Shown here in pieces: positions 1 through 64,000 of a DNA stretch of 64,000 bases; positions within the stretch are counted from its first letter, which is position 1; every line of letters begins with the position of its first letter. The DNA is from a virus. Location: IMG/VR virus record IMGVR_UViG_3300025889_000087, positions 32,110 to 96,109 of that record. One strand, written 5' to 3'. The translations under genes were made by a program, and so were the position numbers. The notes below the pieces were generated by a model. That model was not told where the DNA came from and did no database searches. It was given only the letters and a program-made list of their open reading frames with translations.

Positions 1-348
1 GAAGACTTTGACGGCAATTCCGTCGTCGAAACCGCCGCCATACGCAACCATAGGCCATTCTATGCCGTCGCGATCAACGTGCGTTGCGTGAAATAGGCGA
101 TCTCGCAAGCCGGGGTTATCGAGGGTATAGCCCCAACCACCATATCCTTGTGTGCCGTCTTCGTTGATTCCATGCCGTTCCATCAACACGGCATTATCCC
201 TGTCCGCTTCGTCGGTGAACGCGCTCAATTCATCCAAAAGAGCGCGGCGTTCAGCCAACGCCTGCGTGTATTCGGGTCCAATTTCACGAATTGAATTGAG
301 ATCCAGTGGGGCTTTCACCACCAACCACGCGGTGTCGAAAGCGTTCAT
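1..348 (-). CDS. Tagged array protein, 3' end runs off the window; paralog of 809..1708
   Basis: Not in the ORF track. Manual translation from ATG 348 gives MNAFDTAWLVVKAPLDLNSIREIG...LFHATHVDRDGIEWPMVAYGGG. The ATG overlaps the stop of 345..812 (ATGA), and 27 nt (301-327) are identical to 1661-1687. Confidence 0.85.
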   Translation of the reverse strand, partial: MNAFDTAWLVVKAPLDLNSIREIGPEYTQALAERRALLDELSAFTDEADRDNAVLMERHGINEDGTQGYGGWGYTLDNPGLRDRLFHATHVDRDGIEWPMVAYGGGFDDGIAVKVF

Positions 349-812
349 TCTTCCATCACCCCAATGTCCGAAGTGCCGTGCTTTTCACGCATCCTTTGAG
401 CAAATCCTTCACCAAGATCCGTTTTCATTGACCTGACCGGATCAAAAAAGGTCTTCCCTTGAGATTGAGCCAAACGCACGATGAGATGCAAAAGGGCTTC
501 CTGATACCCTTTTCCTCTATACCCACTCTTTGTCGATATTGTATAGGGATAGATGCCGTGGTCGAAATATGGCGCAATAATGTGGTGAGCCCTCCAATCG
601 TCGTCTTCATCCATGATGTAGGCCGAACCGACGCCCGCTCCATCCTCACTCAAGCGGGCAAAAGCAGGCAATCGTTCCTGTGTTTCAGGGTCGATGAAGT
701 CCGCTTCCAAGCGTTGATAGGGGTAGCCCCCGATTTCCTCGGTTGTTTCACGGATTGAGTCAAAGTCAAGCGGGGCCTTCATCAAAGACCAAGCGCGGTC
801 GAAGGCGGTCAT
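345..812 (-). CDS. Tagged array protein, GNAT-family acetyltransferase-like
   Basis: N-terminus MTAFDRAWSLMKAP; acetyl-CoA motif A-like ISTKSGYRGKGYQEALL. Confidence 0.75.
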   Translation of the reverse strand: MTAFDRAWSLMKAPLDFDSIRETTEEIGGYPYQRLEADFIDPETQERLPAFARLSEDGAGVGSAYIMDEDDDWRAHHIIAPYFDHGIYPYTISTKSGYRGKGYQEALLHLIVRLAQSQGKTFFDPVRSMKTDLGEGFAQRMREKHGTSDIGVMEE

Positions 813-1708
813 TGTTGATCCCCCATCCGCTCACGAAGACCGCGCCACCAAATCTCATGCAATCGGTCGCGGTAGTTCGGGTCGTTTTGGTTCGCCGCCC
901 ACATGCGCTGCGCGTCAAAGGACTGGTTGGGGTCGGGCCTCAAATCCACCTCTAAATCGTCGGGAAGGTAATTGTCGTTGAGTTCGCTTAGGAAATCGCG
1001 CATGGCCGTGGCTATGCCTTTGCGTTGATAAGAAGGTTTAACGTCGAGCATTGAACCTTCCGAGTATTCATAGAGCATGTCGCTCGCCGTCTCGTAATTG
1101 GCTTCTATTTCATCCAATTCGTGGTCCGTGTATTCTTCCGGGTTGTGTTCTGCGCGAATCCGAGCATCGAATGGGTTTTCAGACAAGCCCATTCTTTCGG
1201 TGATGATGCCTTCAAGGATTGAGCCTCGGTCTCCATGACCTGCGGCAGTGACAGAAAGCGAACCTACCCGATTTGGTAAGTAGTCACCATAAAACCACCT
1301 GTCGCCAATCTGCGCACCATGCCCCCTACCAATTTCCTTTATGGGGCCTTGTCCTCCGCCGACATATGCTGCCACTTCGGCACCTCCGCCCCCCAGTCCG
1401 TAGGTAATCATTGGAAACTTGTTGCCCTTTTTGTCGTAGTGGTTTGCACGGTAAATCGAGCCGTGGTGTCGGGCCATCCCGATGATGTGCTCCAACGAAG
1501 AAAGTTCTTCGATGAGTTTGACCCAATCTTGATAGGGGATGTCTCCCATGATGCCGTGAGTCGTCGTCTTATAATCTTCCTCAAGCAAACTCCGAAGCAT
1601 GTTCGCTCTTTCCGTCATAGCCCAAAAGTAGTCATCGCCCAGTCTTTGCACTGAGTCAAGATCCAGTGGGGCTTTCACCACCAACCATGCACAATCAAAC
1701 GGGCTCAT
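809..1708 (-). CDS. Tagged array protein with C-terminal GNAT acetyltransferase domain
   Basis: Start reassigned to MSPFDCAWLVVKAP (ATG 1708); motif A LDVKPSYQRKGIATAM followed by PDPNQSFDAQRMW. Confidence 0.8.
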   Translation of the reverse strand: MSPFDCAWLVVKAPLDLDSVQRLGDDYFWAMTERANMLRSLLEEDYKTTTHGIMGDIPYQDWVKLIEELSSLEHIIGMARHHGSIYRANHYDKKGNKFPMITYGLGGGGAEVAAYVGGGQGPIKEIGRGHGAQIGDRWFYGDYLPNRVGSLSVTAAGHGDRGSILEGIITERMGLSENPFDARIRAEHNPEEYTDHELDEIEANYETASDMLYEYSEGSMLDVKPSYQRKGIATAMRDFLSELNDNYLPDDLEVDLRPDPNQSFDAQRMWAANQNDPNYRDRLHEIWWRGLRERMGDQQ

Positions 1709-2129
1709 CGTCGTCCCCCGTTTTTCGTCGCATTTGCTCCTGCAATTCCTCACTAAACCACGGGTTTTCGTATTGCATCGCGTTGGGCCAGTCGATGTCT
1801 TCGGGCGGAATTGGCTCGTTCGACACAAACGACGCCATCTCAGGGTCAATGCCGAGTATTCGTGCGAGAATGGGGGAATGGTCTATACCCGGCCTCATGC
1901 GGGGGTCGCCTTCATCACGCCAAAACGGGAGGGTGATGATTTGTCGGCTTTGTGGCCGCGTCATACCGATCCACTTCGCCGCCCCGTCTTCGTCACGAGA
2001 AGCGTAGACTTCACCAAAATTGGACTTGATTCCTTGGGCTGCAATAGGACCAAGGTTTTCCATAGGCGTGGCGTGGTAATACCACGGTGCCTTGACGAGC
2101 GACCACGCTCGGTCGAAGGCATCCGCCAT
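1695..2129 (-). CDS. Tagged array protein, ADP-ribosyltransferase fold (His-type, Tpt1/KptA- or PARP-like)
   Basis: MADAFDRAWSLVKAP then YYHATPMENLGPIAAQGIK...VYAS, with a C-terminal IPPEDI. This pattern is typical of H-type ART domains. Confidence 0.7.
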   Translation of the reverse strand: MADAFDRAWSLVKAPWYYHATPMENLGPIAAQGIKSNFGEVYASRDEDGAAKWIGMTRPQSRQIITLPFWRDEGDPRMRPGIDHSPILARILGIDPEMASFVSNEPIPPEDIDWPNAMQYENPWFSEELQEQMRRKTGDDDEPV

Positions 2130-2147
2130 GGTTCATGCACCCCTCGC

Positions 2148-2951
2148 TCATCGTTTGAACATTCCGCGACCAAACATGAAGTCCCATATTTCAGGGTCAA
2201 TGTTGTGTTGCTGACCTGTGGGTATGGGCCTTCCTTCTTCGCCGCCTGCATAAAACAGGCCCCATTGTTGAGGTGGACCAGTATAGCCGTCAATGTTGGT
2301 TGCCCCTAAATCGGAAAGCACACGTCTCCGCAATTCGGGGTCACGCAATATCGTTCGCTGCATCATCATGGCCGCGCTTGGTGGTTTGAACACCTGAGAA
2401 GCGTATTCAGGTATAATCACCCAATCTTTGCCATGTTCTTGAAGACGCTGACCCCATTTTTCAACATCTCCTTCGCCAAAAAGGCCACGATAGAGAGAAA
2501 AGGCCAAATTGTTCAATTCATCTTTCTCGCTCCCATCCCAATTTATGTGGCTCGTTCCGTCATTTCCCATTTGCATAGGAGGGACATAGACCCGCTCGGG
2601 GTTCACTTCAGGCAACGTGAACGAATGGACATCACGGGTATTCCCTCCATGCTGTTCTTTGTCCCATCCCGCGTATTGCTGCGCCGTCAGCAATTGCGGC
2701 GAAAAGAAGCGACCGCTTGGATCGCCCGCACGGTATAGGGTCTGCCCAGTGAACGGGAAAAATGGTGCTAAATTGCTCGGCTCATTGACTTGAGCCATGA
2801 TGAGTTCGGGCATGATGTCTTCCAAAAAATCATGGTCTTCGCCCGCCCAATCCCACGGCTGCCTGCGTCGGTGTGCGTCAAAAATCCTGAAGGCCTCGTC
2901 CTCGGTGATGGGGGCTTTGATGATCGCCCATGCGGCGTCGAAGGGCGTCAC
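2148..2951 (-). CDS. Tagged array protein, putative ADP-ribosyltransferase-like domain
   Basis: GTG 2951 (GTGA overlap), VTPFDAAWAIIKAP; LYRAG...FFSPQLLTAQQYAG resembles the ART strand 1/strand 2/A-x-x-Y-A pattern. Confidence 0.65.
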   Translation of the reverse strand: MTPFDAAWAIIKAPITEDEAFRIFDAHRRRQPWDWAGEDHDFLEDIMPELIMAQVNEPSNLAPFFPFTGQTLYRAGDPSGRFFSPQLLTAQQYAGWDKEQHGGNTRDVHSFTLPEVNPERVYVPPMQMGNDGTSHINWDGSEKDELNNLAFSLYRGLFGEGDVEKWGQRLQEHGKDWVIIPEYASQVFKPPSAAMMMQRTILRDPELRRRVLSDLGATNIDGYTGPPQQWGLFYAGGEEGRPIPTGQQHNIDPEIWDFMFGRGMFKR

Positions 2952-3706
2952 CACCAATCATCCTCCGTGATTCCCACATCGTTAGCGGCCTGTCGCTGCC
3001 ATTCCTCCAAATTGTCCCATTCGCCGTGCATTTCAATGGGTGACGCATCTTCATGGGAAAAAGATTCCACGAAATCATCGTATTCGGACGTTCTATACAC
3101 ATCATCGGTTGCCTGATGTTGAGGCGGATTGCGGTTAAACCGCTCAAGCGATTCATTGTTCCGGTAGGCAATCAAACGCTGCAAAGCCTCCCGTGCGTGT
3201 TTTTCCCGTTGGTCGGGTGTGAAAGCGGCTCCCGAAGTCACTTCAGGGTCAAGCCGCGCCTTTCCTTCATTGATGAACTCCTGAAGCAATTCAATAACGC
3301 GGTCGTGCGGAAGCCTCACGCTCCCCACATCGTTCCAATCTTCCAACATAACACCAAAGCCGGGACTGAAAGGGTCTTCACGCAACATTCCCGGTTCGTC
3401 TTCTCCATATTCGCTTGGGTCAATGACGCTGATGCTCGGAATTGTCCTCCGCATTGGCGGTGCTTCAATACCGCGTGAGTCAATCAATTGTCTGTTGGCG
3501 GGGTTCATGTATCGCGCAGCCGAACCGAAGAGCGCGTATTGGAGGGCGGCGTCGAGATTGTTTGAAAAATACCGTGGGTCGTCCCTCGCGTCCCCGCCGC
3601 TGAACAACATTTCGTCGTCTTCAATTGTCCTAACGAGGCCCCTGTCGCCCGCATAAACGTCAATGGGGGCTTTGATGATCGCCCAAGCAGCGTCGAAGGC
3701 GGTCAT
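2948..3706 (-). CDS. Tagged array protein, ART-like family (paralog of 3703..4362 and 6307..6981)
   Basis: MTAFDAAWAIIKAP; LFSGGDARDDPRYFSNNLDAALQYALFGS. Confidence 0.7.
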   Translation of the reverse strand: MTAFDAAWAIIKAPIDVYAGDRGLVRTIEDDEMLFSGGDARDDPRYFSNNLDAALQYALFGSAARYMNPANRQLIDSRGIEAPPMRRTIPSISVIDPSEYGEDEPGMLREDPFSPGFGVMLEDWNDVGSVRLPHDRVIELLQEFINEGKARLDPEVTSGAAFTPDQREKHAREALQRLIAYRNNESLERFNRNPPQHQATDDVYRTSEYDDFVESFSHEDASPIEMHGEWDNLEEWQRQAANDVGITEDDWW

Positions 3707-4362
3707 CGCAATACCCCAAGCCGTTGGTGCCCTGCCCCCTGTTCAAGCATTTCAAGCAAAAGCCGGTAAAGGTGGGCCTGTTGGTCTATGAACCCGCCGA
3801 AATCATATCCTCCCGTAGCATTCCGGTCAAACTGTTTTGCGCCCTCAACCAATTCCCCCGTATATGGATTTGAGAATGTAGGTTGCGTTCCCCACGCCAA
3901 CCTCCCTTGCCCGTCCGCCAACTCGCGCAACAAGATTTGCAGCATTTCATTGTCGGGTAATGTGCGGTAGCGGACCCGTGGGGGTTGGCTCAATGATGGG
4001 GCATAAAAACCACTATTCCCCCTCCGAACGGTCTTGTCCGCATCAATACCAATCCAATTCATGTTCTCGGGTTCTCCCGTTAAAAACTCAGGATCGTGAA
4101 TGAGGCGGACTGTTTCGTCCGTGGGGGTAGCAATCCGCAATTCAGGTATTCCTGTCCGGTATTTCCTCTCCCCTCCACTTCCTGAGCCAAATACGGCGTA
4201 GGCAAGAGCCGTTGATTTGTCGGGTGTCCAATACCGCGTATCTTGTCCCCCGCGTTTATTGCCCTGATAAAGCGTGTCGCCTTCTTCGCCGGACAAAACA
4301 CGAAAACCCGGCATGACGTAGGGCATTTTTACGATGTCCCAAGCGGCGTCGAAGGCGGTCAT
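3703..4362 (-). CDS. Tagged array protein, ART-like family
   Basis: ATG 4362 after a GAGGT SD; MTAFDAAWDIVKMP; LYQGNKRGGQDTRYWTPDKSTALAYAVFGS. Confidence 0.7.
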   Translation of the reverse strand: MTAFDAAWDIVKMPYVMPGFRVLSGEEGDTLYQGNKRGGQDTRYWTPDKSTALAYAVFGSGSGGERKYRTGIPELRIATPTDETVRLIHDPEFLTGEPENMNWIGIDADKTVRRGNSGFYAPSLSQPPRVRYRTLPDNEMLQILLRELADGQGRLAWGTQPTFSNPYTGELVEGAKQFDRNATGGYDFGGFIDQQAHLYRLLLEMLEQGAGHQRLGVLR

Positions 4363-4363
4363 A

Positions 4364-4576
4364 TCATACCTCACCTACCCAATCCCAATTTGCATCAAGG
4401 AATCGCTGTTCTATTCTATCCTTTGCCCCATTCTCTCGTTGAACAATAGCCACTTGATGTGTTCCCACCCCATCGGGTATCATATCATACCCCACCAATT
4501 GAACCTGTTCGCCTGTGTGTTTGTTCCTCAGAACTCCCTGCTTGAGCAAAGCCCAAGCGGTGTCGAAGGCGGTCAT
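4364..4576 (-). CDS. Tagged array protein, small hypothetical (70 aa)
   Basis: MTAFDTAWALLKQG; start overlaps the upstream stop. Confidence 0.8.
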   Translation of the reverse strand: MTAFDTAWALLKQGVLRNKHTGEQVQLVGYDMIPDGVGTHQVAIVQRENGAKDRIEQRFLDANWDWVGEV

Positions 4577-5067
4577 AGAAGCCCCCTCCTTCGCAGTTCC
4601 TCCATAATCGCAGGGTGTTCCATGCCCTCAACGAGCATGGCTCCGTATTCGTTTTCCGGTCCCCCCAAGTGAACAAACTCGTCCTGTATTGCTTCGTGGC
4701 CTTCTTCGTGCATGATTGACTCGATGATGCGCCGAATCATTTCATCTTCAGAAAGTCTTCGCCCTCCGAGTTCTTCGTTTCTGTTGCCCGGATCGTCCCA
4801 AGAATGGATAGGATGTGCGAGATTTACGGCTGCGACGTATTTATCGTCCGTGGCGTAAAGATTAGAAAAAGGCCCACGTTCACGTTCTTCCGGCTTTCTG
4901 CTCCGTTCTCTCCATCGAATGTTTGTCTTAGGCCATTTCATCGGAACCCAATTTTGCATCCTGCTATGAAAAGCGGCTTCTCGACTTCTCTCGTTCCCGT
5001 TTTCCAAATCCGCTCCAAAATAGAAGTCGGCCTTCAAAATCGCCCAAGCGGCGTCGAAGGCGGTCAC
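4573..5067 (-). CDS. Tagged array protein, HExxH zinc metallopeptidase-like
   Basis: GTG 5067 (GTGA overlap), VTAFDAAWAILKAD; helix IIESIMHEEGHEAI with a downstream E in ENEYGA. Confidence 0.7.
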   Translation of the reverse strand: MTAFDAAWAILKADFYFGADLENGNERSREAAFHSRMQNWVPMKWPKTNIRWRERSRKPEERERGPFSNLYATDDKYVAAVNLAHPIHSWDDPGNRNEELGGRRLSEDEMIRRIIESIMHEEGHEAIQDEFVHLGGPENEYGAMLVEGMEHPAIMEELRRRGLL

Positions 5068-5693
5068 AACGGCTCCCCCCATTCTTCCCGCAGTTCCTCG
5101 GCTAAACGCTTGGGGCGATTGACGGGCTCAATAGGCACTGGTGGGCGGTCTTCCTCAATGACCGGCCAATAGGTGCCTTCGGGATAGGTGGTGTGGATGT
5201 AGCCGGTGTTAAACGCATTCGTTGGCCGAACCCCTGTTTGTCCCTCCCAAAAGTCCATGCCCTCAAGACTTTGCAGGTTGCTTGGAGCAATCCTTCTCAT
5301 CAGCCCGAGGGCCCCCCGATCGGCGAGAATGGCCGCCAAATCGTAAATGGCGGTCATGTAGCCGCGGTTCCGATAAGGATTCCACGTCGAAGTGCCACCC
5401 GACGAGAACACCTGCGACGGCTCGTGTAGTGGGGCGGCGGGACGGTTGAAGGTTGCTTGAGAGCGGTCAATTTCATTTTGTCCATACGGTCCGGGGCCTC
5501 GGATGGCGACATGCACGTTTTCCCCTATGACCTGAGCCGTCATGGGGTGCTCTTCGCCCGTCACCGGATCCAAGAAGCGGGCCACCGGCTCGGGTGGCGT
5601 TTTCGTTGAACTCCACTTGACGTTTTGCGGATTTACAGAATCCACGATGAGGGGGGCCTTCATGACCGACCAAGCGGTGTCAAATGCCGTCAT
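5064..5693 (-). CDS. Tagged array protein, GNAT acetyltransferase-like
   Basis: MTAFDTAWSVMKAP; TSTWNPYRNRGYMTAIYD and PSNLQSLEGMDFW. Shares F-x-D-P-x-T-x-E-x-x-P with 345..812. Confidence 0.75.
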   Translation of the reverse strand: MTAFDTAWSVMKAPLIVDSVNPQNVKWSSTKTPPEPVARFLDPVTGEEHPMTAQVIGENVHVAIRGPGPYGQNEIDRSQATFNRPAAPLHEPSQVFSSGGTSTWNPYRNRGYMTAIYDLAAILADRGALGLMRRIAPSNLQSLEGMDFWEGQTGVRPTNAFNTGYIHTTYPEGTYWPVIEEDRPPVPIEPVNRPKRLAEELREEWGEPL

Positions 5694-6310
5694 CGCAACA
5701 CCCCAAGCCGCTCCAATTCAAAATAGGTGCGGTCCGGCATATCCCTACCCTCCCTGTATCGGATTTCCTCTCCGTCGGAGAATACCGGAATGACTTCTTC
5801 AAGATGCTGAGGCGCAATCGGACGAACCGACATCGTAGCGCGGTAGCCAATTCCGGGTTGAAAATCGGGGTCTTGCCACACAGGACCCGGCGGGGTAATA
5901 CGCGATCCAATAATGGACATGGGGCGTCCATGCCACGCATCGGAAAAGAATTGGGCCATCAGTAGCGGGTGAAGGTCGTTGTTGAAAGGGCCTTTCTGTT
6001 GCCATTGTCTTAGACTGACGGGTTGCCTTTGGTGACGAAACGTATAGACGGCTTCGTCATGGGGCCATTCGGGATATTTGAACGCCTCGCCCCTTTCTGC
6101 CTGTTGTATCGCTTCCATCACGGCTTTGCTATCAGGGGCAGGGCGACCGTAATGCGGCAAAACCGGACGTGGGACAATTCCTTCTTCAAGAACCTGATCG
6201 ACAAAATCAGAAGGAATGGCGCGGTAGGCACGGAATTGGTCTTTTCCGCCCCATGAGGGCGTGACTTCGACCGCCTTCACGACCGACCAAGCGGTGTCGA
6301 AAGCGTTCAC
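5690..6310 (-). CDS. Tagged array protein, putative ART-fold (Arg in strand 1)
   Basis: VNAFDTAWSVVKA (GTG 6310 or ATG 6313); AYRAIPSDFVDQVLEEGIVP and C-terminal IAPQHL parallel the pattern in 1695..2129. Confidence 0.6.
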   Translation of the reverse strand: MNAFDTAWSVVKAVEVTPSWGGKDQFRAYRAIPSDFVDQVLEEGIVPRPVLPHYGRPAPDSKAVMEAIQQAERGEAFKYPEWPHDEAVYTFRHQRQPVSLRQWQQKGPFNNDLHPLLMAQFFSDAWHGRPMSIIGSRITPPGPVWQDPDFQPGIGYRATMSVRPIAPQHLEEVIPVFSDGEEIRYREGRDMPDRTYFELERLGVLR

Positions 6311-6981
6311 CATACGTCCAACCCCCACTGCCGATTGCGATAGGTGCGCGAAGTGCCTGCGTTGTCTTGGCCCCCAGTGTCCAAACGCCCCGGTTCCTCC
6401 AAACCTTCAAGTCGTTCTGCCGCCCCCATAAGATGTTCCCGTATTTGCTGCTCCGTCGCGTTTTGCGCCGATGTGTCACCCACATAGACCCCTTCGTCGG
6501 TCATCCGCCGTTGGATTCCGTGTTCACCGAGAAGACGGATCATGTCGTAGATGTGGTTGCTCAATTCCGCTTTTGGCATAGGCGTGTAATTGATGGGGGC
6601 CTGATCGACGGCAAAATCATAATCGGGGTTCAGCGGCTCGCTCATCACTGCTCCCCTTTCCCCGGTCCATGTTTCAGGGTCTCCAAATAGAACATTTTGC
6701 GGAGAACGGTCAAAGTCCAAAGGGCCGGGGTCCTCAGCGACCATGACTTGCGGAATGGTTTGACGCATGGTCTGCATCCCCGTGCCCGAACCGAATAGAG
6801 CATAGCGCAGTGCCTCATCGAAATTGCGCGTCCAATAGCGCGGATCGTCGCCCTGATGCCCACCGGAATAGAGAGGGCCCTTGATGGACTCACGGTCGTC
6901 AAGGAACGGTTCGTAGTCGTCGTCTATGACGAACCACGGGGCCTTGACGACCGACCAAGCGTCGTCAAACGCTCGGCTCAT
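6307..6981 (-). CDS. Tagged array protein, ART-like family
   Basis: ATG 6981, MSRAFDDAWSVVKAP; LYSGGHQGDDPRYWTRNFDEALRYALFGS. Confidence 0.7.
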   Translation of the reverse strand: MSRAFDDAWSVVKAPWFVIDDDYEPFLDDRESIKGPLYSGGHQGDDPRYWTRNFDEALRYALFGSGTGMQTMRQTIPQVMVAEDPGPLDFDRSPQNVLFGDPETWTGERGAVMSEPLNPDYDFAVDQAPINYTPMPKAELSNHIYDMIRLLGEHGIQRRMTDEGVYVGDTSAQNATEQQIREHLMGAAERLEGLEEPGRLDTGGQDNAGTSRTYRNRQWGLDVW

Positions 6982-7020
6982 GTGATTCCGCACGAACCGC
7001 GGAGAGAAAAACGTGGCGGT
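6979..7020 (-). promoter_or_regulatory. Putative leaderless promoter, copy 1 of a duplicated upstream element
   Basis: Minus strand ACCGCCACGTTTTTCTCTCCGCGGTTCGTGCGGAATCACATG, a near-copy of 7488-7529. Confidence 0.55.
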
Positions 7021-7490
7021 CAGAACTCGGCTCCTTCCAAGTCTTCCAAAACACGATGCGGGCTTCCCTTGGGGGCGGCTTGCTTACGGGCCCTTGGGCG
7101 AGGCATACGAGATACGGAACCGTAGCCCCCGTAATCCTCGGAAGATGGCTTCTCCCTCTTTGACTTAAAACCGTGGTCGAAGAATGGACCCTCATAATCT
7201 CCCCTTGCGCTCAAATCAAGACCACTTGTCAAACCTGTGTGGGGGCCATGTTCCGAATCGCCCAATCCGAGTCTTTGGCGGGCGAAATCTCGCTGATAGT
7301 CTGCGGCAAGCAGCGCGTAAATGAGAGCATTCGGATCGACTGTCCCCAAATTGTGCGCACCCGAACCCATGTTGTTGGCGAGGTTCATACGTTCCTCGGT
7401 ATCAGGGTGAACCTGTGAGTTAATGCGGTTGAATGCCTGATGGTTGGGGTTCGCCTTAACGATAGACCAAGCCGACTCAAACGCTCCCAT
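7020..7490 (-). CDS. Tagged array protein, hypothetical with basic C-terminal region
   Basis: ATG 7490, MGAFESAWSIVKAN. Confidence 0.8.
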   Translation of the reverse strand: MGAFESAWSIVKANPNHQAFNRINSQVHPDTEERMNLANNMGSGAHNLGTVDPNALIYALLAADYQRDFARQRLGLGDSEHGPHTGLTSGLDLSARGDYEGPFFDHGFKSKREKPSSEDYGGYGSVSRMPRPRARKQAAPKGSPHRVLEDLEGAEF

Positions 7491-7626
7491 GTGATTCCGC
7501 ACGAATCACAGGGATAAAAACGTCGCGGTGAGTCAGGGCCCTCACCAACCATCCCCCCATATTGCCTTCCCATCGACGGTGACTTGCTTCGTCCCATACC
7601 GAGAATGCGGCATCGAAGGCATCCAC
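7477..7626 (-). pseudogene. Degenerate or micro member of the tagged array
   Basis: GTG 7626, VDAFDAAFSVW. Preceded by GGGGTATTGC, as at the 3706 junction, and by a T-run about 30 nt upstream. Lacks the conserved W and K. Confidence 0.35.
7488..7529 (-). promoter_or_regulatory. Putative leaderless TATA promoter with an 8-bp inverted repeat
   Basis: TTTTTAT lies 24-30 nt upstream of ATG 7490; palindrome TGTGATTC-N5-GAATCACA at 7490-7510. Confidence 0.6.
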
Positions 7627-7772
7627 GCAATACCCCATGAGCCGCTCCTTGAAAAAAAAATCCGGCGGGAATGGGACTCCGGATCGGCCAAAAGACGGGA
7701 CTCCTAACACCCCTGTGAGTCCTAACAAAAAAAGTCTCAGATTTTTTCCGTGTAGCGTCTGTGGTTAGGGAG

Positions 7773-7872
7773 GCCGCGCAGCAAAAAAAAAAAATGTGCC
7801 CGCAGGCAAGCCTGCGGGCCATTTTGTTTTTTTTCGCTACACTGCGCGGCAGGCCCGACCGCAGGTCGGGCC
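7773..7872. repeat. Two adjacent inverted repeats (hairpins)
   Basis: GCCCGCAGGC-AA-GCCTGCGGGC (7798-7819), flanked by an A12 tract and a T-rich arm, with outer arms GCCGCGCAG/CTGCGCGGC. Second hairpin GGCCCGACC-GCA-GGTCGGGCC (7852-7872). Confidence 0.9.
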
Positions 7873-8381
7873 GCACGCTCGGCGTGGCGGGCTCGGCGGC
7901 ATAGCCGCATAGCGGCGCAGTGCTGCGCTTTTGCTGCGTTGGCTCGGCCACCCGTGGTGCTTTGTGGTGGGTGGCGGTGGCCCGCCCATCCCCGCAATAG
8001 GCTCGCCGTCCCCCGTTTAGCACGCCTCACCCGCCCTCGCTCGGCCCGATCCTGCTCTCGACGGGCCATCCATGGGCTCAAATCGCTGCACGGTGGGCCT
8101 TTTGCGGCTATGTGGCCCGCTCGCCCACCCTGTGGCTCGTGCTCCCTCACCAGTGGCCCGCCCTCAGCCGAGCCTGCCCCGACGCCCGGTCAGGCCGCTT
8201 TTGCTGCTACACGGTGCCTCCATGGGCGCAAAACGGGCATATGCCGGTATGTGGCCCGCCCCACCCCCTTCTGCGCAGATTTCCGCGCTCCGAGCCGTCG
8301 CCGCGCCACACCGCAGGGGTGCCGGACGGGCAGACTTTCGGTCACGGCCACGCAGAATGGGTGCGGTGAGCCCGTCGAGGC

Positions 8382-8434
8382 CATGTGCGGGGCATGAGTC
8401 CATGCTCATGGCCCATGCCCATGCCATGCTCATG
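8382..8434. repeat. Cluster of eight CATG tetramers
   Basis: CATG at 8382, 8393, 8401, 8407, 8414, 8420, 8425 and 8431. Confidence 0.9.
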
Positions 8435-8441
8435 GGGTCGG

Positions 8442-8551
8442 CTTTCTTCACTTTCTTCACTTTATTCATTCATATTTTTCTCTCCCCTTCCCCTCTATAC
8501 CCCTTTTCAGGGGTGTATCTCATAGGTGATGGATGATGAAAGTGATGAAAG
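8442..8551. repeat. Inverted sets of tandem 9-mers around a pyrimidine-rich spacer
   Basis: CTTTCTTCA x2 plus CTTTATTCA (8442-8468) face TGATGAAAG x2 (8534-8551); central ACCCCT-TTTC-AGGGGT (8499-8514). Confidence 0.75.
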
Positions 8552-8625
8552 ATTGAGGTTCAGTGGGCCGTTCACGGTAGCCCACCCAAAAACCGCTACG
8601 CTGCACCACGAAACGCTGCGCTTGA

Positions 8626-8649
8626 TTCATATACACCCCATGGTGTAGG
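8626..8649 (+). promoter_or_regulatory. Conserved viral promoter/operator, copy 1
   Basis: TTCATATAC-ACCCCAT-GGTGTAG, followed by a GGAGG SD and ATG 8670. Confidence 0.8.
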
Positions 8650-8669
8650 AAGGGCGACCGGAGGCCGAT

Positions 8670-13862
<5,193 letters not shown>

Positions 13863-13878
13863 GCAGGAGAGGGCGTGG

Positions 13879-14103
13879 ATGGGACGCTTCTCAAGCATCT
13901 TCGGCGGTGGCGATCGGCCCCTGCTCCCTATCACGGTGCAGGACCTTGAGTCGCTCCTTGAGCGCAGGAAGGGCCGACCTGACTCCCCGGTTATCCTCAC
14001 TGTTGGTGGCGAACGGCACGTTTTGCTGCGATTGGATGACTACGAACGCATCATGCGTGTGGTCGGCTCGATAGAAGCACTGGTCGCCGCCATGGACGAC
14101 TGA
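13879..14103 (+). CDS. Small protein resembling the Phd/YefM antitoxin DNA-binding fold
   Basis: PVILTVGGERHVLLRLDDYERI; SD-like GGAGAGG upstream. Confidence 0.5.
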   Translation: MGRFSSIFGGGDRPLLPITVQDLESLLERRKGRPDSPVILTVGGERHVLLRLDDYERIMRVVGSIEALVAAMDD

Positions 14104-14247
14104 CCTTTTGCGGATATGGCTCCAATCTCGGCTCGGCTGAGCCGTTCATCACGAACAACGGAGGGTTTAAGTGTGCATACGTTCTCGGGGCATGGACAAC
14201 CATGCCGTCGGGCGAACGGGGCACTGACCCTGCACCACAACGAGGGG

Positions 14248-14272
14248 TTCATATACCCCACACGGTGTGGAC
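14248..14272 (+). promoter_or_regulatory. Conserved viral promoter/operator, copy 2 (leaderless to ATG 14279)
   Basis: TTCATATAC-CCCACAC-GGTGTGGA. Confidence 0.8.
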
Positions 14273-14278
14273 TGGCTG

Positions 14279-15964
14279 ATGCCCCGAGCAGCAACAACCA
14301 CCGATGCCCCGCAGCAGACCGCCCACATGGTTGTCGTCGGCCACTTCACTGGCCTGACCGACACCCATGTTGAGGTCACGTTCCCCGCGCTGAGCGGGGA
14401 CCGCACCCTCTCCATTCAGCGCACGGATCTCCGTGCCTCCGGCTCAACCGGCGTTGCCGTCCCCGGCTCTCCGGCCCGCGCCGTGTCCTTCGCCTGCGCC
14501 GTCTGCCCCACCTGCAACAACGCGCCCGCCGACCGCCGCTCCGTGTCCTTCAGCACGGACAACGACGGAAACGAGGTTCGCACCGTCACCAAGTGCGACG
14601 GCTGCGACGGCAAGGGCCACATCAGCGACTTCGGCACTGACACTCCCGTCATCGACCCCGACCACGCCGACATCGTGGACCACCTGACAAACGGCAACCT
14701 GCCCCCCGGCGCTGAGCCCGTGTTCCGCTCCATGCAATCCGGTGGCCGCAGTGGCCGCATGGACCAGTGGGACGTTGAAATCACGGCCCGCCCCCTCATG
14801 GCGATGACCCCGAGCGGCGTCCCCGTGCCTGTGTCCCCCCTGATTGTGCAGCACTTCAATGAGGCATACGCCTCCGACGACATGCCCCACGGCGCACCCA
14901 TCGGACGCACCAAGACCGGCACCTACGCCACCGTGCAGCACCGCACCGCCCTTCAGCCCTTCATCGACCACTGCGAGTCTGCGGGCCTCTCCTACACGGC
15001 ATGGGGCGCGAACCGCGGCCAAGACGCCTATGTGGACATCATGCTCGCGGAGAACGGCACCAAGGAAGAAGTGATTGCGAACCTGAAGGCCCTCTCCCAA
15101 GCGGCGGGCAACGGCACCAACACCCACCCAAGCGGTGCCTTCGGCATGAGCGGCCTCCGCGAGAACCCCGACGCCATCATCCGCTTCGGCATCCAAATCC
15201 ACCACACCTTCGACGGTGCGTTCACCGTTCGCGGCATCGCTGAGCGTGTGGCCTGCCTCAACGGCATGGTCGCCACCAACGCCGAGGACCTGCTCTCCGT
15301 GCAGCACAAGAAGGGCGTCATGGACCGCATCAACTGGTCCGGCATGGCCCCGCTGCTCGCAGACGCCGCGCTCCGCCTTTACACGGAGATGCAGAACGTC
15401 GTGCGCATGAACCTGCTCCCCCTCGCCCCCGAGGACTGGGAGGCTTTGCTCGTGCTCGCTGAGCAGCGCGGCATCCTCTCGTGGCCCTCGCTCGGTCAGC
15501 AGAACCAACTGACCGGCGGTCGCGTCTTCCGCGCCGCTGCTCAGGGATGGCAGAACCCCGCGCTCCCATGGGTCGCCGTGGGCGGCAACGACGGCGATGT
15601 CGTCGGCAGCCTCAACCACGCGCTCAACGTCTTCACGGGCATCATCACCCATCAGGTCGAGGCCCACGACGCCCACGGTCGCGTGACCGGCGGGAAGGCG
15701 ATTTCCGTGGCCCGCACGCAGGACATGCTTCAGCGCGTCCACATGCTGATGCGCGAGGTTCAGGACAACGCCGAAGCCGCCGCCAGTGCTGCCGGTGCCT
15801 CCGACGACGTGGGCTCGTGGGTCTTCCACCACGGCATCCCCATGCTCGCCAACGTGGCCCACGAGGACGCTGACGAGGGGCACATCCTCCCCCGCATCAC
15901 CGTGAACCCCGGTCAGGACACCGAGCGCAGCGTGCAACTGCTCTCCGCCATCCCCACGGCCTGA
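14279..15964 (+). CDS. DUF932/DUF945-like phage protein with N-terminal Zn finger
   Basis: IHHTFDGAFTVRGIAERVACLNGMV matches the DUF932 pattern; CPTC...CDGC near the N-terminus. Start placed by promoter spacing. Confidence 0.65.
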   Translation: MPRAATTTDAPQQTAHMVVVGHFTGLTDTHVEVTFPALSGDRTLSIQRTDLRASGSTGVAVPGSPARAVSFACAVCPTCNNAPADRRSVSFSTDNDGNEVRTVTKCDGCDGKGHISDFGTDTPVIDPDHADIVDHLTNGNLPPGAEPVFRSMQSGGRSGRMDQWDVEITARPLMAMTPSGVPVPVSPLIVQHFNEAYASDDMPHGAPIGRTKTGTYATVQHRTALQPFIDHCESAGLSYTAWGANRGQDAYVDIMLAENGTKEEVIANLKALSQAAGNGTNTHPSGAFGMSGLRENPDAIIRFGIQIHHTFDGAFTVRGIAERVACLNGMVATNAEDLLSVQHKKGVMDRINWSGMAPLLADAALRLYTEMQNVVRMNLLPLAPEDWEALLVLAEQRGILSWPSLGQQNQLTGGRVFRAAAQGWQNPALPWVAVGGNDGDVVGSLNHALNVFTGIITHQVEAHDAHGRVTGGKAISVARTQDMLQRVHMLMREVQDNAEAAASAAGASDDVGSWVFHHGIPMLANVAHEDADEGHILPRITVNPGQDTERSVQLLSAIPTA

Positions 15965-16001
15965 GCCCCACGATACGGCACGAACCACGGAGGACGGAAG
16001 C

Positions 16002-16526
16002 ATGAGCACCCTCAGCACCCCCGACGCGCCCGAGCAGGTCGTCGTCGTGTTCCGCATCAACAAGACGGGCGCGAGCCCCGACGGCATCAGCGGGCACGAC
16101 CTGATGACCGGACTCCTTCGGGCGTCCCTGCCGCCGCAGGAGAGCACGGTCATGGCCCTGCTCCCCTATGTGCCCCTGCCCCCCGGTGAGAAGAGCCGCG
16201 ACATGGTGGCGGCCCTCAACGCCAAGGGGCAGCGCGTGATCGTCCACTGGCCCTCGGTCATCAAGGACACGCGCCCGTCCACCATGGACGAGCACGGGTC
16301 CCTGCTCGCGGACATGCTGCACCACGGCTATGCCCCCGAGGTCATCGAGGCTCGGCAGGTGGACGCGCTGCGCCGCCGCGCCGAGGTCCCGATGGACGCA
16401 CCCGAGCCCGAGGCTGAGCCCGAGATTGAGGACGACACGACCGTCGAGGTTGAGTCGTTCACCATCAACGGCACAATCGGCGGCGAGGTGGGCTTCGGCT
16501 CCGGCTTCACGGAGGAATGGGCTTGA
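16002..16526 (+). CDS. Hypothetical protein with acidic C-terminus
   Basis: GGAGG SD; codon style matches neighbours. Confidence 0.75.
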   Translation: MSTLSTPDAPEQVVVVFRINKTGASPDGISGHDLMTGLLRASLPPQESTVMALLPYVPLPPGEKSRDMVAALNAKGQRVIVHWPSVIKDTRPSTMDEHGSLLADMLHHGYAPEVIEARQVDALRRRAEVPMDAPEPEAEPEIEDDTTVEVESFTINGTIGGEVGFGSGFTEEWA

Positions 16527-16816
16527 AGGTCGTCGTCGTGACCCGCATTGAGGGAGGCATCCCTGAGATTATCCACGTCAGCGATAGCATCGCAAACGCG
16601 AGGAAGGCCCTCGGTGAAGGAGCAGTGCGCCGTTCGGCAGACGGTGTTGGGCAATTGTGGGAAGAAGGGTATTACCTTGATTCTGATGTCGAATGGCGTG
16701 TCGATGAAGCCACCATGGACCCCGCCGCTTTTGAGCGGATGGGAGCGAAGCGGTATGGGGCTCTTTTCGCCTTGATGCTCGCAGCCCACGAGCACAACAA
16801 GGAGGCAGACGCATGA
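16517..16816 (+). CDS. Hypothetical protein
   Basis: Overlap-coupled with flanking genes. Confidence 0.7.
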   Translation: MGLKVVVVTRIEGGIPEIIHVSDSIANARKALGEGAVRRSADGVGQLWEEGYYLDSDVEWRVDEATMDPAAFERMGAKRYGALFALMLAAHEHNKEADA

Positions 16817-17268
16817 GCGCACGACAGGCGGTGACGATCGAGCGGCAGGACATGGACCTGTTCATGGACGCGCTCGGCTTCACCGAGGCCGATGTCCCCG
16901 GATGCACGGAGGTGTGCTATGAGGCCCCTTACGGTGAGCAGGGATGCCGCGCCCGCATCTATTCGTCAATCAGCACGAACGACGGAACGAGTCGCCTCCT
17001 TGGGCGCGATGCCATCCGCGTGGTGTGCATCGACCCCGACGGCAACGTGTTCCTCAAGCCGTTCCCTCGCGTTCACCGCATAACGACGTGGAGGAAGAAC
17101 CTGCTAAGCCGCATTGACTCCCTGTTCGCGGCACCCGAGGATTACGGGTGGACCGAACCCATCCCCTGCTCCTGCGGTGGCCTGCTGCGGGTCAAGCCGG
17201 GACGGCACGGCCCGTTCATGGGCTGCTCGGCCTTCCCCGTTTGTCGTGAAACACGGAGGGTTGCTTGA
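16813..17268 (+). CDS. Hypothetical protein with topoisomerase I-type C4 zinc ribbon
   Basis: C-terminal CSCGGLLRVKPGRHGPFMGCSAFPVCR. Confidence 0.8.
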   Translation: MSARQAVTIERQDMDLFMDALGFTEADVPGCTEVCYEAPYGEQGCRARIYSSISTNDGTSRLLGRDAIRVVCIDPDGNVFLKPFPRVHRITTWRKNLLSRIDSLFAAPEDYGWTEPIPCSCGGLLRVKPGRHGPFMGCSAFPVCRETRRVA

Positions 17269-17549
17269 TGGCGAAGCGGAGCGGATTCACCCCGGCGACG
17301 TGGGACTCGCTGCCCCGAGGAAAGGCCGTCAAGACCGCACGGCGCGTGTGGTTGGCCGTCAAGCAGACCACAGGCACCCCACCCACGTTGCTTCGATACA
17401 TTCCCCCGAGCGTGACCGCCGAGGACGGCACACGCCTCAACACGTCCCGATGGGTGATTCATCACGAACACGGGAAGGTGCATCTCATCGGGTCGTCGGA
17501 CCGGGTAATTGCGGATATAGAGAGCGGAGCCATGGAGGCGATGTCGTGA
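17268..17549 (+). CDS. Hypothetical protein
   Basis: TGATG coupling and SD. Confidence 0.7.
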   Translation: MAKRSGFTPATWDSLPRGKAVKTARRVWLAVKQTTGTPPTLLRYIPPSVTAEDGTRLNTSRWVIHHEHGKVHLIGSSDRVIADIESGAMEAMS

Positions 17550-17767
17550 GCGTCAGCATCGGGCAACACTGGATAAACAATTGGACCCGCGAGATCCTCA
17601 TCGTGACCGAAGTGCGCGAAGGCGCGACCCTCTCAACAGGCATCGTGAGCACCCATAACACGAGCACCGGAAAGCCGGAGCACTGGTCCCATGGGTTCTT
17701 CCTTGAAGCACACAAAGAGGTGGGTTCATATACACCCGACGGTGTGGATGATTTGCCGGAGGCGTGA
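17546..17767 (+). CDS. Hypothetical protein
   Basis: GTGA overlap after GGAGG; VSVSIGQHWINNWTRE. Confidence 0.55.
   Translation: MSVSIGQHWINNWTREILIVTEVREGATLSTGIVSTHNTSTGKPEHWSHGFFLEAHKEVGSYTPDGVDDLPEA
17725..17748 (+). promoter_or_regulatory. Conserved viral promoter/operator, copy 3
   Basis: TTCATATAC-ACCCGAC-GGTGTGGA. Confidence 0.8.
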
Positions 17768-17769
17768 AC

Positions 17770-18012
17770 ATGACACTGTATCTCAATGACCTGCTAACCA
17801 TCGTGAACGAATTGGGTTGCCTTCAGTTGGACCAAGTGGAGTCCCTGTCTGAAGGTAGCACCGACCAAGACGACTACAACCACAACGCCCTGCGGGAGAT
17901 TGTTCGCGCCCTTCGGCGCATTCAGAACCGCCTCGACCCCGAGGGTGATGATGTGGTGGACCTGTGGGGCGACATCGCCCACGCTGAGGCTCTCATGGAG
18001 GTGGACGAATGA
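17770..18012 (+). CDS. Hypothetical acidic protein
   Basis: Downstream of promoter copy 3 and GGAGG. Confidence 0.7.
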   Translation: MTLYLNDLLTIVNELGCLQLDQVESLSEGSTDQDDYNHNALREIVRALRRIQNRLDPEGDDVVDLWGDIAHAEALMEVDE

Positions 18013-18260
18013 GCGCATCCTGCGACTTCAGCGATCTCGGCAACGTCGCCATGGAGAAGGTGAACGGGCAGCGCGTTGTGTGTTTCATGCCGAACGGCAA
18101 GGACACCGCCGAGCGTGATGCGAACCTGCTCAAGATGGACCGCCGACTCACGGCGTGGTCCGAGGAACGCGGATGGACCCGCGGCATCCTCCTAACCAAC
18201 ACCACGCGCTATCCTGTCCCCTGCGTCATTGTGCAGGTCCCATGGGAGGTGAGCGCATGA
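18009..18260 (+). CDS. Hypothetical protein
   Basis: GGAGGTG SD, ATGA overlap. Confidence 0.7.
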   Translation: MSASCDFSDLGNVAMEKVNGQRVVCFMPNGKDTAERDANLLKMDRRLTAWSEERGWTRGILLTNTTRYPVPCVIVQVPWEVSA

Positions 18261-18481
18261 GCGAGATTCACAACGCCCGTTGCTGCGGCTGCAATCGCCG
18301 CATTGACGTGAACGGACAAGTTCGGCGTCGAGGTTCGTTGGACTTCAACAACATGAGGCAAGTGCGCGAGGCCGCGAAGAACCACCGTTGGTTCTGCACG
18401 AATTACACGGGCGACTTTCACATCACCGCGACGTGGTATCACGACGGCACGGCGGAGTGGTATGTGGAGGTGAGCGCATGA
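18257..18481 (+). CDS. Hypothetical Cys-containing protein
   Basis: Starts at a GGAGGTGAGCGCATGA junction; MSEIHNARCCGC. Confidence 0.7.
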   Translation: MSEIHNARCCGCNRRIDVNGQVRRRGSLDFNNMRQVREAAKNHRWFCTNYTGDFHITATWYHDGTAEWYVEVSA

Positions 18482-18891
18482 GCGATTCGGCACGAATGAC
18501 CTGTGGCTGCACCACCGACGAGGTGCCGTGGGAGGACCGCGTTCTCGGTGAAGCCTGCGGCTGCACGTCCTGTGTGTCCTGTGCCCTCATCGACACGCAG
18601 GACCCGAACCCAAGCAATTGGCGTTGTTGCGCGGTCCAGTGCTCAGCAGGTCCGTCCTGCAACGCGGCTCCGCATCGCCGCAAAACCACGGTTCACGACC
18701 GCCGCGGCTATTCCTTTCAGGAGCACCCTCGCCGGGTGCTTTGGTTTTGCACGTCCCGGTGCCTCATGATCTACCTGATAAGAAGAGAATACGTTGCCTT
18801 TGCGTTCGATCCCCGATGGGGCCATGGTCCAATTGTCGGGTTGTCTTCATATACACTACACGGTGTGGCTGAGCCGGAGGACTCTCAATGA
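18478..18891 (+). CDS. Hypothetical Cys-rich (Zn-binding) protein
   Basis: Starts at a GGAGGTGAGCGCATGA junction; many Cys pairs; 3' extent uncertain. Confidence 0.5.
   Translation: MSDSARMTCGCTTDEVPWEDRVLGEACGCTSCVSCALIDTQDPNPSNWRCCAVQCSAGPSCNAAPHRRKTTVHDRRGYSFQEHPRRVLWFCTSRCLMIYLIRREYVAFAFDPRWGHGPIVGLSSYTLHGVAEPEDSQ
18846..18868 (+). promoter_or_regulatory. Conserved viral promoter/operator, copy 4
   Basis: TTCATATAC-ACTACAC-GGTGTGG. Confidence 0.8.
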
Positions 18892-19403
18892 ACATCTTCG
18901 TGCTCGACCAAGACCCGAACGTGGCCGCCTTCGACCACGACGACGTGCGCGTCGTCAAGATGGTGCTTGAGGCAGGACAGATGCTCGCCACGAGCCTCCG
19001 TGCTCACGGCATGACCGACGAGGACATGCTCGCCGCAGGCATCGTCACCAAGGCAGGAACGCCATGGCGAGCCACGCACAAGCACCACCCCTGCACCCTT
19101 TGGGCCTCGGAGACCCGCGCCAATTTCGTGTGGCTCTCCCACCACGCCACGGCGTTGTGCGCAGCATACACCACACGCTTCGATCGCATCCACGCCTCGA
19201 CTGTCCCAATTTACCACATGACTCAGCACAAATGGCTGATACCTGACGGGCCGCTCACGCCGTTCGCGCTCGCTATGCCGGACGACTTCAAGAGCGACGA
19301 CCCGGTGGCTTCCTATCGTGCCTATTACCTGTCGAAGCCCAACGTCCGTTGGTCCCATGTCCCTGTCCCTGATTGGGCACGAACCGTGGAGGTGAGCGCA
19401 TGA
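18888..19403 (+). CDS. Pyrimidine dimer DNA glycosylase / endonuclease V-like protein
   Basis: MNIFVLD, VVKMVLEAGQML, THKHHPCTLW and DPVASYRAYY, characteristic of the Pyr_excise-like family. Confidence 0.8.
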   Translation: MNIFVLDQDPNVAAFDHDDVRVVKMVLEAGQMLATSLRAHGMTDEDMLAAGIVTKAGTPWRATHKHHPCTLWASETRANFVWLSHHATALCAAYTTRFDRIHASTVPIYHMTQHKWLIPDGPLTPFALAMPDDFKSDDPVASYRAYYLSKPNVRWSHVPVPDWARTVEVSA

Positions 19404-20014
19404 GGTTCCGTCGGGAGGACGGCACAATGATCGTGAGGTATGCCTTTGACGAAGGCCACGAGCAATACGTCTATCCCGTCGTCTATGACGGCGTGTCTGA
19501 AGCGATGGATTGGGAATACACACAACGTCTGTTTAATGACGAGAAAACCCTCCCTTATCTCCCCGGAATCAGCAAGCGTTCGCTTGCTCAACAGGCGAAG
19601 TGGTATCACGAGCAATACGAGAATGGCTTTCATCTTGGACTCGCTCTTCGGATGCGAGGGCACAAGAAAAGGAAGATTGTGGGAATGGAATACCCTACCG
19701 ACAAGAAGGGAAACAGAACGTCTTGGTCGAAAGTCTTGGTGTATTCGATGACGGTCCGTGAAATGACGCGGAAGGCGGAGCGTTTCGCCACCGCCTTCAA
19801 CCGTCTAAACAAGGTCTTGGTGGCCGAGGTGTATGGCCCGTTGAACGTGACTGAATACCCCGGAGCCCCCGCGGAGAATTGCTACGAGGTGGGCGTCCAA
19901 TTCACGACGAAATACAGGCTCGGTCATTTGCAGCCCCGCCCCTCGTTCAAATTGAGCCTGCTTGAAGGGTGCGATTGGTTGGATAATTTCTACGGTCGTC
20001 GGGAGGTGGTCTAA
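19400..20014 (+). CDS. Hypothetical protein
   Basis: Starts at a GGAGGTGAGCGCATGA junction. Confidence 0.7.
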   Translation: MRFRREDGTMIVRYAFDEGHEQYVYPVVYDGVSEAMDWEYTQRLFNDEKTLPYLPGISKRSLAQQAKWYHEQYENGFHLGLALRMRGHKKRKIVGMEYPTDKKGNRTSWSKVLVYSMTVREMTRKAERFATAFNRLNKVLVAEVYGPLNVTEYPGAPAENCYEVGVQFTTKYRLGHLQPRPSFKLSLLEGCDWLDNFYGRREVV

Positions 20015-20248
20015 GTGATTGGTGATGAATGGCGGGAGCCTTGGTGGATGAGCGAGGAAGCGTCCGACGCCAACGTCCCCGAGGGCGACATGAGGACCGC
20101 TGAAGAGAAGGCCGAGGACGACGAGGCCAACGCCGATCCTCACCACTGCTGCGGTGGCTATTCCCAGTGGTGCTCCTGCACCCAACCCAATTTCTCCATG
20201 AGCGTATCAACGTGGGGCTATTCCTTTTGGCAATTCACGGAGGCTTGA
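20015..20248 (+). CDS. Hypothetical small protein
   Basis: Fills the gap between genes; GGAGGTG SD. Confidence 0.55.
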   Translation: MIGDEWREPWWMSEEASDANVPEGDMRTAEEKAEDDEANADPHHCCGGYSQWCSCTQPNFSMSVSTWGYSFWQFTEA

Positions 20249-20250
20249 GC

Positions 20251-21597
20251 ATGAAGGCATACCAATGGCAGAAGGAGGCACTGGAAGCGTGGAAGGAGAG
20301 CAAAGGGCGGATGACCGTTGCTGCCGTGACCGGAGCAGGAAAGACGCACTTCGCTGATATGGTGGTTCAGCACGAATCACGGAGGTTCGGCAGGAAGGAT
20401 TACCTGTGCGTCCACGTCGTGGTGCCGACCCGTGCCCTCATGGAGCAGTGGCGGGACGCTATCGACGCCGCGTTTGTCCCTGACGCGAAGCCGCAAAAGC
20501 GCATTGGGCGAACAGGCGGTGGCTCGATCGAGGGGTGGCCGAATTGCGTCGTCTATGAGCGGGTGGTTCAGTGGAACATCGTGAGCCTCAACGCCATGCG
20601 CGAAGGAAAGCACACATGGGCTCCTTACGACGCCGACAATCTCGTGATTGTGGATGAATGCCACAACCTGCGCGGGGAGAAGAGCAGCCGTGCCCTCGAC
20701 AACATCCCCGAGGACGCGAAGGTGCTCGGCCTCTCCGCCACGCCCCATCCCTCTCCTGAAGCGGCACAAATCGTGGAGCGACTGTGTGGCCCCATCGGCT
20801 ATCGGTATCGGTATGCTCAGGCCCTTCAAGACGGCGTTATCCCACCGTTCGTGCTGAAAGCCGTGGCCCTGCCGCTGAGCCCGGAGGAACGGTCCGAGGT
20901 GGCCTCCATCACGGACACGCTGAAGTCCGTCATGCGCTCAGCCGACCGGGAATACGGTGCCGAGAGGAACCGCCTGCTCGCTATCGCCAAGGCATGTGGT
21001 CTCAAGAGGAAGCGTGTGCTCAACGCCGCTCGATCTCGCATCCACATGGCCCTTCGTGTCGTGAACCACCATGGGGCCGACGTGCCGACCATGCTCTTTC
21101 ACAACACCACCGAAGCGGTGGACCGGCTCGCTGAATTGTCGCACCATCTCAACCCGGCGGTGTATCATAGCAACCTGAGCGGGGACAGTCCCTTTGCTGA
21201 TTTGGAGGATTTCGTGTCAGGCACCACGAACCACCTGTATTCGTGCCTCGCGCTCACTGAGGGGTTCAACGTGCCCCGAGTCAAGGTGGCGATTATGATG
21301 AGCGGCCCCAACGCGCCGCTGAAGCGTATTCAGACGCTCGGTCGGTGCCTCCGTGGGCGCAGTGATGAGCCAAACATCATCTATTTCTTTTACATCAAGG
21401 GAACCAAGGACGAGGACGGCCTGCACAACCTGTTGATGGAAGGCGACATCCCTCCCGAAGTCGTTGAGCATTACGCCATGAACGACGAATGGATGGAGCC
21501 AACGGGTCCTCCCGCAGTGGCGAGGAATTGGTGGCAACAATTGTGCGACGACGTGGACAACATGACCGCCGACGACTTCTTCGCAGACTGGGAATGA
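20251..21597 (+). CDS. SF2 DExH helicase (XPB/Rad25/ResIII-like)
   Basis: AYQWQ Q-motif, AVTGAGKT, IVDECH, LSATP, LTEGFNVP, IQTLGRCLR. Confidence 0.92.
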   Translation: MKAYQWQKEALEAWKESKGRMTVAAVTGAGKTHFADMVVQHESRRFGRKDYLCVHVVVPTRALMEQWRDAIDAAFVPDAKPQKRIGRTGGGSIEGWPNCVVYERVVQWNIVSLNAMREGKHTWAPYDADNLVIVDECHNLRGEKSSRALDNIPEDAKVLGLSATPHPSPEAAQIVERLCGPIGYRYRYAQALQDGVIPPFVLKAVALPLSPEERSEVASITDTLKSVMRSADREYGAERNRLLAIAKACGLKRKRVLNAARSRIHMALRVVNHHGADVPTMLFHNTTEAVDRLAELSHHLNPAVYHSNLSGDSPFADLEDFVSGTTNHLYSCLALTEGFNVPRVKVAIMMSGPNAPLKRIQTLGRCLRGRSDEPNIIYFFYIKGTKDEDGLHNLLMEGDIPPEVVEHYAMNDEWMEPTGPPAVARNWWQQLCDDVDNMTADDFFADWE

Positions 21598-21648
21598 ACG
21601 ATGCTTCCTTTATCACCCCCACCCCCTTCGGATAGGACAGTGAGCAAT

Positions 21649-22071
21649 ATGGCGAACAGGAAAGCACCAACCAAGATCAACCGGAAGAAATTGAAGGCCC
21701 TGATGGCTGAGAACGAGTCCATGGGGGCAGGACACATCGCCCGCCTCTATTTGGACTCGCTCGGGAAGAAGGCCGACCGACCGAAGCATCAGTCGGTCTA
21801 CAACCTCGTGCGCGAATTGCGCGGTGACGCCTTCAAGAGCCCCGTGAAGCCCACGAAGGACAACCCATACGCCCCGGACGCCAAAACGAAGGCCATGGAG
21901 GATGTGCCGTTCGTGACGGCGCGGGAACTGTTGGCGGCTCGCACGGTCAAGGAGGAAGACCCTTACGCCAACGACCCAATCATCATCAACCTGCGCTCGC
22001 GCATCGCTCATTACGAGCACGTCGTCGCTGACCTGAAGAATGCACTGCGCCTCATCATTAAGCACAAGTGA
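21649..22071 (+). CDS. Hypothetical basic protein, possibly DNA-binding
   Basis: Lys-rich; TATA-like CTTTATCA at 21608. Confidence 0.7.
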   Translation: MANRKAPTKINRKKLKALMAENESMGAGHIARLYLDSLGKKADRPKHQSVYNLVRELRGDAFKSPVKPTKDNPYAPDAKTKAMEDVPFVTARELLAARTVKEEDPYANDPIIINLRSRIAHYEHVVADLKNALRLIIKHK

Positions 22072-22080
22072 GGGAGAATT

Positions 22081-22428
22081 GTGCATCCATTCCTCGCCCG
22101 ATACCGGAAGGCGTTCGATGTCGTCATGGGCGCGAGCACACGTCGTGTGCGCGACTGGGAGGACATCATCAAGGAATTGCACGCCGATCGCGGTGCGCTG
22201 CTTGGCTCCGAGCGGTTCTCGGAGATGGGCGGTGTCGAACGTGCCCGCGCCCTTCGTGCGGTGGACGATGAAATCGCCTCGGCCTATGCGACCATCGAGG
22301 CCATTCTTCAGGACAGGGAGCGGGTGCTCCGTGTCCCACGTCGCTTCCGCCATCGGGCGCGTTCCATCAGAAGGAAAGCGATTCAGGCTGAGGATGAAGT
22401 GACCGGACTCAAGGTTGGTGATGAATGA
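22081..22428 (+). CDS. Hypothetical helical protein
   Basis: ORF with SD, coupled to the next gene. Confidence 0.65.
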   Translation: MHPFLARYRKAFDVVMGASTRRVRDWEDIIKELHADRGALLGSERFSEMGGVERARALRAVDDEIASAYATIEAILQDRERVLRVPRRFRHRARSIRRKAIQAEDEVTGLKVGDE

Positions 22429-22703
22429 TGCAAGATTGGGGTATTCGATACGAGAGCGACACGAGCGGCTTCATGCTGAGCCTGAGCGGACCGCTTGGAG
22501 GTGGTTGGCACAGTGCTCTCATGGAGGTGGATGGAGGATTGCTGAGCCCGGAGGTCGAAGCGGTCGCCCGCGAGATTTTGGAGGAACAGGGATTCTATCG
22601 CCCTCACGACAATTGGACGTGGGAACCCGTGAACACGGTCTACATGAAGAAGTCCACGATTTATCACGAATTGCGCGTTAGGAAGGTGCCGCAGGATGAC
22701 TGA
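22425..22703 (+). CDS. Hypothetical protein
   Basis: ATGA overlap. Confidence 0.65.
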   Translation: MMQDWGIRYESDTSGFMLSLSGPLGGGWHSALMEVDGGLLSPEVEAVAREILEEQGFYRPHDNWTWEPVNTVYMKKSTIYHELRVRKVPQDD

Positions 22704-22848
22704 GGATGTCCCCGTCCTGCCGGACATTTGCCCTGATTGCGGGCGTCCCATGGAGGAAGCAGGAATGCGCCTCTCGGTCCTTGACGGAGAGGAACGCCCG
22801 ATCCTGCGCTGCCCGCAGTGCCGCCTTTGGCAATTCAAGAAGGTGTGA
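22696..22848 (+). CDS. Small Zn-ribbon protein (50 aa)
   Basis: Manual translation MTEDVPVLPDICPDCGRPM...LRCPQCRLWQFKKV; below the ORF-track cutoff. Confidence 0.7.
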   Translation: MTEDVPVLPDICPDCGRPMEEAGMRLSVLDGEERPILRCPQCRLWQFKKV

Positions 22849-22850
22849 AC

Positions 22851-23486
22851 ATGCCCCTTCCTCCCCCCGATGAGAGGGACGCTGAATGGGCGTTCCGTTT
22901 GTGGAGCACCCTCGTGGTTCAGGACGAACGACGGAGCGGTGGTGTGTGGGACATGCCGGGTGTCGGTCGCTATCGGCGCATGGCTCCCGACCGCCTCACG
23001 CTCGTGGAGATTCACGGTGATGCTATGGAACCTGACGCCCTCGGCGTGTCCTTGATGGATAAGCACGATTGGATTAGCCTTCTCGGTGCCTTCATCGGTT
23101 GGACGGTGGACGCCGAGGTGGAGGTAATCAAGGCCATGGAGGACGCCGCCAACGCGGGCGAGCCCGCCTTGGAGCATATCGGGAAGGTCGCCGTCTGTCC
23201 CTCCTGCTCGCTCATTTACACGCTCCATGGACCACAGGCAGGAGAGCGGTTGTTCATCGGTGAAGAAGGTGAATGCCTCAACAGGAATTGCGAGGAAATC
23301 CTGCCCGAGCCCTTCCGCGGTGTCCTTTCCGTCGTGGACGATCGAGCCGCCATCGCTAAGATGGAGGCTGAGGAAATGTTGCGTATTGCGATTGATGAGG
23401 ACGAATACCCTGTCCCCGAAGGGTTCCCCGAACCCGACTTCCCCATCGTTGATGACGAACCGCAGGACGGAACGTCTGAGGAATGA
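22851..23486 (+). CDS. Hypothetical acidic protein with Zn finger
   Basis: CPSC...CLNRNC; start MPLPPP. Confidence 0.75.
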   Translation: MPLPPPDERDAEWAFRLWSTLVVQDERRSGGVWDMPGVGRYRRMAPDRLTLVEIHGDAMEPDALGVSLMDKHDWISLLGAFIGWTVDAEVEVIKAMEDAANAGEPALEHIGKVAVCPSCSLIYTLHGPQAGERLFIGEEGECLNRNCEEILPEPFRGVLSVVDDRAAIAKMEAEEMLRIAIDEDEYPVPEGFPEPDFPIVDDEPQDGTSEE

Positions 23487-23491
23487 GCACT

Positions 23492-23515
23492 TTCATATAC
23501 CCCATCCGGTGTGGA
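23492..23515 (+). promoter_or_regulatory. Conserved viral promoter/operator, copy 5 (leaderless to ATG 23522)
   Basis: TTCATATAC-CCCATCC-GGTGTGGA. Confidence 0.8.
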
Positions 23516-23521
23516 CGAACC

Positions 23522-24283
23522 ATGTCCAAGAAGGAGTTCGGCGCGTTTGTCGAGAACATGAGCGATGATGAATTGAGAGCCGTCACTGGCGTGGGTGCCG
23601 TCCTGCGCGATTTCGGCACGGCTATGGAGGCCGAGTGGCAAAGCCGCTTCGGTCGCCTGCTCAACGCCGATGAGCGGAAGGAGAACGGCGGAAAGCCGAA
23701 CGTGGTTGCGAATCCAGTCGTGGACATCGAGGTCCCCGGCATCATTTCCCTCATGCTCCGCCCCGGAGGGGACAACAACAAGACCCGCGGCAACGGCTAC
23801 GCCAACGACGTGGGGCTTTCGGACAAGGTGAAGACGGGGAACGTCCCACCCACCCTGCTCGCTGAGATCCTCGTGGACAAGATGGCGACCATGCTCGGCG
23901 GCAACATCGCTGCGAAGGCTCTCGTTGAATTGCAGGAGGCGCTGCGAGCCTGCATGAAGGTGGAGGACGGGTCCTTCACCTTCGACAAAAAGGCAGCCCC
24001 TCCCCTCCAACACCCCGTCGAGGTGGCCGAATGGATGGCCGCTCTCAAGACGGAGTTCGTCGGAACGACCGCAGGCGCAACGCACGTCAGCATGGAAGTC
24101 GTTCCCATCCCAATGTCCACCCGCGAAGAGGCCGTCGGCGTGCCGGAAGGCGGCGAGCACATCCCCGTGCCCGCCCTTGAAGGAGTCTCGGAGAAGGGCA
24201 TGACGGGGGGATTGAGTCCCTCAGACGCCGACGAGGGCGGCTCCCCCGTTCACGACGAAGCACAGGGCGTGGTCCTATGGTGA
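23522..24283 (+). CDS. Hypothetical protein
   Basis: Start MSKKEFG placed by promoter spacing. Confidence 0.75.
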   Translation: MSKKEFGAFVENMSDDELRAVTGVGAVLRDFGTAMEAEWQSRFGRLLNADERKENGGKPNVVANPVVDIEVPGIISLMLRPGGDNNKTRGNGYANDVGLSDKVKTGNVPPTLLAEILVDKMATMLGGNIAAKALVELQEALRACMKVEDGSFTFDKKAAPPLQHPVEVAEWMAALKTEFVGTTAGATHVSMEVVPIPMSTREEAVGVPEGGEHIPVPALEGVSEKGMTGGLSPSDADEGGSPVHDEAQGVVLW

Positions 24284-25698
24284 GGCAAATTGTTCTCGGT
24301 GATTGCATCGACCGGCTGATGAACGACGTTGAGGCAGGTTCGGTCGATTTGGTCTATCTCGACCCACCGTTCTTCTCAAACCGCCAATACGAGGTGATTT
24401 GGAAGGATCGCTTTGAGACCGCTTCCTTCCGTGACCGATGGGAGGGGGGCATTGAAACCTATGTGTCGTGGCTCGTGGACCGCCTGCGCGTGTGCCACCG
24501 TGTGCTCAAGGACACGGGCGTTCTCGTGTGTCATCTCGATTGGCACTCATCGCATTACATCAAGGTCGAATTGGACCGCCTGTTCGGCTATTCGCACTTC
24601 GTGAATGAAATTGTGTGGCGCAGGATTCAGGCCCCGAAGGGCATGAACCCCACGTCCTTCGACGTGGCCGACGACCGCCTTCTCGTTTATCGCAAAGGAG
24701 AGAAATACACCTTCAACGTGCAATACCGCCCGCTCGACAAATACGAGGTGGAGAAGACGTTCCCATCGGTGGACGCAGCAGGCCGTCGCTATTCGACACG
24801 CCCACTGATTGCGTCGAACACGCAGGGAGGAAAGAGCCCGATGTATGAATACAAGGGATTCACCCCGCCTCGGCGTTGGCTGATGACCGAGGAAAACCTT
24901 CGGGAAATAGATCGGAAAGGCCGCATCCACTGGCCTGATAGGGAGGGCGGACTTCCTCGGCAAATCCAATACGCCGACGAATCCAAAGGTAAGCGAATCG
25001 ACACGGTGTGGAATGACATCAAGCCCATTCCCTCTCAATCCAAGGAGCGCATGGGCTATCCGACTCAGAAGCCGCTCGCCCTCTTGGAGCGCATCATCAA
25101 GACGTTCACCACGAACGACTCACTGGTTCTCGACCCGTTCTGTGGTTGCGGGACCACCATTCACGCAGCCCACAGGCTGCACCGTAATTGGATTGGTATT
25201 GACGTTAGCCCCGTCGCCGTGGACCTGATGCGCCGCCGGTTGGTGGAGCACGAGAACCTGATGGCCGGACGCGACTTCACCATTGAGGGCATTCCGACGA
25301 GCGAGGACTCGCTGCTTGAGATGAACCCGACTCAGTTCGCAGACTGGTGCTGCCAACGCCTTGGAGGAACGCCGAACCCCGTTCGCGTTGGGGACATGGG
25401 CGTCGATGGATGGGACCGCGACGGCGACCCTATCCAAGTCAAGCAGCACAAGAAGGCCATTGGTCGCAACGTCGTGGACAATTTCAACGCGGCAATTCGC
25501 CGCGAGGGAAAGACGAAGGGCAGCATCGTGGCCCTGTCCTTTGGGAAGGGCGCACGGGGAGAAGCCGCACGTCTGCTTCGTGAGGAAGGGTTGGAGATCG
25601 TGTTGGTCGAGGCAACAGACCTGCTCAGCGAACAGGAGAAGTCCTTCCAAGAGTTTCTCAGCAACCACGACTTCGGTCTCGGACGGTGGGTATCGTGA
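24277..25698 (+). CDS. N6/N4 DNA methyltransferase (beta group) fused to an Mrr-like endonuclease domain
   Basis: YLDPPF, YPTQKP, LDPFCGCGTT; C-terminal GDMGVDG...IQVK...IGRNVVDNF. Confidence 0.88.
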   Translation: MVRQIVLGDCIDRLMNDVEAGSVDLVYLDPPFFSNRQYEVIWKDRFETASFRDRWEGGIETYVSWLVDRLRVCHRVLKDTGVLVCHLDWHSSHYIKVELDRLFGYSHFVNEIVWRRIQAPKGMNPTSFDVADDRLLVYRKGEKYTFNVQYRPLDKYEVEKTFPSVDAAGRRYSTRPLIASNTQGGKSPMYEYKGFTPPRRWLMTEENLREIDRKGRIHWPDREGGLPRQIQYADESKGKRIDTVWNDIKPIPSQSKERMGYPTQKPLALLERIIKTFTTNDSLVLDPFCGCGTTIHAAHRLHRNWIGIDVSPVAVDLMRRRLVEHENLMAGRDFTIEGIPTSEDSLLEMNPTQFADWCCQRLGGTPNPVRVGDMGVDGWDRDGDPIQVKQHKKAIGRNVVDNFNAAIRREGKTKGSIVALSFGKGARGEAARLLREEGLEIVLVEATDLLSEQEKSFQEFLSNHDFGLGRWVS

Positions 25699-25976
25699 GC
25701 GACGGAGGACGTTTCAATCAGCGCGTTGAGTGCCGAATTGATGCCTCCTTCACACCGGGAGAGGAAGTCCACCTGCTGACGCAGGACGCCCATGGCTCCC
25801 GCATCCTCAACGTGCGCGTCTATCGTGTCGCGCCTTCTGCACAAGGGCACGTCGGCTACACGAGGAAGGGCTTCTATCTCACCAAGGACGAGGCAATCGC
25901 ACTGCGTGATGCGTTGAACGATCTGATTGCCGACGAAGCCTTTGAGCCGTTCAGCATGAATGAGGTGAAGGAATGA
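25695..25976 (+). CDS. PC4-like ssDNA-binding / transcription coactivator-like protein
   Basis: ILNVRVY...GYTRKGFYLTKDEAIALRDAL matches the PC4/YdbC pattern. Confidence 0.7.
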   Translation: MSDGGRFNQRVECRIDASFTPGEEVHLLTQDAHGSRILNVRVYRVAPSAQGHVGYTRKGFYLTKDEAIALRDALNDLIADEAFEPFSMNEVKE

Positions 25977-26356
25977 CGGATGAGGAATTGGTGTGGGTCC
26001 ACCCGCAGACTGGTGAAGAATACCGCGAGGGTGATGTCGTCCCATGGGTGGACTTGAATGGGCTCCGGTCATTCAACGAAACAATTGTCAAGGTCAATGA
26101 CCCCGGCTTTGCGGGCATCGCAGTGGTTCGTGATGGACCACACCAAATACCAATGCCCGGTGATGCGGTGGACGACCCCGAAGCCATTGTTGGATGGATT
26201 GTCGATCCGCGAGCGGCGGAGGAAGGCGTATGTGCCATCGGCCCCGCTTCACAGGTGTGGCGTTGGGACTATGCTCGGCGTGAAGCAGCAAAGGCCATGT
26301 CAGTGCGTTTGGGTTCCATGGTGATGGACGACGACGACCCGGAGGATTGGTGCTGA
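25973..26356 (+). CDS. Hypothetical protein
   Basis: Coupled ORF. Confidence 0.7.
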   Translation: MTDEELVWVHPQTGEEYREGDVVPWVDLNGLRSFNETIVKVNDPGFAGIAVVRDGPHQIPMPGDAVDDPEAIVGWIVDPRAAEEGVCAIGPASQVWRWDYARREAAKAMSVRLGSMVMDDDDPEDWC

Positions 26357-26796
26357 TGGACCTTCAATTCCGAGCGGGGACCCCCGAATGGCGCGAGTTT
26401 TACTTTCTCCTTTGTGATGAATTGTTAGACGATCTCAACCTATCCGAAGCCATTGGTGATTATGCGAAGGACTTGTGGAGCGCGACTGTGCTCAAGGTCC
26501 CTCGCGCACCCCTCCCTCTCGTGGTTGATTGCGTGTATATTACCGCCAAGATGACCGGCAACCGGCGCAGCATTCGCGTCATCAAGAAAGCCACGGTGCG
26601 ATTGTGGGGTCGTAAAATTGACATCTTGCCTCTCGACAAGCGACGTGAGGAAAAACGGCGTTGGGTATGGGACAAGGAGCAAACCATCCGAAGCGTTCTC
26701 GCGCTTGATGATGAATTGTGGGACGACTTCGTAAGCGAATGGGCTCCAAACGGAGAGGAAAAAATCGTCGCTGACTCCTATTGGGAGGAAGAATGA
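26356..26796 (+). CDS. Single cyclin-repeat TFB/TFIIB-like protein
   Basis: LLDDLNLSEAIGDYAKDLW...RAPLPLVVDCVYITAKMTGNRRSIRVI resembles one TFB core repeat. Confidence 0.55.
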   Translation: MDLQFRAGTPEWREFYFLLCDELLDDLNLSEAIGDYAKDLWSATVLKVPRAPLPLVVDCVYITAKMTGNRRSIRVIKKATVRLWGRKIDILPLDKRREEKRRWVWDKEQTIRSVLALDDELWDDFVSEWAPNGEEKIVADSYWEEE

Positions 26797-28238
26797 TGCT
26801 CAGCGACGGGCCCTCATTTGCGACTGTGGCTGCCTCCTGTCGGCAGGCATACACTGGTGCAGTGCGGCCCGTCATCGTCCTTGAGCGAATCTTCAAACAC
26901 GCACCAAAGCACCACCCCATGCTCGTCCAATTCCTTTACGAAGACGGGCGGGTGGAGCAGCGACTCGGGGACGAGGACCTGCGCGAAATCTATTTGCATT
27001 TGACGGATGCTTACCCCGAGGAAGTGGTCGAGCAACCCGATCTCATTCAGGTCCTCGCAGACCTATCCCCGACGGAGCAAACCACGGTGGCCCTCGGCTT
27101 CATCATGGCCTCTATGCGGAGCCTCTATGCGGCAGACAACAACCGAACGCGGGCTATTGTCATTGATTCGCTCCTTCGTCGCATTTGCACACGGGACGCA
27201 TATTGGCTCATCATCCGTCTCACGCGAAGGAGGAATCCGTTCAACCGGAGCCATTTCGTTCGTGCTCTCGCAAATCATCACGAAATACCCATAGGCCGCG
27301 TCCGTCGTGAGGCCATGTTCACGCGGTTGGATAGGGTGGCTGAGATGTTGAGCACTGGGGCTGAGATGGTAGGTGTGCCGTCCATCGGTTCTCCGCTCAT
27401 CATACCCATGCCGAGGAAAACAACCGACCTTGGAGCGCAGGCATTCAGTGCAGACGTTGAGGTGTTGCGTGGCGAACGACTGACGGTTCACAAGACGAAA
27501 AACCTGACGACGATTATGGACGTGAACGGCGTTGAAGTCGGGGGCATAGACGGCTCCGAGGCATTGTTCCCACTGCTCCCCGATGGAGGGATCTATCTCA
27601 TCGAACGGGTGCCGCAGGATGACTTTCCCTTGTCTATCGTGGACGTTCTTCGATCCGTGGACGGTGTGCATGAGCAGGACTTTGTGGCTCGTCGGACGTG
27701 GCTATTCGACAAGTTCCCCCATTCACTGGTGAAGGACATGGTGTATATCGAGAACGAGAATCAAGCGAGGGCAGCCGTTCCTGCGCAGGCCGTCGCCTTT
27801 CTCCACTTTCACAACGGCCACCTTGGCTACGCAAGCGGGGCCGATGAAGTCGTGCGCTTCACCACAAAAAGCGAGGGTTTGGTGTTCAGGGTCATTTGCG
27901 GCATTTGGACCGAGGACCCCGCTCGTGGCCTGAGCCTCAGCCGATGGCGTATTGCTGCGCGTGATGGTCCCGATGGCTATTACGAGGTGGGAGATCTTGA
28001 GGCCGAGCCTGAAACGGAGAGGCGGCTCGCTCGCATGGTGGTTGATGGGAAAGCCACTGTCGGTGAGCAGGTCGTGATGAAAGGCCCGACCTTCGTTGAT
28101 GTGGAGGTTGTTCACGCTGACTTTGACGAGCGGGGACTCGTGGTGTTCGGGACGATTCAGAACATTGTTCCCAACGCAGGCATCAGCGACGTAGCGGGTG
28201 TCGAGGAAGTTGAATGGCTCTCGGGGGTGACGGTATAA
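26793..28238 (+). CDS. ATP-dependent DNA ligase-like protein, apparently catalytically degenerate
   Basis: Ligase-like architecture (helical DBD with DAYWLIIRL, nucleotidyltransferase region, OB fold with YYEVGD). Motif I reads EVLRGER rather than KxDGxR. Confidence 0.6.
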   Translation: MMLSDGPSFATVAASCRQAYTGAVRPVIVLERIFKHAPKHHPMLVQFLYEDGRVEQRLGDEDLREIYLHLTDAYPEEVVEQPDLIQVLADLSPTEQTTVALGFIMASMRSLYAADNNRTRAIVIDSLLRRICTRDAYWLIIRLTRRRNPFNRSHFVRALANHHEIPIGRVRREAMFTRLDRVAEMLSTGAEMVGVPSIGSPLIIPMPRKTTDLGAQAFSADVEVLRGERLTVHKTKNLTTIMDVNGVEVGGIDGSEALFPLLPDGGIYLIERVPQDDFPLSIVDVLRSVDGVHEQDFVARRTWLFDKFPHSLVKDMVYIENENQARAAVPAQAVAFLHFHNGHLGYASGADEVVRFTTKSEGLVFRVICGIWTEDPARGLSLSRWRIAARDGPDGYYEVGDLEAEPETERRLARMVVDGKATVGEQVVMKGPTFVDVEVVHADFDERGLVVFGTIQNIVPNAGISDVAGVEEVEWLSGVTV

Positions 28239-28603
28239 TGGACTACGACGACATCACAATGTTGCTCGCAGCCAAGCACGCCCGCTTCCGTATTTCATCA
28301 CGTCTGACAACGCACACGGCGACGGGCTACGACATTCGACCCGAATGTGTTCTGTTCGGGCGGCAGGAAATACCCGAGCGCGTGAGGGACATGCTCAGCG
28401 ATCATGGCCTCCCCGCTCAGAACCGATACACCGACGTGGCGCATCTTCAGCGGCTCCTTCGTATCTTCAAGGACTGGCGCGATTTCACAAAGGACCCCGA
28501 CGGCTTCATCGAGGTGCTTCATTTTTTGGGACGACTCCCTCCCCTCACAACGCACGAAGACGTGCTCGCGGCTTTGGAGGTGTTGGAAAGTGCATCTGTT
28601 TGA
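28238..28603 (+). CDS. Hypothetical protein with faint LAGLIDADG-like fold resemblance
   Basis: TAATG coupling; FRISSR...TGYDIRPEC. Confidence 0.55.
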   Translation: MDYDDITMLLAAKHARFRISSRLTTHTATGYDIRPECVLFGRQEIPERVRDMLSDHGLPAQNRYTDVAHLQRLLRIFKDWRDFTKDPDGFIEVLHFLGRLPPLTTHEDVLAALEVLESASV

Positions 28604-29162
28604 TGATGAACCGCGGGAGGTTCGGGATTGGTGGGTGGTCTGCCCCGGTGCAACACCCCCAATTCTCGCTACCGATGATGAATCGCTGAGCGTGTTTGAC
28701 ACAACCCGTGTCTTCCTTAGCGAATACGACAGGGAGAGGGTCGCCAGTCTGCTGAAGAACGGGAAGTGGCGGCAAATCTACATCGTGGAGACCCTGTTCC
28801 TGACCCTTCCTCAGAACCCCATATTCGGTATTGCGCTTTTGGAATTGTGCGAGCGCATTCCCCACGACCTGATGTCCGACATTCTCGCTCTCTCGCACAA
28901 TGGGACGGGGCGGCACCGCATTTTGTTCCCGCCTAAGAGGAATAAGATCACCCCCTCTTTGCTGAAGGCGTTCGGATTGCGTGGTTCTGAGGAAGAATGG
29001 GTGCCCGTTCTTGCAGAAAACGAAGCCTTCGTGCGCATGGTAGCAGGTGCAATCAAGCCCGAAGACTGGTCCAAAATCCCATTCAAGCGGGAGCAAATCA
29101 CGACCGCTTCGTTTAATACCCCAACCCCTGTGGGCGGGATGCAACCGGAGGAACGCGCATGA
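28590..29162 (+). CDS. Hypothetical protein next to the clamp loader
   Basis: GTG 28590 after GGAGGTG; coupled to RFC. Confidence 0.65.
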   Translation: MHLFDDEPREVRDWWVVCPGATPPILATDDESLSVFDTTRVFLSEYDRERVASLLKNGKWRQIYIVETLFLTLPQNPIFGIALLELCERIPHDLMSDILALSHNGTGRHRILFPPKRNKITPSLLKAFGLRGSEEEWVPVLAENEAFVRMVAGAIKPEDWSKIPFKREQITTASFNTPTPVGGMQPEERA

Positions 29163-30100
29163 CTCAACTTTGGCTCAAATACCGACCCGACACCATGCGG
29201 AACATGGTGGGCCTTGAGGCATTGAAGAAGGATTCAGCCTCTTGGGTCGTCGGTGGCAACCTGCGTTGCGGCGGCGTCATCTTCTATGGGAAGCCGGGGA
29301 CGGGAAAGACGACCGCTGCCCGTGCCTTCGCAAAGGACGCGCTCGGTTCGTCCTTTGAGGCCAATTTCCACGTCTTCAACGCCTCGGACGACCGAGGCAT
29401 CGCCTTTGTGCGCGACCGCCTGAAGCCTCTCGCTGAGCAGAAGGCCACGGGTCACGGCTTCAAGGTCATCAATCTCGATGAGGCGGATGGCCTCACGGTG
29501 GACGCGCAGGAAGCCATGCGCCAAGTCATCGAAACGACGAGCCCCCACGTCCTGTGGATCCTCACCTGCAACCGCGTGGGCCGTATCATTCCGGCTCTCC
29601 GCTCCCGACTCCCCTCGTATCAGTTCGGTGGGCTTGAGGGCGATGAGTCTGAAGCCTTCCTTGAGCATGTGATGCGCAGCGAGTCGTTCCCCGAACAGTG
29701 GATTACGCATGTTCCTGCGCTCATCAAGCACACCAACGGGGACATGCGGGCCTGCCTGAAAACGCTCCAAGTCTGCGACCCGAGCGACGATTCCTCGCTC
29801 ATCGTGATGCTCAACGCGAACCGCACGGAGGTCCACAACGTCCACGCCCTCGTTTGCGACAAACAGTGGGCGGTTGCGCTTGAGCGCATCGAGCACGTCG
29901 GCCCCATGGGCCGCGACGACTTCATCACTTCCTTCCACGACTCCATCATGCTTCGCCTGAAAGACGGGACCATCGAAGCAAACGTCGCGCTGCTGCAATT
30001 GCTCATCCTCGGGCAGTGGGCCGCGCGTTCCTCGGACTGGGTAGCCGGGGATTTCCTATTCCTCCGAGCCATGCTCGGGGATTACATGAAGAGGTGCTGA
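29159..30100 (+). CDS. rfcS: Replication factor C small subunit (clamp loader)
   Basis: WLKYRP, GKPGTGKTT, FNASDDRGI, LDEADGLT, ALRSR, GDMRACL. Confidence 0.95.
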   Translation: MTQLWLKYRPDTMRNMVGLEALKKDSASWVVGGNLRCGGVIFYGKPGTGKTTAARAFAKDALGSSFEANFHVFNASDDRGIAFVRDRLKPLAEQKATGHGFKVINLDEADGLTVDAQEAMRQVIETTSPHVLWILTCNRVGRIIPALRSRLPSYQFGGLEGDESEAFLEHVMRSESFPEQWITHVPALIKHTNGDMRACLKTLQVCDPSDDSSLIVMLNANRTEVHNVHALVCDKQWAVALERIEHVGPMGRDDFITSFHDSIMLRLKDGTIEANVALLQLLILGQWAARSSDWVAGDFLFLRAMLGDYMKRC

Positions 30101-30101
30101 A

Positions 30102-31439
30102 ATGAGCAGGGACATCGGAAATGCGTGCATGAAGGAAGCGGCTGAGATTCTCGGAACGGATCTCGCGGGGGCTGAATCAGCCTTCGGGTCGTGGATGAAC
30201 GAAACATTCCCCGAGATGTGGGAAGAGGCCGGGACGGTCGCGGGTCTTGATGATGAAGACTTCGACCAATTCGCTGACCTTTTCGTTCTCGCGGTTCGGC
30301 CCGTCGGCAGCGGCGGCGTCGGTGGCGGAAAGGGCGAAGTGTGGGTCGGGGCCTTCATCGGCTTCGACCGCCGCATCGACATGATGCGCCGGAAGCGCGA
30401 AATGGCGGTGGACATCGCCACCGCTGACTTGTCGGGTGCCATCAAGAACGGCTTCTCTTACAACGGGAGCAAGGTGGGCATCGGTCGCGCCTTTACCGCT
30501 GAGGGTGTGTGGCGCGTCGAGCACGGGTCGGGCATTTATGTCAGTGACCGACCTGCCAATGAGCGTCCTTCTTGGGTCATTTCCCTCAACGAGAAGGTGG
30601 ACATCGCCATGCTGAAGCCGGACAACACGCCGACTCTCGCATACATGGTGAAGAGCGTGTGGACCTTTCACGGCAACGCCCAAGAGAAGTTCCTTGAGGA
30701 AGGACCCATCACGATCAAGGTCGAGGGTCAGTGGGAAGCCGCTGAGCACGACTGGCGACTGTGGGAGCCTGTCTGCGTCAAGGGCGAGTTCGACCCCGAG
30801 GGGTGGAACGGGAGCGGGGCCACCCTCAGCATCAGCAATCCCGGTTCGGAATACGGCCTCGGTTGGGCACCGGAGCAAAACCGCGAAGCCCTCGCCAACC
30901 TGTTCAAGCCTGAGCAATTCCTCACAACCTGTGGAGATGCGCTCGTGAATCTTGGGGACCTGCTCTCCCACCACATAGAGAACCGCACGGGTTCTTATGT
31001 GGACCGCAACGGAGTGCAGCGATACGACGGTCCTCTCGTGGTTGTCGTGGGCGGAGTCATGGACGTGAACCACGAAGGCCGTGAGTCACAGTGGGACTCC
31101 ACTGGACGCGACTTCTACATGTCCGTGTCCAATCAGGTGCTCCGTCGGGAAGACCCGAACGCCCGCGTAGGCGTCAGCGTCTCCGGCCTTCACAACGACC
31201 GTTTCAACGCCTTGAAGGTGCTCAAGAACGGCGAATGGCTCCCTTATGCTCGCGGTTCCCGCGTGTGGATTGTGGGTCGCACTGACTCTTACACCAACAC
31301 CAACGGCGAAGAAGTGGTGAAGGTGCAGGCTCAGGGCATTTACGCGGTTCCCAACAAGTCCATTCCGGCGCAGAAGCCCTCGGCGGACGCAAACGATCTC
31401 GGCAGCCTCTCCGGCTTCGGTGTAGGGGGTGACGAATGA
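30102..31439 (+). CDS. Replication-module protein, probable OB-fold ssDNA-binding protein
   Basis: Position between RFC and the ATPase; beta-rich C-terminus (YARGSRVWIVGR); acidic tail. Confidence 0.5.
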   Translation: MSRDIGNACMKEAAEILGTDLAGAESAFGSWMNETFPEMWEEAGTVAGLDDEDFDQFADLFVLAVRPVGSGGVGGGKGEVWVGAFIGFDRRIDMMRRKREMAVDIATADLSGAIKNGFSYNGSKVGIGRAFTAEGVWRVEHGSGIYVSDRPANERPSWVISLNEKVDIAMLKPDNTPTLAYMVKSVWTFHGNAQEKFLEEGPITIKVEGQWEAAEHDWRLWEPVCVKGEFDPEGWNGSGATLSISNPGSEYGLGWAPEQNREALANLFKPEQFLTTCGDALVNLGDLLSHHIENRTGSYVDRNGVQRYDGPLVVVVGGVMDVNHEGRESQWDSTGRDFYMSVSNQVLRREDPNARVGVSVSGLHNDRFNALKVLKNGEWLPYARGSRVWIVGRTDSYTNTNGEEVVKVQAQGIYAVPNKSIPAQKPSADANDLGSLSGFGVGGDE

Positions 31440-32572
31440 TGTCGGGAACAGGATTCCTTGACGGATTCAAGGCCAAGTCGGGCTCCTTTGAGCCCGCCCC
31501 GAAGGCGGAGAAACCGCCTGCGGAGAAGAAGGCCGCTCCGGCCCCCGTGGAGGCCGCTCCTGCGCCTGCGAAGGCCAAGGCAGACCCTCCGACCCTTCCG
31601 ACCCCTCCACCGGCCCCTGTGGCCTCTCAGACGGGCGGAAGTGCGGCGAGCCGCCTCATCCGTGCTGCGCGAGCCGCGGCGAGCCGCGACCTGCAATACG
31701 TCATGTGCGGCATCGCCGGACATCCCAAGACAGGAAAGACGGGTATGGTCCTCGACTCCCTGACCTCCAAAGAAATTGAGGCGGGTGCTGAGATTTGGCA
31801 CATTGACTTCGACCTCGGCGGTGAAACGACGAAGGCTGCTCACCACAAGGACAAGGCGGCGAACATCGTCGTCATCAATCCTTGGGTGTTCAATTACGCC
31901 GAGGACGCGCGGGTGCCTTACGACTTCCCGGCGACCTTTCAACAGACCGTGGACATCCTCAAGGCTGCGCAGGCTCAAATGCAGGAGCAGAACGCTCACT
32001 TTGAGCAGCACGGCGAGATGCCGAAGCCATACCTGAAGACGGTCATTTTCGACGGTGCCGACCACTGGCTGCACATCACGGAGACCTGCATGAAGGTGGA
32101 CGACCTCGGCCTCGGTGCTGACGGCATCGACGTGGCGGGGAAGAAGGCGACGACTCAGATCGGTCGCTTCAATTGGAACATCCGCGCCACACGTTATCAG
32201 ACCGCCATGATTGGTCTTCGTGAGTTGTGTCGCGGTGGTGTCCACTGCTACATCATCACCCACATGAAGCCCGCATACGACTCCAACGGCAACGAATTGG
32301 TCGGGCAGGATTCCGCGAAGTGGCTCCGCGACACGGAGGGTCATTTGCAGCAGGTGGTCTACACCGAAGTCGAGGACGAGCGCGACGAGAACGGAATGCT
32401 CACGGGCGTGACCCGTGCGTATGCACGAGTCGTGTCAAACCGCACATCCCTTAGCGCGGGTGGCCGTGTCCTCTTGTTTGAGCAAGGTCCTGACGGCGGG
32501 AATTGGTTTGGTTGGGATGGCCTCAAGACCGGCAATTTTGACGCGGAAAAGGAAGAAGGGGGTGAGCAGTGA
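31436..32572 (+). CDS. RecA/RadA-like (AAA_24/Sak4-type) ATPase
   Basis: GHPKTGKT, HIDFD, VIFDG, IITH; Pro/Ala-rich N-terminus. Confidence 0.75.
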   Translation: MMSGTGFLDGFKAKSGSFEPAPKAEKPPAEKKAAPAPVEAAPAPAKAKADPPTLPTPPPAPVASQTGGSAASRLIRAARAAASRDLQYVMCGIAGHPKTGKTGMVLDSLTSKEIEAGAEIWHIDFDLGGETTKAAHHKDKAANIVVINPWVFNYAEDARVPYDFPATFQQTVDILKAAQAQMQEQNAHFEQHGEMPKPYLKTVIFDGADHWLHITETCMKVDDLGLGADGIDVAGKKATTQIGRFNWNIRATRYQTAMIGLRELCRGGVHCYIITHMKPAYDSNGNELVGQDSAKWLRDTEGHLQQVVYTEVEDERDENGMLTGVTRAYARVVSNRTSLSAGGRVLLFEQGPDGGNWFGWDGLKTGNFDAEKEEGGEQ

Positions 32573-33378
32573 TGGCGTCCTTCACGCTCCCGCAGCACCA
32601 CCTCGCGGCATTCTTGAAGCCGTTCGCCTCCATGGACGATCTCGTGGTCACGGTCAGCGACGACCGCATCTCCGCGGCGGGGACTTTGGAGCGGGCGTTT
32701 TACATTGAGCGTTGGAACACGACAGACACCACGAACGAAGAAGGCTCAATCACCCTCGGGCAAATCTCCCTTGTGCTCGGTCTCCTGAAGGGGCTCGGTG
32801 ACGGCAGCGTGTCCATCACCGTCGAATCCGATGAGGACAACGTGACGTTCACGGGGCCGAAGGGCTTCTTCCGCCTCCCTGTGCTCGCCGCCGCTTCCTC
32901 AGCCGCAGGCGTCGAGGCCGTGTCCGGTATGCTCCGCGAATCGGAAGCGAACAATTGGGTGTCGTTCGGCACGAACGGCACATTTGATTACGAAGCCCAA
33001 TTCACCGCGAGCGACTTCCGCGTCCTGCGGTCGGTTGGCTCGGGCATCAGCAGCGGTGCGCTTTTCGCCATCATTTGCGAGGGATGGGCACAACCGGCCA
33101 TCACATACGCCGTGGTGCGCGACAGTGTGCGCGTGGAGCACACGCTCGATCCTGAGTCCATGGTGTGCGAAACGGAAGACGCCATCACGCAGTGGTTCGG
33201 AAAGTGGCTCGCTGACGCCATCAAGGCCATGCCCGGAAGCGGGAATGTCACGCTGCGGGGCGGCAACGACTGTCCCCTCATCATCTCACACCAATACGCC
33301 GATGAGGAAAACGGGGTGCAGACGGGAACCACGGTCGTGATTGCTCCCCGGCAGGAAGACGCCGGGGGAGCGGCGTGA
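32569..33378 (+). CDS. PCNA-like sliding clamp
   Basis: ~270 aa, acidic; clamp-like C-terminus (VTLRGGNDCPLII...VIAPR); directly upstream of PolB and near RFC. Confidence 0.75.
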   Translation: MMASFTLPQHHLAAFLKPFASMDDLVVTVSDDRISAAGTLERAFYIERWNTTDTTNEEGSITLGQISLVLGLLKGLGDGSVSITVESDEDNVTFTGPKGFFRLPVLAAASSAAGVEAVSGMLRESEANNWVSFGTNGTFDYEAQFTASDFRVLRSVGSGISSGALFAIICEGWAQPAITYAVVRDSVRVEHTLDPESMVCETEDAITQWFGKWLADAIKAMPGSGNVTLRGGNDCPLIISHQYADEENGVQTGTTVVIAPRQEDAGGAA

Positions 33379-35627
33379 TTGTCGAACCCTTCGTCACGAA
33401 CGAGGGACGCTTCGCAATTTTTCTGCGATACCGCGACCCTGCGGACGGTTCGCTCGTGCAGGGCTCGGTGCCGTTCAGGCACTACCTGTTCATGGAAAGG
33501 GACGAGGTGGACCGCCTCTCCGAAATGTTCGACCAACGCTTCTTCGGTTGGTCGATCGGGGAGAAGACCGCAATATCCCTCGACGGGCGGCACTTGGTGC
33601 AGGTGGAGGCCAACGAGCCCTCCGACGTTCGCGCTATGTCCAAGATGTGCGGCGATTCATGGGAAGCAGACATTCGCTATGCAGACCGCTTTTGCATCGA
33701 CAACATTACGGTGGAGGAATGGCCCGATTGGTATTCGCACGTTGTGCGAGCCGGTGGCTTCGACATGGAATGGAATGAGCAGGGTGAAATCACCGCTATG
33801 GGATTCACCACGAACGGCGTGGACGTGGAGCAGTTCGCGTGGCATCCCGTCCACGGAGAGCACCACACCGAATCGGAAATGCTCACTGCCTTCGCGGAAC
33901 GCTTCGTTGAATTGGACCCTGACCTTGTGACTACATGGGCAGGGAACCGTGCAGACTGGCCCAAGGTCTACGAGCGATACCGCGCCTGCGGCCTCCCTCT
34001 CAATTGGGCCACGCCGATTCAAGACACCACATCGCCCCCGATGAAGCACCTGCCCCGAAGCGGCGTCTATGAGGAAGGAACGCAGGTCCTTCTCGGTCGC
34101 CTCACCCTCGATCTTGCCGACAGGAACCACGGCTTTGAGCGCGTTTGGAGGGACGGTGGGAACGGCCAATTGTCCGACCGCCGCCTCGCTTCGGTGGGTC
34201 GCCTCCTTTGGCCCGACAACCCCGAATTGTGGAAGGTGGACACGGATGGTAGGACTCATCACGAATTGTGGATGAACCATTGGGAGGATTTTCTGTATTA
34301 TCACCGCGGTGACATTCTGCTCACCGACCGAATCGATCAGTCATACCACGTTAGCCGCTTCTTCATGGCTCTTCAGCGGGTGTGTGGCGTTCCCTTTTCC
34401 TCCGTGTTCACGGTGAGCGCGTTTGCCCGTGGGCTCCTGCGCCGTCGTGCGACGTGGGCCGCACCCACTGGTGTGAAGGGCGCGGAGGACTCATACCCCG
34501 GAGGATTTGTCGCTAAACCCATCACAGGACGCCACCCTCATGTTGGGGTGTTCGACTTCCGAGCCATGTATGCTGAAATCCAACGCGGCAACAACATTTC
34601 TCCCGAGATGATTCGGCAGGAGCCCACCGAGCATACGCGCACTGTGGGGAACGGCACACATTGGGACCAACGCTCCATGGGCGTTCTCCCACAATTGCAG
34701 ATTGACCTCGCGGATGCGAGGAACGCAGCCAAGGCGGAGATGAAAAAACACGCGCCCGATTCATCGGAATACGCAGGATTCAACACCCTGCAATTGGCAT
34801 TCAAGAGGGCGGCTGCCTCGGTATATGGACTCATGGGGCACACGGGTCATGGTGAATCACACAGGAAAGTTGCCGAGACAATTACCTATGTTGGTCGCGC
34901 CCTCGTGTCGCGCCTCATGGAGTTATGCGACGAAATGGGCTACCCTGCGCTCGCGGGGCATACGGACAGTGCCTACATTTCCATTGGAGAAGCCGATGGT
35001 GAGAAAATCGCAGCCGATTTGACGGAGCGCATTCAGAAGGAGTTCGACACCGATCGCTTCGTGGTCGAGTTTGAGAAGTTCATGGTGGCTTGGGTGGCCG
35101 CGAAGAAGAACCGCAATTTCGGGTGGGTCGTGTGGCCCAAAACGGACCTGCACTGCACGGGCTTTGAGTTCAAGAAGAGCAACGCATCACAAATCACCAA
35201 GGATGTGCAGGGTGAGGCATTCATCGCCCTGACGCGCGACAACGCCACGCGCGAGGAAATCGACGCCATCGTGTTCAAGCACATTCAACGGGTCAGGAGC
35301 GGCGAAGTGCCGCGTCAGGATCTCACGATGCGCTCACGCCTCGGGCAGAAGCCGGAGGCATACGACAACGCGGGCGGCTTTCAGGGAGCAGCACGTCGCT
35401 ACAACATGACCGCTGAGCACAAGTTTGCACAGGGTGACGGTGTTCCCCACCTTTACACCGTCCGAGGCATTGAGGCTTTTCGCACGGACGAGGAAAGAGA
35501 TGCGCTGACGCTTGACCTTACGACCATTGTTGAGAAGCAGGTCATTTCACCCATTTCGCTTATCTATGAAGCCATGGGATGGCCTGAACCAACCCCCGAC
35601 GCTTCGCGCCCCGTTGCACTATGGTGA
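33375..35627 (+). CDS. polB: Family B DNA polymerase
   Basis: Exo I FDME, motif A FDFRAMY, motif B QLAFKRAAASVYG, motif C GHTDS, KKNRNFG. Confidence 0.95.
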   Translation: MIVEPFVTNEGRFAIFLRYRDPADGSLVQGSVPFRHYLFMERDEVDRLSEMFDQRFFGWSIGEKTAISLDGRHLVQVEANEPSDVRAMSKMCGDSWEADIRYADRFCIDNITVEEWPDWYSHVVRAGGFDMEWNEQGEITAMGFTTNGVDVEQFAWHPVHGEHHTESEMLTAFAERFVELDPDLVTTWAGNRADWPKVYERYRACGLPLNWATPIQDTTSPPMKHLPRSGVYEEGTQVLLGRLTLDLADRNHGFERVWRDGGNGQLSDRRLASVGRLLWPDNPELWKVDTDGRTHHELWMNHWEDFLYYHRGDILLTDRIDQSYHVSRFFMALQRVCGVPFSSVFTVSAFARGLLRRRATWAAPTGVKGAEDSYPGGFVAKPITGRHPHVGVFDFRAMYAEIQRGNNISPEMIRQEPTEHTRTVGNGTHWDQRSMGVLPQLQIDLADARNAAKAEMKKHAPDSSEYAGFNTLQLAFKRAAASVYGLMGHTGHGESHRKVAETITYVGRALVSRLMELCDEMGYPALAGHTDSAYISIGEADGEKIAADLTERIQKEFDTDRFVVEFEKFMVAWVAAKKNRNFGWVVWPKTDLHCTGFEFKKSNASQITKDVQGEAFIALTRDNATREEIDAIVFKHIQRVRSGEVPRQDLTMRSRLGQKPEAYDNAGGFQGAARRYNMTAEHKFAQGDGVPHLYTVRGIEAFRTDEERDALTLDLTTIVEKQVISPISLIYEAMGWPEPTPDASRPVALW

Positions 35628-35631
35628 TTGT

Positions 35632-36585
35632 ATGATTGAACACAAAGCACCACGCCCTATCCCGATTGAGGGACACGACGACCTGTTTTCGCGCTACGAC
35701 TGGTGGCCCAATGCGCCCGACAACCACATTCTGCGTATCAGCAAATCGTCATTGAGCGACTACACCTTCTGCTCTCAGCAATACTTCATCAAGCGACTTC
35801 TCGGTATGCAGGAGCCTGCGAACGACAACATGATTCGTGGTGTGAATGTCCACGAATGCTTGGAAGTGTTCTATGACGACGTGGATGTTGAGCAGGCGGG
35901 GGAATTGGAGGGGGCAGAATTGCGCCGCTATTTCAAGTCCCAATTCCCCGGACCTATGGGTATCAAGAGGAACCCACAGGAGCATTTCATGCTTGACGAG
36001 GACCTGCACATTGATCGGTTGGTCGAGGTTGAAGCGCAGCGGTTCGCAGCGAGCGACCCTGAGCACTTCCTCCCATGGGGCAACGAATTGGAATTGAGCC
36101 TCGTGTTTGAAATGGACCTTGACGGGGTGAAGCAGCGCGTTCACTTCATCGGCGTCATTGACCGCATCTTTCAGAATCCCGACGGTTCGCTGCACCTGCA
36201 TGAATTGAAGACGGGTGCGTGGAAGGACAAGGAATACAAATACGAGTCCATGAGGAAGGAAATGGCGTTCTACGTTTGGCTTCTCAGAAAGTCGGATGCT
36301 TCAGCACGAATTACCCATTGGGGGTGGGACCACACGCGGGGCGTCGTCGGGACAGACACCGAGGACGCCGAGGTATTCCGCTTCGTGGAGCCCGTGCGTG
36401 TGCGCGAATTGGGTCTGATGATGGGCGACGTGCAGAATCTCATTCGTTCGCACAGGAAGCACGAAGGGGGCGAAGAAGGACCCTCCTTCCCCCTGATTGC
36501 ACAGGGTCGCCAAAGTCGCATTTGCGAACCATGGTGTGGGCTGAAGGACTTTTGCCCGCGGTTCACGCAACACTGGGAGGACTGA
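35632..36585 (+). CDS. Cas4/RecB-like PD-(D/E)xK exonuclease with Fe-S cysteines
   Basis: SKSSL...C..QY, GVIDRI, ELKTG, CEPWCGLKDFC. Confidence 0.85.
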   Translation: MIEHKAPRPIPIEGHDDLFSRYDWWPNAPDNHILRISKSSLSDYTFCSQQYFIKRLLGMQEPANDNMIRGVNVHECLEVFYDDVDVEQAGELEGAELRRYFKSQFPGPMGIKRNPQEHFMLDEDLHIDRLVEVEAQRFAASDPEHFLPWGNELELSLVFEMDLDGVKQRVHFIGVIDRIFQNPDGSLHLHELKTGAWKDKEYKYESMRKEMAFYVWLLRKSDASARITHWGWDHTRGVVGTDTEDAEVFRFVEPVRVRELGLMMGDVQNLIRSHRKHEGGEEGPSFPLIAQGRQSRICEPWCGLKDFCPRFTQHWED

Positions 36586-36587
36586 AA

Positions 36588-38474
36588 ATGGCTTACGAAC
36601 TCATCAACGGGGATTGCATCGATGTTATGTCGAAGATGGAGGATTGCTCCGTGGACGCAATCGTGACCGATCCGCCATACGGTCTGTCATTCATGGGGAA
36701 AGATTGGGACGACCCCTCAAAGATGGCGGGTCAGGTCGAATGGGGAACGCCCGGAGCACACACCCGCGGCTATGTCGATGTGGACATGGTGAAGTTTCAG
36801 CGTTGGACTGAGGCTTGGGCGAAAGAGGCATTTCGCATTCTGAAACCCGGTGGACACATCATCTCGTTCGCGGGCTCCCGCACCTATCACCGCATGGCCT
36901 GTGCCATCGAAGACGCCGGTTTTGAGATCCGCGACCAAATCATGTGGCTCTATGGGACCGGATTTCCGAAGTCCCTCAACGTGAGCAAAGCCATAGACAA
37001 AGCCGCAGGGAGGTATGTTGATGGAGAAGTCCTTCCTTCATCACTAAAGGTGAAAGGCCCGTTGGGATTTCACATGAAGGAGAACACGTCGGAAAACCCA
37101 CAGACTGATGAGGCAAAACAATGGAGCGGTTGGGGGACGGCTCTCAAGCCCGCACATGAGCCGTGCGTTTTAGCACGAAAGCCCCTCGTTGGAACGGTGA
37201 CTGAGAACGTGCTTGAGCACGGAACAGGGGCGTTGAACATTGATGATTGCCGAATTGAAGGCCCCGCTTGGTCACGAACGGGAACCATGGGTGACATACG
37301 AGGTGGTAATTTTGGGAGCGGCATAGAGCACAAGAAGCGAGACGATCTCGGTAAATTGGAGAAGGGGGGCAGCCGTCGTTGGCCCGCCAACATCATTCTC
37401 AGCCATCACCCCGAATGCACCCGTGTTGGGACCCTCAGCCCCGCCCATGAACCATGTGTTTTAGCACGAAAGCCCCTTGATGGGACGGTGACTGAGAACG
37501 TGCTTGAGCATGGGACAGGGGCCTTGAACATTGACGATTGCCGAATTGGGACGGGCGAAGACCGGACTTCGGGTGGGGAAAGTGGTTCGGCGGCATCATC
37601 GGTGCTTCAGGACGGGTTTCATCAGCGCAGGCAAGAAAGGCCAACCGGCGGTCGTTGGCCCGCCAACATCATTCTCAGCCATAACCCCGAATGCACCCAT
37701 GTTGGCCTGAAGACGGTCAAGGGCAACGGCCATGCCCCCGCCCTTGGGAAAGGAAATCCGTTTGGAGGAAACAACGACACGGAGCGCGAAGAACGCCATT
37801 TCAACGAAGAAGTCGTGGAAAACTGGGAATGCGTGGAGGATTGTCCCGTGCGTATTCTTGATGAACAGGCTCCATCGGTGGGCAACGCCTTCTCGTCGGA
37901 TCGAAAGACGGACACAACGGGCGGCACGGGCAATTCGTGGTCCACTTCATCAAAGAATGTGGGGGACGGCAACGGTGTGTTTGATGGATTGTCCGGCGCA
38001 TCCAAGTTCTTCTATTGCGCCAAGCCGTCCAAGTCCGAGCGCAACGCGGGCCTTGATGAATTGGAGGAAACCGCGCGGTCATTGGTGGGTCAGACGCATT
38101 GGACCAACGAATGCGGGGACTGTGGGCGCAGGTGGCCGCAGCAGGAGTCCGTGTGCCTGAAGTGTGGCGGTGAATTGGTTCGTGAATCAAGGGACCCTCC
38201 CGTCGCAAAGAACCACCACCCCACGGTGAAGCCTGTGGACTTGATGCGCTACCTGTGCCGCCTCATCACGCCGCCCGGTGGCGTCGTTCTCGACCCGTTC
38301 ATGGGGAGCGGGACGACAGGTATTGCTGCGACAAACGAGGGCTTCCACTTCATCGGTATTGAGATGGAAGAGGACTACATCGACATAGCCCGAAGGCGCA
38401 TCGCTCATTGGGTAGAAGAGAGAGAAGTGGTCATCCGCGAGCAACGAGCACAACGGAGCCTTTTTGATTTCTGA
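36588..38474 (+). CDS. N6/N4 DNA methyltransferase (beta group) with internal duplication and C-terminal PIP-box-like motif
   Basis: VTDPPY, HPTVKP, LDPFMGSGTT; start MAYELING; ends QRSLFDF. Confidence 0.92.
   Translation: MAYELINGDCIDVMSKMEDCSVDAIVTDPPYGLSFMGKDWDDPSKMAGQVEWGTPGAHTRGYVDVDMVKFQRWTEAWAKEAFRILKPGGHIISFAGSRTYHRMACAIEDAGFEIRDQIMWLYGTGFPKSLNVSKAIDKAAGRYVDGEVLPSSLKVKGPLGFHMKENTSENPQTDEAKQWSGWGTALKPAHEPCVLARKPLVGTVTENVLEHGTGALNIDDCRIEGPAWSRTGTMGDIRGGNFGSGIEHKKRDDLGKLEKGGSRRWPANIILSHHPECTRVGTLSPAHEPCVLARKPLDGTVTENVLEHGTGALNIDDCRIGTGEDRTSGGESGSAASSVLQDGFHQRRQERPTGGRWPANIILSHNPECTHVGLKTVKGNGHAPALGKGNPFGGNNDTEREERHFNEEVVENWECVEDCPVRILDEQAPSVGNAFSSDRKTDTTGGTGNSWSTSSKNVGDGNGVFDGLSGASKFFYCAKPSKSERNAGLDELEETARSLVGQTHWTNECGDCGRRWPQQESVCLKCGGELVRESRDPPVAKNHHPTVKPVDLMRYLCRLITPPGGVVLDPFMGSGTTGIAATNEGFHFIGIEMEEDYIDIARRRIAHWVEEREVVIREQRAQRSLFDF
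37143..37706 (+). repeat. In-frame tandem duplication inside the methyltransferase
   Basis: PAHEPCVLARKPL.GTVTENVLEHGTGALNIDDCRI and RWPANIILSH.PECT.VG each occur twice, flanking different middle segments. Confidence 0.95.
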
Positions 38475-38482
38475 GGTGATTT

Positions 38483-39631
38483 ATGGTGAATTACGAAGTT
38501 TTGGTCGGCGATTGCCGAGAGACGCTGAAGACGTTGCCGGACGAGTCCGTGCATTGTGTCGTCACATCGCCCCCGTATTTCGGGCTGAGGGACTACGGGA
38601 CCGGCAAATGGGAAGGTGGCGATTCCGAATGTGACCACAAAATGTCGGAGGGGGAACTCGACCCTAAGAGAGCAGGTGGAGATGCCGGTTCTTCCCACAC
38701 GGTCAGATTCAATCGAGAAAGGTGCCACAAATGCGGAGCCAAGAGGATAGATGACCAAATCGGCCTTGAGCCAACACCCGAAGATTTTGTCGTAGCCTTG
38801 GTCGAAGTCTTCCGCGAAGTGCGCCGCGTTCTCAGGGACGATGGGACGGTGTGGCTGAACTTGGGCGATTCCTATGCAGGATCATGGGGCAACTACGGCG
38901 GCGAGAATCGCGGCAATGGCACACAACGAGAAATCACGAACGGTAGTCAAGTCAAAGATCATACCGAGCGATACGGCCTGTATTGCCCGCCTACCGCCAA
39001 CGTGCCGGGGCTGAAACCGAAGGACTTGATAGGCATTCCGTGGCGCGTTGCATTCGCTTTGCAGGCCGATGGGTGGTATTTGCGTCAGGACATTGTTTGG
39101 TCGAAACCCAACCCGATGCCGGAGTCGGTTAAAGACCGTTGCACCAAATCACACGAATACGTCTTCCTGCTCACCAAGTCGCCTCGGTATTGCTTTGATA
39201 ATGAGGCGATTAAGGAACCTGCAAAGACTGACGACCCAAGGCGGCCTTACACGTCGAAGGGCGCAAAAGACATGGACGGGAGGGCTGAATGGAAGTCCGG
39301 GCAACGACGTGACGGCGATGATTTTACGACCCGAAACCGTCGTTCGGTATGGACCGTCACCACCAAACCGTTCAAGGGAGCGCACTTCGCCACTTACCCG
39401 CCTGACTTGATCGAGCCGTGTATTTTGGCCGGTTGCCCCGAAGGAGGGACTGTTCTCGATCCGTTCGGTGGCTCAGGGACCACCGCAGGTGTCGCGCTCA
39501 AGCACGGTCGCAAAGCCATTCTTTGTGAACTGAACCCTGAATACGCCGCCCTTATCCCCCGCCGCATCGAAAACATCCTCGGCTATAACCCCGAAGAACG
39601 CGAGAAGCAGCGTTCACTGCTTGATTTCTGA
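38483..39631 (+). CDS. DNA methyltransferase, probably N4-cytosine (beta group), with C-terminal PIP-box-like motif
   Basis: VTSPPY, HFATYP, LDPFGGSGTT; ends QRSLLDF. Confidence 0.92.
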   Translation: MVNYEVLVGDCRETLKTLPDESVHCVVTSPPYFGLRDYGTGKWEGGDSECDHKMSEGELDPKRAGGDAGSSHTVRFNRERCHKCGAKRIDDQIGLEPTPEDFVVALVEVFREVRRVLRDDGTVWLNLGDSYAGSWGNYGGENRGNGTQREITNGSQVKDHTERYGLYCPPTANVPGLKPKDLIGIPWRVAFALQADGWYLRQDIVWSKPNPMPESVKDRCTKSHEYVFLLTKSPRYCFDNEAIKEPAKTDDPRRPYTSKGAKDMDGRAEWKSGQRRDGDDFTTRNRRSVWTVTTKPFKGAHFATYPPDLIEPCILAGCPEGGTVLDPFGGSGTTAGVALKHGRKAILCELNPEYAALIPRRIENILGYNPEEREKQRSLLDF

Positions 39632-39641
39632 GGTGTTCACC

Positions 39642-40700
39642 ATGAGTCACCTGTTCCGTCATTTCCCCCGCGAGGTGGATATGCGGAAAAGGAAGGTCGT
39701 CCATTCAATGGAAGAATTGCAGCGATACGTTGCTGCGACCAACGGGGCAGACAACATCACCACGACGGTGTATGGCTTTCGTGAATTGAAGGGCACTGGA
39801 AAGCGCGGCGAATACGCCACCGCCATTGTGCCTCACTTCGTCATCGACATGGACTACGAGCGAGCCAAGGTGAACGGGCGAACGGACTCCGAGGCAGGAG
39901 ATAGGTGCATCCAAGAAGCCTCCATGCTTCATCGCCACCTGCTGAGCAACGACATTCGGCACGCCATGTGGTTCACTGGTGGCGGCCTGCACACTTGGGT
40001 GTCGCTCGATAAGACACATTACCCCGACGGGCGCGGTATGTCCGACTTGATGCGAACAGGACGGCGCATCGTGGATGGGTGGGTCAGGGAGTTCAACCTG
40101 AGCACGCTCGATCCTGTCGTGTCTTTCCGCCCCGACCGGCATATTCGCATCCCCAATTCGTTCAACTTCAAGCGTGGCCTGTGGGGCTTCCCTGTGTCCA
40201 CCGAGGACCTGTCCCTCTCATGGAAGGACTTCCTCGACCGCGCCGCCGAGCCACACGGAGGAATGCACCCATACGGCACAAACGGCCTCGTGCTCGACAT
40301 AAAGGTGCAGGACGACGTGGAGTTCGACGCGCAGCCTGTGGAAATTGACATGAAGCGCGTGGGCTCAATGAACGTCCTACCTTGTTTGGCTGAGGCTGCT
40401 TGTGAGCAGGCAAACCCTCCCCACGAGCCGAGGGCGTTCCTGATGATGTTTCTCATGGATCGGCTGCGCTCCTTTGCACGCCCACCGCGCTCTTCGCCAG
40501 TGAGCCATGAGAGCATAGTGGAGAGCGTTTGCTCTTTCATTGAGGACTTGAAGTGGTCCGATTATAACCCCGAAATCACACGAATGCACGCAGAACATGG
40601 CGTCAAGAGGTATTACCTGACACCGACGTGCCGAACCCTATATGAGCGAGGCTACTGCCTCGGTAAATGTCCGTTTTATGACGGGAGCGCGGGAACATGA
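39642..40700 (+). CDS. Archaeo-eukaryotic primase, PriS-PriL-like fusion
   Basis: FVIDMD, TGGGLH, HIRIPNS; C-terminal LPCL...PTCRTL...YCLGKC. Confidence 0.88.
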   Translation: MSHLFRHFPREVDMRKRKVVHSMEELQRYVAATNGADNITTTVYGFRELKGTGKRGEYATAIVPHFVIDMDYERAKVNGRTDSEAGDRCIQEASMLHRHLLSNDIRHAMWFTGGGLHTWVSLDKTHYPDGRGMSDLMRTGRRIVDGWVREFNLSTLDPVVSFRPDRHIRIPNSFNFKRGLWGFPVSTEDLSLSWKDFLDRAAEPHGGMHPYGTNGLVLDIKVQDDVEFDAQPVEIDMKRVGSMNVLPCLAEAACEQANPPHEPRAFLMMFLMDRLRSFARPPRSSPVSHESIVESVCSFIEDLKWSDYNPEITRMHAEHGVKRYYLTPTCRTLYERGYCLGKCPFYDGSAGT

Positions 40701-41017
40701 GCGAAGACATCGAGGCAATTCGTCGCAAACGACTGAAGGAACTTCAGGAGAAGGCGAACGCAGTTCAGGAACAGGTCGAGGAAATACACGCCATGCAGCG
40801 TGAGTTCTCATGGGAAGACTTTGGCTATAAAGAGCCGGAATGGGGCTTCCGTGAGAGCAAAGAGATGCCGGGTGCCTTCGACATTTGCCAAAAAAGGCAG
40901 ACAGTGGCCCTGACCGGCGATCCGCAATTCGCCATGCTCGTCACCGATTTGCTCAACCGAGCGCGGTTGGAGGAATTGACTTTGAACAGGGGTGAGAATG
41001 ATGGCAAAGAAGATTGA
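40697..41017 (+). CDS. Small protein with PDCD5-like N-terminus
   Basis: MSEDIEAIRRKRLKELQ. Confidence 0.6.
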   Translation: MSEDIEAIRRKRLKELQEKANAVQEQVEEIHAMQREFSWEDFGYKEPEWGFRESKEMPGAFDICQKRQTVALTGDPQFAMLVTDLLNRARLEELTLNRGENDGKED

Positions 41018-41117
41018 ATTATGCCGTAAATGTGGTCGGACCACGAACGTGGTTCACCCTCTCCGTGGCCTTTGCCTCCCCTGCATCCGCAGTGCCCGTC
41101 AGGAGGCGAAGCAGTGA
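40998..41117 (+). CDS. Micro Zn-finger protein
   Basis: Manual translation MMAKKIELCRKCGRTTNVVHPLRGLCLPCIRSARQEAKQ; stop overlaps GTG 41114. Confidence 0.6.
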   Translation: MMAKKIELCRKCGRTTNVVHPLRGLCLPCIRSARQEAKQ

Positions 41118-41812
41118 AGACAATTTACATTGACAATCGAGAGCGTTCGGGCCTTGAGGAATTGGTGAAGAAGCACGCAGCGAAGGCCAAAATCACCTGC
41201 ACGGTGCAGGAGAACATGCTCAGTGACTATTCCTTCGGGGAAGTCGGCATTGAGGCCAAGACCATGGAGGACTTCTTTCAGTCACTTCACAGTGGACACC
41301 TTGTTCGTCAATTGGACAACATGGATGACAACCTGAGCCGTTATGTGCTCGTCATCCATGGGACGTTAGACAGGTATGTCGCGGGACTGAAGCGGCGTGG
41401 TCGCTATGTGTCGTATTCGTCCATCGAAGACCAATTTATCGGTGCGCTCGCCCGCTTTGACGTGGACTATGACGTGACGATTATGCACTTCATCACCACT
41501 TCAGCAGCGGCTCGGTGGATCGTGAAGCGTTGTGAGAAGGACGGGACCGTTGGCTCAAGCAGCACCCGCACCCTTCGCAGAACCGCGTCGGAGGACGTGC
41601 GCATTGATGCCCTGCGGGCCATTGGGTGCAGCGAGGCCCAAGCCAAAGCACTGCTCGACAAGTTCGGCTCCCTCGTGGAAATTAGCGCGGCAACGAAGAA
41701 GGAATTGATGACCTTAGATGGCATTGGGAAAATCCGAGCCGACGCAATTCACACAGGCCTCACAAGTGAGCAGCCTGTGGTGAAGGAGAGGGTCAAGACG
41801 GGGACCGCGTAA
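41114..41812 (+). CDS. ERCC4/XPF-family nuclease with HhH motifs
   Basis: IYIDNRE, SDY, GIEAKTMEDF, LDGIGKIRA. Confidence 0.9.
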   Translation: MKTIYIDNRERSGLEELVKKHAAKAKITCTVQENMLSDYSFGEVGIEAKTMEDFFQSLHSGHLVRQLDNMDDNLSRYVLVIHGTLDRYVAGLKRRGRYVSYSSIEDQFIGALARFDVDYDVTIMHFITTSAAARWIVKRCEKDGTVGSSSTRTLRRTASEDVRIDALRAIGCSEAQAKALLDKFGSLVEISAATKKELMTLDGIGKIRADAIHTGLTSEQPVVKERVKTGTA

Positions 41813-41861
41813 GCATCCTTTATGACGTGGTGTTGGATGGGAGAGAACCGGAGGTTTGGGG

Positions 41862-43391
41862 ATGCTTAGACTGGAAGCCACCACTGCTGCGAATCGACAG
41901 TGGGACGACTACATGGTCGTGAATGCCGAGAATGACGGCGCACGCTTCATTCGCGGCTACATCGAGCGGTTCAACACAGTGTCATTCTTCAATGAGTTCG
42001 CAGGCTTGCTCTCTTTCTTCTTCGTGATGGGACAGGTTTGCGCCCCATACATGCGCATTCCCATTCACGGCACCTTCATTGATTGCCGCGTTCACACCTA
42101 TTGGATTCAACAATCCCGAACGGGGAAGTCAATTGCATGGGAGTTCACCGACCGGCTGCTTGAGGCTCTCGGTATTCAAAGCGAGACCTTTACCGCAGGT
42201 TCGGACGCGCGTTTGATTGGAACAATTGAGAGCCGACCAGTCATTGACGAAAACGGTCGTCCAACGGGAGAAATGGACCACATCGTCATTCCCGGCCTAC
42301 TGAACGGCTACAAGTCGATTCTTTTTGATGAGGCGAGCGTTCTTCTTAACGATCAGAAGTCGTATTTCAGCGATAAAATCCTGTATTTGCAGCAGGCCAT
42401 GGCCCCGCTCGGTTCGCGCACAAACGTGATGGTGAAGCACCTTGTCGGTGGTTCCGTCTATACGCCTTCGGGCGTTTCCCTGTGGATGACCACCTTCCCC
42501 CCAAAGGACATTATGCACCATGTGCTCGACAAGGGGTTCTTTCAGCGTGTGTTCCTCTTTCAGAATGACGTGACCGTTGAGCAGCGACAAACGGTCAGCG
42601 AGCACCGTGTCGCAGGTGCGTATGTGCGCCCCGATGAACGCATCATGGACTATGAAACGCTCGCGGGCTTCATTTCCGAATGCACTGACTTGATGAAAAA
42701 CCGCCTCTTTGACGCTATGGGCCTCGTGGACGAAATCGCTGAACGGCGTGACGAGGAAGGCAACGTCGCCGTCTATACCGTCAGTCGTGAGGAAGTGTGG
42801 AACCGCATGTCGGACGAAGATCGTGAGCGTGCCGCCATGGACCACGCATACGACATTTTCACCACGTCACCGGGCTATCACGCTGCCATCTTCAACGCCA
42901 ACGACGACTACTACTCACTGGTTCATAGCATCACCAACGAGAACGTCCGAGAAACGGCCATGTCCTTCATCCCCAACATTGAGAATTACACCTTCATTTT
43001 TTCAAATCTGATTGCGGTTATCATGCGCTCCGAAGTCGTCACTGAAGACCATGTGATGATGGCCTCGGAAATCATCTACGACAATTTTCACAACCTGATT
43101 ATTTGGCTTGAGCAGAAGCAGAACGTCACCGACAAGAAGCGTATTGCCGCTGAGCGCGGAGCGTGGGAGTCGGCCTATGGGGCGTGCAGGAAATACGTCG
43201 ATGAGCGCGACGGGGTGGAGCGAGCCATGCAAACAGAATTGCTTGAGATTTACGCCACGCAGCAGTGCATCGCTAACATCACCGCCCAACGCCGCTTCAA
43301 GCAATTGAAGGACAGTCAGCAGGTCAAAATTGTGAAGTCCGGTGCAGGTGGTCGGAACTTCGTGACACTCGCATGGGGCGGTTCATCGTGA
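41862..43391 (+). CDS. P-loop ATPase, probable divergent MCM-like replicative helicase
   Basis: SRTGKS, PGLL, ILFDEAS, GFFQR; wHTH-like C-terminus; TATA-like CTTTATGA at 41818. Confidence 0.6.
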   Translation: MLRLEATTAANRQWDDYMVVNAENDGARFIRGYIERFNTVSFFNEFAGLLSFFFVMGQVCAPYMRIPIHGTFIDCRVHTYWIQQSRTGKSIAWEFTDRLLEALGIQSETFTAGSDARLIGTIESRPVIDENGRPTGEMDHIVIPGLLNGYKSILFDEASVLLNDQKSYFSDKILYLQQAMAPLGSRTNVMVKHLVGGSVYTPSGVSLWMTTFPPKDIMHHVLDKGFFQRVFLFQNDVTVEQRQTVSEHRVAGAYVRPDERIMDYETLAGFISECTDLMKNRLFDAMGLVDEIAERRDEEGNVAVYTVSREEVWNRMSDEDRERAAMDHAYDIFTTSPGYHAAIFNANDDYYSLVHSITNENVRETAMSFIPNIENYTFIFSNLIAVIMRSEVVTEDHVMMASEIIYDNFHNLIIWLEQKQNVTDKKRIAAERGAWESAYGACRKYVDERDGVERAMQTELLEIYATQQCIANITAQRRFKQLKDSQQVKIVKSGAGGRNFVTLAWGGSS

Positions 43392-43978
43392 ATAGCAGGG
43401 AAGGAATCTGTGCGGTGTTTGATGCAAACATCGAAGCGGCGGGGTATCGGGGAGATGCCGAAATCGTTCTCATCGCCGTCGTTGGCGACAGGCGCACGAT
43501 TTACACTGACTTGTGGAGCGACGAAAGAGCGGCAATTATTGAGCGCACCCACAATTGCGAAATCCTTGGCCTTTCGTCCTTCGATCCGACACTTCCATAT
43601 GTCGGCCACAACATTCCTCAGCAATTCCCCGCGAACGATGCGTTCGACCTAATGGCGGAAGCGCAGAAAGTGAGCGCAGAAGTGCTTCAGAACGAAGGGA
43701 AGAGATATGCCCTGTCCGACTTGGCGAGGGCGAACTTACCTATTCACTCTCCAATCGGGGCACTTGAGTTCCTCACAATTGTGGACTACATGCGCTCTTT
43801 TTCCTTGTTCCGAAGCGGCAGGGAGCGCACCATGGCGAGGCAAGTCCTTCACACTGCTGATATGTGCCGCCGCTTGTTCAATACCGTGGTGAAAAAGAAG
43901 CGTCTTCGCTTCCTGAACCCGCAGACAGGAAAGAAGGCCCATGCTGAAGTGCGTTGGATGATTCAGGAGGAAGAATGA
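43388..43978 (+). CDS. Hypothetical protein, possibly a degenerate RNase H-like exonuclease
   Basis: AVFDANIE, YVGHNI, LSDLARANL; GTGA overlap. Confidence 0.55.
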   Translation: MNSREGICAVFDANIEAAGYRGDAEIVLIAVVGDRRTIYTDLWSDERAAIIERTHNCEILGLSSFDPTLPYVGHNIPQQFPANDAFDLMAEAQKVSAEVLQNEGKRYALSDLARANLPIHSPIGALEFLTIVDYMRSFSLFRSGRERTMARQVLHTADMCRRLFNTVVKKKRLRFLNPQTGKKAHAEVRWMIQEEE

Positions 43979-44161
43979 ATGCCGTGGCGGTGGGTTGAAT
44001 GCAAGACATGCAAACGTCTTCGGTGGTCTATTGCCAAGCACCCTCGGTGCAACACTGGCTCGTGCGTTTCGCAACGCTGCCGTGATGCAGATCCGCAGCC
44101 ACCTGCACCCAAGGAAAAGAAGGAAGTGAAGTGCCAAAGGTTTGATTGGGGAGGTGCATGA
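43979..44161 (+). CDS. Small Cys-rich protein
   Basis: CKTC...C...C pattern. Confidence 0.55.
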   Translation: MPWRWVECKTCKRLRWSIAKHPRCNTGSCVSQRCRDADPQPPAPKEKKEVKCQRFDWGGA

Positions 44162-44164
44162 GTT

Positions 44165-45358
44165 ATGGGCGTGTGGGGCCACGTTGAGGGCATGGTGGGC
44201 GGTTGGTCGGTCTTGAAAGGCGGGGTGTGGGAGGGGAGATTCCTTGACGACATTAGGGAAGCCGACCCCGCGATCCAATCCATTCTAAGCCAATATAAGG
44301 CCGGAACGCTGAAAAAATTGCCACAACTGCCGTGGAAGGAAGGAAAAAAGGCAACGGTCCCTTGGACGGCCATGCGCGACGAAGGAATTGGATTCGCGGA
44401 CCTTGAGGGCTTCAACAACCCCGAAGGCAACATGCTTCCGGCCCCGCTTAATTGGACCGGCGGAAAAACACTGATTATGCCATACCTGCGAGGCATCCGG
44501 CAGAAACTCGACGGTGACTTCATACCCGCCGAATTGTTTGGTGGCAGCGGTTCGTTCATTTTCGGCATGAATGACCCGCGGGCTCGCGGCCTCTATGGCG
44601 ACATCAACCCCGATCTCACCAATCTCATGCAGCATCTCAAGGGGGGTATCGGAGAGGTGCGTATTCCGCGCGACAAGGAAGAGATGCGGGGAATGATTGA
44701 TCGCATGAATGAATTGCGCGAACGGCGCGATGTGGGAGGCCACGCGCTTGCGCACCATCAGTCGGAAGAACTCGCACGTCTGTTGCTCGGCACAAACCTT
44801 CAGACCCGCGACGGGATATTTCGATACGAACCTTGGGGGGTTGATGTAGACGGATATACGGATGGGCGCATCAAGATGCCTTCATTCCGTCAAGCCGGAA
44901 CCGGGGCCAATTATCGGGTGATGCCTTGGGAAGTGGGTTCGCTTGATTACGGACCGTATGCAGAAAGGCTCGCAAACGTGGACATCCACACTGGCCCCAT
45001 CACCGATACGGCCCGCCATTTGACGCCTGAGCATCTGCTTTATCTCGATCCGCCGTATCTGACCCGTGACATCGACTACGGCGGGGCGGATGAACAAAAA
45101 GCAGGAAAGACTCTCGATGACGAACTGCAAATGGACGCACTGCGTATTGGTGCTGAACACGAAGGTCCTGTCATCTTGTCGAATTACCTTTACGACAAAA
45201 ACACGGGTGAGCCACTACACGACTACATCGACGCTTTGCAGGAGCACGGATTCACCATCCACCCATGGATTAGAAAACCGAAGGGGACCAAGAACCCGCA
45301 GGTCGAAGCCATCGCTACACGCAACATCCCCACGGATGTGCAATCTACCCTGTTCTGA
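44165..45358 (+). CDS. Dam-like (D12 class, alpha group) N6-adenine DNA methyltransferase
   Basis: PLNWTGGK, ELFGGSGS, GDINPDL, LYLDPPY, VILSN; N-terminal extension with WSVLKG; ends QSTLF. Confidence 0.88.
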   Translation: MGVWGHVEGMVGGWSVLKGGVWEGRFLDDIREADPAIQSILSQYKAGTLKKLPQLPWKEGKKATVPWTAMRDEGIGFADLEGFNNPEGNMLPAPLNWTGGKTLIMPYLRGIRQKLDGDFIPAELFGGSGSFIFGMNDPRARGLYGDINPDLTNLMQHLKGGIGEVRIPRDKEEMRGMIDRMNELRERRDVGGHALAHHQSEELARLLLGTNLQTRDGIFRYEPWGVDVDGYTDGRIKMPSFRQAGTGANYRVMPWEVGSLDYGPYAERLANVDIHTGPITDTARHLTPEHLLYLDPPYLTRDIDYGGADEQKAGKTLDDELQMDALRIGAEHEGPVILSNYLYDKNTGEPLHDYIDALQEHGFTIHPWIRKPKGTKNPQVEAIATRNIPTDVQSTLF

Positions 45359-45359
45359 T

Positions 45360-45635
45360 TCAGCGGTCGCGGGCAACACGCCCGCCGCCTGCTCCAAGGT
45401 CCCGTCGCATCTTGGGACGGGCACCGCTGCCCGAACCCCTCACCTTTGACCGCGAATAACGAGCGCGTGTGCGCTTTTCCTTGTTCTTCCTCGACACTGA
45501 ATACGCTCGCCGCTTCTGTTGTCGTTCAGCACGACCTTCTGAGGGGTCACGGGTGTAGCCTCGGAACTCACCCTTTACGACAGACCAACCGATCCCAAAG
45601 GCTCGCTCTTCAGGCGAGGGCGTGCGTTCCTCCAC
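45360..45635 (-). CDS. Small, very basic protein with tag-like N-terminus
   Basis: RAFGIGWSVVKG followed by an Arg/Lys-rich body. Confidence 0.7.
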   Translation of the reverse strand: MEERTPSPEERAFGIGWSVVKGEFRGYTRDPSEGRAERQQKRRAYSVSRKNKEKRTRARYSRSKVRGSGSGARPKMRRDLGAGGGRVARDR

Positions 45636-45769
45636 AGTTCACCACACGTCGGGCATTCCCATATGAAGATACGGTCGCGGGAACCGGCATAGAAGCCGTT
45701 TATTCGCACGGCGAGCACTGCCTCGGAGCAACCGGGGCAGGTCTGTTCGACCTTGGCTCGGTATTTCAT
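45575..45769 (-). CDS. Small Zn-ribbon protein
   Basis: CPGC...WECPTCG. Confidence 0.7.
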   Translation of the reverse strand: MKYRAKVEQTCPGCSEAVLAVRINGFYAGSRDRIFIWECPTCGELWRNARPRLKSEPLGSVGLS

Positions 45770-45775
45770 GGCGAA

Positions 45776-46879
45776 TCACCCGTTGTAGGTATAGATGAAG
45801 ACCACATCACCGATACCAAGGGGTCCGAGAGGGGCGATGACTGTGGTTGCGAGATCGAGAAAGGTGATGGTTGAGCCCGACACCGTGTAGTGAATCCCTT
45901 CGCGGAGGGGGCACATTTGCGTGGAGGCGGAACCAAACCAAACTGCGCTAATGACGTGTTCTCCACCCGTAGATGGTGCAGCAATTGGTGTATAGGTAAG
46001 GCTACCACCGCTGCCCGGACCAGTGTAGGAAATTGTCTGCTTGTCCTGACGAGAGAGAGGCGTGATTTGGTGCGCCGTGCCTTGATCGTCAGCGTAGTAT
46101 AGGTGAGTTTCACCGGAACCGGGCAAGGCCCCGCCGGGGTCGCGTGCATAAAGCAAACCCATGTTGGTGATGGGAAGGTTGCCCGCCGTCAAGGCAGGAG
46201 TCGTGCCGTAGTCGTTGAGCGGGTCTGTTTCTGTGGATGAACTGTCGAAAAGCGCGGTCAGGGGCAGTGGCCCGCCGCGGATGAACACGCGCTTGTCCTC
46301 GACGGATGCGACGACAAGGGGTGAGGCATAGGTGACGCGAATGGCCGCGAGAATGCACGATTGCTTGATGAGATGGCTCGACGGCATCTGCGGATAAATG
46401 CCGGTTGAAGTGTCCACCACGGTGCCGCAGACCAAACCAATGTTGTTCGTGCCGCTGAGTTCAGGGTCCACAATTACGAGAACCCAACATTCCTCATTCA
46501 GCGCAGACGGCAGAACCATACCGCCCGCATTGAAGCGTGAGTTATAGTAAGAGGGCGTATTGAAATTGAATGCTGAGGCACTGCCGACGTTGTAGAAGGC
46601 ACCGTCGAGGCAGACCACACCAGTGTCCACGAAAATGGAATTGGTCGCACCACCCGTGTTTGGGCGAACGCAGGCGTTCCCGCTGATTGGATTATTGCGT
46701 GAAGCGTCGGAACCGTAATCCGTCATGGTGATGGGCACGACACCGTTCCCAAGCCCGCGCTCAAGGAAGCCGGTCAGGGTAGCCGTCGAGAGCACGTCCG
46801 TGTCGCGCAGCCCGTCAGCCTGCCATGTGGCTCCCGTGCCCGTCTTTTCGTGTCCCTCGCCAATGCCCGTCGTCCCCAT
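45776..46879 (-). CDS. Putative virion structural (tail) protein
   Basis: G/T/S/N-rich; coupled with the tail operon. Confidence 0.65.
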   Translation of the reverse strand: MGTTGIGEGHEKTGTGATWQADGLRDTDVLSTATLTGFLERGLGNGVVPITMTDYGSDASRNNPISGNACVRPNTGGATNSIFVDTGVVCLDGAFYNVGSASAFNFNTPSYYNSRFNAGGMVLPSALNEECWVLVIVDPELSGTNNIGLVCGTVVDTSTGIYPQMPSSHLIKQSCILAAIRVTYASPLVVASVEDKRVFIRGGPLPLTALFDSSSTETDPLNDYGTTPALTAGNLPITNMGLLYARDPGGALPGSGETHLYYADDQGTAHQITPLSRQDKQTISYTGPGSGGSLTYTPIAAPSTGGEHVISAVWFGSASTQMCPLREGIHYTVSGSTITFLDLATTVIAPLGPLGIGDVVFIYTYNG

Positions 46880-47220
46880 CAGCGCACCTCCATTACAACA
46901 TCAACGCGAATCTCATTGGTTGCGTTCTTGCTGATAGGGATAAAGGAAGCACGAAATGCAGGGCTATCGAGCGGGGTTGCCCCATGCAACACCACTTCCT
47001 TCACGTCGCTCGCTGCAATATGCTGCGTGTCGAAAACACCAGTGATAGACACCGCTCGATCGTCGATGCGTTGAACGGTGGGCGTCACACTGAACGCGAC
47101 GTTGCCTGCCCCACCGTCACGACTGGTGGCGCGGCCTCCGGTGGTCCCAAGACTCATTTTGCTGATGAGCGTTTGCAGGTGAGCCGCCAATTCCGCTTTG
47201 ATTCCGTCAAGCACAGGCAT
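46879..47220 (-). CDS. Putative small tail/baseplate protein
   Basis: MSLGT...KEVVL...FRASFIPISKNATNEIRV pattern; operon position. Confidence 0.65.
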   Translation of the reverse strand: MPVLDGIKAELAAHLQTLISKMSLGTTGGRATSRDGGAGNVAFSVTPTVQRIDDRAVSITGVFDTQHIAASDVKEVVLHGATPLDSPAFRASFIPISKNATNEIRVDVVMEVR

Positions 47221-50200
47221 TCAACGCACCTCGTAGAAAACGCTCTTGGAATGACCCACGGGGTCCATCCTTTTTGATGCTACCCGCAGGTTATCACCGT
47301 CACCGATAGCCACCACGTTGTTGGCCGTCAGGACAATTGTTGTTGCCGTCACCGACGACACAAACCCAACCAATTCGTGGTCGTCGTTCAGAACGGCGTC
47401 GTATTGCGAATAGCGCAGCGTGGCGTCCGTCCCCGCCACGTTCAGCGTCGTGGTTGTGCCCGCACCCACCGCGCCGTTCTTCGTCACGCCCGTTTGGCCG
47501 CCACGCACACCGATGCTCCCCAATTGATGAGTGGTGGGCTCTCCGCGGTGCCTTGCGCCAATCAAGAGGCGCGTGCCGTTCACGAACCGCGTCAGGACGC
47601 GCTGAGCCGACACCACGCGGATGGGGGCGTTGAGCGAGATGGAGAACTGCTCCTTAGTGCGCGTCGGGTCTTCGTCCTGCACGGCAGCAGTGGACGACTG
47701 AAGGTCTGCGATAAGCCCCTCAATGCCCTTTTCGTATTGCCCAATGATGAGATCGCTCGTCCCTGCGGCATAGTCGTGGCGCACTTCAAAAACGGCGAAC
47801 TCACCGCGGATGTTCTCAATTGAGAAATCCACGTTGATGATTTCGCCGGGGCGAATGTCGGTTGATTGCAGCAGCCCTTCAACACGAATGAGGGAAGAGC
47901 CTTGTGTCGAACGGCGGAGAAGGCCCTTAGCGAGTCGCAAGGCGACACTGCGCTCGCGCACACCCGGAACGCTGACCTTCATAGTGCGCTCGACACCCTC
48001 TTCGCCACCGGGGCCGCCCATCTCACGCATCTTCTCCACGTCGCGCACGTCGCCACGGACGATTTCATTTTGAGCCACCATGTCGCCCTCCACAATGACG
48101 TGGTTCGCCATCTCAAGCATGGTGCTCACTGTAATGTTGCGAGGCCCGCTGCTCGTTCCCACGCGCCGCTCTTTGCCGGTAAAGACTTCGGGAGAATAGA
48201 TGAGAAGGCCGTTTTCGCTCAATGACAATTGGTGTCCGTCAATACGCGACAGGTCCCGCAGAATGTCCATGACGCCAATGCCTCGCCCTTTGCGGCTGAT
48301 GAAGGATCCACTGTGCATGAGCATGTCACGCAGCGAGGGGTGGCTGAAAAGGAAGGCCGTGCGTGCTGCGGTCAGGCTCATGTTTGACGACGAATAATCC
48401 GCATACACGCCCGTGTCTGTCGTGGCTTGTTCGTGCTGAATTGTGAAGATAGTGAGGTCTGCGCCGGGGATAGCAGAAGCCAAATCGTTGAGCAGCATGA
48501 GCGCGGCGTCACTGGTGCGAACACCGACACCCATGTGCTGCCCGAAGCGCACCGCGCCAATCCCCATTCCCGCCGCGCTCAGCGTTTCTGCGTTCAGGTT
48601 GCGGAAGAGCACTTCCGTATCATCATCACCGCGAACTCCCGCAACCCTCCAACGCTTCTGCCCTTCATCAATCAGGTATGGTGGTGCAAAGGTGCTGATG
48701 AGTCTTCCGTCTACATACGGCGTAAGCAGACCGCCTGTTCCCGGTGCGCGACGATAGGACACAAAACCACCATTCTGCCCGTCGCTTAGCACGAATCGCT
48801 GAGGACTGAGCATGATGAAGTCTGATGGGTTGTAGTGTCCGATGCCGCGGTATGCCATGTTTGTCGCATAATCTGTGGAGTCGTCACTGCTTGTCGCATC
48901 CCACTTGTCGCTCAGCAACATGCCGACGCTCACCGCATTGTCCACCAAGGACGGAAGAACGACGAGGGGGACGGTGGGTGGTGTGAGGTTGGCGACAGTC
49001 GCCACTTCCAAAGCAGTGGCCGAACCCTGCCGAACTTCATAACCCGCCAAATCTGCAATAGAACTGCACTGCCCCGTCGCTGAAAGGATGGTGAACTTCG
49101 TCTCCGTGCGCGACGAATAGCGCACTGAGCCAGTCAAGCCGATAATGACGAGGTAGCCGCTCTTGGAGAAAGCCGTAGCGTCCTCAACGATAAGTGCGGC
49201 TCCTGTGTCGAACTTGATGGTGGTTCGGGGACCAAGTGCCGCGAGAGCATAGTCCGGTTGCTTCCTCACCGCTTCAACGTCCTTATCGCGCCGGAAATAG
49301 GGGTCGAGGGCGAAAGTGTCGTCGGTGGTATAGACCGTTTCCGTTTGAGAGATGGTCTCGCCACCGCCGGGGTGTGTGCTTTGCGAATAGCGAGCGTCCA
49401 CGAAAGCGTTCAGCACGCCGTTGCGATCGCGACGGGCCGCATCAGACTTGAAGTGCTGAAGCATGTTGGCCGAGGGAATCAAGTGCCACACGACATCGCG
49501 CTCATTTGCGTCCGGCCATTCAATGGTCGGAGCGGCGTCATAGGGAGATGAAATACCCTGAATGTCCCCTCCCTGCGAGTTGGTCGAGGATTCAAACATC
49601 CCATACCGCTTGTCACGGGTGAATGGTTGGTCCTTCGACCCTGCTTCGGTGATGGTTGCGTATGGTCCAAGCAGCCATCCATCCTGATTCATCAGGCTCC
49701 CGTCAGAATTGTTCTCGGAGGTGTAGCCGAACACCTTCAGGGGGCGCACCATGCGCACGATGTAGTCGGCATAACGACGGACTGGCTGCGCGATTTGCGC
49801 CTTTGCAGTGGCGTTTGTCCCACCTTGCCTCGTTCGGAGAAGGTCGCCGTCTTCACGCCGTTCAAGCCACGTTTTGCGCAGAATGAACACACCACCCCAT
49901 GGCGGCAGGTCCGCGGATCCACGCACGGCCCAATGGTCGCGGATGCCCGCCCCATCTGCTTGTTGAATGTCGTCGCTGAAGGGGTTAGAGAGTGCCGAGA
50001 GGTCAGTGTCTTCATTCAGCGTCCATTTGGGCTTAGCCACACGTTGGTTGGGGTTTGATTGGCCGCCATAGGTGTCATTCGGACGACCCGCAGTGGTCGT
50101 AATGCTGCCCTTTGACGCGCCTGTCTTTGTCCACCGTGTCTCCTGAACCCACGACGGCGTGACGGGGAAGATTTGCCCCACCCCAAGGTCAGAATGCAGG

Positions 50201-53200
50201 GACACCGCTTTTGTGCTCGTGACGATGTAGTCGGTGTTGCGTCCTTCCGACCGCTCCGTTTCCGTTTCCACATTTAGGCCAAGGCGAGGGGACAAATCCG
50301 ACTGAACCTGCCGGTGGTCCGCGATTTCGTGTAGGGGAATAGGCAGTGTCCCACGCTCGGCTTGGGTGGTGTCGGGCATATTCCTGCTCGTTCCCCATCC
50401 AACGGCGGGGAAGTGCTCTTGAGTAGCCGTTTTCACGTCCACCGGATGTGCATTGAGATGAAGGTTGGTGCCTTTTTGATGGTAGAACTCACTGCCGACG
50501 GAGGCACCGAACTCAGACGACTGAAGCACGGCTTCGACCGATCCTGCTGCCTTTGTTTTGCTTCCCGAATGATGATTCAGACCGATGATGGGGTCCGAAC
50601 CAGTGTTCACGGACTTCGCTTCCATGAACTTAGCACTTGAACCCGTGATGGTGGCGAACTCGGTCCTGTGCGCGTCAATGAGGCCCGCAGGCATGGCTCG
50701 TGGACTCACCATGCCGAGCATTTCGTGCTGAAGCACACGCCCCATACCCACGCGCCGTTCGCCCTGCGCCCATGGGGCGTTGGATAGTCGGTTGAAGCCC
50801 TGCCCGTCATAGGCCTCATTCGTCTGCTGACTCACAACGAAGCCGATAGGCACAGTGCGTTCAACGCCCGTGTAGGACGTTCCGGTGGGCCACGGCCAGT
50901 CGCCACCCGTCGGCAAGTCGTTCAGCGAGTCGTGCTTACCACCGTCGAACCGAGCCGAACGGAGAATGGAGTCCATGGAGGCTGACGTTTCCGCAGGATC
51001 TCCTGCAAGCATGTTCAATGCGTCACTGGCGTTGCGGAAGCCGAAGGCACGCACGGGCAAGCGACGGCTCCAATCAATGGCGACGAGGGGGTCGTGAACG
51101 GCTACGGTCACGTTCCAATCCTGCGTCCCATCACTGTCGAGAACGCGGCGGATGGGGACCTTCCGTGGGCTCAGCCCGTCCCCAATTCCTTCACCGCGAC
51201 TGAAGCGATGTGGCTCACCGTTTGCGGTGAATTGCGGAAGCAATTCAAGCGTCCCGTGTGCTTCCCGCAGACCCGAATGCCCCATGAGAACGGCACCTGC
51301 GGCCTTCTGACCCCAATTGGTCCCATGACCGCCTGCGTTCAGACCGTTGTAGCCGTATTGTTGAAGCCATTGAAATGCGTAAATGCGCTCAAAGGGCATC
51401 CCGTGATCGACATTTGACGAACCAGTGTCGTGAGCGTTGCGCAAATACAAACCCCGCACCGCAGGTTGCTGAACGGCATTCGGCATTCCTGCCTGACGAT
51501 AGCGGAACGTCAGGTATTGCTCACGAACGGTGCCGAGCAAGGCAGGGTGGGCGTATTCGGCGGTCCATGTGCAAAGGAAGGCGTCGGGGGTGGCCCCCGA
51601 GTTCGTGTCTGACGGCCCAAGCAACGCAAGGTCTTGGTGTGCATTATTTGCGCTAAATGATACAGCAGTTTCGTCTGTCGCCACTGGGACGGCTGATGCG
51701 TTCACCAAGTCGGGGTCGTGAACAAGCAGGGGCGGGACAGTGGCGAGTTCGGTCGCCACACGAGGCGTCCGCCAACCCGGCCCAAGCCCCAACATGGAAT
51801 AGACGAATGGGTCACTGCCTGTGTTTTCGTGCCCCGCGTCAATCCAAGCAGGTGGAGGACGACCGCCCATCAACAGGTAGTCGCTAATCATGAAGCCGTT
51901 CAAGGTGAACTCTTCACCTGCGTTGTGCCGGTTGTTCACTGTCCGCGCAACGGACACCCCAATAGAAACTGGCCCCTGCGTCAATGCGGCAGAATATGGA
52001 CCGCTGCCGTCCTGTCCGGTGTAGGCATTTACCCAACGGGTCTGTTCGGTCGCACCCTCAACCTTGGTGTGCAATTGACCGGGAGCGAAAAGCACGTCGA
52101 TTTGCTCATGCGGTGCGTTGCCGTCATAACGGAGCCAATTCGGCAAACCCCGCCCCTCGATTTCACCCATCGGGAAGCCATCAGAAGCAAAGGAACCTGT
52201 GTTATACGTCTCGCCCTTTACCTCCATAGTGTCGAGATAGTAGAGCGTCGAGGACGGCGGGCTGCTGAGGCCATTATAGACCGATTGGAAGCCCCAGTGC
52301 TTGTGTTCGGACTCGGCCTCAAAGAGCAGGGTGTAGGCCGAGCCGTGCGAACGGTGCAGTTGTCGTCGGAGAGCCTTCGGTGTGCCCCTTGTGGTTAGTG
52401 GGGTGATGAAATGGTGGCCCTGACGACCAAAGCGGATGCGGTGGTGCGGGTGGGTGTAGGTTTGCTCCACACCGTTGTCCGTTTCAGTGAGCACTGATCC
52501 GCGCTCGGTATGGTCGCTGAGCCGATGAGCAGCATAGAGGCGCGTGGTGCCGCTTGGAACGGCACCGGGCGTTGTGTTAGGGGTGAGGCCGAACTTGGGC
52601 GTCATGTCGTCGTGCAGAATGCGCACGGGGTGGAAATGCAGAACACGGTCATGCGTGTCGAAAGACGTGGTTTGGTTGTTGGCTTCTCGGACACCGGCTT
52701 CTTCGGTGGTGGGTGCGCTCAGCCCACCCATGCCCCACGACAGGTTGCTCCATGCCTGCACACGATCGTGACCGGAGCGAACGAGAATGTTCCCCGGAAT
52801 CGCGTCCTGTGAAGGCAGGTTGATGCTAAGGTTGGGTTCAATCCCGCTCCCGACGGTGGACGGGAGGGGGGACTCAGTGCCGGTGGCGGGATTGACCCGA
52901 TTTTGATTGTGTGTGTAATCCTTGATGACTGTTCCGAATGGAGAGCCACCTTGGAGCACGAGTTCCTGCCCTTTATCATCAATGACTGAAAGATTCTCCC
53001 ACACCATTTCCTCGTTGGGAATGACAAGCCCGCGCACACGTTCCGTGTTCACTGCTCGGGTGGTTCGGAAGGGGCGGCAGACGTAGCCCTGCGCACCAGT
53101 GAACGAGTCAGACGCAGTGGTGATGGTCGCCTTCTCGCTCTTCAGACCGAACTTTTCGACCGCTTTTGCCGCATTCACCGACGAAGCACGAAGGTTGCCC

Positions 53201-55482
53201 ATGCGAGCATGTCGATCGTCGTGAGCATTGGAGAATGTAGCGAATCGCCCTGCTATTTTGTGCCCGTTCTCCAACGCTACCGTCCAATCGGCTTTGGATG
53301 GGGCCTTGAAGAGCGACTGTCCGTTCCTGAGAACAATGGTGCTGCTGCTGATGGTGATTTTGACGCAGGCGCGGTAGATGCTTTGATTGGCAGGGATTTC
53401 CCCATAGAAGTCCGTGACTTTCATGGTCCCGAAATGGTGCGAGCCGGAATACCCTGAGCCGCTCACAATTGTTGGAAGCAAAATCTTGGCGTATGCTTCG
53501 CCATCAGAACTGAGCATAAGGCGTGGGTAATCGTCGGTAGCGTATGAGTCGAAGGACGAACCGTCCCCGAAAGCCTCTTTGTCTGTGATGTCCAATGTAG
53601 CGTTATACAGAATGATTCGTCGCCCGTCGTCAAAATCTTCCTGCGTATATGCAAGGCCCGAGGTAGATGGTGTGGTTAGGTCTTGGCGACGATATAATCG
53701 CGTTCCGGCGGCCAAGTCTTTGCTCAGACTTAGAGTGAGATTGATGCGGAATGAGGCAAAGGAAGAGATGATTCCGTATTCGTTCCCATATTCGTCCGAA
53801 ACAACGTCGCCAACGGCCCAAGGTGTCGGATCGACGGCAGGGTCTTGGTCCACATCAATGTGCGAACCTGAAGTGGTGTGGGAGGTTGTGGCAACCCACC
53901 CACTGTTCCTTTCACGCGGCCCCAAGGCGTCGAAGAACGTGTCGTGGGTTTCCTCAATTGCGCTGATGGTGCCAATTGCTTCACCTTCTGACGAATAGAC
54001 GACATCGCCAACATCGAAGTGAGTTCGGAAATCTGTATTGGCGGCCAAAACCTTCACTTCGGTGCTCCCGACACCAAGCCCCAGTGCGTTGTCTGTGCTC
54101 ACGATGCAATCCGTCGCAATCACATTCCGGTTGTCCATTCGGACGCCGAACTCGGGTTCCTCGATGAGCAGTTCATCACTTTCGACGGCATCTCGCTGAT
54201 CGTTGAGGCCAGTCCATTGGAATGGGTCTGCGGCAGCCTCACCCATGATAGAAGGGCCATCAAAGGGCATGTCGGGTGGTGGTAGCGACGGAAGATAGCA
54301 CGAATTGAGGCCTTCGATGCTGAATCGGGAATAGCCATGGCCGCTGAGAGCAGCAGGCTGAGCACCCCGTGATTCGTGCCCAACGTCCGGCAAGCCCATG
54401 TTGCCCCCGTCCATCGGCTTAGCCGCCATGTGCCACACGGGAATAGGCGCACCAAGCCCCTGAATGATGGGGCCACCGTTTGCGGTTCCCCAATACCCAC
54501 CACCGCTCGGCGTGTCGCTTTCCCACGTCACCACGACAGTGTGTTGCTGCTCCACTTCGTTGTTGATGGTGAACGACGCAGTTCCAATGATGTTTGCTGC
54601 CGTGTCGTAGTCCACCACTCGGAACACAATTTCGCCACCTTGTGTCGTCGGATTGTCGAAGGTGAAGGTCTGCACAATGGACCACCCGTCATAGCGCAGG
54701 GTATTGCCCGATGCGTCGGTGATGGTTCCCTGTTGGGGGATGTCCGTTGGGAGATGGTGCGTCGGCACATCCGTGACCGTTTGGAAATTGAGGTGTAGCC
54801 TGTCGTTGCGAATCAGGGTGTTTGAAGGAAGGTCAATCGCAATAGGGGCGTCGAGAACAACCGTCCATGGACTTGACCCTGATTCAACGTCCCGAATAGT
54901 CCCAATGTAGCGAGAATTGGCTCCTGCCGTATAGAGCGAGTCGCCGGGGTAATACGCATAGTTCGCAGGGCTCGGCACTTCCGTGAGCGAAAGAGCGTTT
55001 GTGCTTCCTGCGGTATAATCACTTGTCGTTTTCAGATCGCCGCTCGACAGGCGATTGGAATTGATGTTCCTTCCCGTGTAGGAGACTTTGCCGCTCATGC
55101 GTTGGTATTTCGCACGCAGGTAGCGTCCCCGACTGTGCGCTCCTGTTTGGTAGTCACGGGACGAATTGATGGCCGCGGCAATCATCCGAGCCGCACTTTC
55201 TGTCCCGAGGTCGAAGCCCGCAGCGTTCAAGTCAATGACGAAGAAATTGTCCGTATTTGATGGTGAACTGCTCGTCGCAAGCGGTGTGCGAATCAGAAAG
55301 TGCATACCGAGGTCGTTTGCAGACGACCCACCCGCCCACGTCACTTCCGTAGCGTCGTCGTATTCGGTGTCAGGATAGGTGAAGTGCAGACTGAAATAGC
55401 CGCTCTCGGGCCGTCCTTCATCGGACCCAAAGGTTCGACGATCCGCGGGGTATTCCCGCTGAGGATAGGTCCGAATCACCAT
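47221..55482 (-). CDS. Giant virion tail protein (~2750 aa) with baseplate-hub-like C-terminus
   Basis: Start MVIRTY (TAATG coupling); C-terminal ANHVIVEG...IRPGEIINVD...FAVFEVRHDY; internal repeats. Confidence 0.75.
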   Translation of the reverse strand: MVIRTYPQREYPADRRTFGSDEGRPESGYFSLHFTYPDTEYDDATEVTWAGGSSANDLGMHFLIRTPLATSSSPSNTDNFFVIDLNAAGFDLGTESAARMIAAAINSSRDYQTGAHSRGRYLRAKYQRMSGKVSYTGRNINSNRLSSGDLKTTSDYTAGSTNALSLTEVPSPANYAYYPGDSLYTAGANSRYIGTIRDVESGSSPWTVVLDAPIAIDLPSNTLIRNDRLHLNFQTVTDVPTHHLPTDIPQQGTITDASGNTLRYDGWSIVQTFTFDNPTTQGGEIVFRVVDYDTAANIIGTASFTINNEVEQQHTVVVTWESDTPSGGGYWGTANGGPIIQGLGAPIPVWHMAAKPMDGGNMGLPDVGHESRGAQPAALSGHGYSRFSIEGLNSCYLPSLPPPDMPFDGPSIMGEAAADPFQWTGLNDQRDAVESDELLIEEPEFGVRMDNRNVIATDCIVSTDNALGLGVGSTEVKVLAANTDFRTHFDVGDVVYSSEGEAIGTISAIEETHDTFFDALGPRERNSGWVATTSHTTSGSHIDVDQDPAVDPTPWAVGDVVSDEYGNEYGIISSFASFRINLTLSLSKDLAAGTRLYRRQDLTTPSTSGLAYTQEDFDDGRRIILYNATLDITDKEAFGDGSSFDSYATDDYPRLMLSSDGEAYAKILLPTIVSGSGYSGSHHFGTMKVTDFYGEIPANQSIYRACVKITISSSTIVLRNGQSLFKAPSKADWTVALENGHKIAGRFATFSNAHDDRHARMGNLRASSVNAAKAVEKFGLKSEKATITTASDSFTGAQGYVCRPFRTTRAVNTERVRGLVIPNEEMVWENLSVIDDKGQELVLQGGSPFGTVIKDYTHNQNRVNPATGTESPLPSTVGSGIEPNLSINLPSQDAIPGNILVRSGHDRVQAWSNLSWGMGGLSAPTTEEAGVREANNQTTSFDTHDRVLHFHPVRILHDDMTPKFGLTPNTTPGAVPSGTTRLYAAHRLSDHTERGSVLTETDNGVEQTYTHPHHRIRFGRQGHHFITPLTTRGTPKALRRQLHRSHGSAYTLLFEAESEHKHWGFQSVYNGLSSPPSSTLYYLDTMEVKGETYNTGSFASDGFPMGEIEGRGLPNWLRYDGNAPHEQIDVLFAPGQLHTKVEGATEQTRWVNAYTGQDGSGPYSAALTQGPVSIGVSVARTVNNRHNAGEEFTLNGFMISDYLLMGGRPPPAWIDAGHENTGSDPFVYSMLGLGPGWRTPRVATELATVPPLLVHDPDLVNASAVPVATDETAVSFSANNAHQDLALLGPSDTNSGATPDAFLCTWTAEYAHPALLGTVREQYLTFRYRQAGMPNAVQQPAVRGLYLRNAHDTGSSNVDHGMPFERIYAFQWLQQYGYNGLNAGGHGTNWGQKAAGAVLMGHSGLREAHGTLELLPQFTANGEPHRFSRGEGIGDGLSPRKVPIRRVLDSDGTQDWNVTVAVHDPLVAIDWSRRLPVRAFGFRNASDALNMLAGDPAETSASMDSILRSARFDGGKHDSLNDLPTGGDWPWPTGTSYTGVERTVPIGFVVSQQTNEAYDGQGFNRLSNAPWAQGERRVGMGRVLQHEMLGMVSPRAMPAGLIDAHRTEFATITGSSAKFMEAKSVNTGSDPIIGLNHHSGSKTKAAGSVEAVLQSSEFGASVGSEFYHQKGTNLHLNAHPVDVKTATQEHFPAVGWGTSRNMPDTTQAERGTLPIPLHEIADHRQVQSDLSPRLGLNVETETERSEGRNTDYIVTSTKAVSLHSDLGVGQIFPVTPSWVQETRWTKTGASKGSITTTAGRPNDTYGGQSNPNQRVAKPKWTLNEDTDLSALSNPFSDDIQQADGAGIRDHWAVRGSADLPPWGGVFILRKTWLERREDGDLLRTRQGGTNATAKAQIAQPVRRYADYIVRMVRPLKVFGYTSENNSDGSLMNQDGWLLGPYATITEAGSKDQPFTRDKRYGMFESSTNSQGGDIQGISSPYDAAPTIEWPDANERDVVWHLIPSANMLQHFKSDAARRDRNGVLNAFVDARYSQSTHPGGGETISQTETVYTTDDTFALDPYFRRDKDVEAVRKQPDYALAALGPRTTIKFDTGAALIVEDATAFSKSGYLVIIGLTGSVRYSSRTETKFTILSATGQCSSIADLAGYEVRQGSATALEVATVANLTPPTVPLVVLPSLVDNAVSVGMLLSDKWDATSSDDSTDYATNMAYRGIGHYNPSDFIMLSPQRFVLSDGQNGGFVSYRRAPGTGGLLTPYVDGRLISTFAPPYLIDEGQKRWRVAGVRGDDDTEVLFRNLNAETLSAAGMGIGAVRFGQHMGVGVRTSDAALMLLNDLASAIPGADLTIFTIQHEQATTDTGVYADYSSSNMSLTAARTAFLFSHPSLRDMLMHSGSFISRKGRGIGVMDILRDLSRIDGHQLSLSENGLLIYSPEVFTGKERRVGTSSGPRNITVSTMLEMANHVIVEGDMVAQNEIVRGDVRDVEKMREMGGPGGEEGVERTMKVSVPGVRERSVALRLAKGLLRRSTQGSSLIRVEGLLQSTDIRPGEIINVDFSIENIRGEFAVFEVRHDYAAGTSDLIIGQYEKGIEGLIADLQSSTAAVQDEDPTRTKEQFSISLNAPIRVVSAQRVLTRFVNGTRLLIGARHRGEPTTHQLGSIGVRGGQTGVTKNGAVGAGTTTTLNVAGTDATLRYSQYDAVLNDDHELVGFVSSVTATTIVLTANNVVAIGDGDNLRVASKRMDPVGHSKSVFYEVR

Positions 55483-58400
55483 TAGTCCCACACCGTCCGA
55501 GCGTTGTAGAGGTTGGCTGCCTCCGTTGCATCGAAGGTATGGTCCCACATAGCGATTTCCGATAGGGCCCCGTTGAAATAGATGGGGTCATAAGCATTTG
55601 ATGCGCCGCCGTGATGTTTTCCGTAGTAAAAGCCGCCCGTTGGTGTGATGGTGTGCAGGGCCATGCCGACTGTAAGCATGTTCACGTCCCGTCCGTAGAA
55701 GCCACTGGTTAGCGCAACGGACTTCTTCAAGTTCTCATTGTTTGACAAAGCCGCGAGAATAGGTCGAGTCAGGGTAATGTTTGTGTCAGTCAGCGAGAGC
55801 ACTTCACCGAGAAGGACGCCTGCGTTGGTGAAGATGTGGTCGCCAACTGAGAAGTGCGAAGATGCGGCCACGGTGTCCACGACAATGCTCGACACGCTTC
55901 CTGCGGTGTAGCCGCCGGTCTTGTTCACAAGAACACCGGAGGCTGAAAGCGTCCCGACCCCAATACCTTGGGGCAAATGAGGTGTGTTCGGATTTGTGCC
56001 TGTGTTGTAGGTTCCTTGATCGACCAAGTTCACATTGGTGGCGAAGGTTGTCACTACACCACCAATTGCAGCCCCATTGACGTAAAACGTCCCACCTGCG
56101 TCACCGGCACGGGAGTAAATGACATGATACCAACCGTTCTTGGGTTGGTCTAATAAAACAACACGCTGATCTCGTTCCCCTGCACCTGTTTTGATGCGAG
56201 CCCAAATCCCAATGTCCATCAGTGGAGGGGCCGAACCCTCCTTTGTTTCAATGGAAATACCGTAGCCTGCACCATTTTGGTCAATGCCGTGGATGACCGG
56301 ACCGTTGCCGTATGCCTGACTGGTCCATGGTGCAGTATTGGGCTCGGCACTGAAAAAGAAGGATATGGTGTAGTCGCCCGATGAACCGGAAACACCTTGC
56401 GCATTATCGACACTTGGGACGAGCAATCGGGCCGTCTGCCCTCCTTCACTTTGAATGGTGTGCAGGGCAATACCTGCATCGGTGGACGCTGCAAAATCCA
56501 CACCCGCACTTTCCGGATCGTCAGGCATGGGTTCGGGGGACGACATGATGGATGGGAAAGTCCCACGGGCGAGAGCCTTACGGTCGTGCAGTGTTTCAAG
56601 CACCAATTCCTTGCCCGAACCGAGCGTCACGCCGTCAATTGCTGCTTCGTTGAGGCGCAGGTAAAACAGGCATGAGCGGCTCGGAATGAATGCAAGAGTC
56701 GGGCTCACGTCTGAAATTGGAACCGTCATCGCGCCATGAAGGCCGCGGTAAGTGTTGTCTTTCACGGTGTCCCTGTTGCGCACTTGTGTGAAGTCGAGAA
56801 CGGCAGCAGAAGTCTGCACTTCCTCAAGGTTCTGAAAGCCCGCGTAGCCACTTGGGCCTTGGGAATAGTGGTGCGTATAGAAGTCGGAATAGTCGTTGGC
56901 GGTTCCGTCGCTGATGTCGAACACGGTTCCGGTGTGCCCACCACCAAAGAATAGAATGCCGTGTGCATCGGGCAGGGGGAACAAAATGCGAACGAGCGAC
57001 TCCACAGACTCTCCTTCGTTGTTCACGAATTGTTCCGTCCACTTCTTCGCAATACCCTTCTCAAGAGGCTGCACGTTGTTGAGGAAGGCACAGGCACCGG
57101 GACCGTCGGCCTTAGAGTCGGTTCCGCCTATGCCGCCGCCAATGTCCGTGAAGGTTCCGACCAATTGGTCGTTCACCACGATGTAGCCGGGTTCTTCCTC
57201 GGTGATGCGACGGCCCATGCGTGTGATGAGGTCCATGGCTGAGCGTTCGACCGCCAAGTGTGGGAATGCGCGGGTGTCGTAAGTCGGCCATGCTATGTTG
57301 TTGGCACGCCGTGCGCCACGAACAGTCTTGAGCACCGTTCGCCCCCCGATACCCGCATACGTTCGCAATCCCCCCGCATCGTCCTGCACACGCCCGTGAA
57401 CACCACCTTGGAACGTGGTGATCGGAATGTGCGTTTCACCGTCCATGCCGATTGGGAGCGGTGCAGGGAAGGAAGAGGCTTGGTAGGACCGACTGTTTGT
57501 GGCGAGCAGCCCACCGTGGCCGACCGCTTGGACTGGGCGGTATGGGTAAAGCGAATTGTTGTGCATCCACACGGCAAAATTGCGTCCGGTCGCACCGGGA
57601 ATGGTCGAATGAATGACGACGGACAGGCCGCTTTCCCCATCCCTGCTCTCCACGTCGCCGCCAAGGAACGCTCGGACGTAGCCCATGTGCGAACCCGTGT
57701 CCGACGACGACACACTTTCTGTTCCGTCATTTGTGGTGAACAATTGAGGCGGATTGAATGCGCTACCGCCCTGTGCGTTGCTCGCGTCGGGGTGTCCTGC
57801 TTGGTTGATGCGCCGGATGAACTCATGCACCGCCTCGGTGAAATTGGTGACGTTGCCTGATGAAGCGATGTCCCCTGCATTAAGACGCAACGGTCGAACG
57901 TAGTCGAGCGTGCCGTCGCTCCGCTTGCCCTTCAACGAAAGGAAGCCAGTGCGGCATTCCACAGGGGCTTGGAGAGGGAAGTCGTCGTCGCTAAACAAGT
58001 GGTTGGCCGGATCGAAAACAAATCCTTCCATGGTTGGGCCGTTGCGAATAAACAGTGTCGCATCATCTTCCGGGTCAATGGAGATAGCCGTTTTTGCATC
58101 CGCCATGCGCCCAAACGCCATCGTGTAGCGCATCGGGTCCACAAAGTTCTGAGCCATTGTGGCGTTTGATGTGCCCACGGCCACGGTGAGTTCGCTCAAG
58201 GGCCACACGTTGCCCTCTTCCCCAGTGTCGGAGAGCCACGCTCCCATCACCACAGGCATACCATAGGTGATGGCCGTTTTGACCGCCGAGAGCGTAGCGT
58301 TTTCATCGGACCAATCGTGAAATGCGTCGAAATAGAGGCGGTGGCTGCTCCCCGAAATCTCGGTTTTGTAGATGTGCAGGCGAATGCCTCCGTTGCTGAG

Positions 58401-61034
58401 AATACCCTCACCCACAGTCACGACGAAGGCGTCCGAAGATGGGGTGAAGGCACCCGTGTGATCCGCAGCGGTCGCAAACGTGCGGACACCACCTGATTCA
58501 GCAGGGGCAGCAAACCCGCCTTCATTGATGAACGGGTTGATGCTATCCACTTCGATGTAGGTTGCGTTATACGCAGTGCCGCTGCTCACACCCGTAGCGA
58601 ACGTCGCTGCATTATCTCGCATGAATCGCACGCGCGTTTTGCCAACCACTGCGGCGTAGTCGTGAATGCGCAGGGCAGACACCCCATCACGCAGCCCCCA
58701 ATCAATGGCCCAACGGTTTTCATAGCGCCCCATTTGCGGCCTGTTAATTGCGGTCATGGTGCAATCCACCACGAACTCCATGCTGCGGTCGGAGGGGTTC
58801 GGGCTGCGTTTGTTCGTGCTGCTCGGAAGACGTTGCTCAATGTCAAAGAATGTCGATGGGAATAAGGGCAATTCGACCAAAGCCCGTGTTGATGCGTAAT
58901 AGGTCGAGGTTTGCCGATCGTTGCGCACGGACGGATTTCCTGTGCCGACCACGCGGTCTTTCCAAACAGGCAAGAACGAATGCTCGGTGCGGTCGGCTGC
59001 AACGTCAATTCCACCCTGCCCAAGCCCGCCAAGCGTGATGCTGACGGTAGGCGTTCCGAGGTCGCCAATTTCCTTCAACGGGTGGCCTTCGTTAAGGTCG
59101 AAGTCCCGCTCAGAAAGCCGGTCGTTGATGTCAAGCAATTGAGAACGGCCACGAAGAACGACGCCGCCCTGCATTTCACCGCTTGACGGTGCGATTTCCT
59201 CCACCCGCGCCCGCATGAGGGACAATTCGATGGAGCATTCGTGGTAATTGGTGGGCGAATCCTGCTTGGTGCGGAGCGTCGAGAGCGTCTTTGCCCGATC
59301 CCTGTTTGATGGGTGGACGAGAAGCAAGTGGCGATCTGCTTCAATCAGGTTGTCGATGATGTCGAACTGCTCAAGGTTCACGGGTTGCAGCGTTGAGAGG
59401 GCAGACGAGCCTTCTGAGGCATCCGCACCCGTGGAGGCATGAATTGAGAGGGTGTGATATGCGGATTCGCTCTTTTCAACAGGGCTGCGCGTGTTAGGTA
59501 GGGCTCGCGGTGGTCCGTATGCGTCATTCCTGCGCCGCGAACCTGCAATTGCTCCCTGAATGACGGTGTGGGCGCAATCTTCCACGTTCACAAAAGGCGA
59601 GCCCGTCAAATCGCCGGTCGGGTTGGCCCGCATCCAGTGGCTATGTCGCTCACCGTGCAGTTCTTTTGCGGGAATGGTGATGAGGCCACCGGGCGCGTGA
59701 ATTGTGAGCGGTTCCCATGAGGGCGGGGAAGAGAATTGGGACGCAGTGTAGGGCCTTCGGAGCCAATCAAGAACGCTTCTGTAAATCGGATAGCCCGCCG
59801 ACGTGTCTACGAACACCGCGTTGGTGTCGGGGACTGTGCGCTTCACCACAAGCCACCCCTTCTTGTTCATGGTGGTAATCGCGTCCATGTCGTTGCGGTA
59901 GGTCTGAGCGTGATTGGCGGCGGTGAACCACGCCGTTCCCTTCCAACCGGCCACGACTTCGCCGGTTAGGTCGATGGCGTCGTAGTGAATCAGAATCTTC
60001 GGGGGGCCGCCCGCGTCTTGAAGGGCCTGCGGTGTCTCCAACACGGCCACGCGAGATTGTGACTCGGGTGTCAAGTGGCGGACGTAATTCTCATTCGTCG
60101 GCTTGGTCGGATTCACAAGGTCAAACAAGGCTTCCTCATCGGTGTCGAGCCCCTTCAACGCAAAAAGGCGAATGTCCTCAACCGCGAGAGCCACCATGGT
60201 GTCTTGCGACGACGAAGCCACGTTCCCGTATGTTGTGTCGTTGAACGAGTCGCCGCCTTGTGCGACGATAGCGTGCTTCTTCACACCCGAAGCAGTGTAG
60301 GTGGCGACCCGCGATTGGGTTTGCACGCTCAGCATTTCACCTTGAAAGACCGTTTCTGTGACCCGAACCCGCTCGTTCGGCTTTAGCATTGAGCCGACGC
60401 CGGGGTCAGTAAATTGCGACTCAAAGCGATCCGCAAGGCCCTGCACAGTGCGCGTGACACTCTCCAACTTCGGTTCGGGTAGGGTTTTCAGGAAGAAGTG
60501 ACCTTCGACGCGATTATACGTCGTCAGGCCGCTCATACCGGGCATTTCGTCACTGACGGCACCCAACACATCTGTCGTAAGGCCGAACTCGGTTCCTGTG
60601 GCGGGTGGATTTCCGCTACCATATACGGTAATAGAAGGGACGCCGCTAAATGCGAGCGCGACATCCCCGACTGAGAGGGGCGGAATGCCACCGTTATACG
60701 GTGGTTGCGTTAGGTAAATGTCAAAATCAGTCAAGGTCGGAGAAGGTGGTGCTGCGGGGTTGGTCGCAAAAATTGCGAGCACGTTCGTGCTGAGCGTAGA
60801 CCCCGACACACCGGCATTCGTCACCATACGTCGAACCGCAGCCCAAGTGCTCTCGGCCTGCTCGTGCATGGCGATGTTGATTGGACCAGTGTAGCCCGGA
60901 AAGGTGGGAATGACGATGATTGGATCCCCGCGGGCTACGGCGTCAAGCATGGCGTTGAGTTCGGTGATGGCCGACGCCTGATCAATGCCGAAGGCCGTCA
61001 GAACGATTGCCTCAGTGACCGCAACCATGCTCAC
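55482..61034 (-). CDS. Giant virion protein (1850 aa) with C-terminal LamG/ConA-like domain
   Basis: WYHVIYSR...FYVNG...FNGALSEIAMWDHTFDATEAANLYN. Confidence 0.8.
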   Translation of the reverse strand: MSMVAVTEAIVLTAFGIDQASAITELNAMLDAVARGDPIIVIPTFPGYTGPINIAMHEQAESTWAAVRRMVTNAGVSGSTLSTNVLAIFATNPAAPPSPTLTDFDIYLTQPPYNGGIPPLSVGDVALAFSGVPSITVYGSGNPPATGTEFGLTTDVLGAVSDEMPGMSGLTTYNRVEGHFFLKTLPEPKLESVTRTVQGLADRFESQFTDPGVGSMLKPNERVRVTETVFQGEMLSVQTQSRVATYTASGVKKHAIVAQGGDSFNDTTYGNVASSSQDTMVALAVEDIRLFALKGLDTDEEALFDLVNPTKPTNENYVRHLTPESQSRVAVLETPQALQDAGGPPKILIHYDAIDLTGEVVAGWKGTAWFTAANHAQTYRNDMDAITTMNKKGWLVVKRTVPDTNAVFVDTSAGYPIYRSVLDWLRRPYTASQFSSPPSWEPLTIHAPGGLITIPAKELHGERHSHWMRANPTGDLTGSPFVNVEDCAHTVIQGAIAGSRRRNDAYGPPRALPNTRSPVEKSESAYHTLSIHASTGADASEGSSALSTLQPVNLEQFDIIDNLIEADRHLLLVHPSNRDRAKTLSTLRTKQDSPTNYHECSIELSLMRARVEEIAPSSGEMQGGVVLRGRSQLLDINDRLSERDFDLNEGHPLKEIGDLGTPTVSITLGGLGQGGIDVAADRTEHSFLPVWKDRVVGTGNPSVRNDRQTSTYYASTRALVELPLFPSTFFDIEQRLPSSTNKRSPNPSDRSMEFVVDCTMTAINRPQMGRYENRWAIDWGLRDGVSALRIHDYAAVVGKTRVRFMRDNAATFATGVSSGTAYNATYIEVDSINPFINEGGFAAPAESGGVRTFATAADHTGAFTPSSDAFVVTVGEGILSNGGIRLHIYKTEISGSSHRLYFDAFHDWSDENATLSAVKTAITYGMPVVMGAWLSDTGEEGNVWPLSELTVAVGTSNATMAQNFVDPMRYTMAFGRMADAKTAISIDPEDDATLFIRNGPTMEGFVFDPANHLFSDDDFPLQAPVECRTGFLSLKGKRSDGTLDYVRPLRLNAGDIASSGNVTNFTEAVHEFIRRINQAGHPDASNAQGGSAFNPPQLFTTNDGTESVSSSDTGSHMGYVRAFLGGDVESRDGESGLSVVIHSTIPGATGRNFAVWMHNNSLYPYRPVQAVGHGGLLATNSRSYQASSFPAPLPIGMDGETHIPITTFQGGVHGRVQDDAGGLRTYAGIGGRTVLKTVRGARRANNIAWPTYDTRAFPHLAVERSAMDLITRMGRRITEEEPGYIVVNDQLVGTFTDIGGGIGGTDSKADGPGACAFLNNVQPLEKGIAKKWTEQFVNNEGESVESLVRILFPLPDAHGILFFGGGHTGTVFDISDGTANDYSDFYTHHYSQGPSGYAGFQNLEEVQTSAAVLDFTQVRNRDTVKDNTYRGLHGAMTVPISDVSPTLAFIPSRSCLFYLRLNEAAIDGVTLGSGKELVLETLHDRKALARGTFPSIMSSPEPMPDDPESAGVDFAASTDAGIALHTIQSEGGQTARLLVPSVDNAQGVSGSSGDYTISFFFSAEPNTAPWTSQAYGNGPVIHGIDQNGAGYGISIETKEGSAPPLMDIGIWARIKTGAGERDQRVVLLDQPKNGWYHVIYSRAGDAGGTFYVNGAAIGGVVTTFATNVNLVDQGTYNTGTNPNTPHLPQGIGVGTLSASGVLVNKTGGYTAGSVSSIVVDTVAASSHFSVGDHIFTNAGVLLGEVLSLTDTNITLTRPILAALSNNENLKKSVALTSGFYGRDVNMLTVGMALHTITPTGGFYYGKHHGGASNAYDPIYFNGALSEIAMWDHTFDATEAANLYNARTVWD

Positions 61035-64000
61035 ACCCCGAATCGGTCTTCAAACCACTGCACCACGTCAGCGTGCTCAGCATCGCTCAGGAACTTCGGA
61101 TAGATGAGCACTTCGTGAACGATGAGGCCGTTCTGCGCCATGTTCGTCAATGCGTTTTGTCCTGAACCCGCATCGGTCATTTCACCGAACAATTCCATGC
61201 CGCCCGTTTGAGCCACGATATTGTCGAACACCAAGGGGTTGGTCGATGCCCAAGCGGCAGTGGCCGTGCTGCTGCTGCTCCCTCGGTTGCTTCGCGTCAG
61301 CCAATATGCCTGAGCGGCGGATTCGTCAATACGCACTGCGACAAGTGCCGGATCTCCTGCGGACGGACGCACTGTGCCGTTTGCTGCCGCCTGTCCGGTG
61401 ACGGCGGTTGTTCCGGTCAGGACGCCGCTTCCGTCAGCGCGGATTTGCAGCCCATCATTCCCTTCAGAATGCACAAGGCCGAGCACATCGTTGCTCTCGT
61501 ATGCGGGTGTAAATGCGACGTAAAACGACCAATCACCATCGGTGGTCGCCGGTCCATTGTTCGTCCCGTCGTCCCATAGCGTGTAGATGGATTGTGGGTA
61601 TGCGCTCAAACCTGCGTGGGTGATGCCGTATTTTTCGGTCAGGTATCGTTCGACCACTTCGATTTCAGCGGCACTGAGCGTCCGATCGTAGTGTAGCACT
61701 TCGGAAATGTAGCCGTCCATGTTGTATGAAGGGACATATCCAACCGCATAAGGTTGAGAAGCCGTAGTTCGATAAAATGCCCCTGTTGTGGTTCCCGGTG
61801 AAGCCCCATTCACCGAAATGAACGCCGTCGCAGTGGCTCCCATCCCATCTCCACCCTCAATGCCCGCACGAATCAATGTGGCTTGATTCACAACGGCAGT
61901 TCCCGTTCCCGCATAAGCAGCACCCCAACCGCCGCTCGGACCACGACCAAACCAAAACTCGTATTGATCTCCCGAGCCAGTCATGTCCGCGTAAAGGTTG
62001 TAGCCATATTGCCCACTTGGTGAACCTGCCGTGTGGCGGTTTGTGACAATGCCTTCGTAGGTTGCATTGTCCACGCTCGGTGCGGTGACAACAAACGTAG
62101 TGAATTGGGCAGTGTTCAATCCTTCTTCATATGCGTCGGTGTCCAAGAAGTCACCACCGTCGAATTGCACTGACGGGCGATCGTTGAAGCCACCGGGAGA
62201 CGCGCGATAGGTTGGCTTTGCGCTCGTCGTGGATTGCTTGACGTGTCGCCCATTTCCGCTTTCGTCATTCCATTGTGATACGGAGTCCCCATCGTTAAGC
62301 GTTTCAGCGAGGCTATCGGCGCGAAGCCACAAGGCGAGGCCGTCTTTGATTGGGGCCATGCCGGTGTGAATGGCCTCAATGTTCAATCCCGTGGGGTAGT
62401 TCACACGGTTTGTCTCCGATGTGATTTTGCCAACGCCGTTCACCCATGACGAACCGTCGTAATACGTCACACCCGATGGATAATTGGGAATAATCACCCC
62501 GTCCTTGACGGTCGGCGTTCCTCCGGGCCACGAATACCCGCCCGAGGGATTCAGCACGGCTTCTGTTGGACCGGCAGCCACCAACCCCGCGCGGTTATTG
62601 GCGCGACCGCAGTTCCGCTTCCAACGCCACCCGTTGCCCCACGAATAGAAGTGAAAGTCGTTCTTGGCGACCGTTTCCCCGATGTCGCCGTTGGTGGTGT
62701 TGGGCCCAATGCGTGCCTTGTTTTTCCACCAAAACACGAACTCGTCATCCGTCACAACCGCCGACCCATCATCGCGCAAAAGAACGGTCTTGTCGCTTGA
62801 ATCAAGCCAAACGAGCAGGTCATCCCCGTGAGGTGGCTCATATGCGTAAAGCATCCCACCAACTGCCGTCGCCTTGTCTTTCATGGCCTCGGTCATTCGT
62901 GACTTCGTGCTAATCCAATAGGCGTCGTTGCCGAGCCCCGTCCGATCGGTGAAGCGTTGGTTTTGCGAAAAACGAGCGCGGCTCATTTGTCCGCGTGGTC
63001 GCGCTTCTGCTTTGCCGGGGTCCACCACCAAATCACCGTTGCCGAGGGTGAACCATACGGGGGTGTTGTCGGGGTGGCCGAACAGAAATCCCTGCGTCTT
63101 AGGTGCGTCCGTGTCGGACCGCAACAGGGTGGACTGAATAGCCACGGTGTCGTTGTTGAAATCAATTGCGACGATGCGGACCCTCTCAATCGGGTTCACC
63201 ATTGGGTCAAGATTGATTCCGCCTTCCGGTGAGAAGGGGGCAGTGCTCGTCTCTTGGTAATAGGTGAATGGCGACACGCTGCCGCCAGTCACAGGGTTGG
63301 TGCCGGAGGCATTCACCACCGCATTGAGGTTGGTCACGGGGATGCCGTCTGAATGGTATGTGGCTTTCGTGACGACTGATGAAATGTCGAGGTAGCCACT
63401 GTCCCACCACGTCTGAAAACGCAATTCGTTCACAGGGATAGAGAGAATGGTTGAGGCGAGCGACTCAAGCGCGGTCGGGCGTTCGGTCCCCGCTACACCT
63501 GCCGGGAAGTCGCGGATCTTGAATGTGCCGTAATTGTAGCCATCGGTCAGCGTGAGAGGCTCAGTGATGCCAAGAGCCCCCACTTCGACGTTCCTGAAGT
63601 CGTAGCCGATGCAGACCATGGGAATTGGCATGAGGCCGTCCTCCACCTTCCCCACACCATCCTTCCCCTGTTGCGGGTGCGCAGGGTTGCGGTTGTTGAA
63701 GAAGAAGAGGTTGGGAATGTCGTCCTCGTCTTCAAAGTCCCATAGCCCGACCGTTTCTGCGGTGGCCGTGAATGGTTGCATTAGGGGTTCAATGGCTCCA
63801 CGGCTGATGCGAACGCTCTCAATGACGCCTCGGTATTCCCCACCCTGACCGCCGAGAAAGAGGTCTGAAGAAGCCGTGCGAATGAGGCGGTCGTCGCCGT
63901 TGAAGTCATGCTTTCCTACGAGGTCGCCGTTGATGTAAAGCAACATACGGCTCGACGTGAATTGCGCATTCACATAGAGCAATTCACGGGACGGCAAGGC
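61031..64000 (-). CDS. Virion protein with multiple LamG/ConA-like domains (start lies beyond the window)
   Basis: LYINGDL...YRGVIESVRIS...VGLWDFE; GLALWLRAD...VSQWNDESGNGRH...GYISEVLHYDRTLS; HEVLIYPKFLS. Confidence 0.85.
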   Translation of the reverse strand, partial: ALPSRELLYVNAQFTSSRMLLYINGDLVGKHDFNGDDRLIRTASSDLFLGGQGGEYRGVIESVRISRGAIEPLMQPFTATAETVGLWDFEDEDDIPNLFFFNNRNPAHPQQGKDGVGKVEDGLMPIPMVCIGYDFRNVEVGALGITEPLTLTDGYNYGTFKIRDFPAGVAGTERPTALESLASTILSIPVNELRFQTWWDSGYLDISSVVTKATYHSDGIPVTNLNAVVNASGTNPVTGGSVSPFTYYQETSTAPFSPEGGINLDPMVNPIERVRIVAIDFNNDTVAIQSTLLRSDTDAPKTQGFLFGHPDNTPVWFTLGNGDLVVDPGKAEARPRGQMSRARFSQNQRFTDRTGLGNDAYWISTKSRMTEAMKDKATAVGGMLYAYEPPHGDDLLVWLDSSDKTVLLRDDGSAVVTDDEFVFWWKNKARIGPNTTNGDIGETVAKNDFHFYSWGNGWRWKRNCGRANNRAGLVAAGPTEAVLNPSGGYSWPGGTPTVKDGVIIPNYPSGVTYYDGSSWVNGVGKITSETNRVNYPTGLNIEAIHTGMAPIKDGLALWLRADSLAETLNDGDSVSQWNDESGNGRHVKQSTTSAKPTYRASPGGFNDRPSVQFDGGDFLDTDAYEEGLNTAQFTTFVVTAPSVDNATYEGIVTNRHTAGSPSGQYGYNLYADMTGSGDQYEFWFGRGPSGGWGAAYAGTGTAVVNQATLIRAGIEGGDGMGATATAFISVNGASPGTTTGAFYRTTASQPYAVGYVPSYNMDGYISEVLHYDRTLSAAEIEVVERYLTEKYGITHAGLSAYPQSIYTLWDDGTNNGPATTDGDWSFYVAFTPAYESNDVLGLVHSEGNDGLQIRADGSGVLTGTTAVTGQAAANGTVRPSAGDPALVAVRIDESAAQAYWLTRSNRGSSSSTATAAWASTNPLVFDNIVAQTGGMELFGEMTDAGSGQNALTNMAQNGLIVHEVLIYPKFLSDAEHADVVQWFEDRFGV

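Follow-up and report, generated by a model that had tools for sequence, protein, structure and literature searches.

A lineage-specific N-terminal tag on unrelated magrovirus proteins as a probable capsid-interior targeting signal

Why should thirteen neighbouring viral genes, most of them unlike one another beyond their first dozen codons, all begin in the same way? The window analysed here, a stretch of 64,000 nucleotides, is bases 32110-96109 of a single viral contig of 96,109 bp, and its positions 1-7490 hold an array of genes that share one N-terminal tag. An earlier note on this DNA had read the tag as a procapsid address for virion cargo. All 13 start sites that it gave open minus-strand ORFs beginning M-x(1-2)-[AP]-F-[DE]-x-A-W-x-h-h-K; they are the right-hand coordinates of genes 1 to 13 in Table 1 (6310 or 6313 for gene 11). 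The back-translated core, TTYGANNNNGCNTGGN9AAR, matched the window 13 times, always on the minus strand, and matched none of 100 dinucleotide-preserving shuffles. The array does extend beyond the window, as had been supposed, but merely by the remainder of gene 1 and one variant-tag gene (AFSLAWDIVK). Four further tagged genes lie elsewhere in the 96-kb genome, giving a total of 18, and in all 18 the tag is N-terminal and the gene lies on the minus strand, the strand of the structural genes, in agreement with the earlier note. Membership of the outlying gene at 45360..45635 is uncertain, since its tag is not at the extreme N-terminus.

Table 1. Tagged genes and associated features. Positions are those of the window, except for the protease, which is given in genome coordinates.
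Feature	Position	Strand	Description
Tagged gene 1 (T32448)	1..348	-	287 aa; first 116 codons in window, remainder outside; tag MNAFDTAWLVVK; GNAT-like cargo family
Tagged gene 2 (T32912)	345..812	-	155 aa; tag MTAFDRAWSLMK; cargo with predicted GNAT fold
Tagged gene 3 (T33808)	809..1708	-	299 aa; tag MSPFDCAWLVVK; GNAT-like; paralogue of gene 1 (32% identity)
Tagged gene 4 (T34226)	1695..2129	-	144 aa; tag MADAFDRAWSLVK
Tagged gene 5 (T35051)	2148..2951	-	267 aa; GTG start; tag (M)TPFDAAWAIIK
Tagged gene 6 (T35806)	2948..3706	-	252 aa; tag MTAFDAAWAIIK; ART-like family
Tagged gene 7 (T36462)	3703..4362	-	219 aa; tag MTAFDAAWDIVK; ART-like family of genes 6 and 12
Tagged gene 8 (T36676)	4364..4576	-	70 aa; tag MTAFDTAWALLK; small cargo
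Tagged gene 9 (T37167)	4573..5067	-	164 aa; GTG start; tag (M)TAFDAAWAILK; cargo with HExxH
Tagged gene 10 (T37793)	5064..5693	-	209 aa; tag MTAFDTAWSVMK; groups with GNAT-like family
Tagged gene 11 (T38410)	5690..6313	-	207 aa; tag MVNAFDTAWSVVK
Tagged gene 12 (T39078)	6307..6981	-	224 aa; tag MSRAFDDAWSVVK; ART-like family; own TATA-like box
Tagged gene 13 (T39590)	7020..7490	-	156 aa; first of array; tag MGAFESAWSIVK; own TATA-like box
Outlying variant-tag gene	45360..45635	-	91 aa; pI 11.6; tag ..EERAFGIGWSVVKG
Promoter/leader copy upstream of gene 13	7488..7532	-	contains TTTTTATC / TTTTTCTC box
S78 (HK97-type) prohead protease, proposed processing enzyme	genome 624-1991		Pfam PF04586 and PHROG matches

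Across this virus and its relatives the tag has the consensus M-x-AFDxAWxhhK and is carried by ~290 proteins, which fall into 151 BLAST clusters of unrelated sequence, 99 of them singletons. Of 311 cases, most have the motif beginning at residue 3, and ~5 have it internally. Information content collapses directly after the Lys, and the residue that comes next is only loosely constrained (A 26%, M 19%, E 13%, G 10%, S 8%); such freedom would be unusual for a strict cleavage site. AlphaFold predicts a detached tag helix (residues 3-11) ahead of two different folds, GNAT and ART-like; in the model of gene 6 the helix is followed by a low-confidence linker (12-21) and an alpha/beta domain with weak matches to the ART fold. 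Given the 151 cargo clusters and the separate helix in front of two predicted folds, the tag is not part of one shared folded domain. Its helix was expected to be amphipathic, and the hydrophobic moment of 0.46-0.51 exceeds the shuffles' 95th percentile of 0.43.

Nor is the motif conserved as DNA alone. Synonymous sites vary freely while the residues stay fixed, which points to selection on the protein: the codons TTT/TTC are used 8/10 and AAA/AAG 6/12, all four Ala codons are present, third positions and the choice among Ala, Val, Leu and Ile codons are free, and upstream sequences differ from gene to gene. In fused two-cargo proteins the internal tag copy retains h-h-K, and its F and W are gone. 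We rejected a Sec or Tat signal peptide. A Sec signal has a hydrophobic core of about 10 or more residues and a Tat signal a twin-arginine motif with such a core; the tag contains no hydrophobic run and no RR, and its 10 conserved residues include Asp and Lys. We found no published description of the tag.

The proteins behind the tag are diverse, and most are without a Pfam or PHROG match. An all-against-all BLAST of the array cargo gave strong links only between genes 1 and 3 and among genes 6, 7 and 12. The earlier division into classes was verified in part: the GNAT fold, the HExxH motif and the diversity of the cargo stood, and the number of ART-like proteins did not. In place of three GNAT-like proteins there is one family with four members in this genome (genes 1, 2, 3 and 10), for which a predicted GNAT fold is well supported. 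A structural search with gene 2 (VIA-align) returned only GNAT-fold proteins among the best 50 rows (Z 5.8-7.6, ~90-120 residues aligned), and the alignment begins downstream of the tag; the top Foldseek rows were also GNAT, but with E > 0.02. Pfam GNAT models stayed below threshold, Acetyltransf_1 at 16.8 bits against a cut-off of 20.7 and Acetyltransf_7 at 13-15 against 27.

About six ART-like proteins had been proposed; we find one family of three (genes 6, 7 and 12), a weakly supported candidate for an ART-like fold. Its best structural matches, KptA/Tpt1 (Z 5.2, rmsd 3.0, 80 aa) and Arr (Z 5.0), lie below the usual noise level, Z 7-8. Foldseek gave E of 0.18 or more, an ESM Atlas match to ART-PolyVal scored 0.84 and serves as a lead only, and we did not identify the catalytic motif (R-S-E or H-Y-E triad) in the family. 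The HExxH motif of gene 9 is kept in the relatives that make up its family. Taken as a whole, the cargo ranges from GNAT and ART-like enzymes and an HExxH protein to zinc ribbons and basic disordered proteins. Comparison of relatives also suggests that cargo modules have undergone shuffling and fusion.

The virus is a magrovirus of Marine Group II (Poseidoniales) archaea. Its 96-kb contig encodes TerL, a portal, an S78 protease, a capsid protein 31.5% identical to those of haloviruses HVTV-1 and HCTV, PolB, a clamp-loader-like AAA protein and a thermosome. This matches the published description of magroviruses as linear genomes of ~100 kb with a halovirus-like head module, an archaeal-type replication module, a chaperonin and an association with MG-II (PMC5434244). 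The tag is widespread in related viruses: over 117 IMG/VR stretches have it, and their arrays reach a size of 13. In six of six genomes examined, with 18, 16, 16, 3, 3 and 2 tags, it is co-oriented with the capsid gene, and a reversed-pattern control had no match in five relatives. Among 185,579 prokaryote species genomes searched, only one, a Poseidoniales single-cell contig of 106 kb, had a tag array. That contig encodes a capsid protein 84% identical to that of the present virus, and we read the tag as virus-specific. None of 150 other Poseidoniales genomes had an array, and the six scattered motif matches that we inspected in genomes of this group were out of frame or within other proteins. 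The nearest cultured relative, HVTV-1, shares the capsid and protease families and has no tag, so having this type of capsid does not entail having the tag. Across the genomes searched, it is a hallmark of this virus lineage and appears limited to it.

The proposed processing enzyme matches Peptidase_S78 (PF04586) over residues 18-171 with 37.3 bits against a cut-off of 21 (E = 3.8e-9) and the PHROG head maturation protease with E = 1.7e-19, and its His68 and Ser126 do not vary among 31 relatives. It forms one fusion protein with a scaffold of ~280 aa, and the capsid protein is without a delta domain. Sites resembling the end of the tag occur in both proteins: the scaffold linker keeps invariant islands YVIK and NVIK amid variable Pro/Gly-rich sequence, LLK stands at the protease/scaffold junction, and in the capsid protein family a variable insert gives way to a conserved h-x-K|A-D-x-P, position 37 being K in 96/128 and R in 16/128. 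Within cargo, h-h-K occurs at 0.61 of expectation, against 1.44 in other proteins of the same loci, and the mirror motif K-h-h shows the opposite trend (1.40 against 0.96); with one representative per cluster the depletion in cargo is weaker, at 0.75 of expectation (P = 0.16).

A natural experiment bears on where tagged proteins go. Six loci have a shorter portal, and the next gene there encodes the basic tail as a separate protein of ~95 aa whose tag is intact. Five genomes, the present one included, have the tail as a fusion at the C-terminus of the portal. None of the five fused tails has the F-D-x-A-W half of the tag, and h-h-K|R remains in four (LVK|R, ILK|R, LFK|R, MFK|R). The comparison concerns one cargo family, each state being represented by some three to four independent lineages, and by it one tagged protein is interchangeable with a C-terminal extension of the portal. 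Portal C-termini face the capsid lumen. The fusion and split forms support a tie between this tagged protein and the lumen. The tag could also bind the portal only, which would offer just 12 sites.

We observe a tag that is selected as protein, strictly N-terminal, modular and limited to one lineage, in a virus that encodes an S78 protease. We consider it most probably, at about 0.6, a two-part, virus-specific capsid-interior targeting signal made of a docking helix and a P1 Lys for that protease. The idea of a procapsid address is partly supported, through the separate N-terminal helix, the protease and the link to the portal tail; the count of about six ART-like proteins that accompanied it is not supported. 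Docking, cleavage after the Lys, presence in the virion and injection are the parts that we infer. Residues 3-11 would form a short amphipathic helix with Phe4, Ala7, Trp8 and the second hydrophobic residue on one face, and this face would bind the tagged protein to some virus-encoded component of the procapsid during assembly. Docking could be to the scaffold region of the protease-scaffold protein, to the inner surface of the capsid protein or to the portal crown. The terminal h-h-Lys would be the P3-P1 site of the prohead protease, whose cut after Lys12 once assembly is complete would leave the cargo free in the head, to depart with the DNA at the next infection. Such a signal would work like the capsid-targeting sequence of T4 internal proteins, having evolved separately in magroviruses.

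The helix might instead dock to a hub in the infected cell that has no part in packaging, such as a host complex modified by the GNAT and ART enzymes, the viral thermosome or a virus-made compartment. An F-x3-W-x2-h face on a short amphipathic helix is a classic means of protein docking, as in p53-MDM2. The surroundings of the array also fit: it adjoins a viral group II chaperonin (thermosome) gene (Cpn60_TCP1, E = 7e-171) and forms its own transcription unit beside a divergent replication module, with TATA-like boxes ~27 nt upstream of the ATG in genes 12 and 13. A second copy of the gene 13 leader, 84% identical to it, precedes gene 12 at 6979-7023. With promoters of its own, the array is not established as late, and it may be expressed early instead. 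The thermosome gene, however, is on the strand opposite to the tags in all five relatives, and no host protein in the genomes searched uses the motif. Loss of the docking residues on fusion to the portal fits a portal or capsid address better than a host target, and a docking hub does not explain why the terminal Lys is invariant or why h-h-K is retained; we regard it as unlikely. A pro-peptide or stability signal, governing inactivity or turnover and cut off by S78 or by a protease of the host, would serve no purpose in packaging; it would account for the invariant Lys, the h-h-K islands in known protease substrates and the scarcity of h-h-K in cargo. S78 prohead proteases work within procapsids, as HK97 has established, and any substrate of theirs would thus have to be there too. 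Twelve detached residues are also unlikely to inhibit 151 unrelated folds, and cleavage alone has no need of the F/A/W face, yet exactly that part is lost on portal fusion. We think this quite improbable.

Placement of the proteins on the host membrane by the helix draws on its hydrophobic moment, but only ~9 residues are helical, their net charge is ~0 (one Asp, one Lys), and the invariant Asp and Lys do not make a basic flank. The cargo consists of soluble-looking enzymes and the portal fusion/split pattern would go unexplained, which makes a membrane helix very unlikely. Least credible is a repeat kept as nucleic acid, as a recombination junction or translation-initiation element, or the N-terminus of one diverged paralogue family. 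The tag coding sequences do form near-repeats of ~36 nt at every gene junction, and the apparent shuffling and fusion of cargo modules would suit recombination through them. Against this stand the freely varying codons under fixed residues, the differing upstream sequences and the decay of internal tag copies, and against a single family the at least two different folds and 151 clusters among the cargo. Both forms are already largely refuted, and shuffling through the repeat would be a by-product and not the selected function.

Capsid-interior targeting by short peptides has precedents, and we compared the tag with several. T-even internal proteins are diverse and have nothing in common but a capsid-targeting sequence (CTS); they are delivered with the DNA against host defences (PMC3012670). 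Like the tag, the T4/T-even CTS of IPI-III, which also loads foreign proteins, is a short N-terminal peptide on unrelated, fast-evolving small proteins at variable loci, and it ends at the P1 residue of the prohead protease, the role proposed by analogy for the tag's Lys. The two have no sequence similarity, the T4 protease is gp21 and not an HK97-type S78 enzyme, and the host here is archaeal. The magrovirus arrays are also far larger, with up to 18 tagged genes per genome and at least 151 cargo clusters, and many of the cargos look enzyme-like. As the tag does not resemble the CTS and the protease is a Peptidase_S78, we regard the tag as an analogue of the CTS and not a member of its class.

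HK97 resembles the present virus in encoding a Peptidase_S78, gp4, which cuts the capsid protein after Lys103 (K103/S104; PMC10275583). The HK97 targeting peptide is C-terminal and on the protease itself, whereas the magrovirus tag is N-terminal on many cargos and the protease is scaffold-fused. A short terminal peptide of gp4 can reportedly carry foreign proteins into HK97 proheads (Duda et al. 2013), and we know of no tagged cargo family for HK97. Encapsulin shells have the HK97 fold, and both encapsulin and bacterial-microcompartment cargo peptides are, like the tag, short terminal peptides or amphipathic helices that bring unrelated enzymes to a shell lumen through a poorly conserved linker; those systems are cellular, uncleaved and not exported to another cell, and their sequences are unrelated to the tag. 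Phage polyvalent proteins and MuF-fused polymorphic toxins likewise deliver ART, acetyltransferase and peptidase-type domains with the virion, but as single giant proteins or large MuF head-domain fusions, whereas here separate small genes each have a 12-residue address. In staphylococcal phage 80alpha the capsid and scaffold proteins, though unrelated, share a common N-terminal motif and one protease, as proposed here; that motif mimics ribosomal protein L27 and is cleaved by host Prp, whereas the magrovirus tag did not turn up in the host genomes searched.

In the surface ocean few viruses are as abundant as magroviruses, and most of their genes are unannotated; to our knowledge neither they nor their hosts have been cultured. 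A broader reading, to which we give slightly less than even odds, is that magroviruses have a programmable effector-injection system in which one 12-residue label loads any protein into the head. If so, each virus would bring its own, quickly shuffled complement of host-modifying enzymes and DNA-associated proteins, up to ~18 of them, into the cell along with the genome, and this would be the first effector-injection system proposed for any archaeal virus. From sequence alone, the label would reveal which proteins are injected by viruses across ocean viromes, and hundreds of unannotated families would at once gain a location and a likely role as packaged, injected proteins of host takeover or anti-defence. 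A self-removing tag of 12 residues would also be a portable cargo loader for HK97-fold shells, of practical use in protein encapsulation. T4-style capsid targeting would then have arisen independently in archaeal viruses, with a different protease.

The earlier note had described an array of at least 13 genes sharing one N-terminal tag, and the array held up: 13 consecutive, mostly overlapping minus-strand genes all start with M-x(1-2)-[A/P]-F-[D/E]-x-A-W-x-h-h-K, where h is a hydrophobic residue. The back-translated core of the tag occurred in 13 copies within the window, on the minus strand only, and had no match in 100 shuffles. A looser protein pattern raised the genome-wide count to 18 tags, each at the N-terminus of a minus-strand gene product, and the array did run past the window edge, as had been claimed, by one further gene. 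The large terminase (TerL), the portal, an S78 (HK97-type) prohead protease that continues into a fused scaffold-like extension of ~280 aa, and the 5' portion of an HK97-type capsid gene are also on the minus strand, so the array lies on the structural-gene strand, as had been proposed. One tagged protein outside the window, T13101, is basic and Pro/Gln-rich and is probably disordered; it had no usable match in the ESM Atlas, and a locus search gave no relatives.

Coordinates of tagged genes and other features (window, positions in the window; genome, positions in the whole record; L-numbers, loci; aa, amino acids)
Feature	Position	Strand	Detail
Main array, 13 genes	window 1-7490	-	14 genes counting one AFSLAW gene just beyond the window (looser protein pattern)
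Two small tagged genes	genome 18.8-19.3 kb	-	looser protein pattern
T13101, 431-aa tagged protein	immediately upstream of TerL	-	looser protein pattern
Variant-tag gene	window 45360-45635	-	looser protein pattern
Small SD-led ORF (MGYCVDAFDAAFSVWDE...)	window 7477-7635	-	overlaps promoter of first array gene
45-nt direct repeat, 84% identity	window 6979-7023 and 7488-7532		upstream of first two array genes
Non-coding stretch	window 7780-8500		separates array from plus-strand module
A-run/hairpin/T-run element	window 7783-7834
GC island	window 8000-16000		65-70% GC versus ~57% genome-wide
Two giant ORFs, 2775 and 1850 aa	window 47221-61034	-	Laminin_G_3 domain in the second
Protein of at least 988 aa	window 61031-64000		Laminin_G_3 domain; holds one contig end
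Capsid gene, 5' part	genome 1-610	-	cut by the other contig end
1183-aa protein	genome 2017-5568	-	off-window, between portal and protease
gp115 of HVTV-1, 1313-aa 'zeta toxin' protein	L255:4560-8501
Portal, 598 aa	genome 7367-9163	-	off-window (L001); Pro/Gly-rich linker and basic tail
Group II chaperonin gene	genome 29404-30975 (L002:11404-12975)	+	off-window, adjoins array
Two-cargo fusions in relatives	L038:948-1919; L116:8030-9409; L003:12061-13392
FILK17	protease-scaffold protein		invariant in 31-protein alignment
LLK173	exactly at protease/scaffold junction		invariant in 31-protein alignment
YVIK315, NVIK334	islands in otherwise variable Pro/Gly-rich linker		invariant in 31-protein alignment
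EI(Q/V)K411	ahead of C-terminal helix-turn-helix		31-protein alignment

Judging from its genes, the virus is a magrovirus, probably of group A, a placement made because a thermosome gene is present. The plus strand encodes PolB, a clamp-loader-like AAA protein, helicases and methyltransferases. The capsid protein was 31.5% identical to those of the haloviruses HVTV-1 and HCTV, its nearest cultured relatives, and the published description of magroviruses (PMC5434244) agrees with the gene content, capsid relatives and association with Poseidoniales archaea found here. The contig is incomplete, with both ends inside genes and without a terminal repeat. The two giant ORFs, the first of which had no family match, are presumably tail or adhesion proteins. 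The GC island, probably a recent acquisition, encodes a UvrD-like helicase of 1730 aa, long parts of which are acidic, of low complexity or zinc-ribbon-like. The 1183-aa protein likewise had no family match; it occupies the position of gp115 in HVTV-1 and is possibly a large head protein that is packaged.

More than 117 IMG/VR stretches matched the strict DNA pattern of the tag, which is a lower bound, and those listed held at least 311 tagged ORFs. Among the loci listed, 67 carried two or more tags, 27 four or more and 12 seven or more, and the tags of one locus nearly always shared one strand. Close relatives of the protease and the capsid protein were present on many tag-bearing contigs. 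In five large tag-bearing records the capsid protein was 66-84% identical in 5 of 5, the tags numbered 16, 2, 3, 3 and 16 and always lay on the strand of the capsid gene, and a reversed-pattern control gave none. We also scanned 185,579 prokaryote species genomes, which yielded 42 single matches, about the estimated chance level, and a cluster of eight on a single contig. This 106-kb contig belongs to a Poseidoniales single-cell genome, and its version of the capsid protein is 84% identical to that of our virus. The chaperonin of our virus shares 59% identity with a copy on C52, another contig of that single-cell genome, and 48% with the copy on its viral contig C2. Arrays were absent from 150 other Poseidoniales genomes searched for the tag, and six scattered Poseidoniales matches that we inspected were out of frame or within other proteins. 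With no host arrays in either search, we rejected use of the tag as a signal by the host. A search of 89 kb of HVTV-1 did not turn up the tag, and a phage DNA search with the array as query gave no match. This viral distribution, with none in the host genomes or the HVTV-1 sequence searched, identifies the tag as a hallmark of this virus lineage rather than a host signal. Searches of the magrovirus and wider literature found no description of the motif.

Conservation of the tag merely as DNA, as in a cassette signal, has been largely refuted. Within the tag, residues were fixed while synonymous positions were free (TTT/TTC 8/10, AAA/AAG 6/12), all four Ala codons were used, and V/I/L/M codons were mixed. 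It follows from this free variation around fixed residues that selection on the tag acts at the peptide level, the one of the two possibilities raised in the earlier note that has stood. A logo of 305 unique N-termini among the matches listed read M(77%)-[T/S/N]-A(86%)/P-F(100%)-D(79%)/E-x-A(97%)-W(97%)-x-[L/V/I]-[L/V]-K(99%), although in 176 cases the scan pattern itself dictated A, F, D, A, W and K, which inflates these percentages; tags outside the strict pattern had the same appearance. On a helical wheel F4, A7, W8 and h11 fell on one face and the two variable positions pointed away, and the hydrophobic moment was 0.46-0.51, where shuffles had a 95th percentile of 0.43. Together with a modelled helix over residues 3-11, this supports the amphipathic helix that had been suggested.

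What follows the tag, here called cargo, is diverse. About 290 tagged proteins among the matches listed formed 151 BLAST clusters, 99 of them singletons, and 9 of 129 cluster representatives had any Pfam match; for the cargo of this genome Pfam gave almost nothing, nor did PHROGs for its 18 tagged proteins. For each of two cargo families, the AlphaFold model placed the tag in the 3-11 helix. In T35806, from the ART-like family, residues 12-21 come next as a low-confidence linker and lead to an alpha/beta domain; the best matches of this domain were weak and of ART fold (KptA Z 5.2, Arr Z 5.0), and Foldseek against PDB and BFVD found no significant match for the model. With T35806 as query, every homologue retrieved was a close marine-virus orthologue of full length, and cellular relatives lacking the tag did not appear. 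In T32912 the helix precedes a GNAT fold: GNAT proteins made up the best 50 rows (Z 5.8-7.6), with the alignment starting at about residue 18, in line with the GNAT-like cargo predicted earlier. The cluster count and the GNAT fold largely refute a single paralogue family and support the claim of unrelated cargo behind one tag. With the same helix ahead of two different modelled folds, the tag is, on these models, a detachable module rather than a piece of some common domain, which was also the earlier reading.

The tag also comes and goes with changing gene architecture. In the two-cargo fusions of relatives, the second, internal tag had decayed to ..LLKA, ..IIKA or ..LIKM, with F and W lost. 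An untagged 411-aa protein of this genome has a C-terminal DUF6321 domain 71-75% identical to small tagged proteins elsewhere, and its untagged GP88-like protein has a tagged relative elsewhere (29% identity, full length). The small ORF at the head of the array has a decayed tag-like N-terminus, W having become F and K having become D, and may be the remnant of a onetime array member.

The portal offered a comparison of tethered and free forms of one domain. In other magroviruses the homologue of portal residues ~495 to 591 is a free-standing basic protein of ~95 aa, whose gene comes directly after that of a shorter portal ending near residue 466. This tail gene opened with an intact tag (MTAFDKAWKVVK followed by R, and similar) in 6 of 6 split loci holding both parts. 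Among the fused forms (four loci and this genome), F-D-x-A-W was lost in 5 of 5 and h-h-K followed by R was kept at the junction in 4 of 5, as LVK/R, ILK/R, LFK/R and MFK/R; each arrangement was found in several lineages. The C-termini of tailed-phage portals project into the capsid lumen. We therefore infer, from one cargo family, that a domain anchored within the head in some viruses depends on the tag wherever it is made as a free protein. In the tethered tail only the putative cleavage-site half, h-h-K, persists; the internal tags of the two-cargo fusions follow this pattern too, keeping LLK, IIK or LIK. The portal result makes the portal crown a candidate receptor for the tag.

The S78 protease of HK97 cuts its capsid protein at K103/S104 (PMC10275583). 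An alignment of 31 magrovirus protease-scaffold proteins contained invariant h-h-K motifs, and 128 capsid-protein homologues (31-90% identity) shared a variable-length insert followed by a conserved h-x-K37/A-D-x-P, present in HVTV-1 as MSK/AD. These motifs are compatible with a protease preference for hydrophobic-x-Lys, and on such a preference the invariant terminal Lys of the tag would be P1, the residue before the cut. In the T4 capsid-targeting sequence (CTS), P1 is Glu. Within cargo h-h-K was the most depleted h-h-X motif (24 observed versus 39.4 expected, 0.61), and it was the most enriched one in those proteins of the same loci that lack the tag and do not exceed 300 aa (1.44); the mirror motif K-h-h gave 1.40 and 0.96, respectively. 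With one representative per cluster the h-h-K values were 0.75 and 1.42, the depletion not being significant on its own; we treat it as suggestive. Information content dropped right after the Lys, where the next residue was A (26%), M (19%), E (13%), G (10%) or S (8%) and the second P (27%) or D (17%); this looseness weakens the cleavage-site model. The N-termini of the capsid protein and the protease were considered as copies of the tag and rejected, the former for its AW-x8-K spacing, with only the h-x-K/AD end similar, and the latter likewise for different spacing.

The array's own putative promoters weaken the packaging model, since its genes may be expressed early rather than late. Each of the first two array ATGs is preceded, at a distance of ~27 nt, by a TATA-like box, and a divergent replication module adjoins. 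The box (TTTTTATC or TTTTTCTC) is part of the 45-nt repeat, which suggests duplicated archaeal promoters yielding leaderless mRNAs; a search for a common late promoter motif turned up only this two-copy leader. The neighboring non-coding stretch could be an origin or regulatory region. It has GC-rich repeats every ~130-150 nt (GTGGCCCGC... and CCATGGGC.CAAA), and its A-run/hairpin/T-run element looks like a bidirectional terminator. A peptide that docks cargo onto a hub unrelated to packaging might have used the adjoining chaperonin, and the viral thermosome is indeed a core gene in all relatives, yet it is always on the opposite strand; this explanation fits less well, as do a pro-peptide or degron and a membrane-binding helix.

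The simplest model covering all the evidence, by analogy with T4, is a two-part signal resembling the CTS. Its docking helix would bind a virus-encoded procapsid component and would end in an S78 cleavage site with Lys12 at P1. Besides the portal crown, the scaffold (on the precedent of T4) and the inner face of the capsid protein (on that of encapsulins) are candidate receptors. The internal proteins of T-even phages are diverse, counter host defences and have only a CTS in common (PMC3012670). The magrovirus tag is an analogue of that sequence, not a relative. It differs from the T4 system in belonging to an archaeal virus, in the protease family involved, in cargo sets that are far larger and rich in enzymes, and in being separable into two parts.

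What the first reader, a model, noticed from the sequence alone, without database searches (positions are those of the whole stretch)
38451..45358. Viral methyltransferases end in PCNA-interacting motifs: replication-coupled methylation
Seen: the C-termini are QRSLFDF (38451-38474), QRSLLDF (39608-39631) and QSTLF (45341-45358). The first two also share the junction GATTTCTGAGGTG. Known: QxxLxxF(F) is the archaeal PIP box, and clamp-tethered methylation is known for eukaryotic DNMT1. A clamp and loader are encoded in the same operon. Inference: the MTases ride the sliding clamp and methylate nascent viral DNA before host restriction acts; the PIP tail behaves as a portable module.
Basis: partly seen in the sequence, partly recalled or inferred. 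Interest (0 to 1): 0.7.

Follow-up and report, generated by a model that had tools for sequence, protein, structure and literature searches.

The report
Clamp-docking tails on viral DNA methylases
In this uncultured ~96-kb marine tailed virus, three DNA methyltransferases of different families end in the same short Gln-x-x-Leu-aromatic peptide. In relatives this peptide is carried by whichever methylase sits in the slot, becomes a textbook PCNA-binding box, and in one case matches the tail of the DNA polymerase. The enzymes therefore most likely dock on the virus's own PCNA-like sliding clamp and mark DNA at the replication fork, but binding is still untested.

Summary
MT1 (36588-38474), MT2 (38483-39631) and MT3 (44165-45358) end in QRSLFDF, QRSLLDF and QSTLF. 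MT1 and MT2 share a 15-nt junction.

The window is part of a 96-kb IMG/VR virus. ORF 32569-33378 is a PCNA-type clamp by fold and by sequence profile. It sits with an RFC/gp44-like ATPase and a gp62/RFC-collar-like subunit.

- **Family-independent tails.** In about 40 related loci, four methylase families (two N6_N4 types, D12 and C5) carry such tails.
- **Specificity.** In four near-complete genomes, 9 of 11 methylases have a tail. None of about 356 other predicted genes matches the strict pattern.
- **Canonical boxes in orthologues.** Orthologues switch between the short form and canonical PIP boxes such as QENLNKYF and QMNISDWF.
- **Cassette swap.** Two ~92%-identical genomes swapped a C5 methylase for an N6_N4 methylase, and both keep the tail.
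- **Shared with the polymerase.** In one relative the polymerase and a methylase end in almost the same seven residues.
- **Bacterial cousins.** Phage homologues carry bacterial beta-clamp-like motifs at the same place.

Clamp docking is therefore well supported by comparison (about 0.7).

This scan's earlier AI notes report the same phenomenon on other DNA. I found no paper describing it.

The parts
36588..38474 (+). MT1, an N6_N4 DNA methyltransferase of 628 aa with a Zn-ribbon insert. Its C-terminal tail is QRSLFDF (38451-38471).
   Evidence: PF01555 at E 1e-37. The tail R..Q..L is invariant in 8 orthologues of 57-81% identity. The start was taken at the ATG after the stop of the upstream nuclease.
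38483..39631 (+). MT2, an N6_N4 DNA methyltransferase of 382 aa. Its tail is QRSLLDF (39608-39628). The gene is absent at this position in the 80%-identical relative L002.
   Evidence: PF01555 at E 5e-47, with the domain ending at residue 358 of 382. L002 goes straight from MT1 to the primase-like gene. Orthologue tails are QRTLFDW, QQTLF and QKTFDDWW.
44165..45358 (+). MT3, a D12-class (Dam-type) methyltransferase of 397 aa. Its tail is QSTLF (45341-45355). Its N-terminus resembles the leader of the effector array.
   Evidence: PF02086 at E 2e-9. Among 28 database homologues, tails range from Q..LF to canonical PIP boxes.
38464..38478 (+). Copy 1 of the 15-nt direct repeat TTGATTTCTGAGGTG, which covers the last tail codons, the stop and the RBS.
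39621..39635 (+). Copy 2 of the 15-nt direct repeat. It bounds the 1157-bp MT2 insertion.
32569..33378 (+). PCNA-type sliding clamp of 269 aa.
   Evidence: No Pfam or PHROG hit. AF2 model at pLDDT 90. Foldseek top hits are archaeal PCNAs at E 6e-15. The family profile hits T. kodakarensis PCNA1 at E 3.7e-4, with ..CPL.. and ..IAPRQE motifs aligned to PCNA GNEMPL and LLAPRVEE.
29159..30100 (+). Clamp-loader AAA+ ATPase (RFC small subunit / T4 gp44-like).
   Evidence: PF00004 and PF13177. NCBIfam archaeal RFC small subunit at E 9e-48, against DnaX at 3e-16. The nearest Atlas clusters are viral 'sliding-clamp-loader large subunit'.
28590..29162 (+). Clamp-loader accessory subunit (gp62 / RFC-collar-like). 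The start is uncertain, since the ORF opens at 28404. This copy lacks the tail that most orthologues have.
   Evidence: It always lies just upstream of the loader ATPase. VIA-align gives Z 7.2 to T4 gp62, then RFC collar domains at Z 5.5-6.5, then a drop to Z 2.9. Orthologue tails are QDALF, QGALF, GATLW and SLFDGDWG...
33375..35627 (+). Family-B DNA polymerase. It ends in RPVALW (35607-35624).
   Evidence: PF00136 and PF03104. Orthologue tails all end hydrophobic-aromatic: SLW, EWW, PLF, KYW. In L106 the polymerase tail (QPAVYW) matches a methylase tail (QPATYW).
24277..25698 (+). MT4, an N6_N4 methyltransferase fused to an Mrr-type nuclease domain. It has no tail and serves as the contrast case.
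   Evidence: PF01555 at E 3e-43 plus PF04471 at E 2e-6; the protein ends ..GRWVS. An orthologue in L022 is also tail-less.

Best explanation
The C-terminal peptides are sliding-clamp docking motifs of the PIP-box type. There is a long form, Q-x-x-L-F-[DE]-[FW], and a short form, Q-x-x-L-[FW], both at the free C-terminus on a roughly 20-residue linker after the catalytic domain.

They tether otherwise ordinary, probably active orphan DNA methyltransferases to a PCNA-type clamp. The most likely partner is the virus-encoded clamp (32569-33378), which is loaded by the virus's own two-subunit loader. This would concentrate the enzymes on freshly replicated viral DNA so that new strands are modified at the fork.

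Because the tail is short and autonomous, any incoming methylase cassette that carries or acquires it becomes a clamp client. The tail-stop-RBS junction also serves as a recombination point for cassette exchange.

**Shown:** the motif, its conservation, its family-independence, its portability, the PCNA-type clamp and the loader.
**Inferred:** binding, the identity of the clamp bound, replication coupling and the anti-restriction benefit.
For: 1. **Clamp and pocket.** The clamp is PCNA-type by fold and by profile. The Pro-Leu and Ala-Pro-Arg motifs are invariant or near-invariant in the viral family. From my knowledge of human PCNA (P234, A252-P253), these line the PIP pocket.
2. **Same slot, different families.** In 32 loci sharing this clamp, homologues of MT1, MT2 and MT3, plus C5 methylases (PF00145), all end in Q..L[FW]([DE][FW]).
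3. **Specificity.** In four near-complete genomes, 9 of 11 Pfam-detected methylases carry a Q-tail. None of about 356 other predicted genes matches the strict pattern, where 0.3 is expected.
4. **Canonical PIP boxes in orthologues.**
   - The D12 family has QENLNKYF, QQNLDRFF, QQRLDRF and QSSLSEY beside QQKTLF and QRRLF.
   - The MT1 family has QPTLFDFL, QPSLLDFL, QMNISDWF and QPTLMDF. Q-type tails occur in 47 of 118 homologues, against a shuffle mean of 3.8 and maximum of 10.
   - The published consensus is Qxxhxxaa, with example KTTQSTLDSFFK (PMC4929162).
5. **Peptide-level selection.** Both Gln codons and six Leu codons are used, and Ser appears as AGC, TCA or TCG.
6. **Cassette swap.** L013 and L014 are ~92% identical except for a C5 body of 920 bp against an N6_N4 body of 1301 bp. 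The swap lies between the start codon and the last three tail codons, and both bodies bring their own Q..L. L064 has three consecutive methylases, C5 then N6_N4 then N6_N4, all with PIP-like tails.
7. **Same tail type on bona fide clamp partners.**
   - The loader's collar subunit ends QDALF, QGALF or SLFDGDWG.
   - The polymerase always ends hydrophobic-aromatic.
   - In L106 the polymerase and a methylase end QPAVYW and QPATYW, with different synonymous codons.
   - 17 of 118 MT1-type homologues end ..KP[KQ]AEWL, like the polymerase's ..KPQEWW.
8. **Domain-matched motifs.** Homologues in cultured bacteriophages carry beta-clamp-like QLDLL, QMDVF and QAELF at the same place.
Against:
- In this window the polymerase tail (RPVALW) has no Gln and differs from the methylase tails. 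The loader collar subunit here has lost the tail.
- QSTLF and the other short forms lack the aromatic residues at PIP positions 7 and 8.
- Two of the five methylases in this genome have no tail.
- The host is unknown. The terminase is nearest to Bacteroides phages at 29%, so an archaeal setting is not proven.
- MT3-type enzymes also carry an N-terminal leader shared with a putative virion-cargo array. This could mean they act before the viral clamp is made.
- Many counted tails are orthologous, so the number of independent acquisitions is small: about four to five enzyme families.
Confidence: 0.7

Rival explanations
1. The tails dock on the host's PCNA rather than, or as well as, the viral clamp. 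The methylases would then be recruited to any active fork early in infection. This fits especially for enzymes delivered with the virion.
For: - Orthologue tails include fully canonical cellular-type PIP boxes.
- MT3-type enzymes carry the N-terminal leader of the putative virion-cargo array (first-stage notes). They could therefore be present before the viral clamp is expressed.
Against: - Tail flavour tracks the viral polymerase tail within lineages: QPA[TV]YW in L106, and the EWW/EWL group. This points to the co-evolving viral clamp.
- The tailed methylases sit in the viral replication gene array.
- The host and its PCNA are unknown.
Confidence: 0.15
2. The virus is a bacteriophage and the short tails are bacterial beta-clamp-binding pentapeptides (QL[SD]LF-like) that dock on host DnaN.
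For: - The short form Q-x-x-L-F at the extreme C-terminus fits the bacterial consensus (established knowledge, Dalrymple 2001, from memory).
- Bacteriophage homologues of MT2 carry QLDLL, QMDVF and QAELF.
- The terminase is nearest to bacterial phages.
- The loader resembles T4 gp44/gp62.
Against: - The virus encodes its own PCNA-type clamp, with no beta or gp45 hit.
- The loader ATPase scores far better against archaeal RFC than against DnaX, and the nuclease is Hef/XPF-like.
- Orthologues have Qxxhxx[FYW][FYWL] boxes with eukaryote/archaea spacing.
Confidence: 0.06
3. The tails bind another hub or serve another role, with no clamp involvement. Examples are the single-strand-binding protein, the helicase-primase, a degradation tag or a packaging signal.
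For: - No binding data exist.
- Other replication proteins here also have conserved C-terminal tails of different kinds: p445 ends ..GFGVGGDE and the 378-aa ATPase ends ..GDF.V..GDE. Tail-mediated docking to several hubs is therefore plausible in this replisome.
Against: - The motif is the PIP consensus in many orthologues.
- It is shared with the clamp-loader subunit and the polymerase, the two classical clamp clients.
Confidence: 0.08
4. The similarity is a by-product of DNA-level constraints at gene junctions (stop codon, ribosome-binding site, translational coupling) or of chance.
For: The 15-nt repeat contains the stop and a GAGGTG Shine-Dalgarno-like sequence for the next gene.
Against: - Q and L are kept through many synonymous codons.
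- MT3's tail is followed by about 90 nt of non-coding DNA and no coupled gene.
- Tails occur with TGA or TAA stops and with unrelated downstream sequences.
- Enrichment over shuffles is more than tenfold.
Confidence: 0.01

Closest known systems
Archaeal C-terminal PIP-box clients of PCNA (Fen1, RFC large subunit, PolB, NucS, NreA; consensus Qxxhxxaa; PMC4929162)
   Same: - A short Q-x-x-L-x-x-aromatic peptide sits at the extreme C-terminus after a linker.
- A PCNA-type clamp is present.
- The loader subunit and the polymerase also carry terminal motifs.
- Orthologues have textbook boxes.
   Different: - The clients are DNA methyltransferases of four families, plus a PAPS-reductase-like enzyme. 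These are not replication or repair nucleases.
- Many tails are truncated to Q-x-x-L-[FW]-COOH.
- The clamp is virus-encoded and so divergent that Pfam misses it.
Eukaryotic DNMT1-PCNA coupling (maintenance methylation at the fork; reviewed in PMC9690074)
   Same: A DNA methyltransferase carries a PCNA-binding motif and is thought to act on newly replicated DNA.
   Different: - DNMT1's motif is internal and N-terminal, in a large multidomain C5 enzyme, and serves epigenetic inheritance.
- Here the enzymes are small orphan N6/N4/C5 types of a virus, with C-terminal tails and a presumed anti-restriction role.
Phage T4 gp45 clamp clients (gp43 polymerase, gp33 and gp55 with a C-terminal LDFL motif; PMC9690074)
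   Same: - A virus-encoded trimeric-type clamp comes with a gp44/gp62-type loader.
- Several non-polymerase proteins are hooked on through short hydrophobic C-terminal tails.
   Different: - The T4 clients are transcription factors, not DNA-modifying enzymes.
- The clamp here is PCNA-like rather than gp45-like, and the motif carries the PIP Gln.
Bacterial beta-clamp-binding motif QL[SD]LF (from memory: Dalrymple et al. 2001)
   Same: - It is a pentapeptide Q-x-x-L-F, often C-terminal.
- Bacteriophage homologues of MT2 and bacterial homologues of MT1 carry such motifs at the same position.
   Different: - It binds the dimeric beta clamp.
- This virus encodes a PCNA-type clamp, and its relatives use PIP spacing.

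Membership tests
PIP-box client of a PCNA-type clamp | Motif Q-x-x-[LIM]-x-x-[FYW]-[FYW] | tested here: inconclusive
   MT1 and MT2 fit positions 1, 4 and 7 but end before position 8. MT3 (QSTLF) fits only positions 1 and 4. Orthologues of MT1 and MT3 carry complete boxes.
PIP-box client of a PCNA-type clamp | Motif on a flexible terminus outside the folded domain | tested here: met
   The Pfam domains end at residue 358 of 382 in MT2 and about 601 of 627 in MT1. The analogous tail of the loader subunit has pLDDT below 50. The methylase tails themselves were not modelled.
PIP-box client of a PCNA-type clamp | Conservation of the motif in homologues under peptide-level selection | tested here: met
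PIP-box client of a PCNA-type clamp | A cognate PCNA is available | tested here: met
   The virus encodes a PCNA-type clamp. The host clamp is unknown.
PIP-box client of a PCNA-type clamp | Physical binding to the clamp's hydrophobic pocket | not testable with these tools
A bench assay or a multimer prediction is needed.
PCNA family (the clamp at 32569-33378) | Two-domain beta-alpha-beta clamp fold | tested here: met
   AF2 pLDDT 90 and pTM 0.87. Foldseek gives archaeal and eukaryotic PCNAs at E down to 6e-15, TM 0.63-0.76.
PCNA family (the clamp at 32569-33378) | Sequence-level homology | tested here: met
   The profile of 10 viral clamps hits Thermococcales PCNAs at E 3.7e-4 to 1e-3, including the C-terminal APR motif. 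There is no Pfam PCNA_N hit, so this is a very divergent member.
PCNA family (the clamp at 32569-33378) | Homotrimeric ring loaded by an RFC-type loader | not tested
   The loader genes are adjacent. Oligomeric state was not modelled.
Active DNA methyltransferases (PF01555, PF02086) | Family HMM match plus catalytic (D/S)PPY and SAM-binding FxGxG motifs | tested here: met
   Pfam matches. DPPY in MT1, SPPY in MT2 and DPPY in MT3, with F.GSG in all three, are visible in the translations. Activity and target sites are untested.
Bacterial beta-clamp-binding motif client | QL[SD]LF-like peptide together with a beta clamp as partner | tested here: inconclusive
   The short tails fit the peptide pattern. 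No beta clamp is encoded, the host is unknown, and relatives use PIP spacing.
Magroviruses (viruses of Marine Group II archaea) | A ~65-100 kb tailed virus with PolB, clamp, RFC, AEP primase, MCM, RadA-like ATPase and nucleases (PMC5434244) | tested here: inconclusive
   The gene content is similar, and relatives come from Tara and other marine sets. No reference sequences could be compared. The primase-like and helicase-like genes have no family hit.

The most novel reading that the evidence does not exclude
A general rule for prokaryotic viruses and some cells: DNA-modifying enzymes are sliding-clamp clients through a tiny autonomous C-terminal tail, so 'self' marks are written at the fork. 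This covers at least four methyltransferase families and a PAPS-reductase-like enzyme.

- **Tail flavour follows the clamp.** It is a PIP box with PCNA-type clamps, a QL[SD]LF-like motif in bacteriophages, and polymerase-like tails where the viral clamp has drifted.
- **Tail as recombination anchor.** The tail-stop-RBS junction doubles as the anchor that lets viruses swap methylase cassettes in one slot while keeping clamp coupling.
- **Possible selective marking.** If the viral clamp is selective, coupling could mark viral DNA only. That would let the tail-less methylase-Mrr fusion or other viral nucleases attack host DNA.
Probability: 0.4. Interest if true: 0.8.

Novelty: new variant of a known kind. 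Interest (0 to 1): 0.68.

Why it matters
Replication-coupled DNA methylation is textbook for eukaryotic DNMT1. It is not part of the standard picture of restriction-modification or of the virus-host arms race in prokaryotes.

If viral orphan methylases ride the clamp, this would explain how fast-replicating genomes stay fully protected. It would also explain why unrelated methylases can be exchanged in one genomic slot without loss of function, and why such short tails recur on methylases of archaea, their viruses and phages.

The idea is directly testable with peptides and a recombinant clamp. It would also give a sequence signature for predicting which methylases act at the fork.

Tried and rejected

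**Searches that found nothing useful**
- Megablast of 36-46 kb against cultured phages: no match.
- Clamp against phages by tblastn: none.
- Clamp profile against 185k species genomes: none, so no provirus or host bin.
- MT2 as a single protein against viral contigs: none.

**Host identification**
- No tRNAs.
- PolB is nearest to haloarchaeal tailed viruses at only 24%.
- The terminase is nearest to Bacteroides phages at 29%.
- Phmmer of the helicase-like and primase-like genes against PDB was empty.
- The TTCATATAC...GGTGTGG elements fit an archaeal TATA box but also resemble T4-late-type promoters, so they are not decisive.

**Literature**
- No paper in the library combines clamp-binding motifs with prokaryotic or viral DNA methyltransferases.
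- The three magrovirus papers I searched (PMC5434244, PMC11706807, PMC10160649) do not mention methylases.

**Rejected ideas**
- A recent DNA duplication as the origin of the MT1 and MT2 tails is rejected, because the codons differ.
- The match between the terminal residue of the polymerase and that of the methylases across about 8 lineages is only suggestive. I do not count it, apart from the explicit L106 and EWW/EWL cases.
- A 374-aa protein of G001 ending ..GRLF has only a sub-threshold PF00145 hit and was not counted as a methylase.

Full report
**What the window is.** The window is bases 32110-96109 of a 96,109-bp IMG/VR virus record estimated 91% complete. It is a tailed virus, with a large terminase and a portal. 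GC content is 58%. Relatives have 38-45% GC and come from marine sets, including Tara Oceans.

A tight co-directional array runs on the + strand from about 26.8 to 45.4 kb. It encodes, in order:
- a gp62/RFC-collar-like protein;
- an RFC/gp44-like ATPase;
- two proteins of unknown family, one with a P-loop;
- a clamp;
- a family-B polymerase;
- a PD-(D/E)XK nuclease;
- MT1 and MT2;
- a primase-like protein;
- an ERCC4-HhH nuclease;
- a P-loop protein of 511 aa;
- MT3.

These assignments rest.

MT1 ends QRSLFDF, MT2 ends QRSLLDF and MT3 ends QSTLF, at exactly the stated coordinates. The shared junction is a 15-nt exact repeat, 1157 nt apart. All three proteins are DNA methyltransferases with intact catalytic and SAM motifs. 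In the whole genome, no other ORF of 50 aa or more ends in such a clean motif.

**The clamp and loader are real.** ORF 32569-33378 has no Pfam or PHROG hit and only 13 relatives among 1.8 billion cluster representatives.
- An AF2 model built with 10 family members has pLDDT 90. It matches archaeal and eukaryotic PCNAs at E down to 6e-15.
- A profile of the family finds Thermococcales PCNAs by sequence at E 3.7e-4. It aligns the viral ..GGNDCPL.. and ..VIAPRQE.. with PCNA ..GNEMPL.. and ..LLAPRVEE. These positions are invariant or nearly so in the viral family. From my knowledge of human PCNA, they correspond to the pocket that receives PIP boxes.
- The ATPase scores best against archaeal RFC small subunit, at 9e-48 against 3e-16 for DnaX.
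- The ~190-aa protein always encoded just upstream of the ATPase has a clamp-loader collar domain. VIA-align gives Z 7.2 to T4 gp62, then RFC collars at 5.5-6.5, and the next unrelated hit is at 2.9.

**The tails are conserved and independent of enzyme family.** A profile search of viral contigs found 32 loci with this clamp at 24-45% identity, plus one at 80%.
- In these loci, homologues of MT1, MT2 and MT3 end in QRSLFDF, QKSLFDW, QRSLFEW, QRTLFDW, QQTLF, QTTLF, QKLLW, QKTFDDWW or QQRLF.
- An unbiased scan of all ORFs for the motif picked up four further proteins. All four proved to be C5 cytosine methylases, ending QRTLFEW, QKTLW, QMRLW and QKKLW.
- In four near-complete genomes, 9 of 11 Pfam-detected methylases carry a Q-tail. 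None of about 356 other predicted genes matches the strict pattern, where 0.3 is expected.
- The two tail-less enzymes are both in this genome. One is a methylase fused to an Mrr nuclease domain (24277-25698). The other is a second D12 enzyme outside the window.

**Selection acts on the peptide.** Across the tails, Gln is CAA or CAG, Leu uses six codons, and Ser is AGC, TCA or TCG. The tails end with TGA or TAA and are followed by unrelated sequences. MT3's tail is followed by non-coding DNA with a hairpin.

**The tail is portable.**
- L013 and L014 are ~92% identical over 20 kb, except that a 920-bp C5 methylase body replaces a 1301-bp N6_N4 body. The replacement lies exactly between the start codon and the last three tail codons, and each body brings its own Q-R-[ST]-L.
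- The 80%-identical relative L002 has MT1 followed directly by the primase-like gene. MT2 in the window is therefore an insertion bounded by the 15-nt repeat.
- The slot between the nuclease and the primase-like gene holds MT1, MT2, C5 enzymes, combinations of these, or nothing.
- L064 has three consecutive methylases (C5, N6_N4, N6_N4) ending QKSIFDF, QPSLLDFL.. and QIRLSDYW.

**The tail is a PIP box.** The published consensus is Qxxhxxaa, with the example KTTQSTLDSFFK (PMC4929162). Orthologues interconvert between the short form and full boxes.
- Among 28 homologues of MT3, tails include QQKTLF, QRRLF and QSALW. They also include QENLNKYF, QQNLDRFF, QQRLDRF and QSSLSEY.
- Among 118 homologues of MT1, 47 have Q-type tails, against a shuffle mean of 3.8 and maximum of 10. 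These include QPTLFDFL, QPSLLDFL, QMNISDWF and QPTLMDF, many on ~100-kb contigs.

**The same tails sit on classical clamp partners.**
- The loader collar subunit ends QDALF, QGALF, GATLW or ..SLFDGDWG.. in most relatives, although not in this window.
- The polymerase always ends hydrophobic-aromatic: RPVALW here, and SLW, EWW, PLF or KYW elsewhere.
- In L106, the polymerase ends ..QPAVYW and an N6_N4 methylase ends ..QPATYW, with different synonymous codons.
- 17 of 118 MT1-type homologues end ..KP[KQ]AEWL. A PAPS-reductase-like enzyme next to the polymerase ends ..PKEWW or ..PKELW. Both resemble the polymerase tail ..KPQEWW of the same lineage.

**Bacterial cousins carry the bacterial motif.**
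- MT2 homologues in cultured Pseudomonas and Bordetella phages have QLDLL, QMDVF and QAELF near the C-terminus.
- 18 of 119 database homologues of MT2 have Q..[LMIV][FWY] in the last 15 residues, against 0.7% in shuffles.
- MT1 homologues named as proteobacterial end ..ELPL, QLDLF or QLGLL.
- T4-like cyanophage copies end QNGLTDLL.. and QSPLLDAI...

**Mechanism.** The most likely reading (about 0.7) is that the tails dock the methylases on a PCNA-type clamp, probably the viral one, so that nascent viral DNA is modified at the fork. Binding, the choice of clamp, and the benefit against restriction are all inferred.

A caveat concerns MT3-type enzymes. They also begin with the leader shared by the array of putative virion-cargo proteins (first-stage notes). 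They may therefore arrive with the genome and use the host clamp first.

**Host.** The PCNA-type clamp, the RFC-like loader, the Hef/XPF-like nuclease and TATA-like upstream elements point to an archaeal host. Gene content resembles magroviruses (PMC5434244). Nothing proves this, however, and the terminase is nearest to bacterial phages.

**Novelty.** PIP-tailed PCNA clients and DNMT1-PCNA coupling are known (PMC4929162, PMC9690074). I found no paper on clamp-docking tails of prokaryotic or viral DNA methyltransferases. One review notes only that an adenine methylase co-purified with NucS and PCNA in P. abyssi. Earlier AI notes of this scan report the same phenomenon in other viruses and in Asgard archaea. 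These notes are leads, not evidence, but they agree with what I found here. I rate this a new variant of a known kind.

Noticed in passing
window 37143-37257 / 37434-37548 and 37372-37429 / 37648-37705: MT1 carries an in-frame internal tandem duplication of about 280-290 nt, with copies 89-95% identical. It repeats the ..KPAHEPCVLARKPL..NIDDCRI.. segment. The relative L002 (489 aa) lacks it.
   Followed up: partly
window 44165-44230 (MT3 N-terminus); P0135-P0160: MT3-type Dam methylases begin with the same AFDxAWxhhK|G-like leader as the array of putative virion-cargo proteins at 1-7490. In this window it is degenerate (..GGWSVLKG). In L062 the MT3 homologue sits inside such an array. These enzymes thus carry a leader at one end and a PIP-like tail at the other.
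   Followed up: partly
window 24277-25698: An N6_N4 methyltransferase is fused to an Mrr-type restriction nuclease domain and has no tail. It may be an offensive or discriminating nuclease-methylase rather than a fork-coupled one.
   Followed up: no
L009-L019, L031 (e.g. L011:13096-14055): A PAPS-reductase-domain protein (PF01507, ~318 aa) lies between the polymerase and the nuclease. It ends ..PKEWW or ..PKELW, like the polymerase's ..KPQEWW. It may be another clamp-tethered DNA-modification enzyme. It is absent from the window.
   Followed up: partly
window 8626, 14248, 17725, 18846, 23492: There are five copies of TTCATATAC(A/C)C..N..GGTGTGG, each 25-45 nt upstream of a start codon. They are TATA-like. 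They fit archaeal promoters, but T4-late-type promoters are not excluded.
   Followed up: partly
window 30102-31439 and 31436-32572: Two replication-module proteins without any family hit have their own strongly conserved C-terminal tails, ..DLGNL.GFGVGGDE and ..GDF.V..GDE. These may be docking peptides for other partners.
   Followed up: no
window 20167-21597: This SF2 helicase has its best NCBIfam match to the Dnd (phosphorothioation) system restriction enzyme, at E 2e-29 and below the family cut-off.
   Followed up: no
L003, L004 (Prochlorococcus phages P-SSM7, P-SSM2): The T4-like cyanophage homologues of MT2 have C-terminal extensions containing QNGLTDLL and QSPLLDAI. These may be gp45-clamp docking tails in cultured phages.
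   Followed up: no
window 2948-3706 and 6307-6993 (minus strand): Two proteins of the leader-bearing array end ..EDDWW and ..QWGLDVW, which are hydrophobic-aromatic C-termini of the same general kind. Their relation to the clamp tails is unknown.
   Followed up: no
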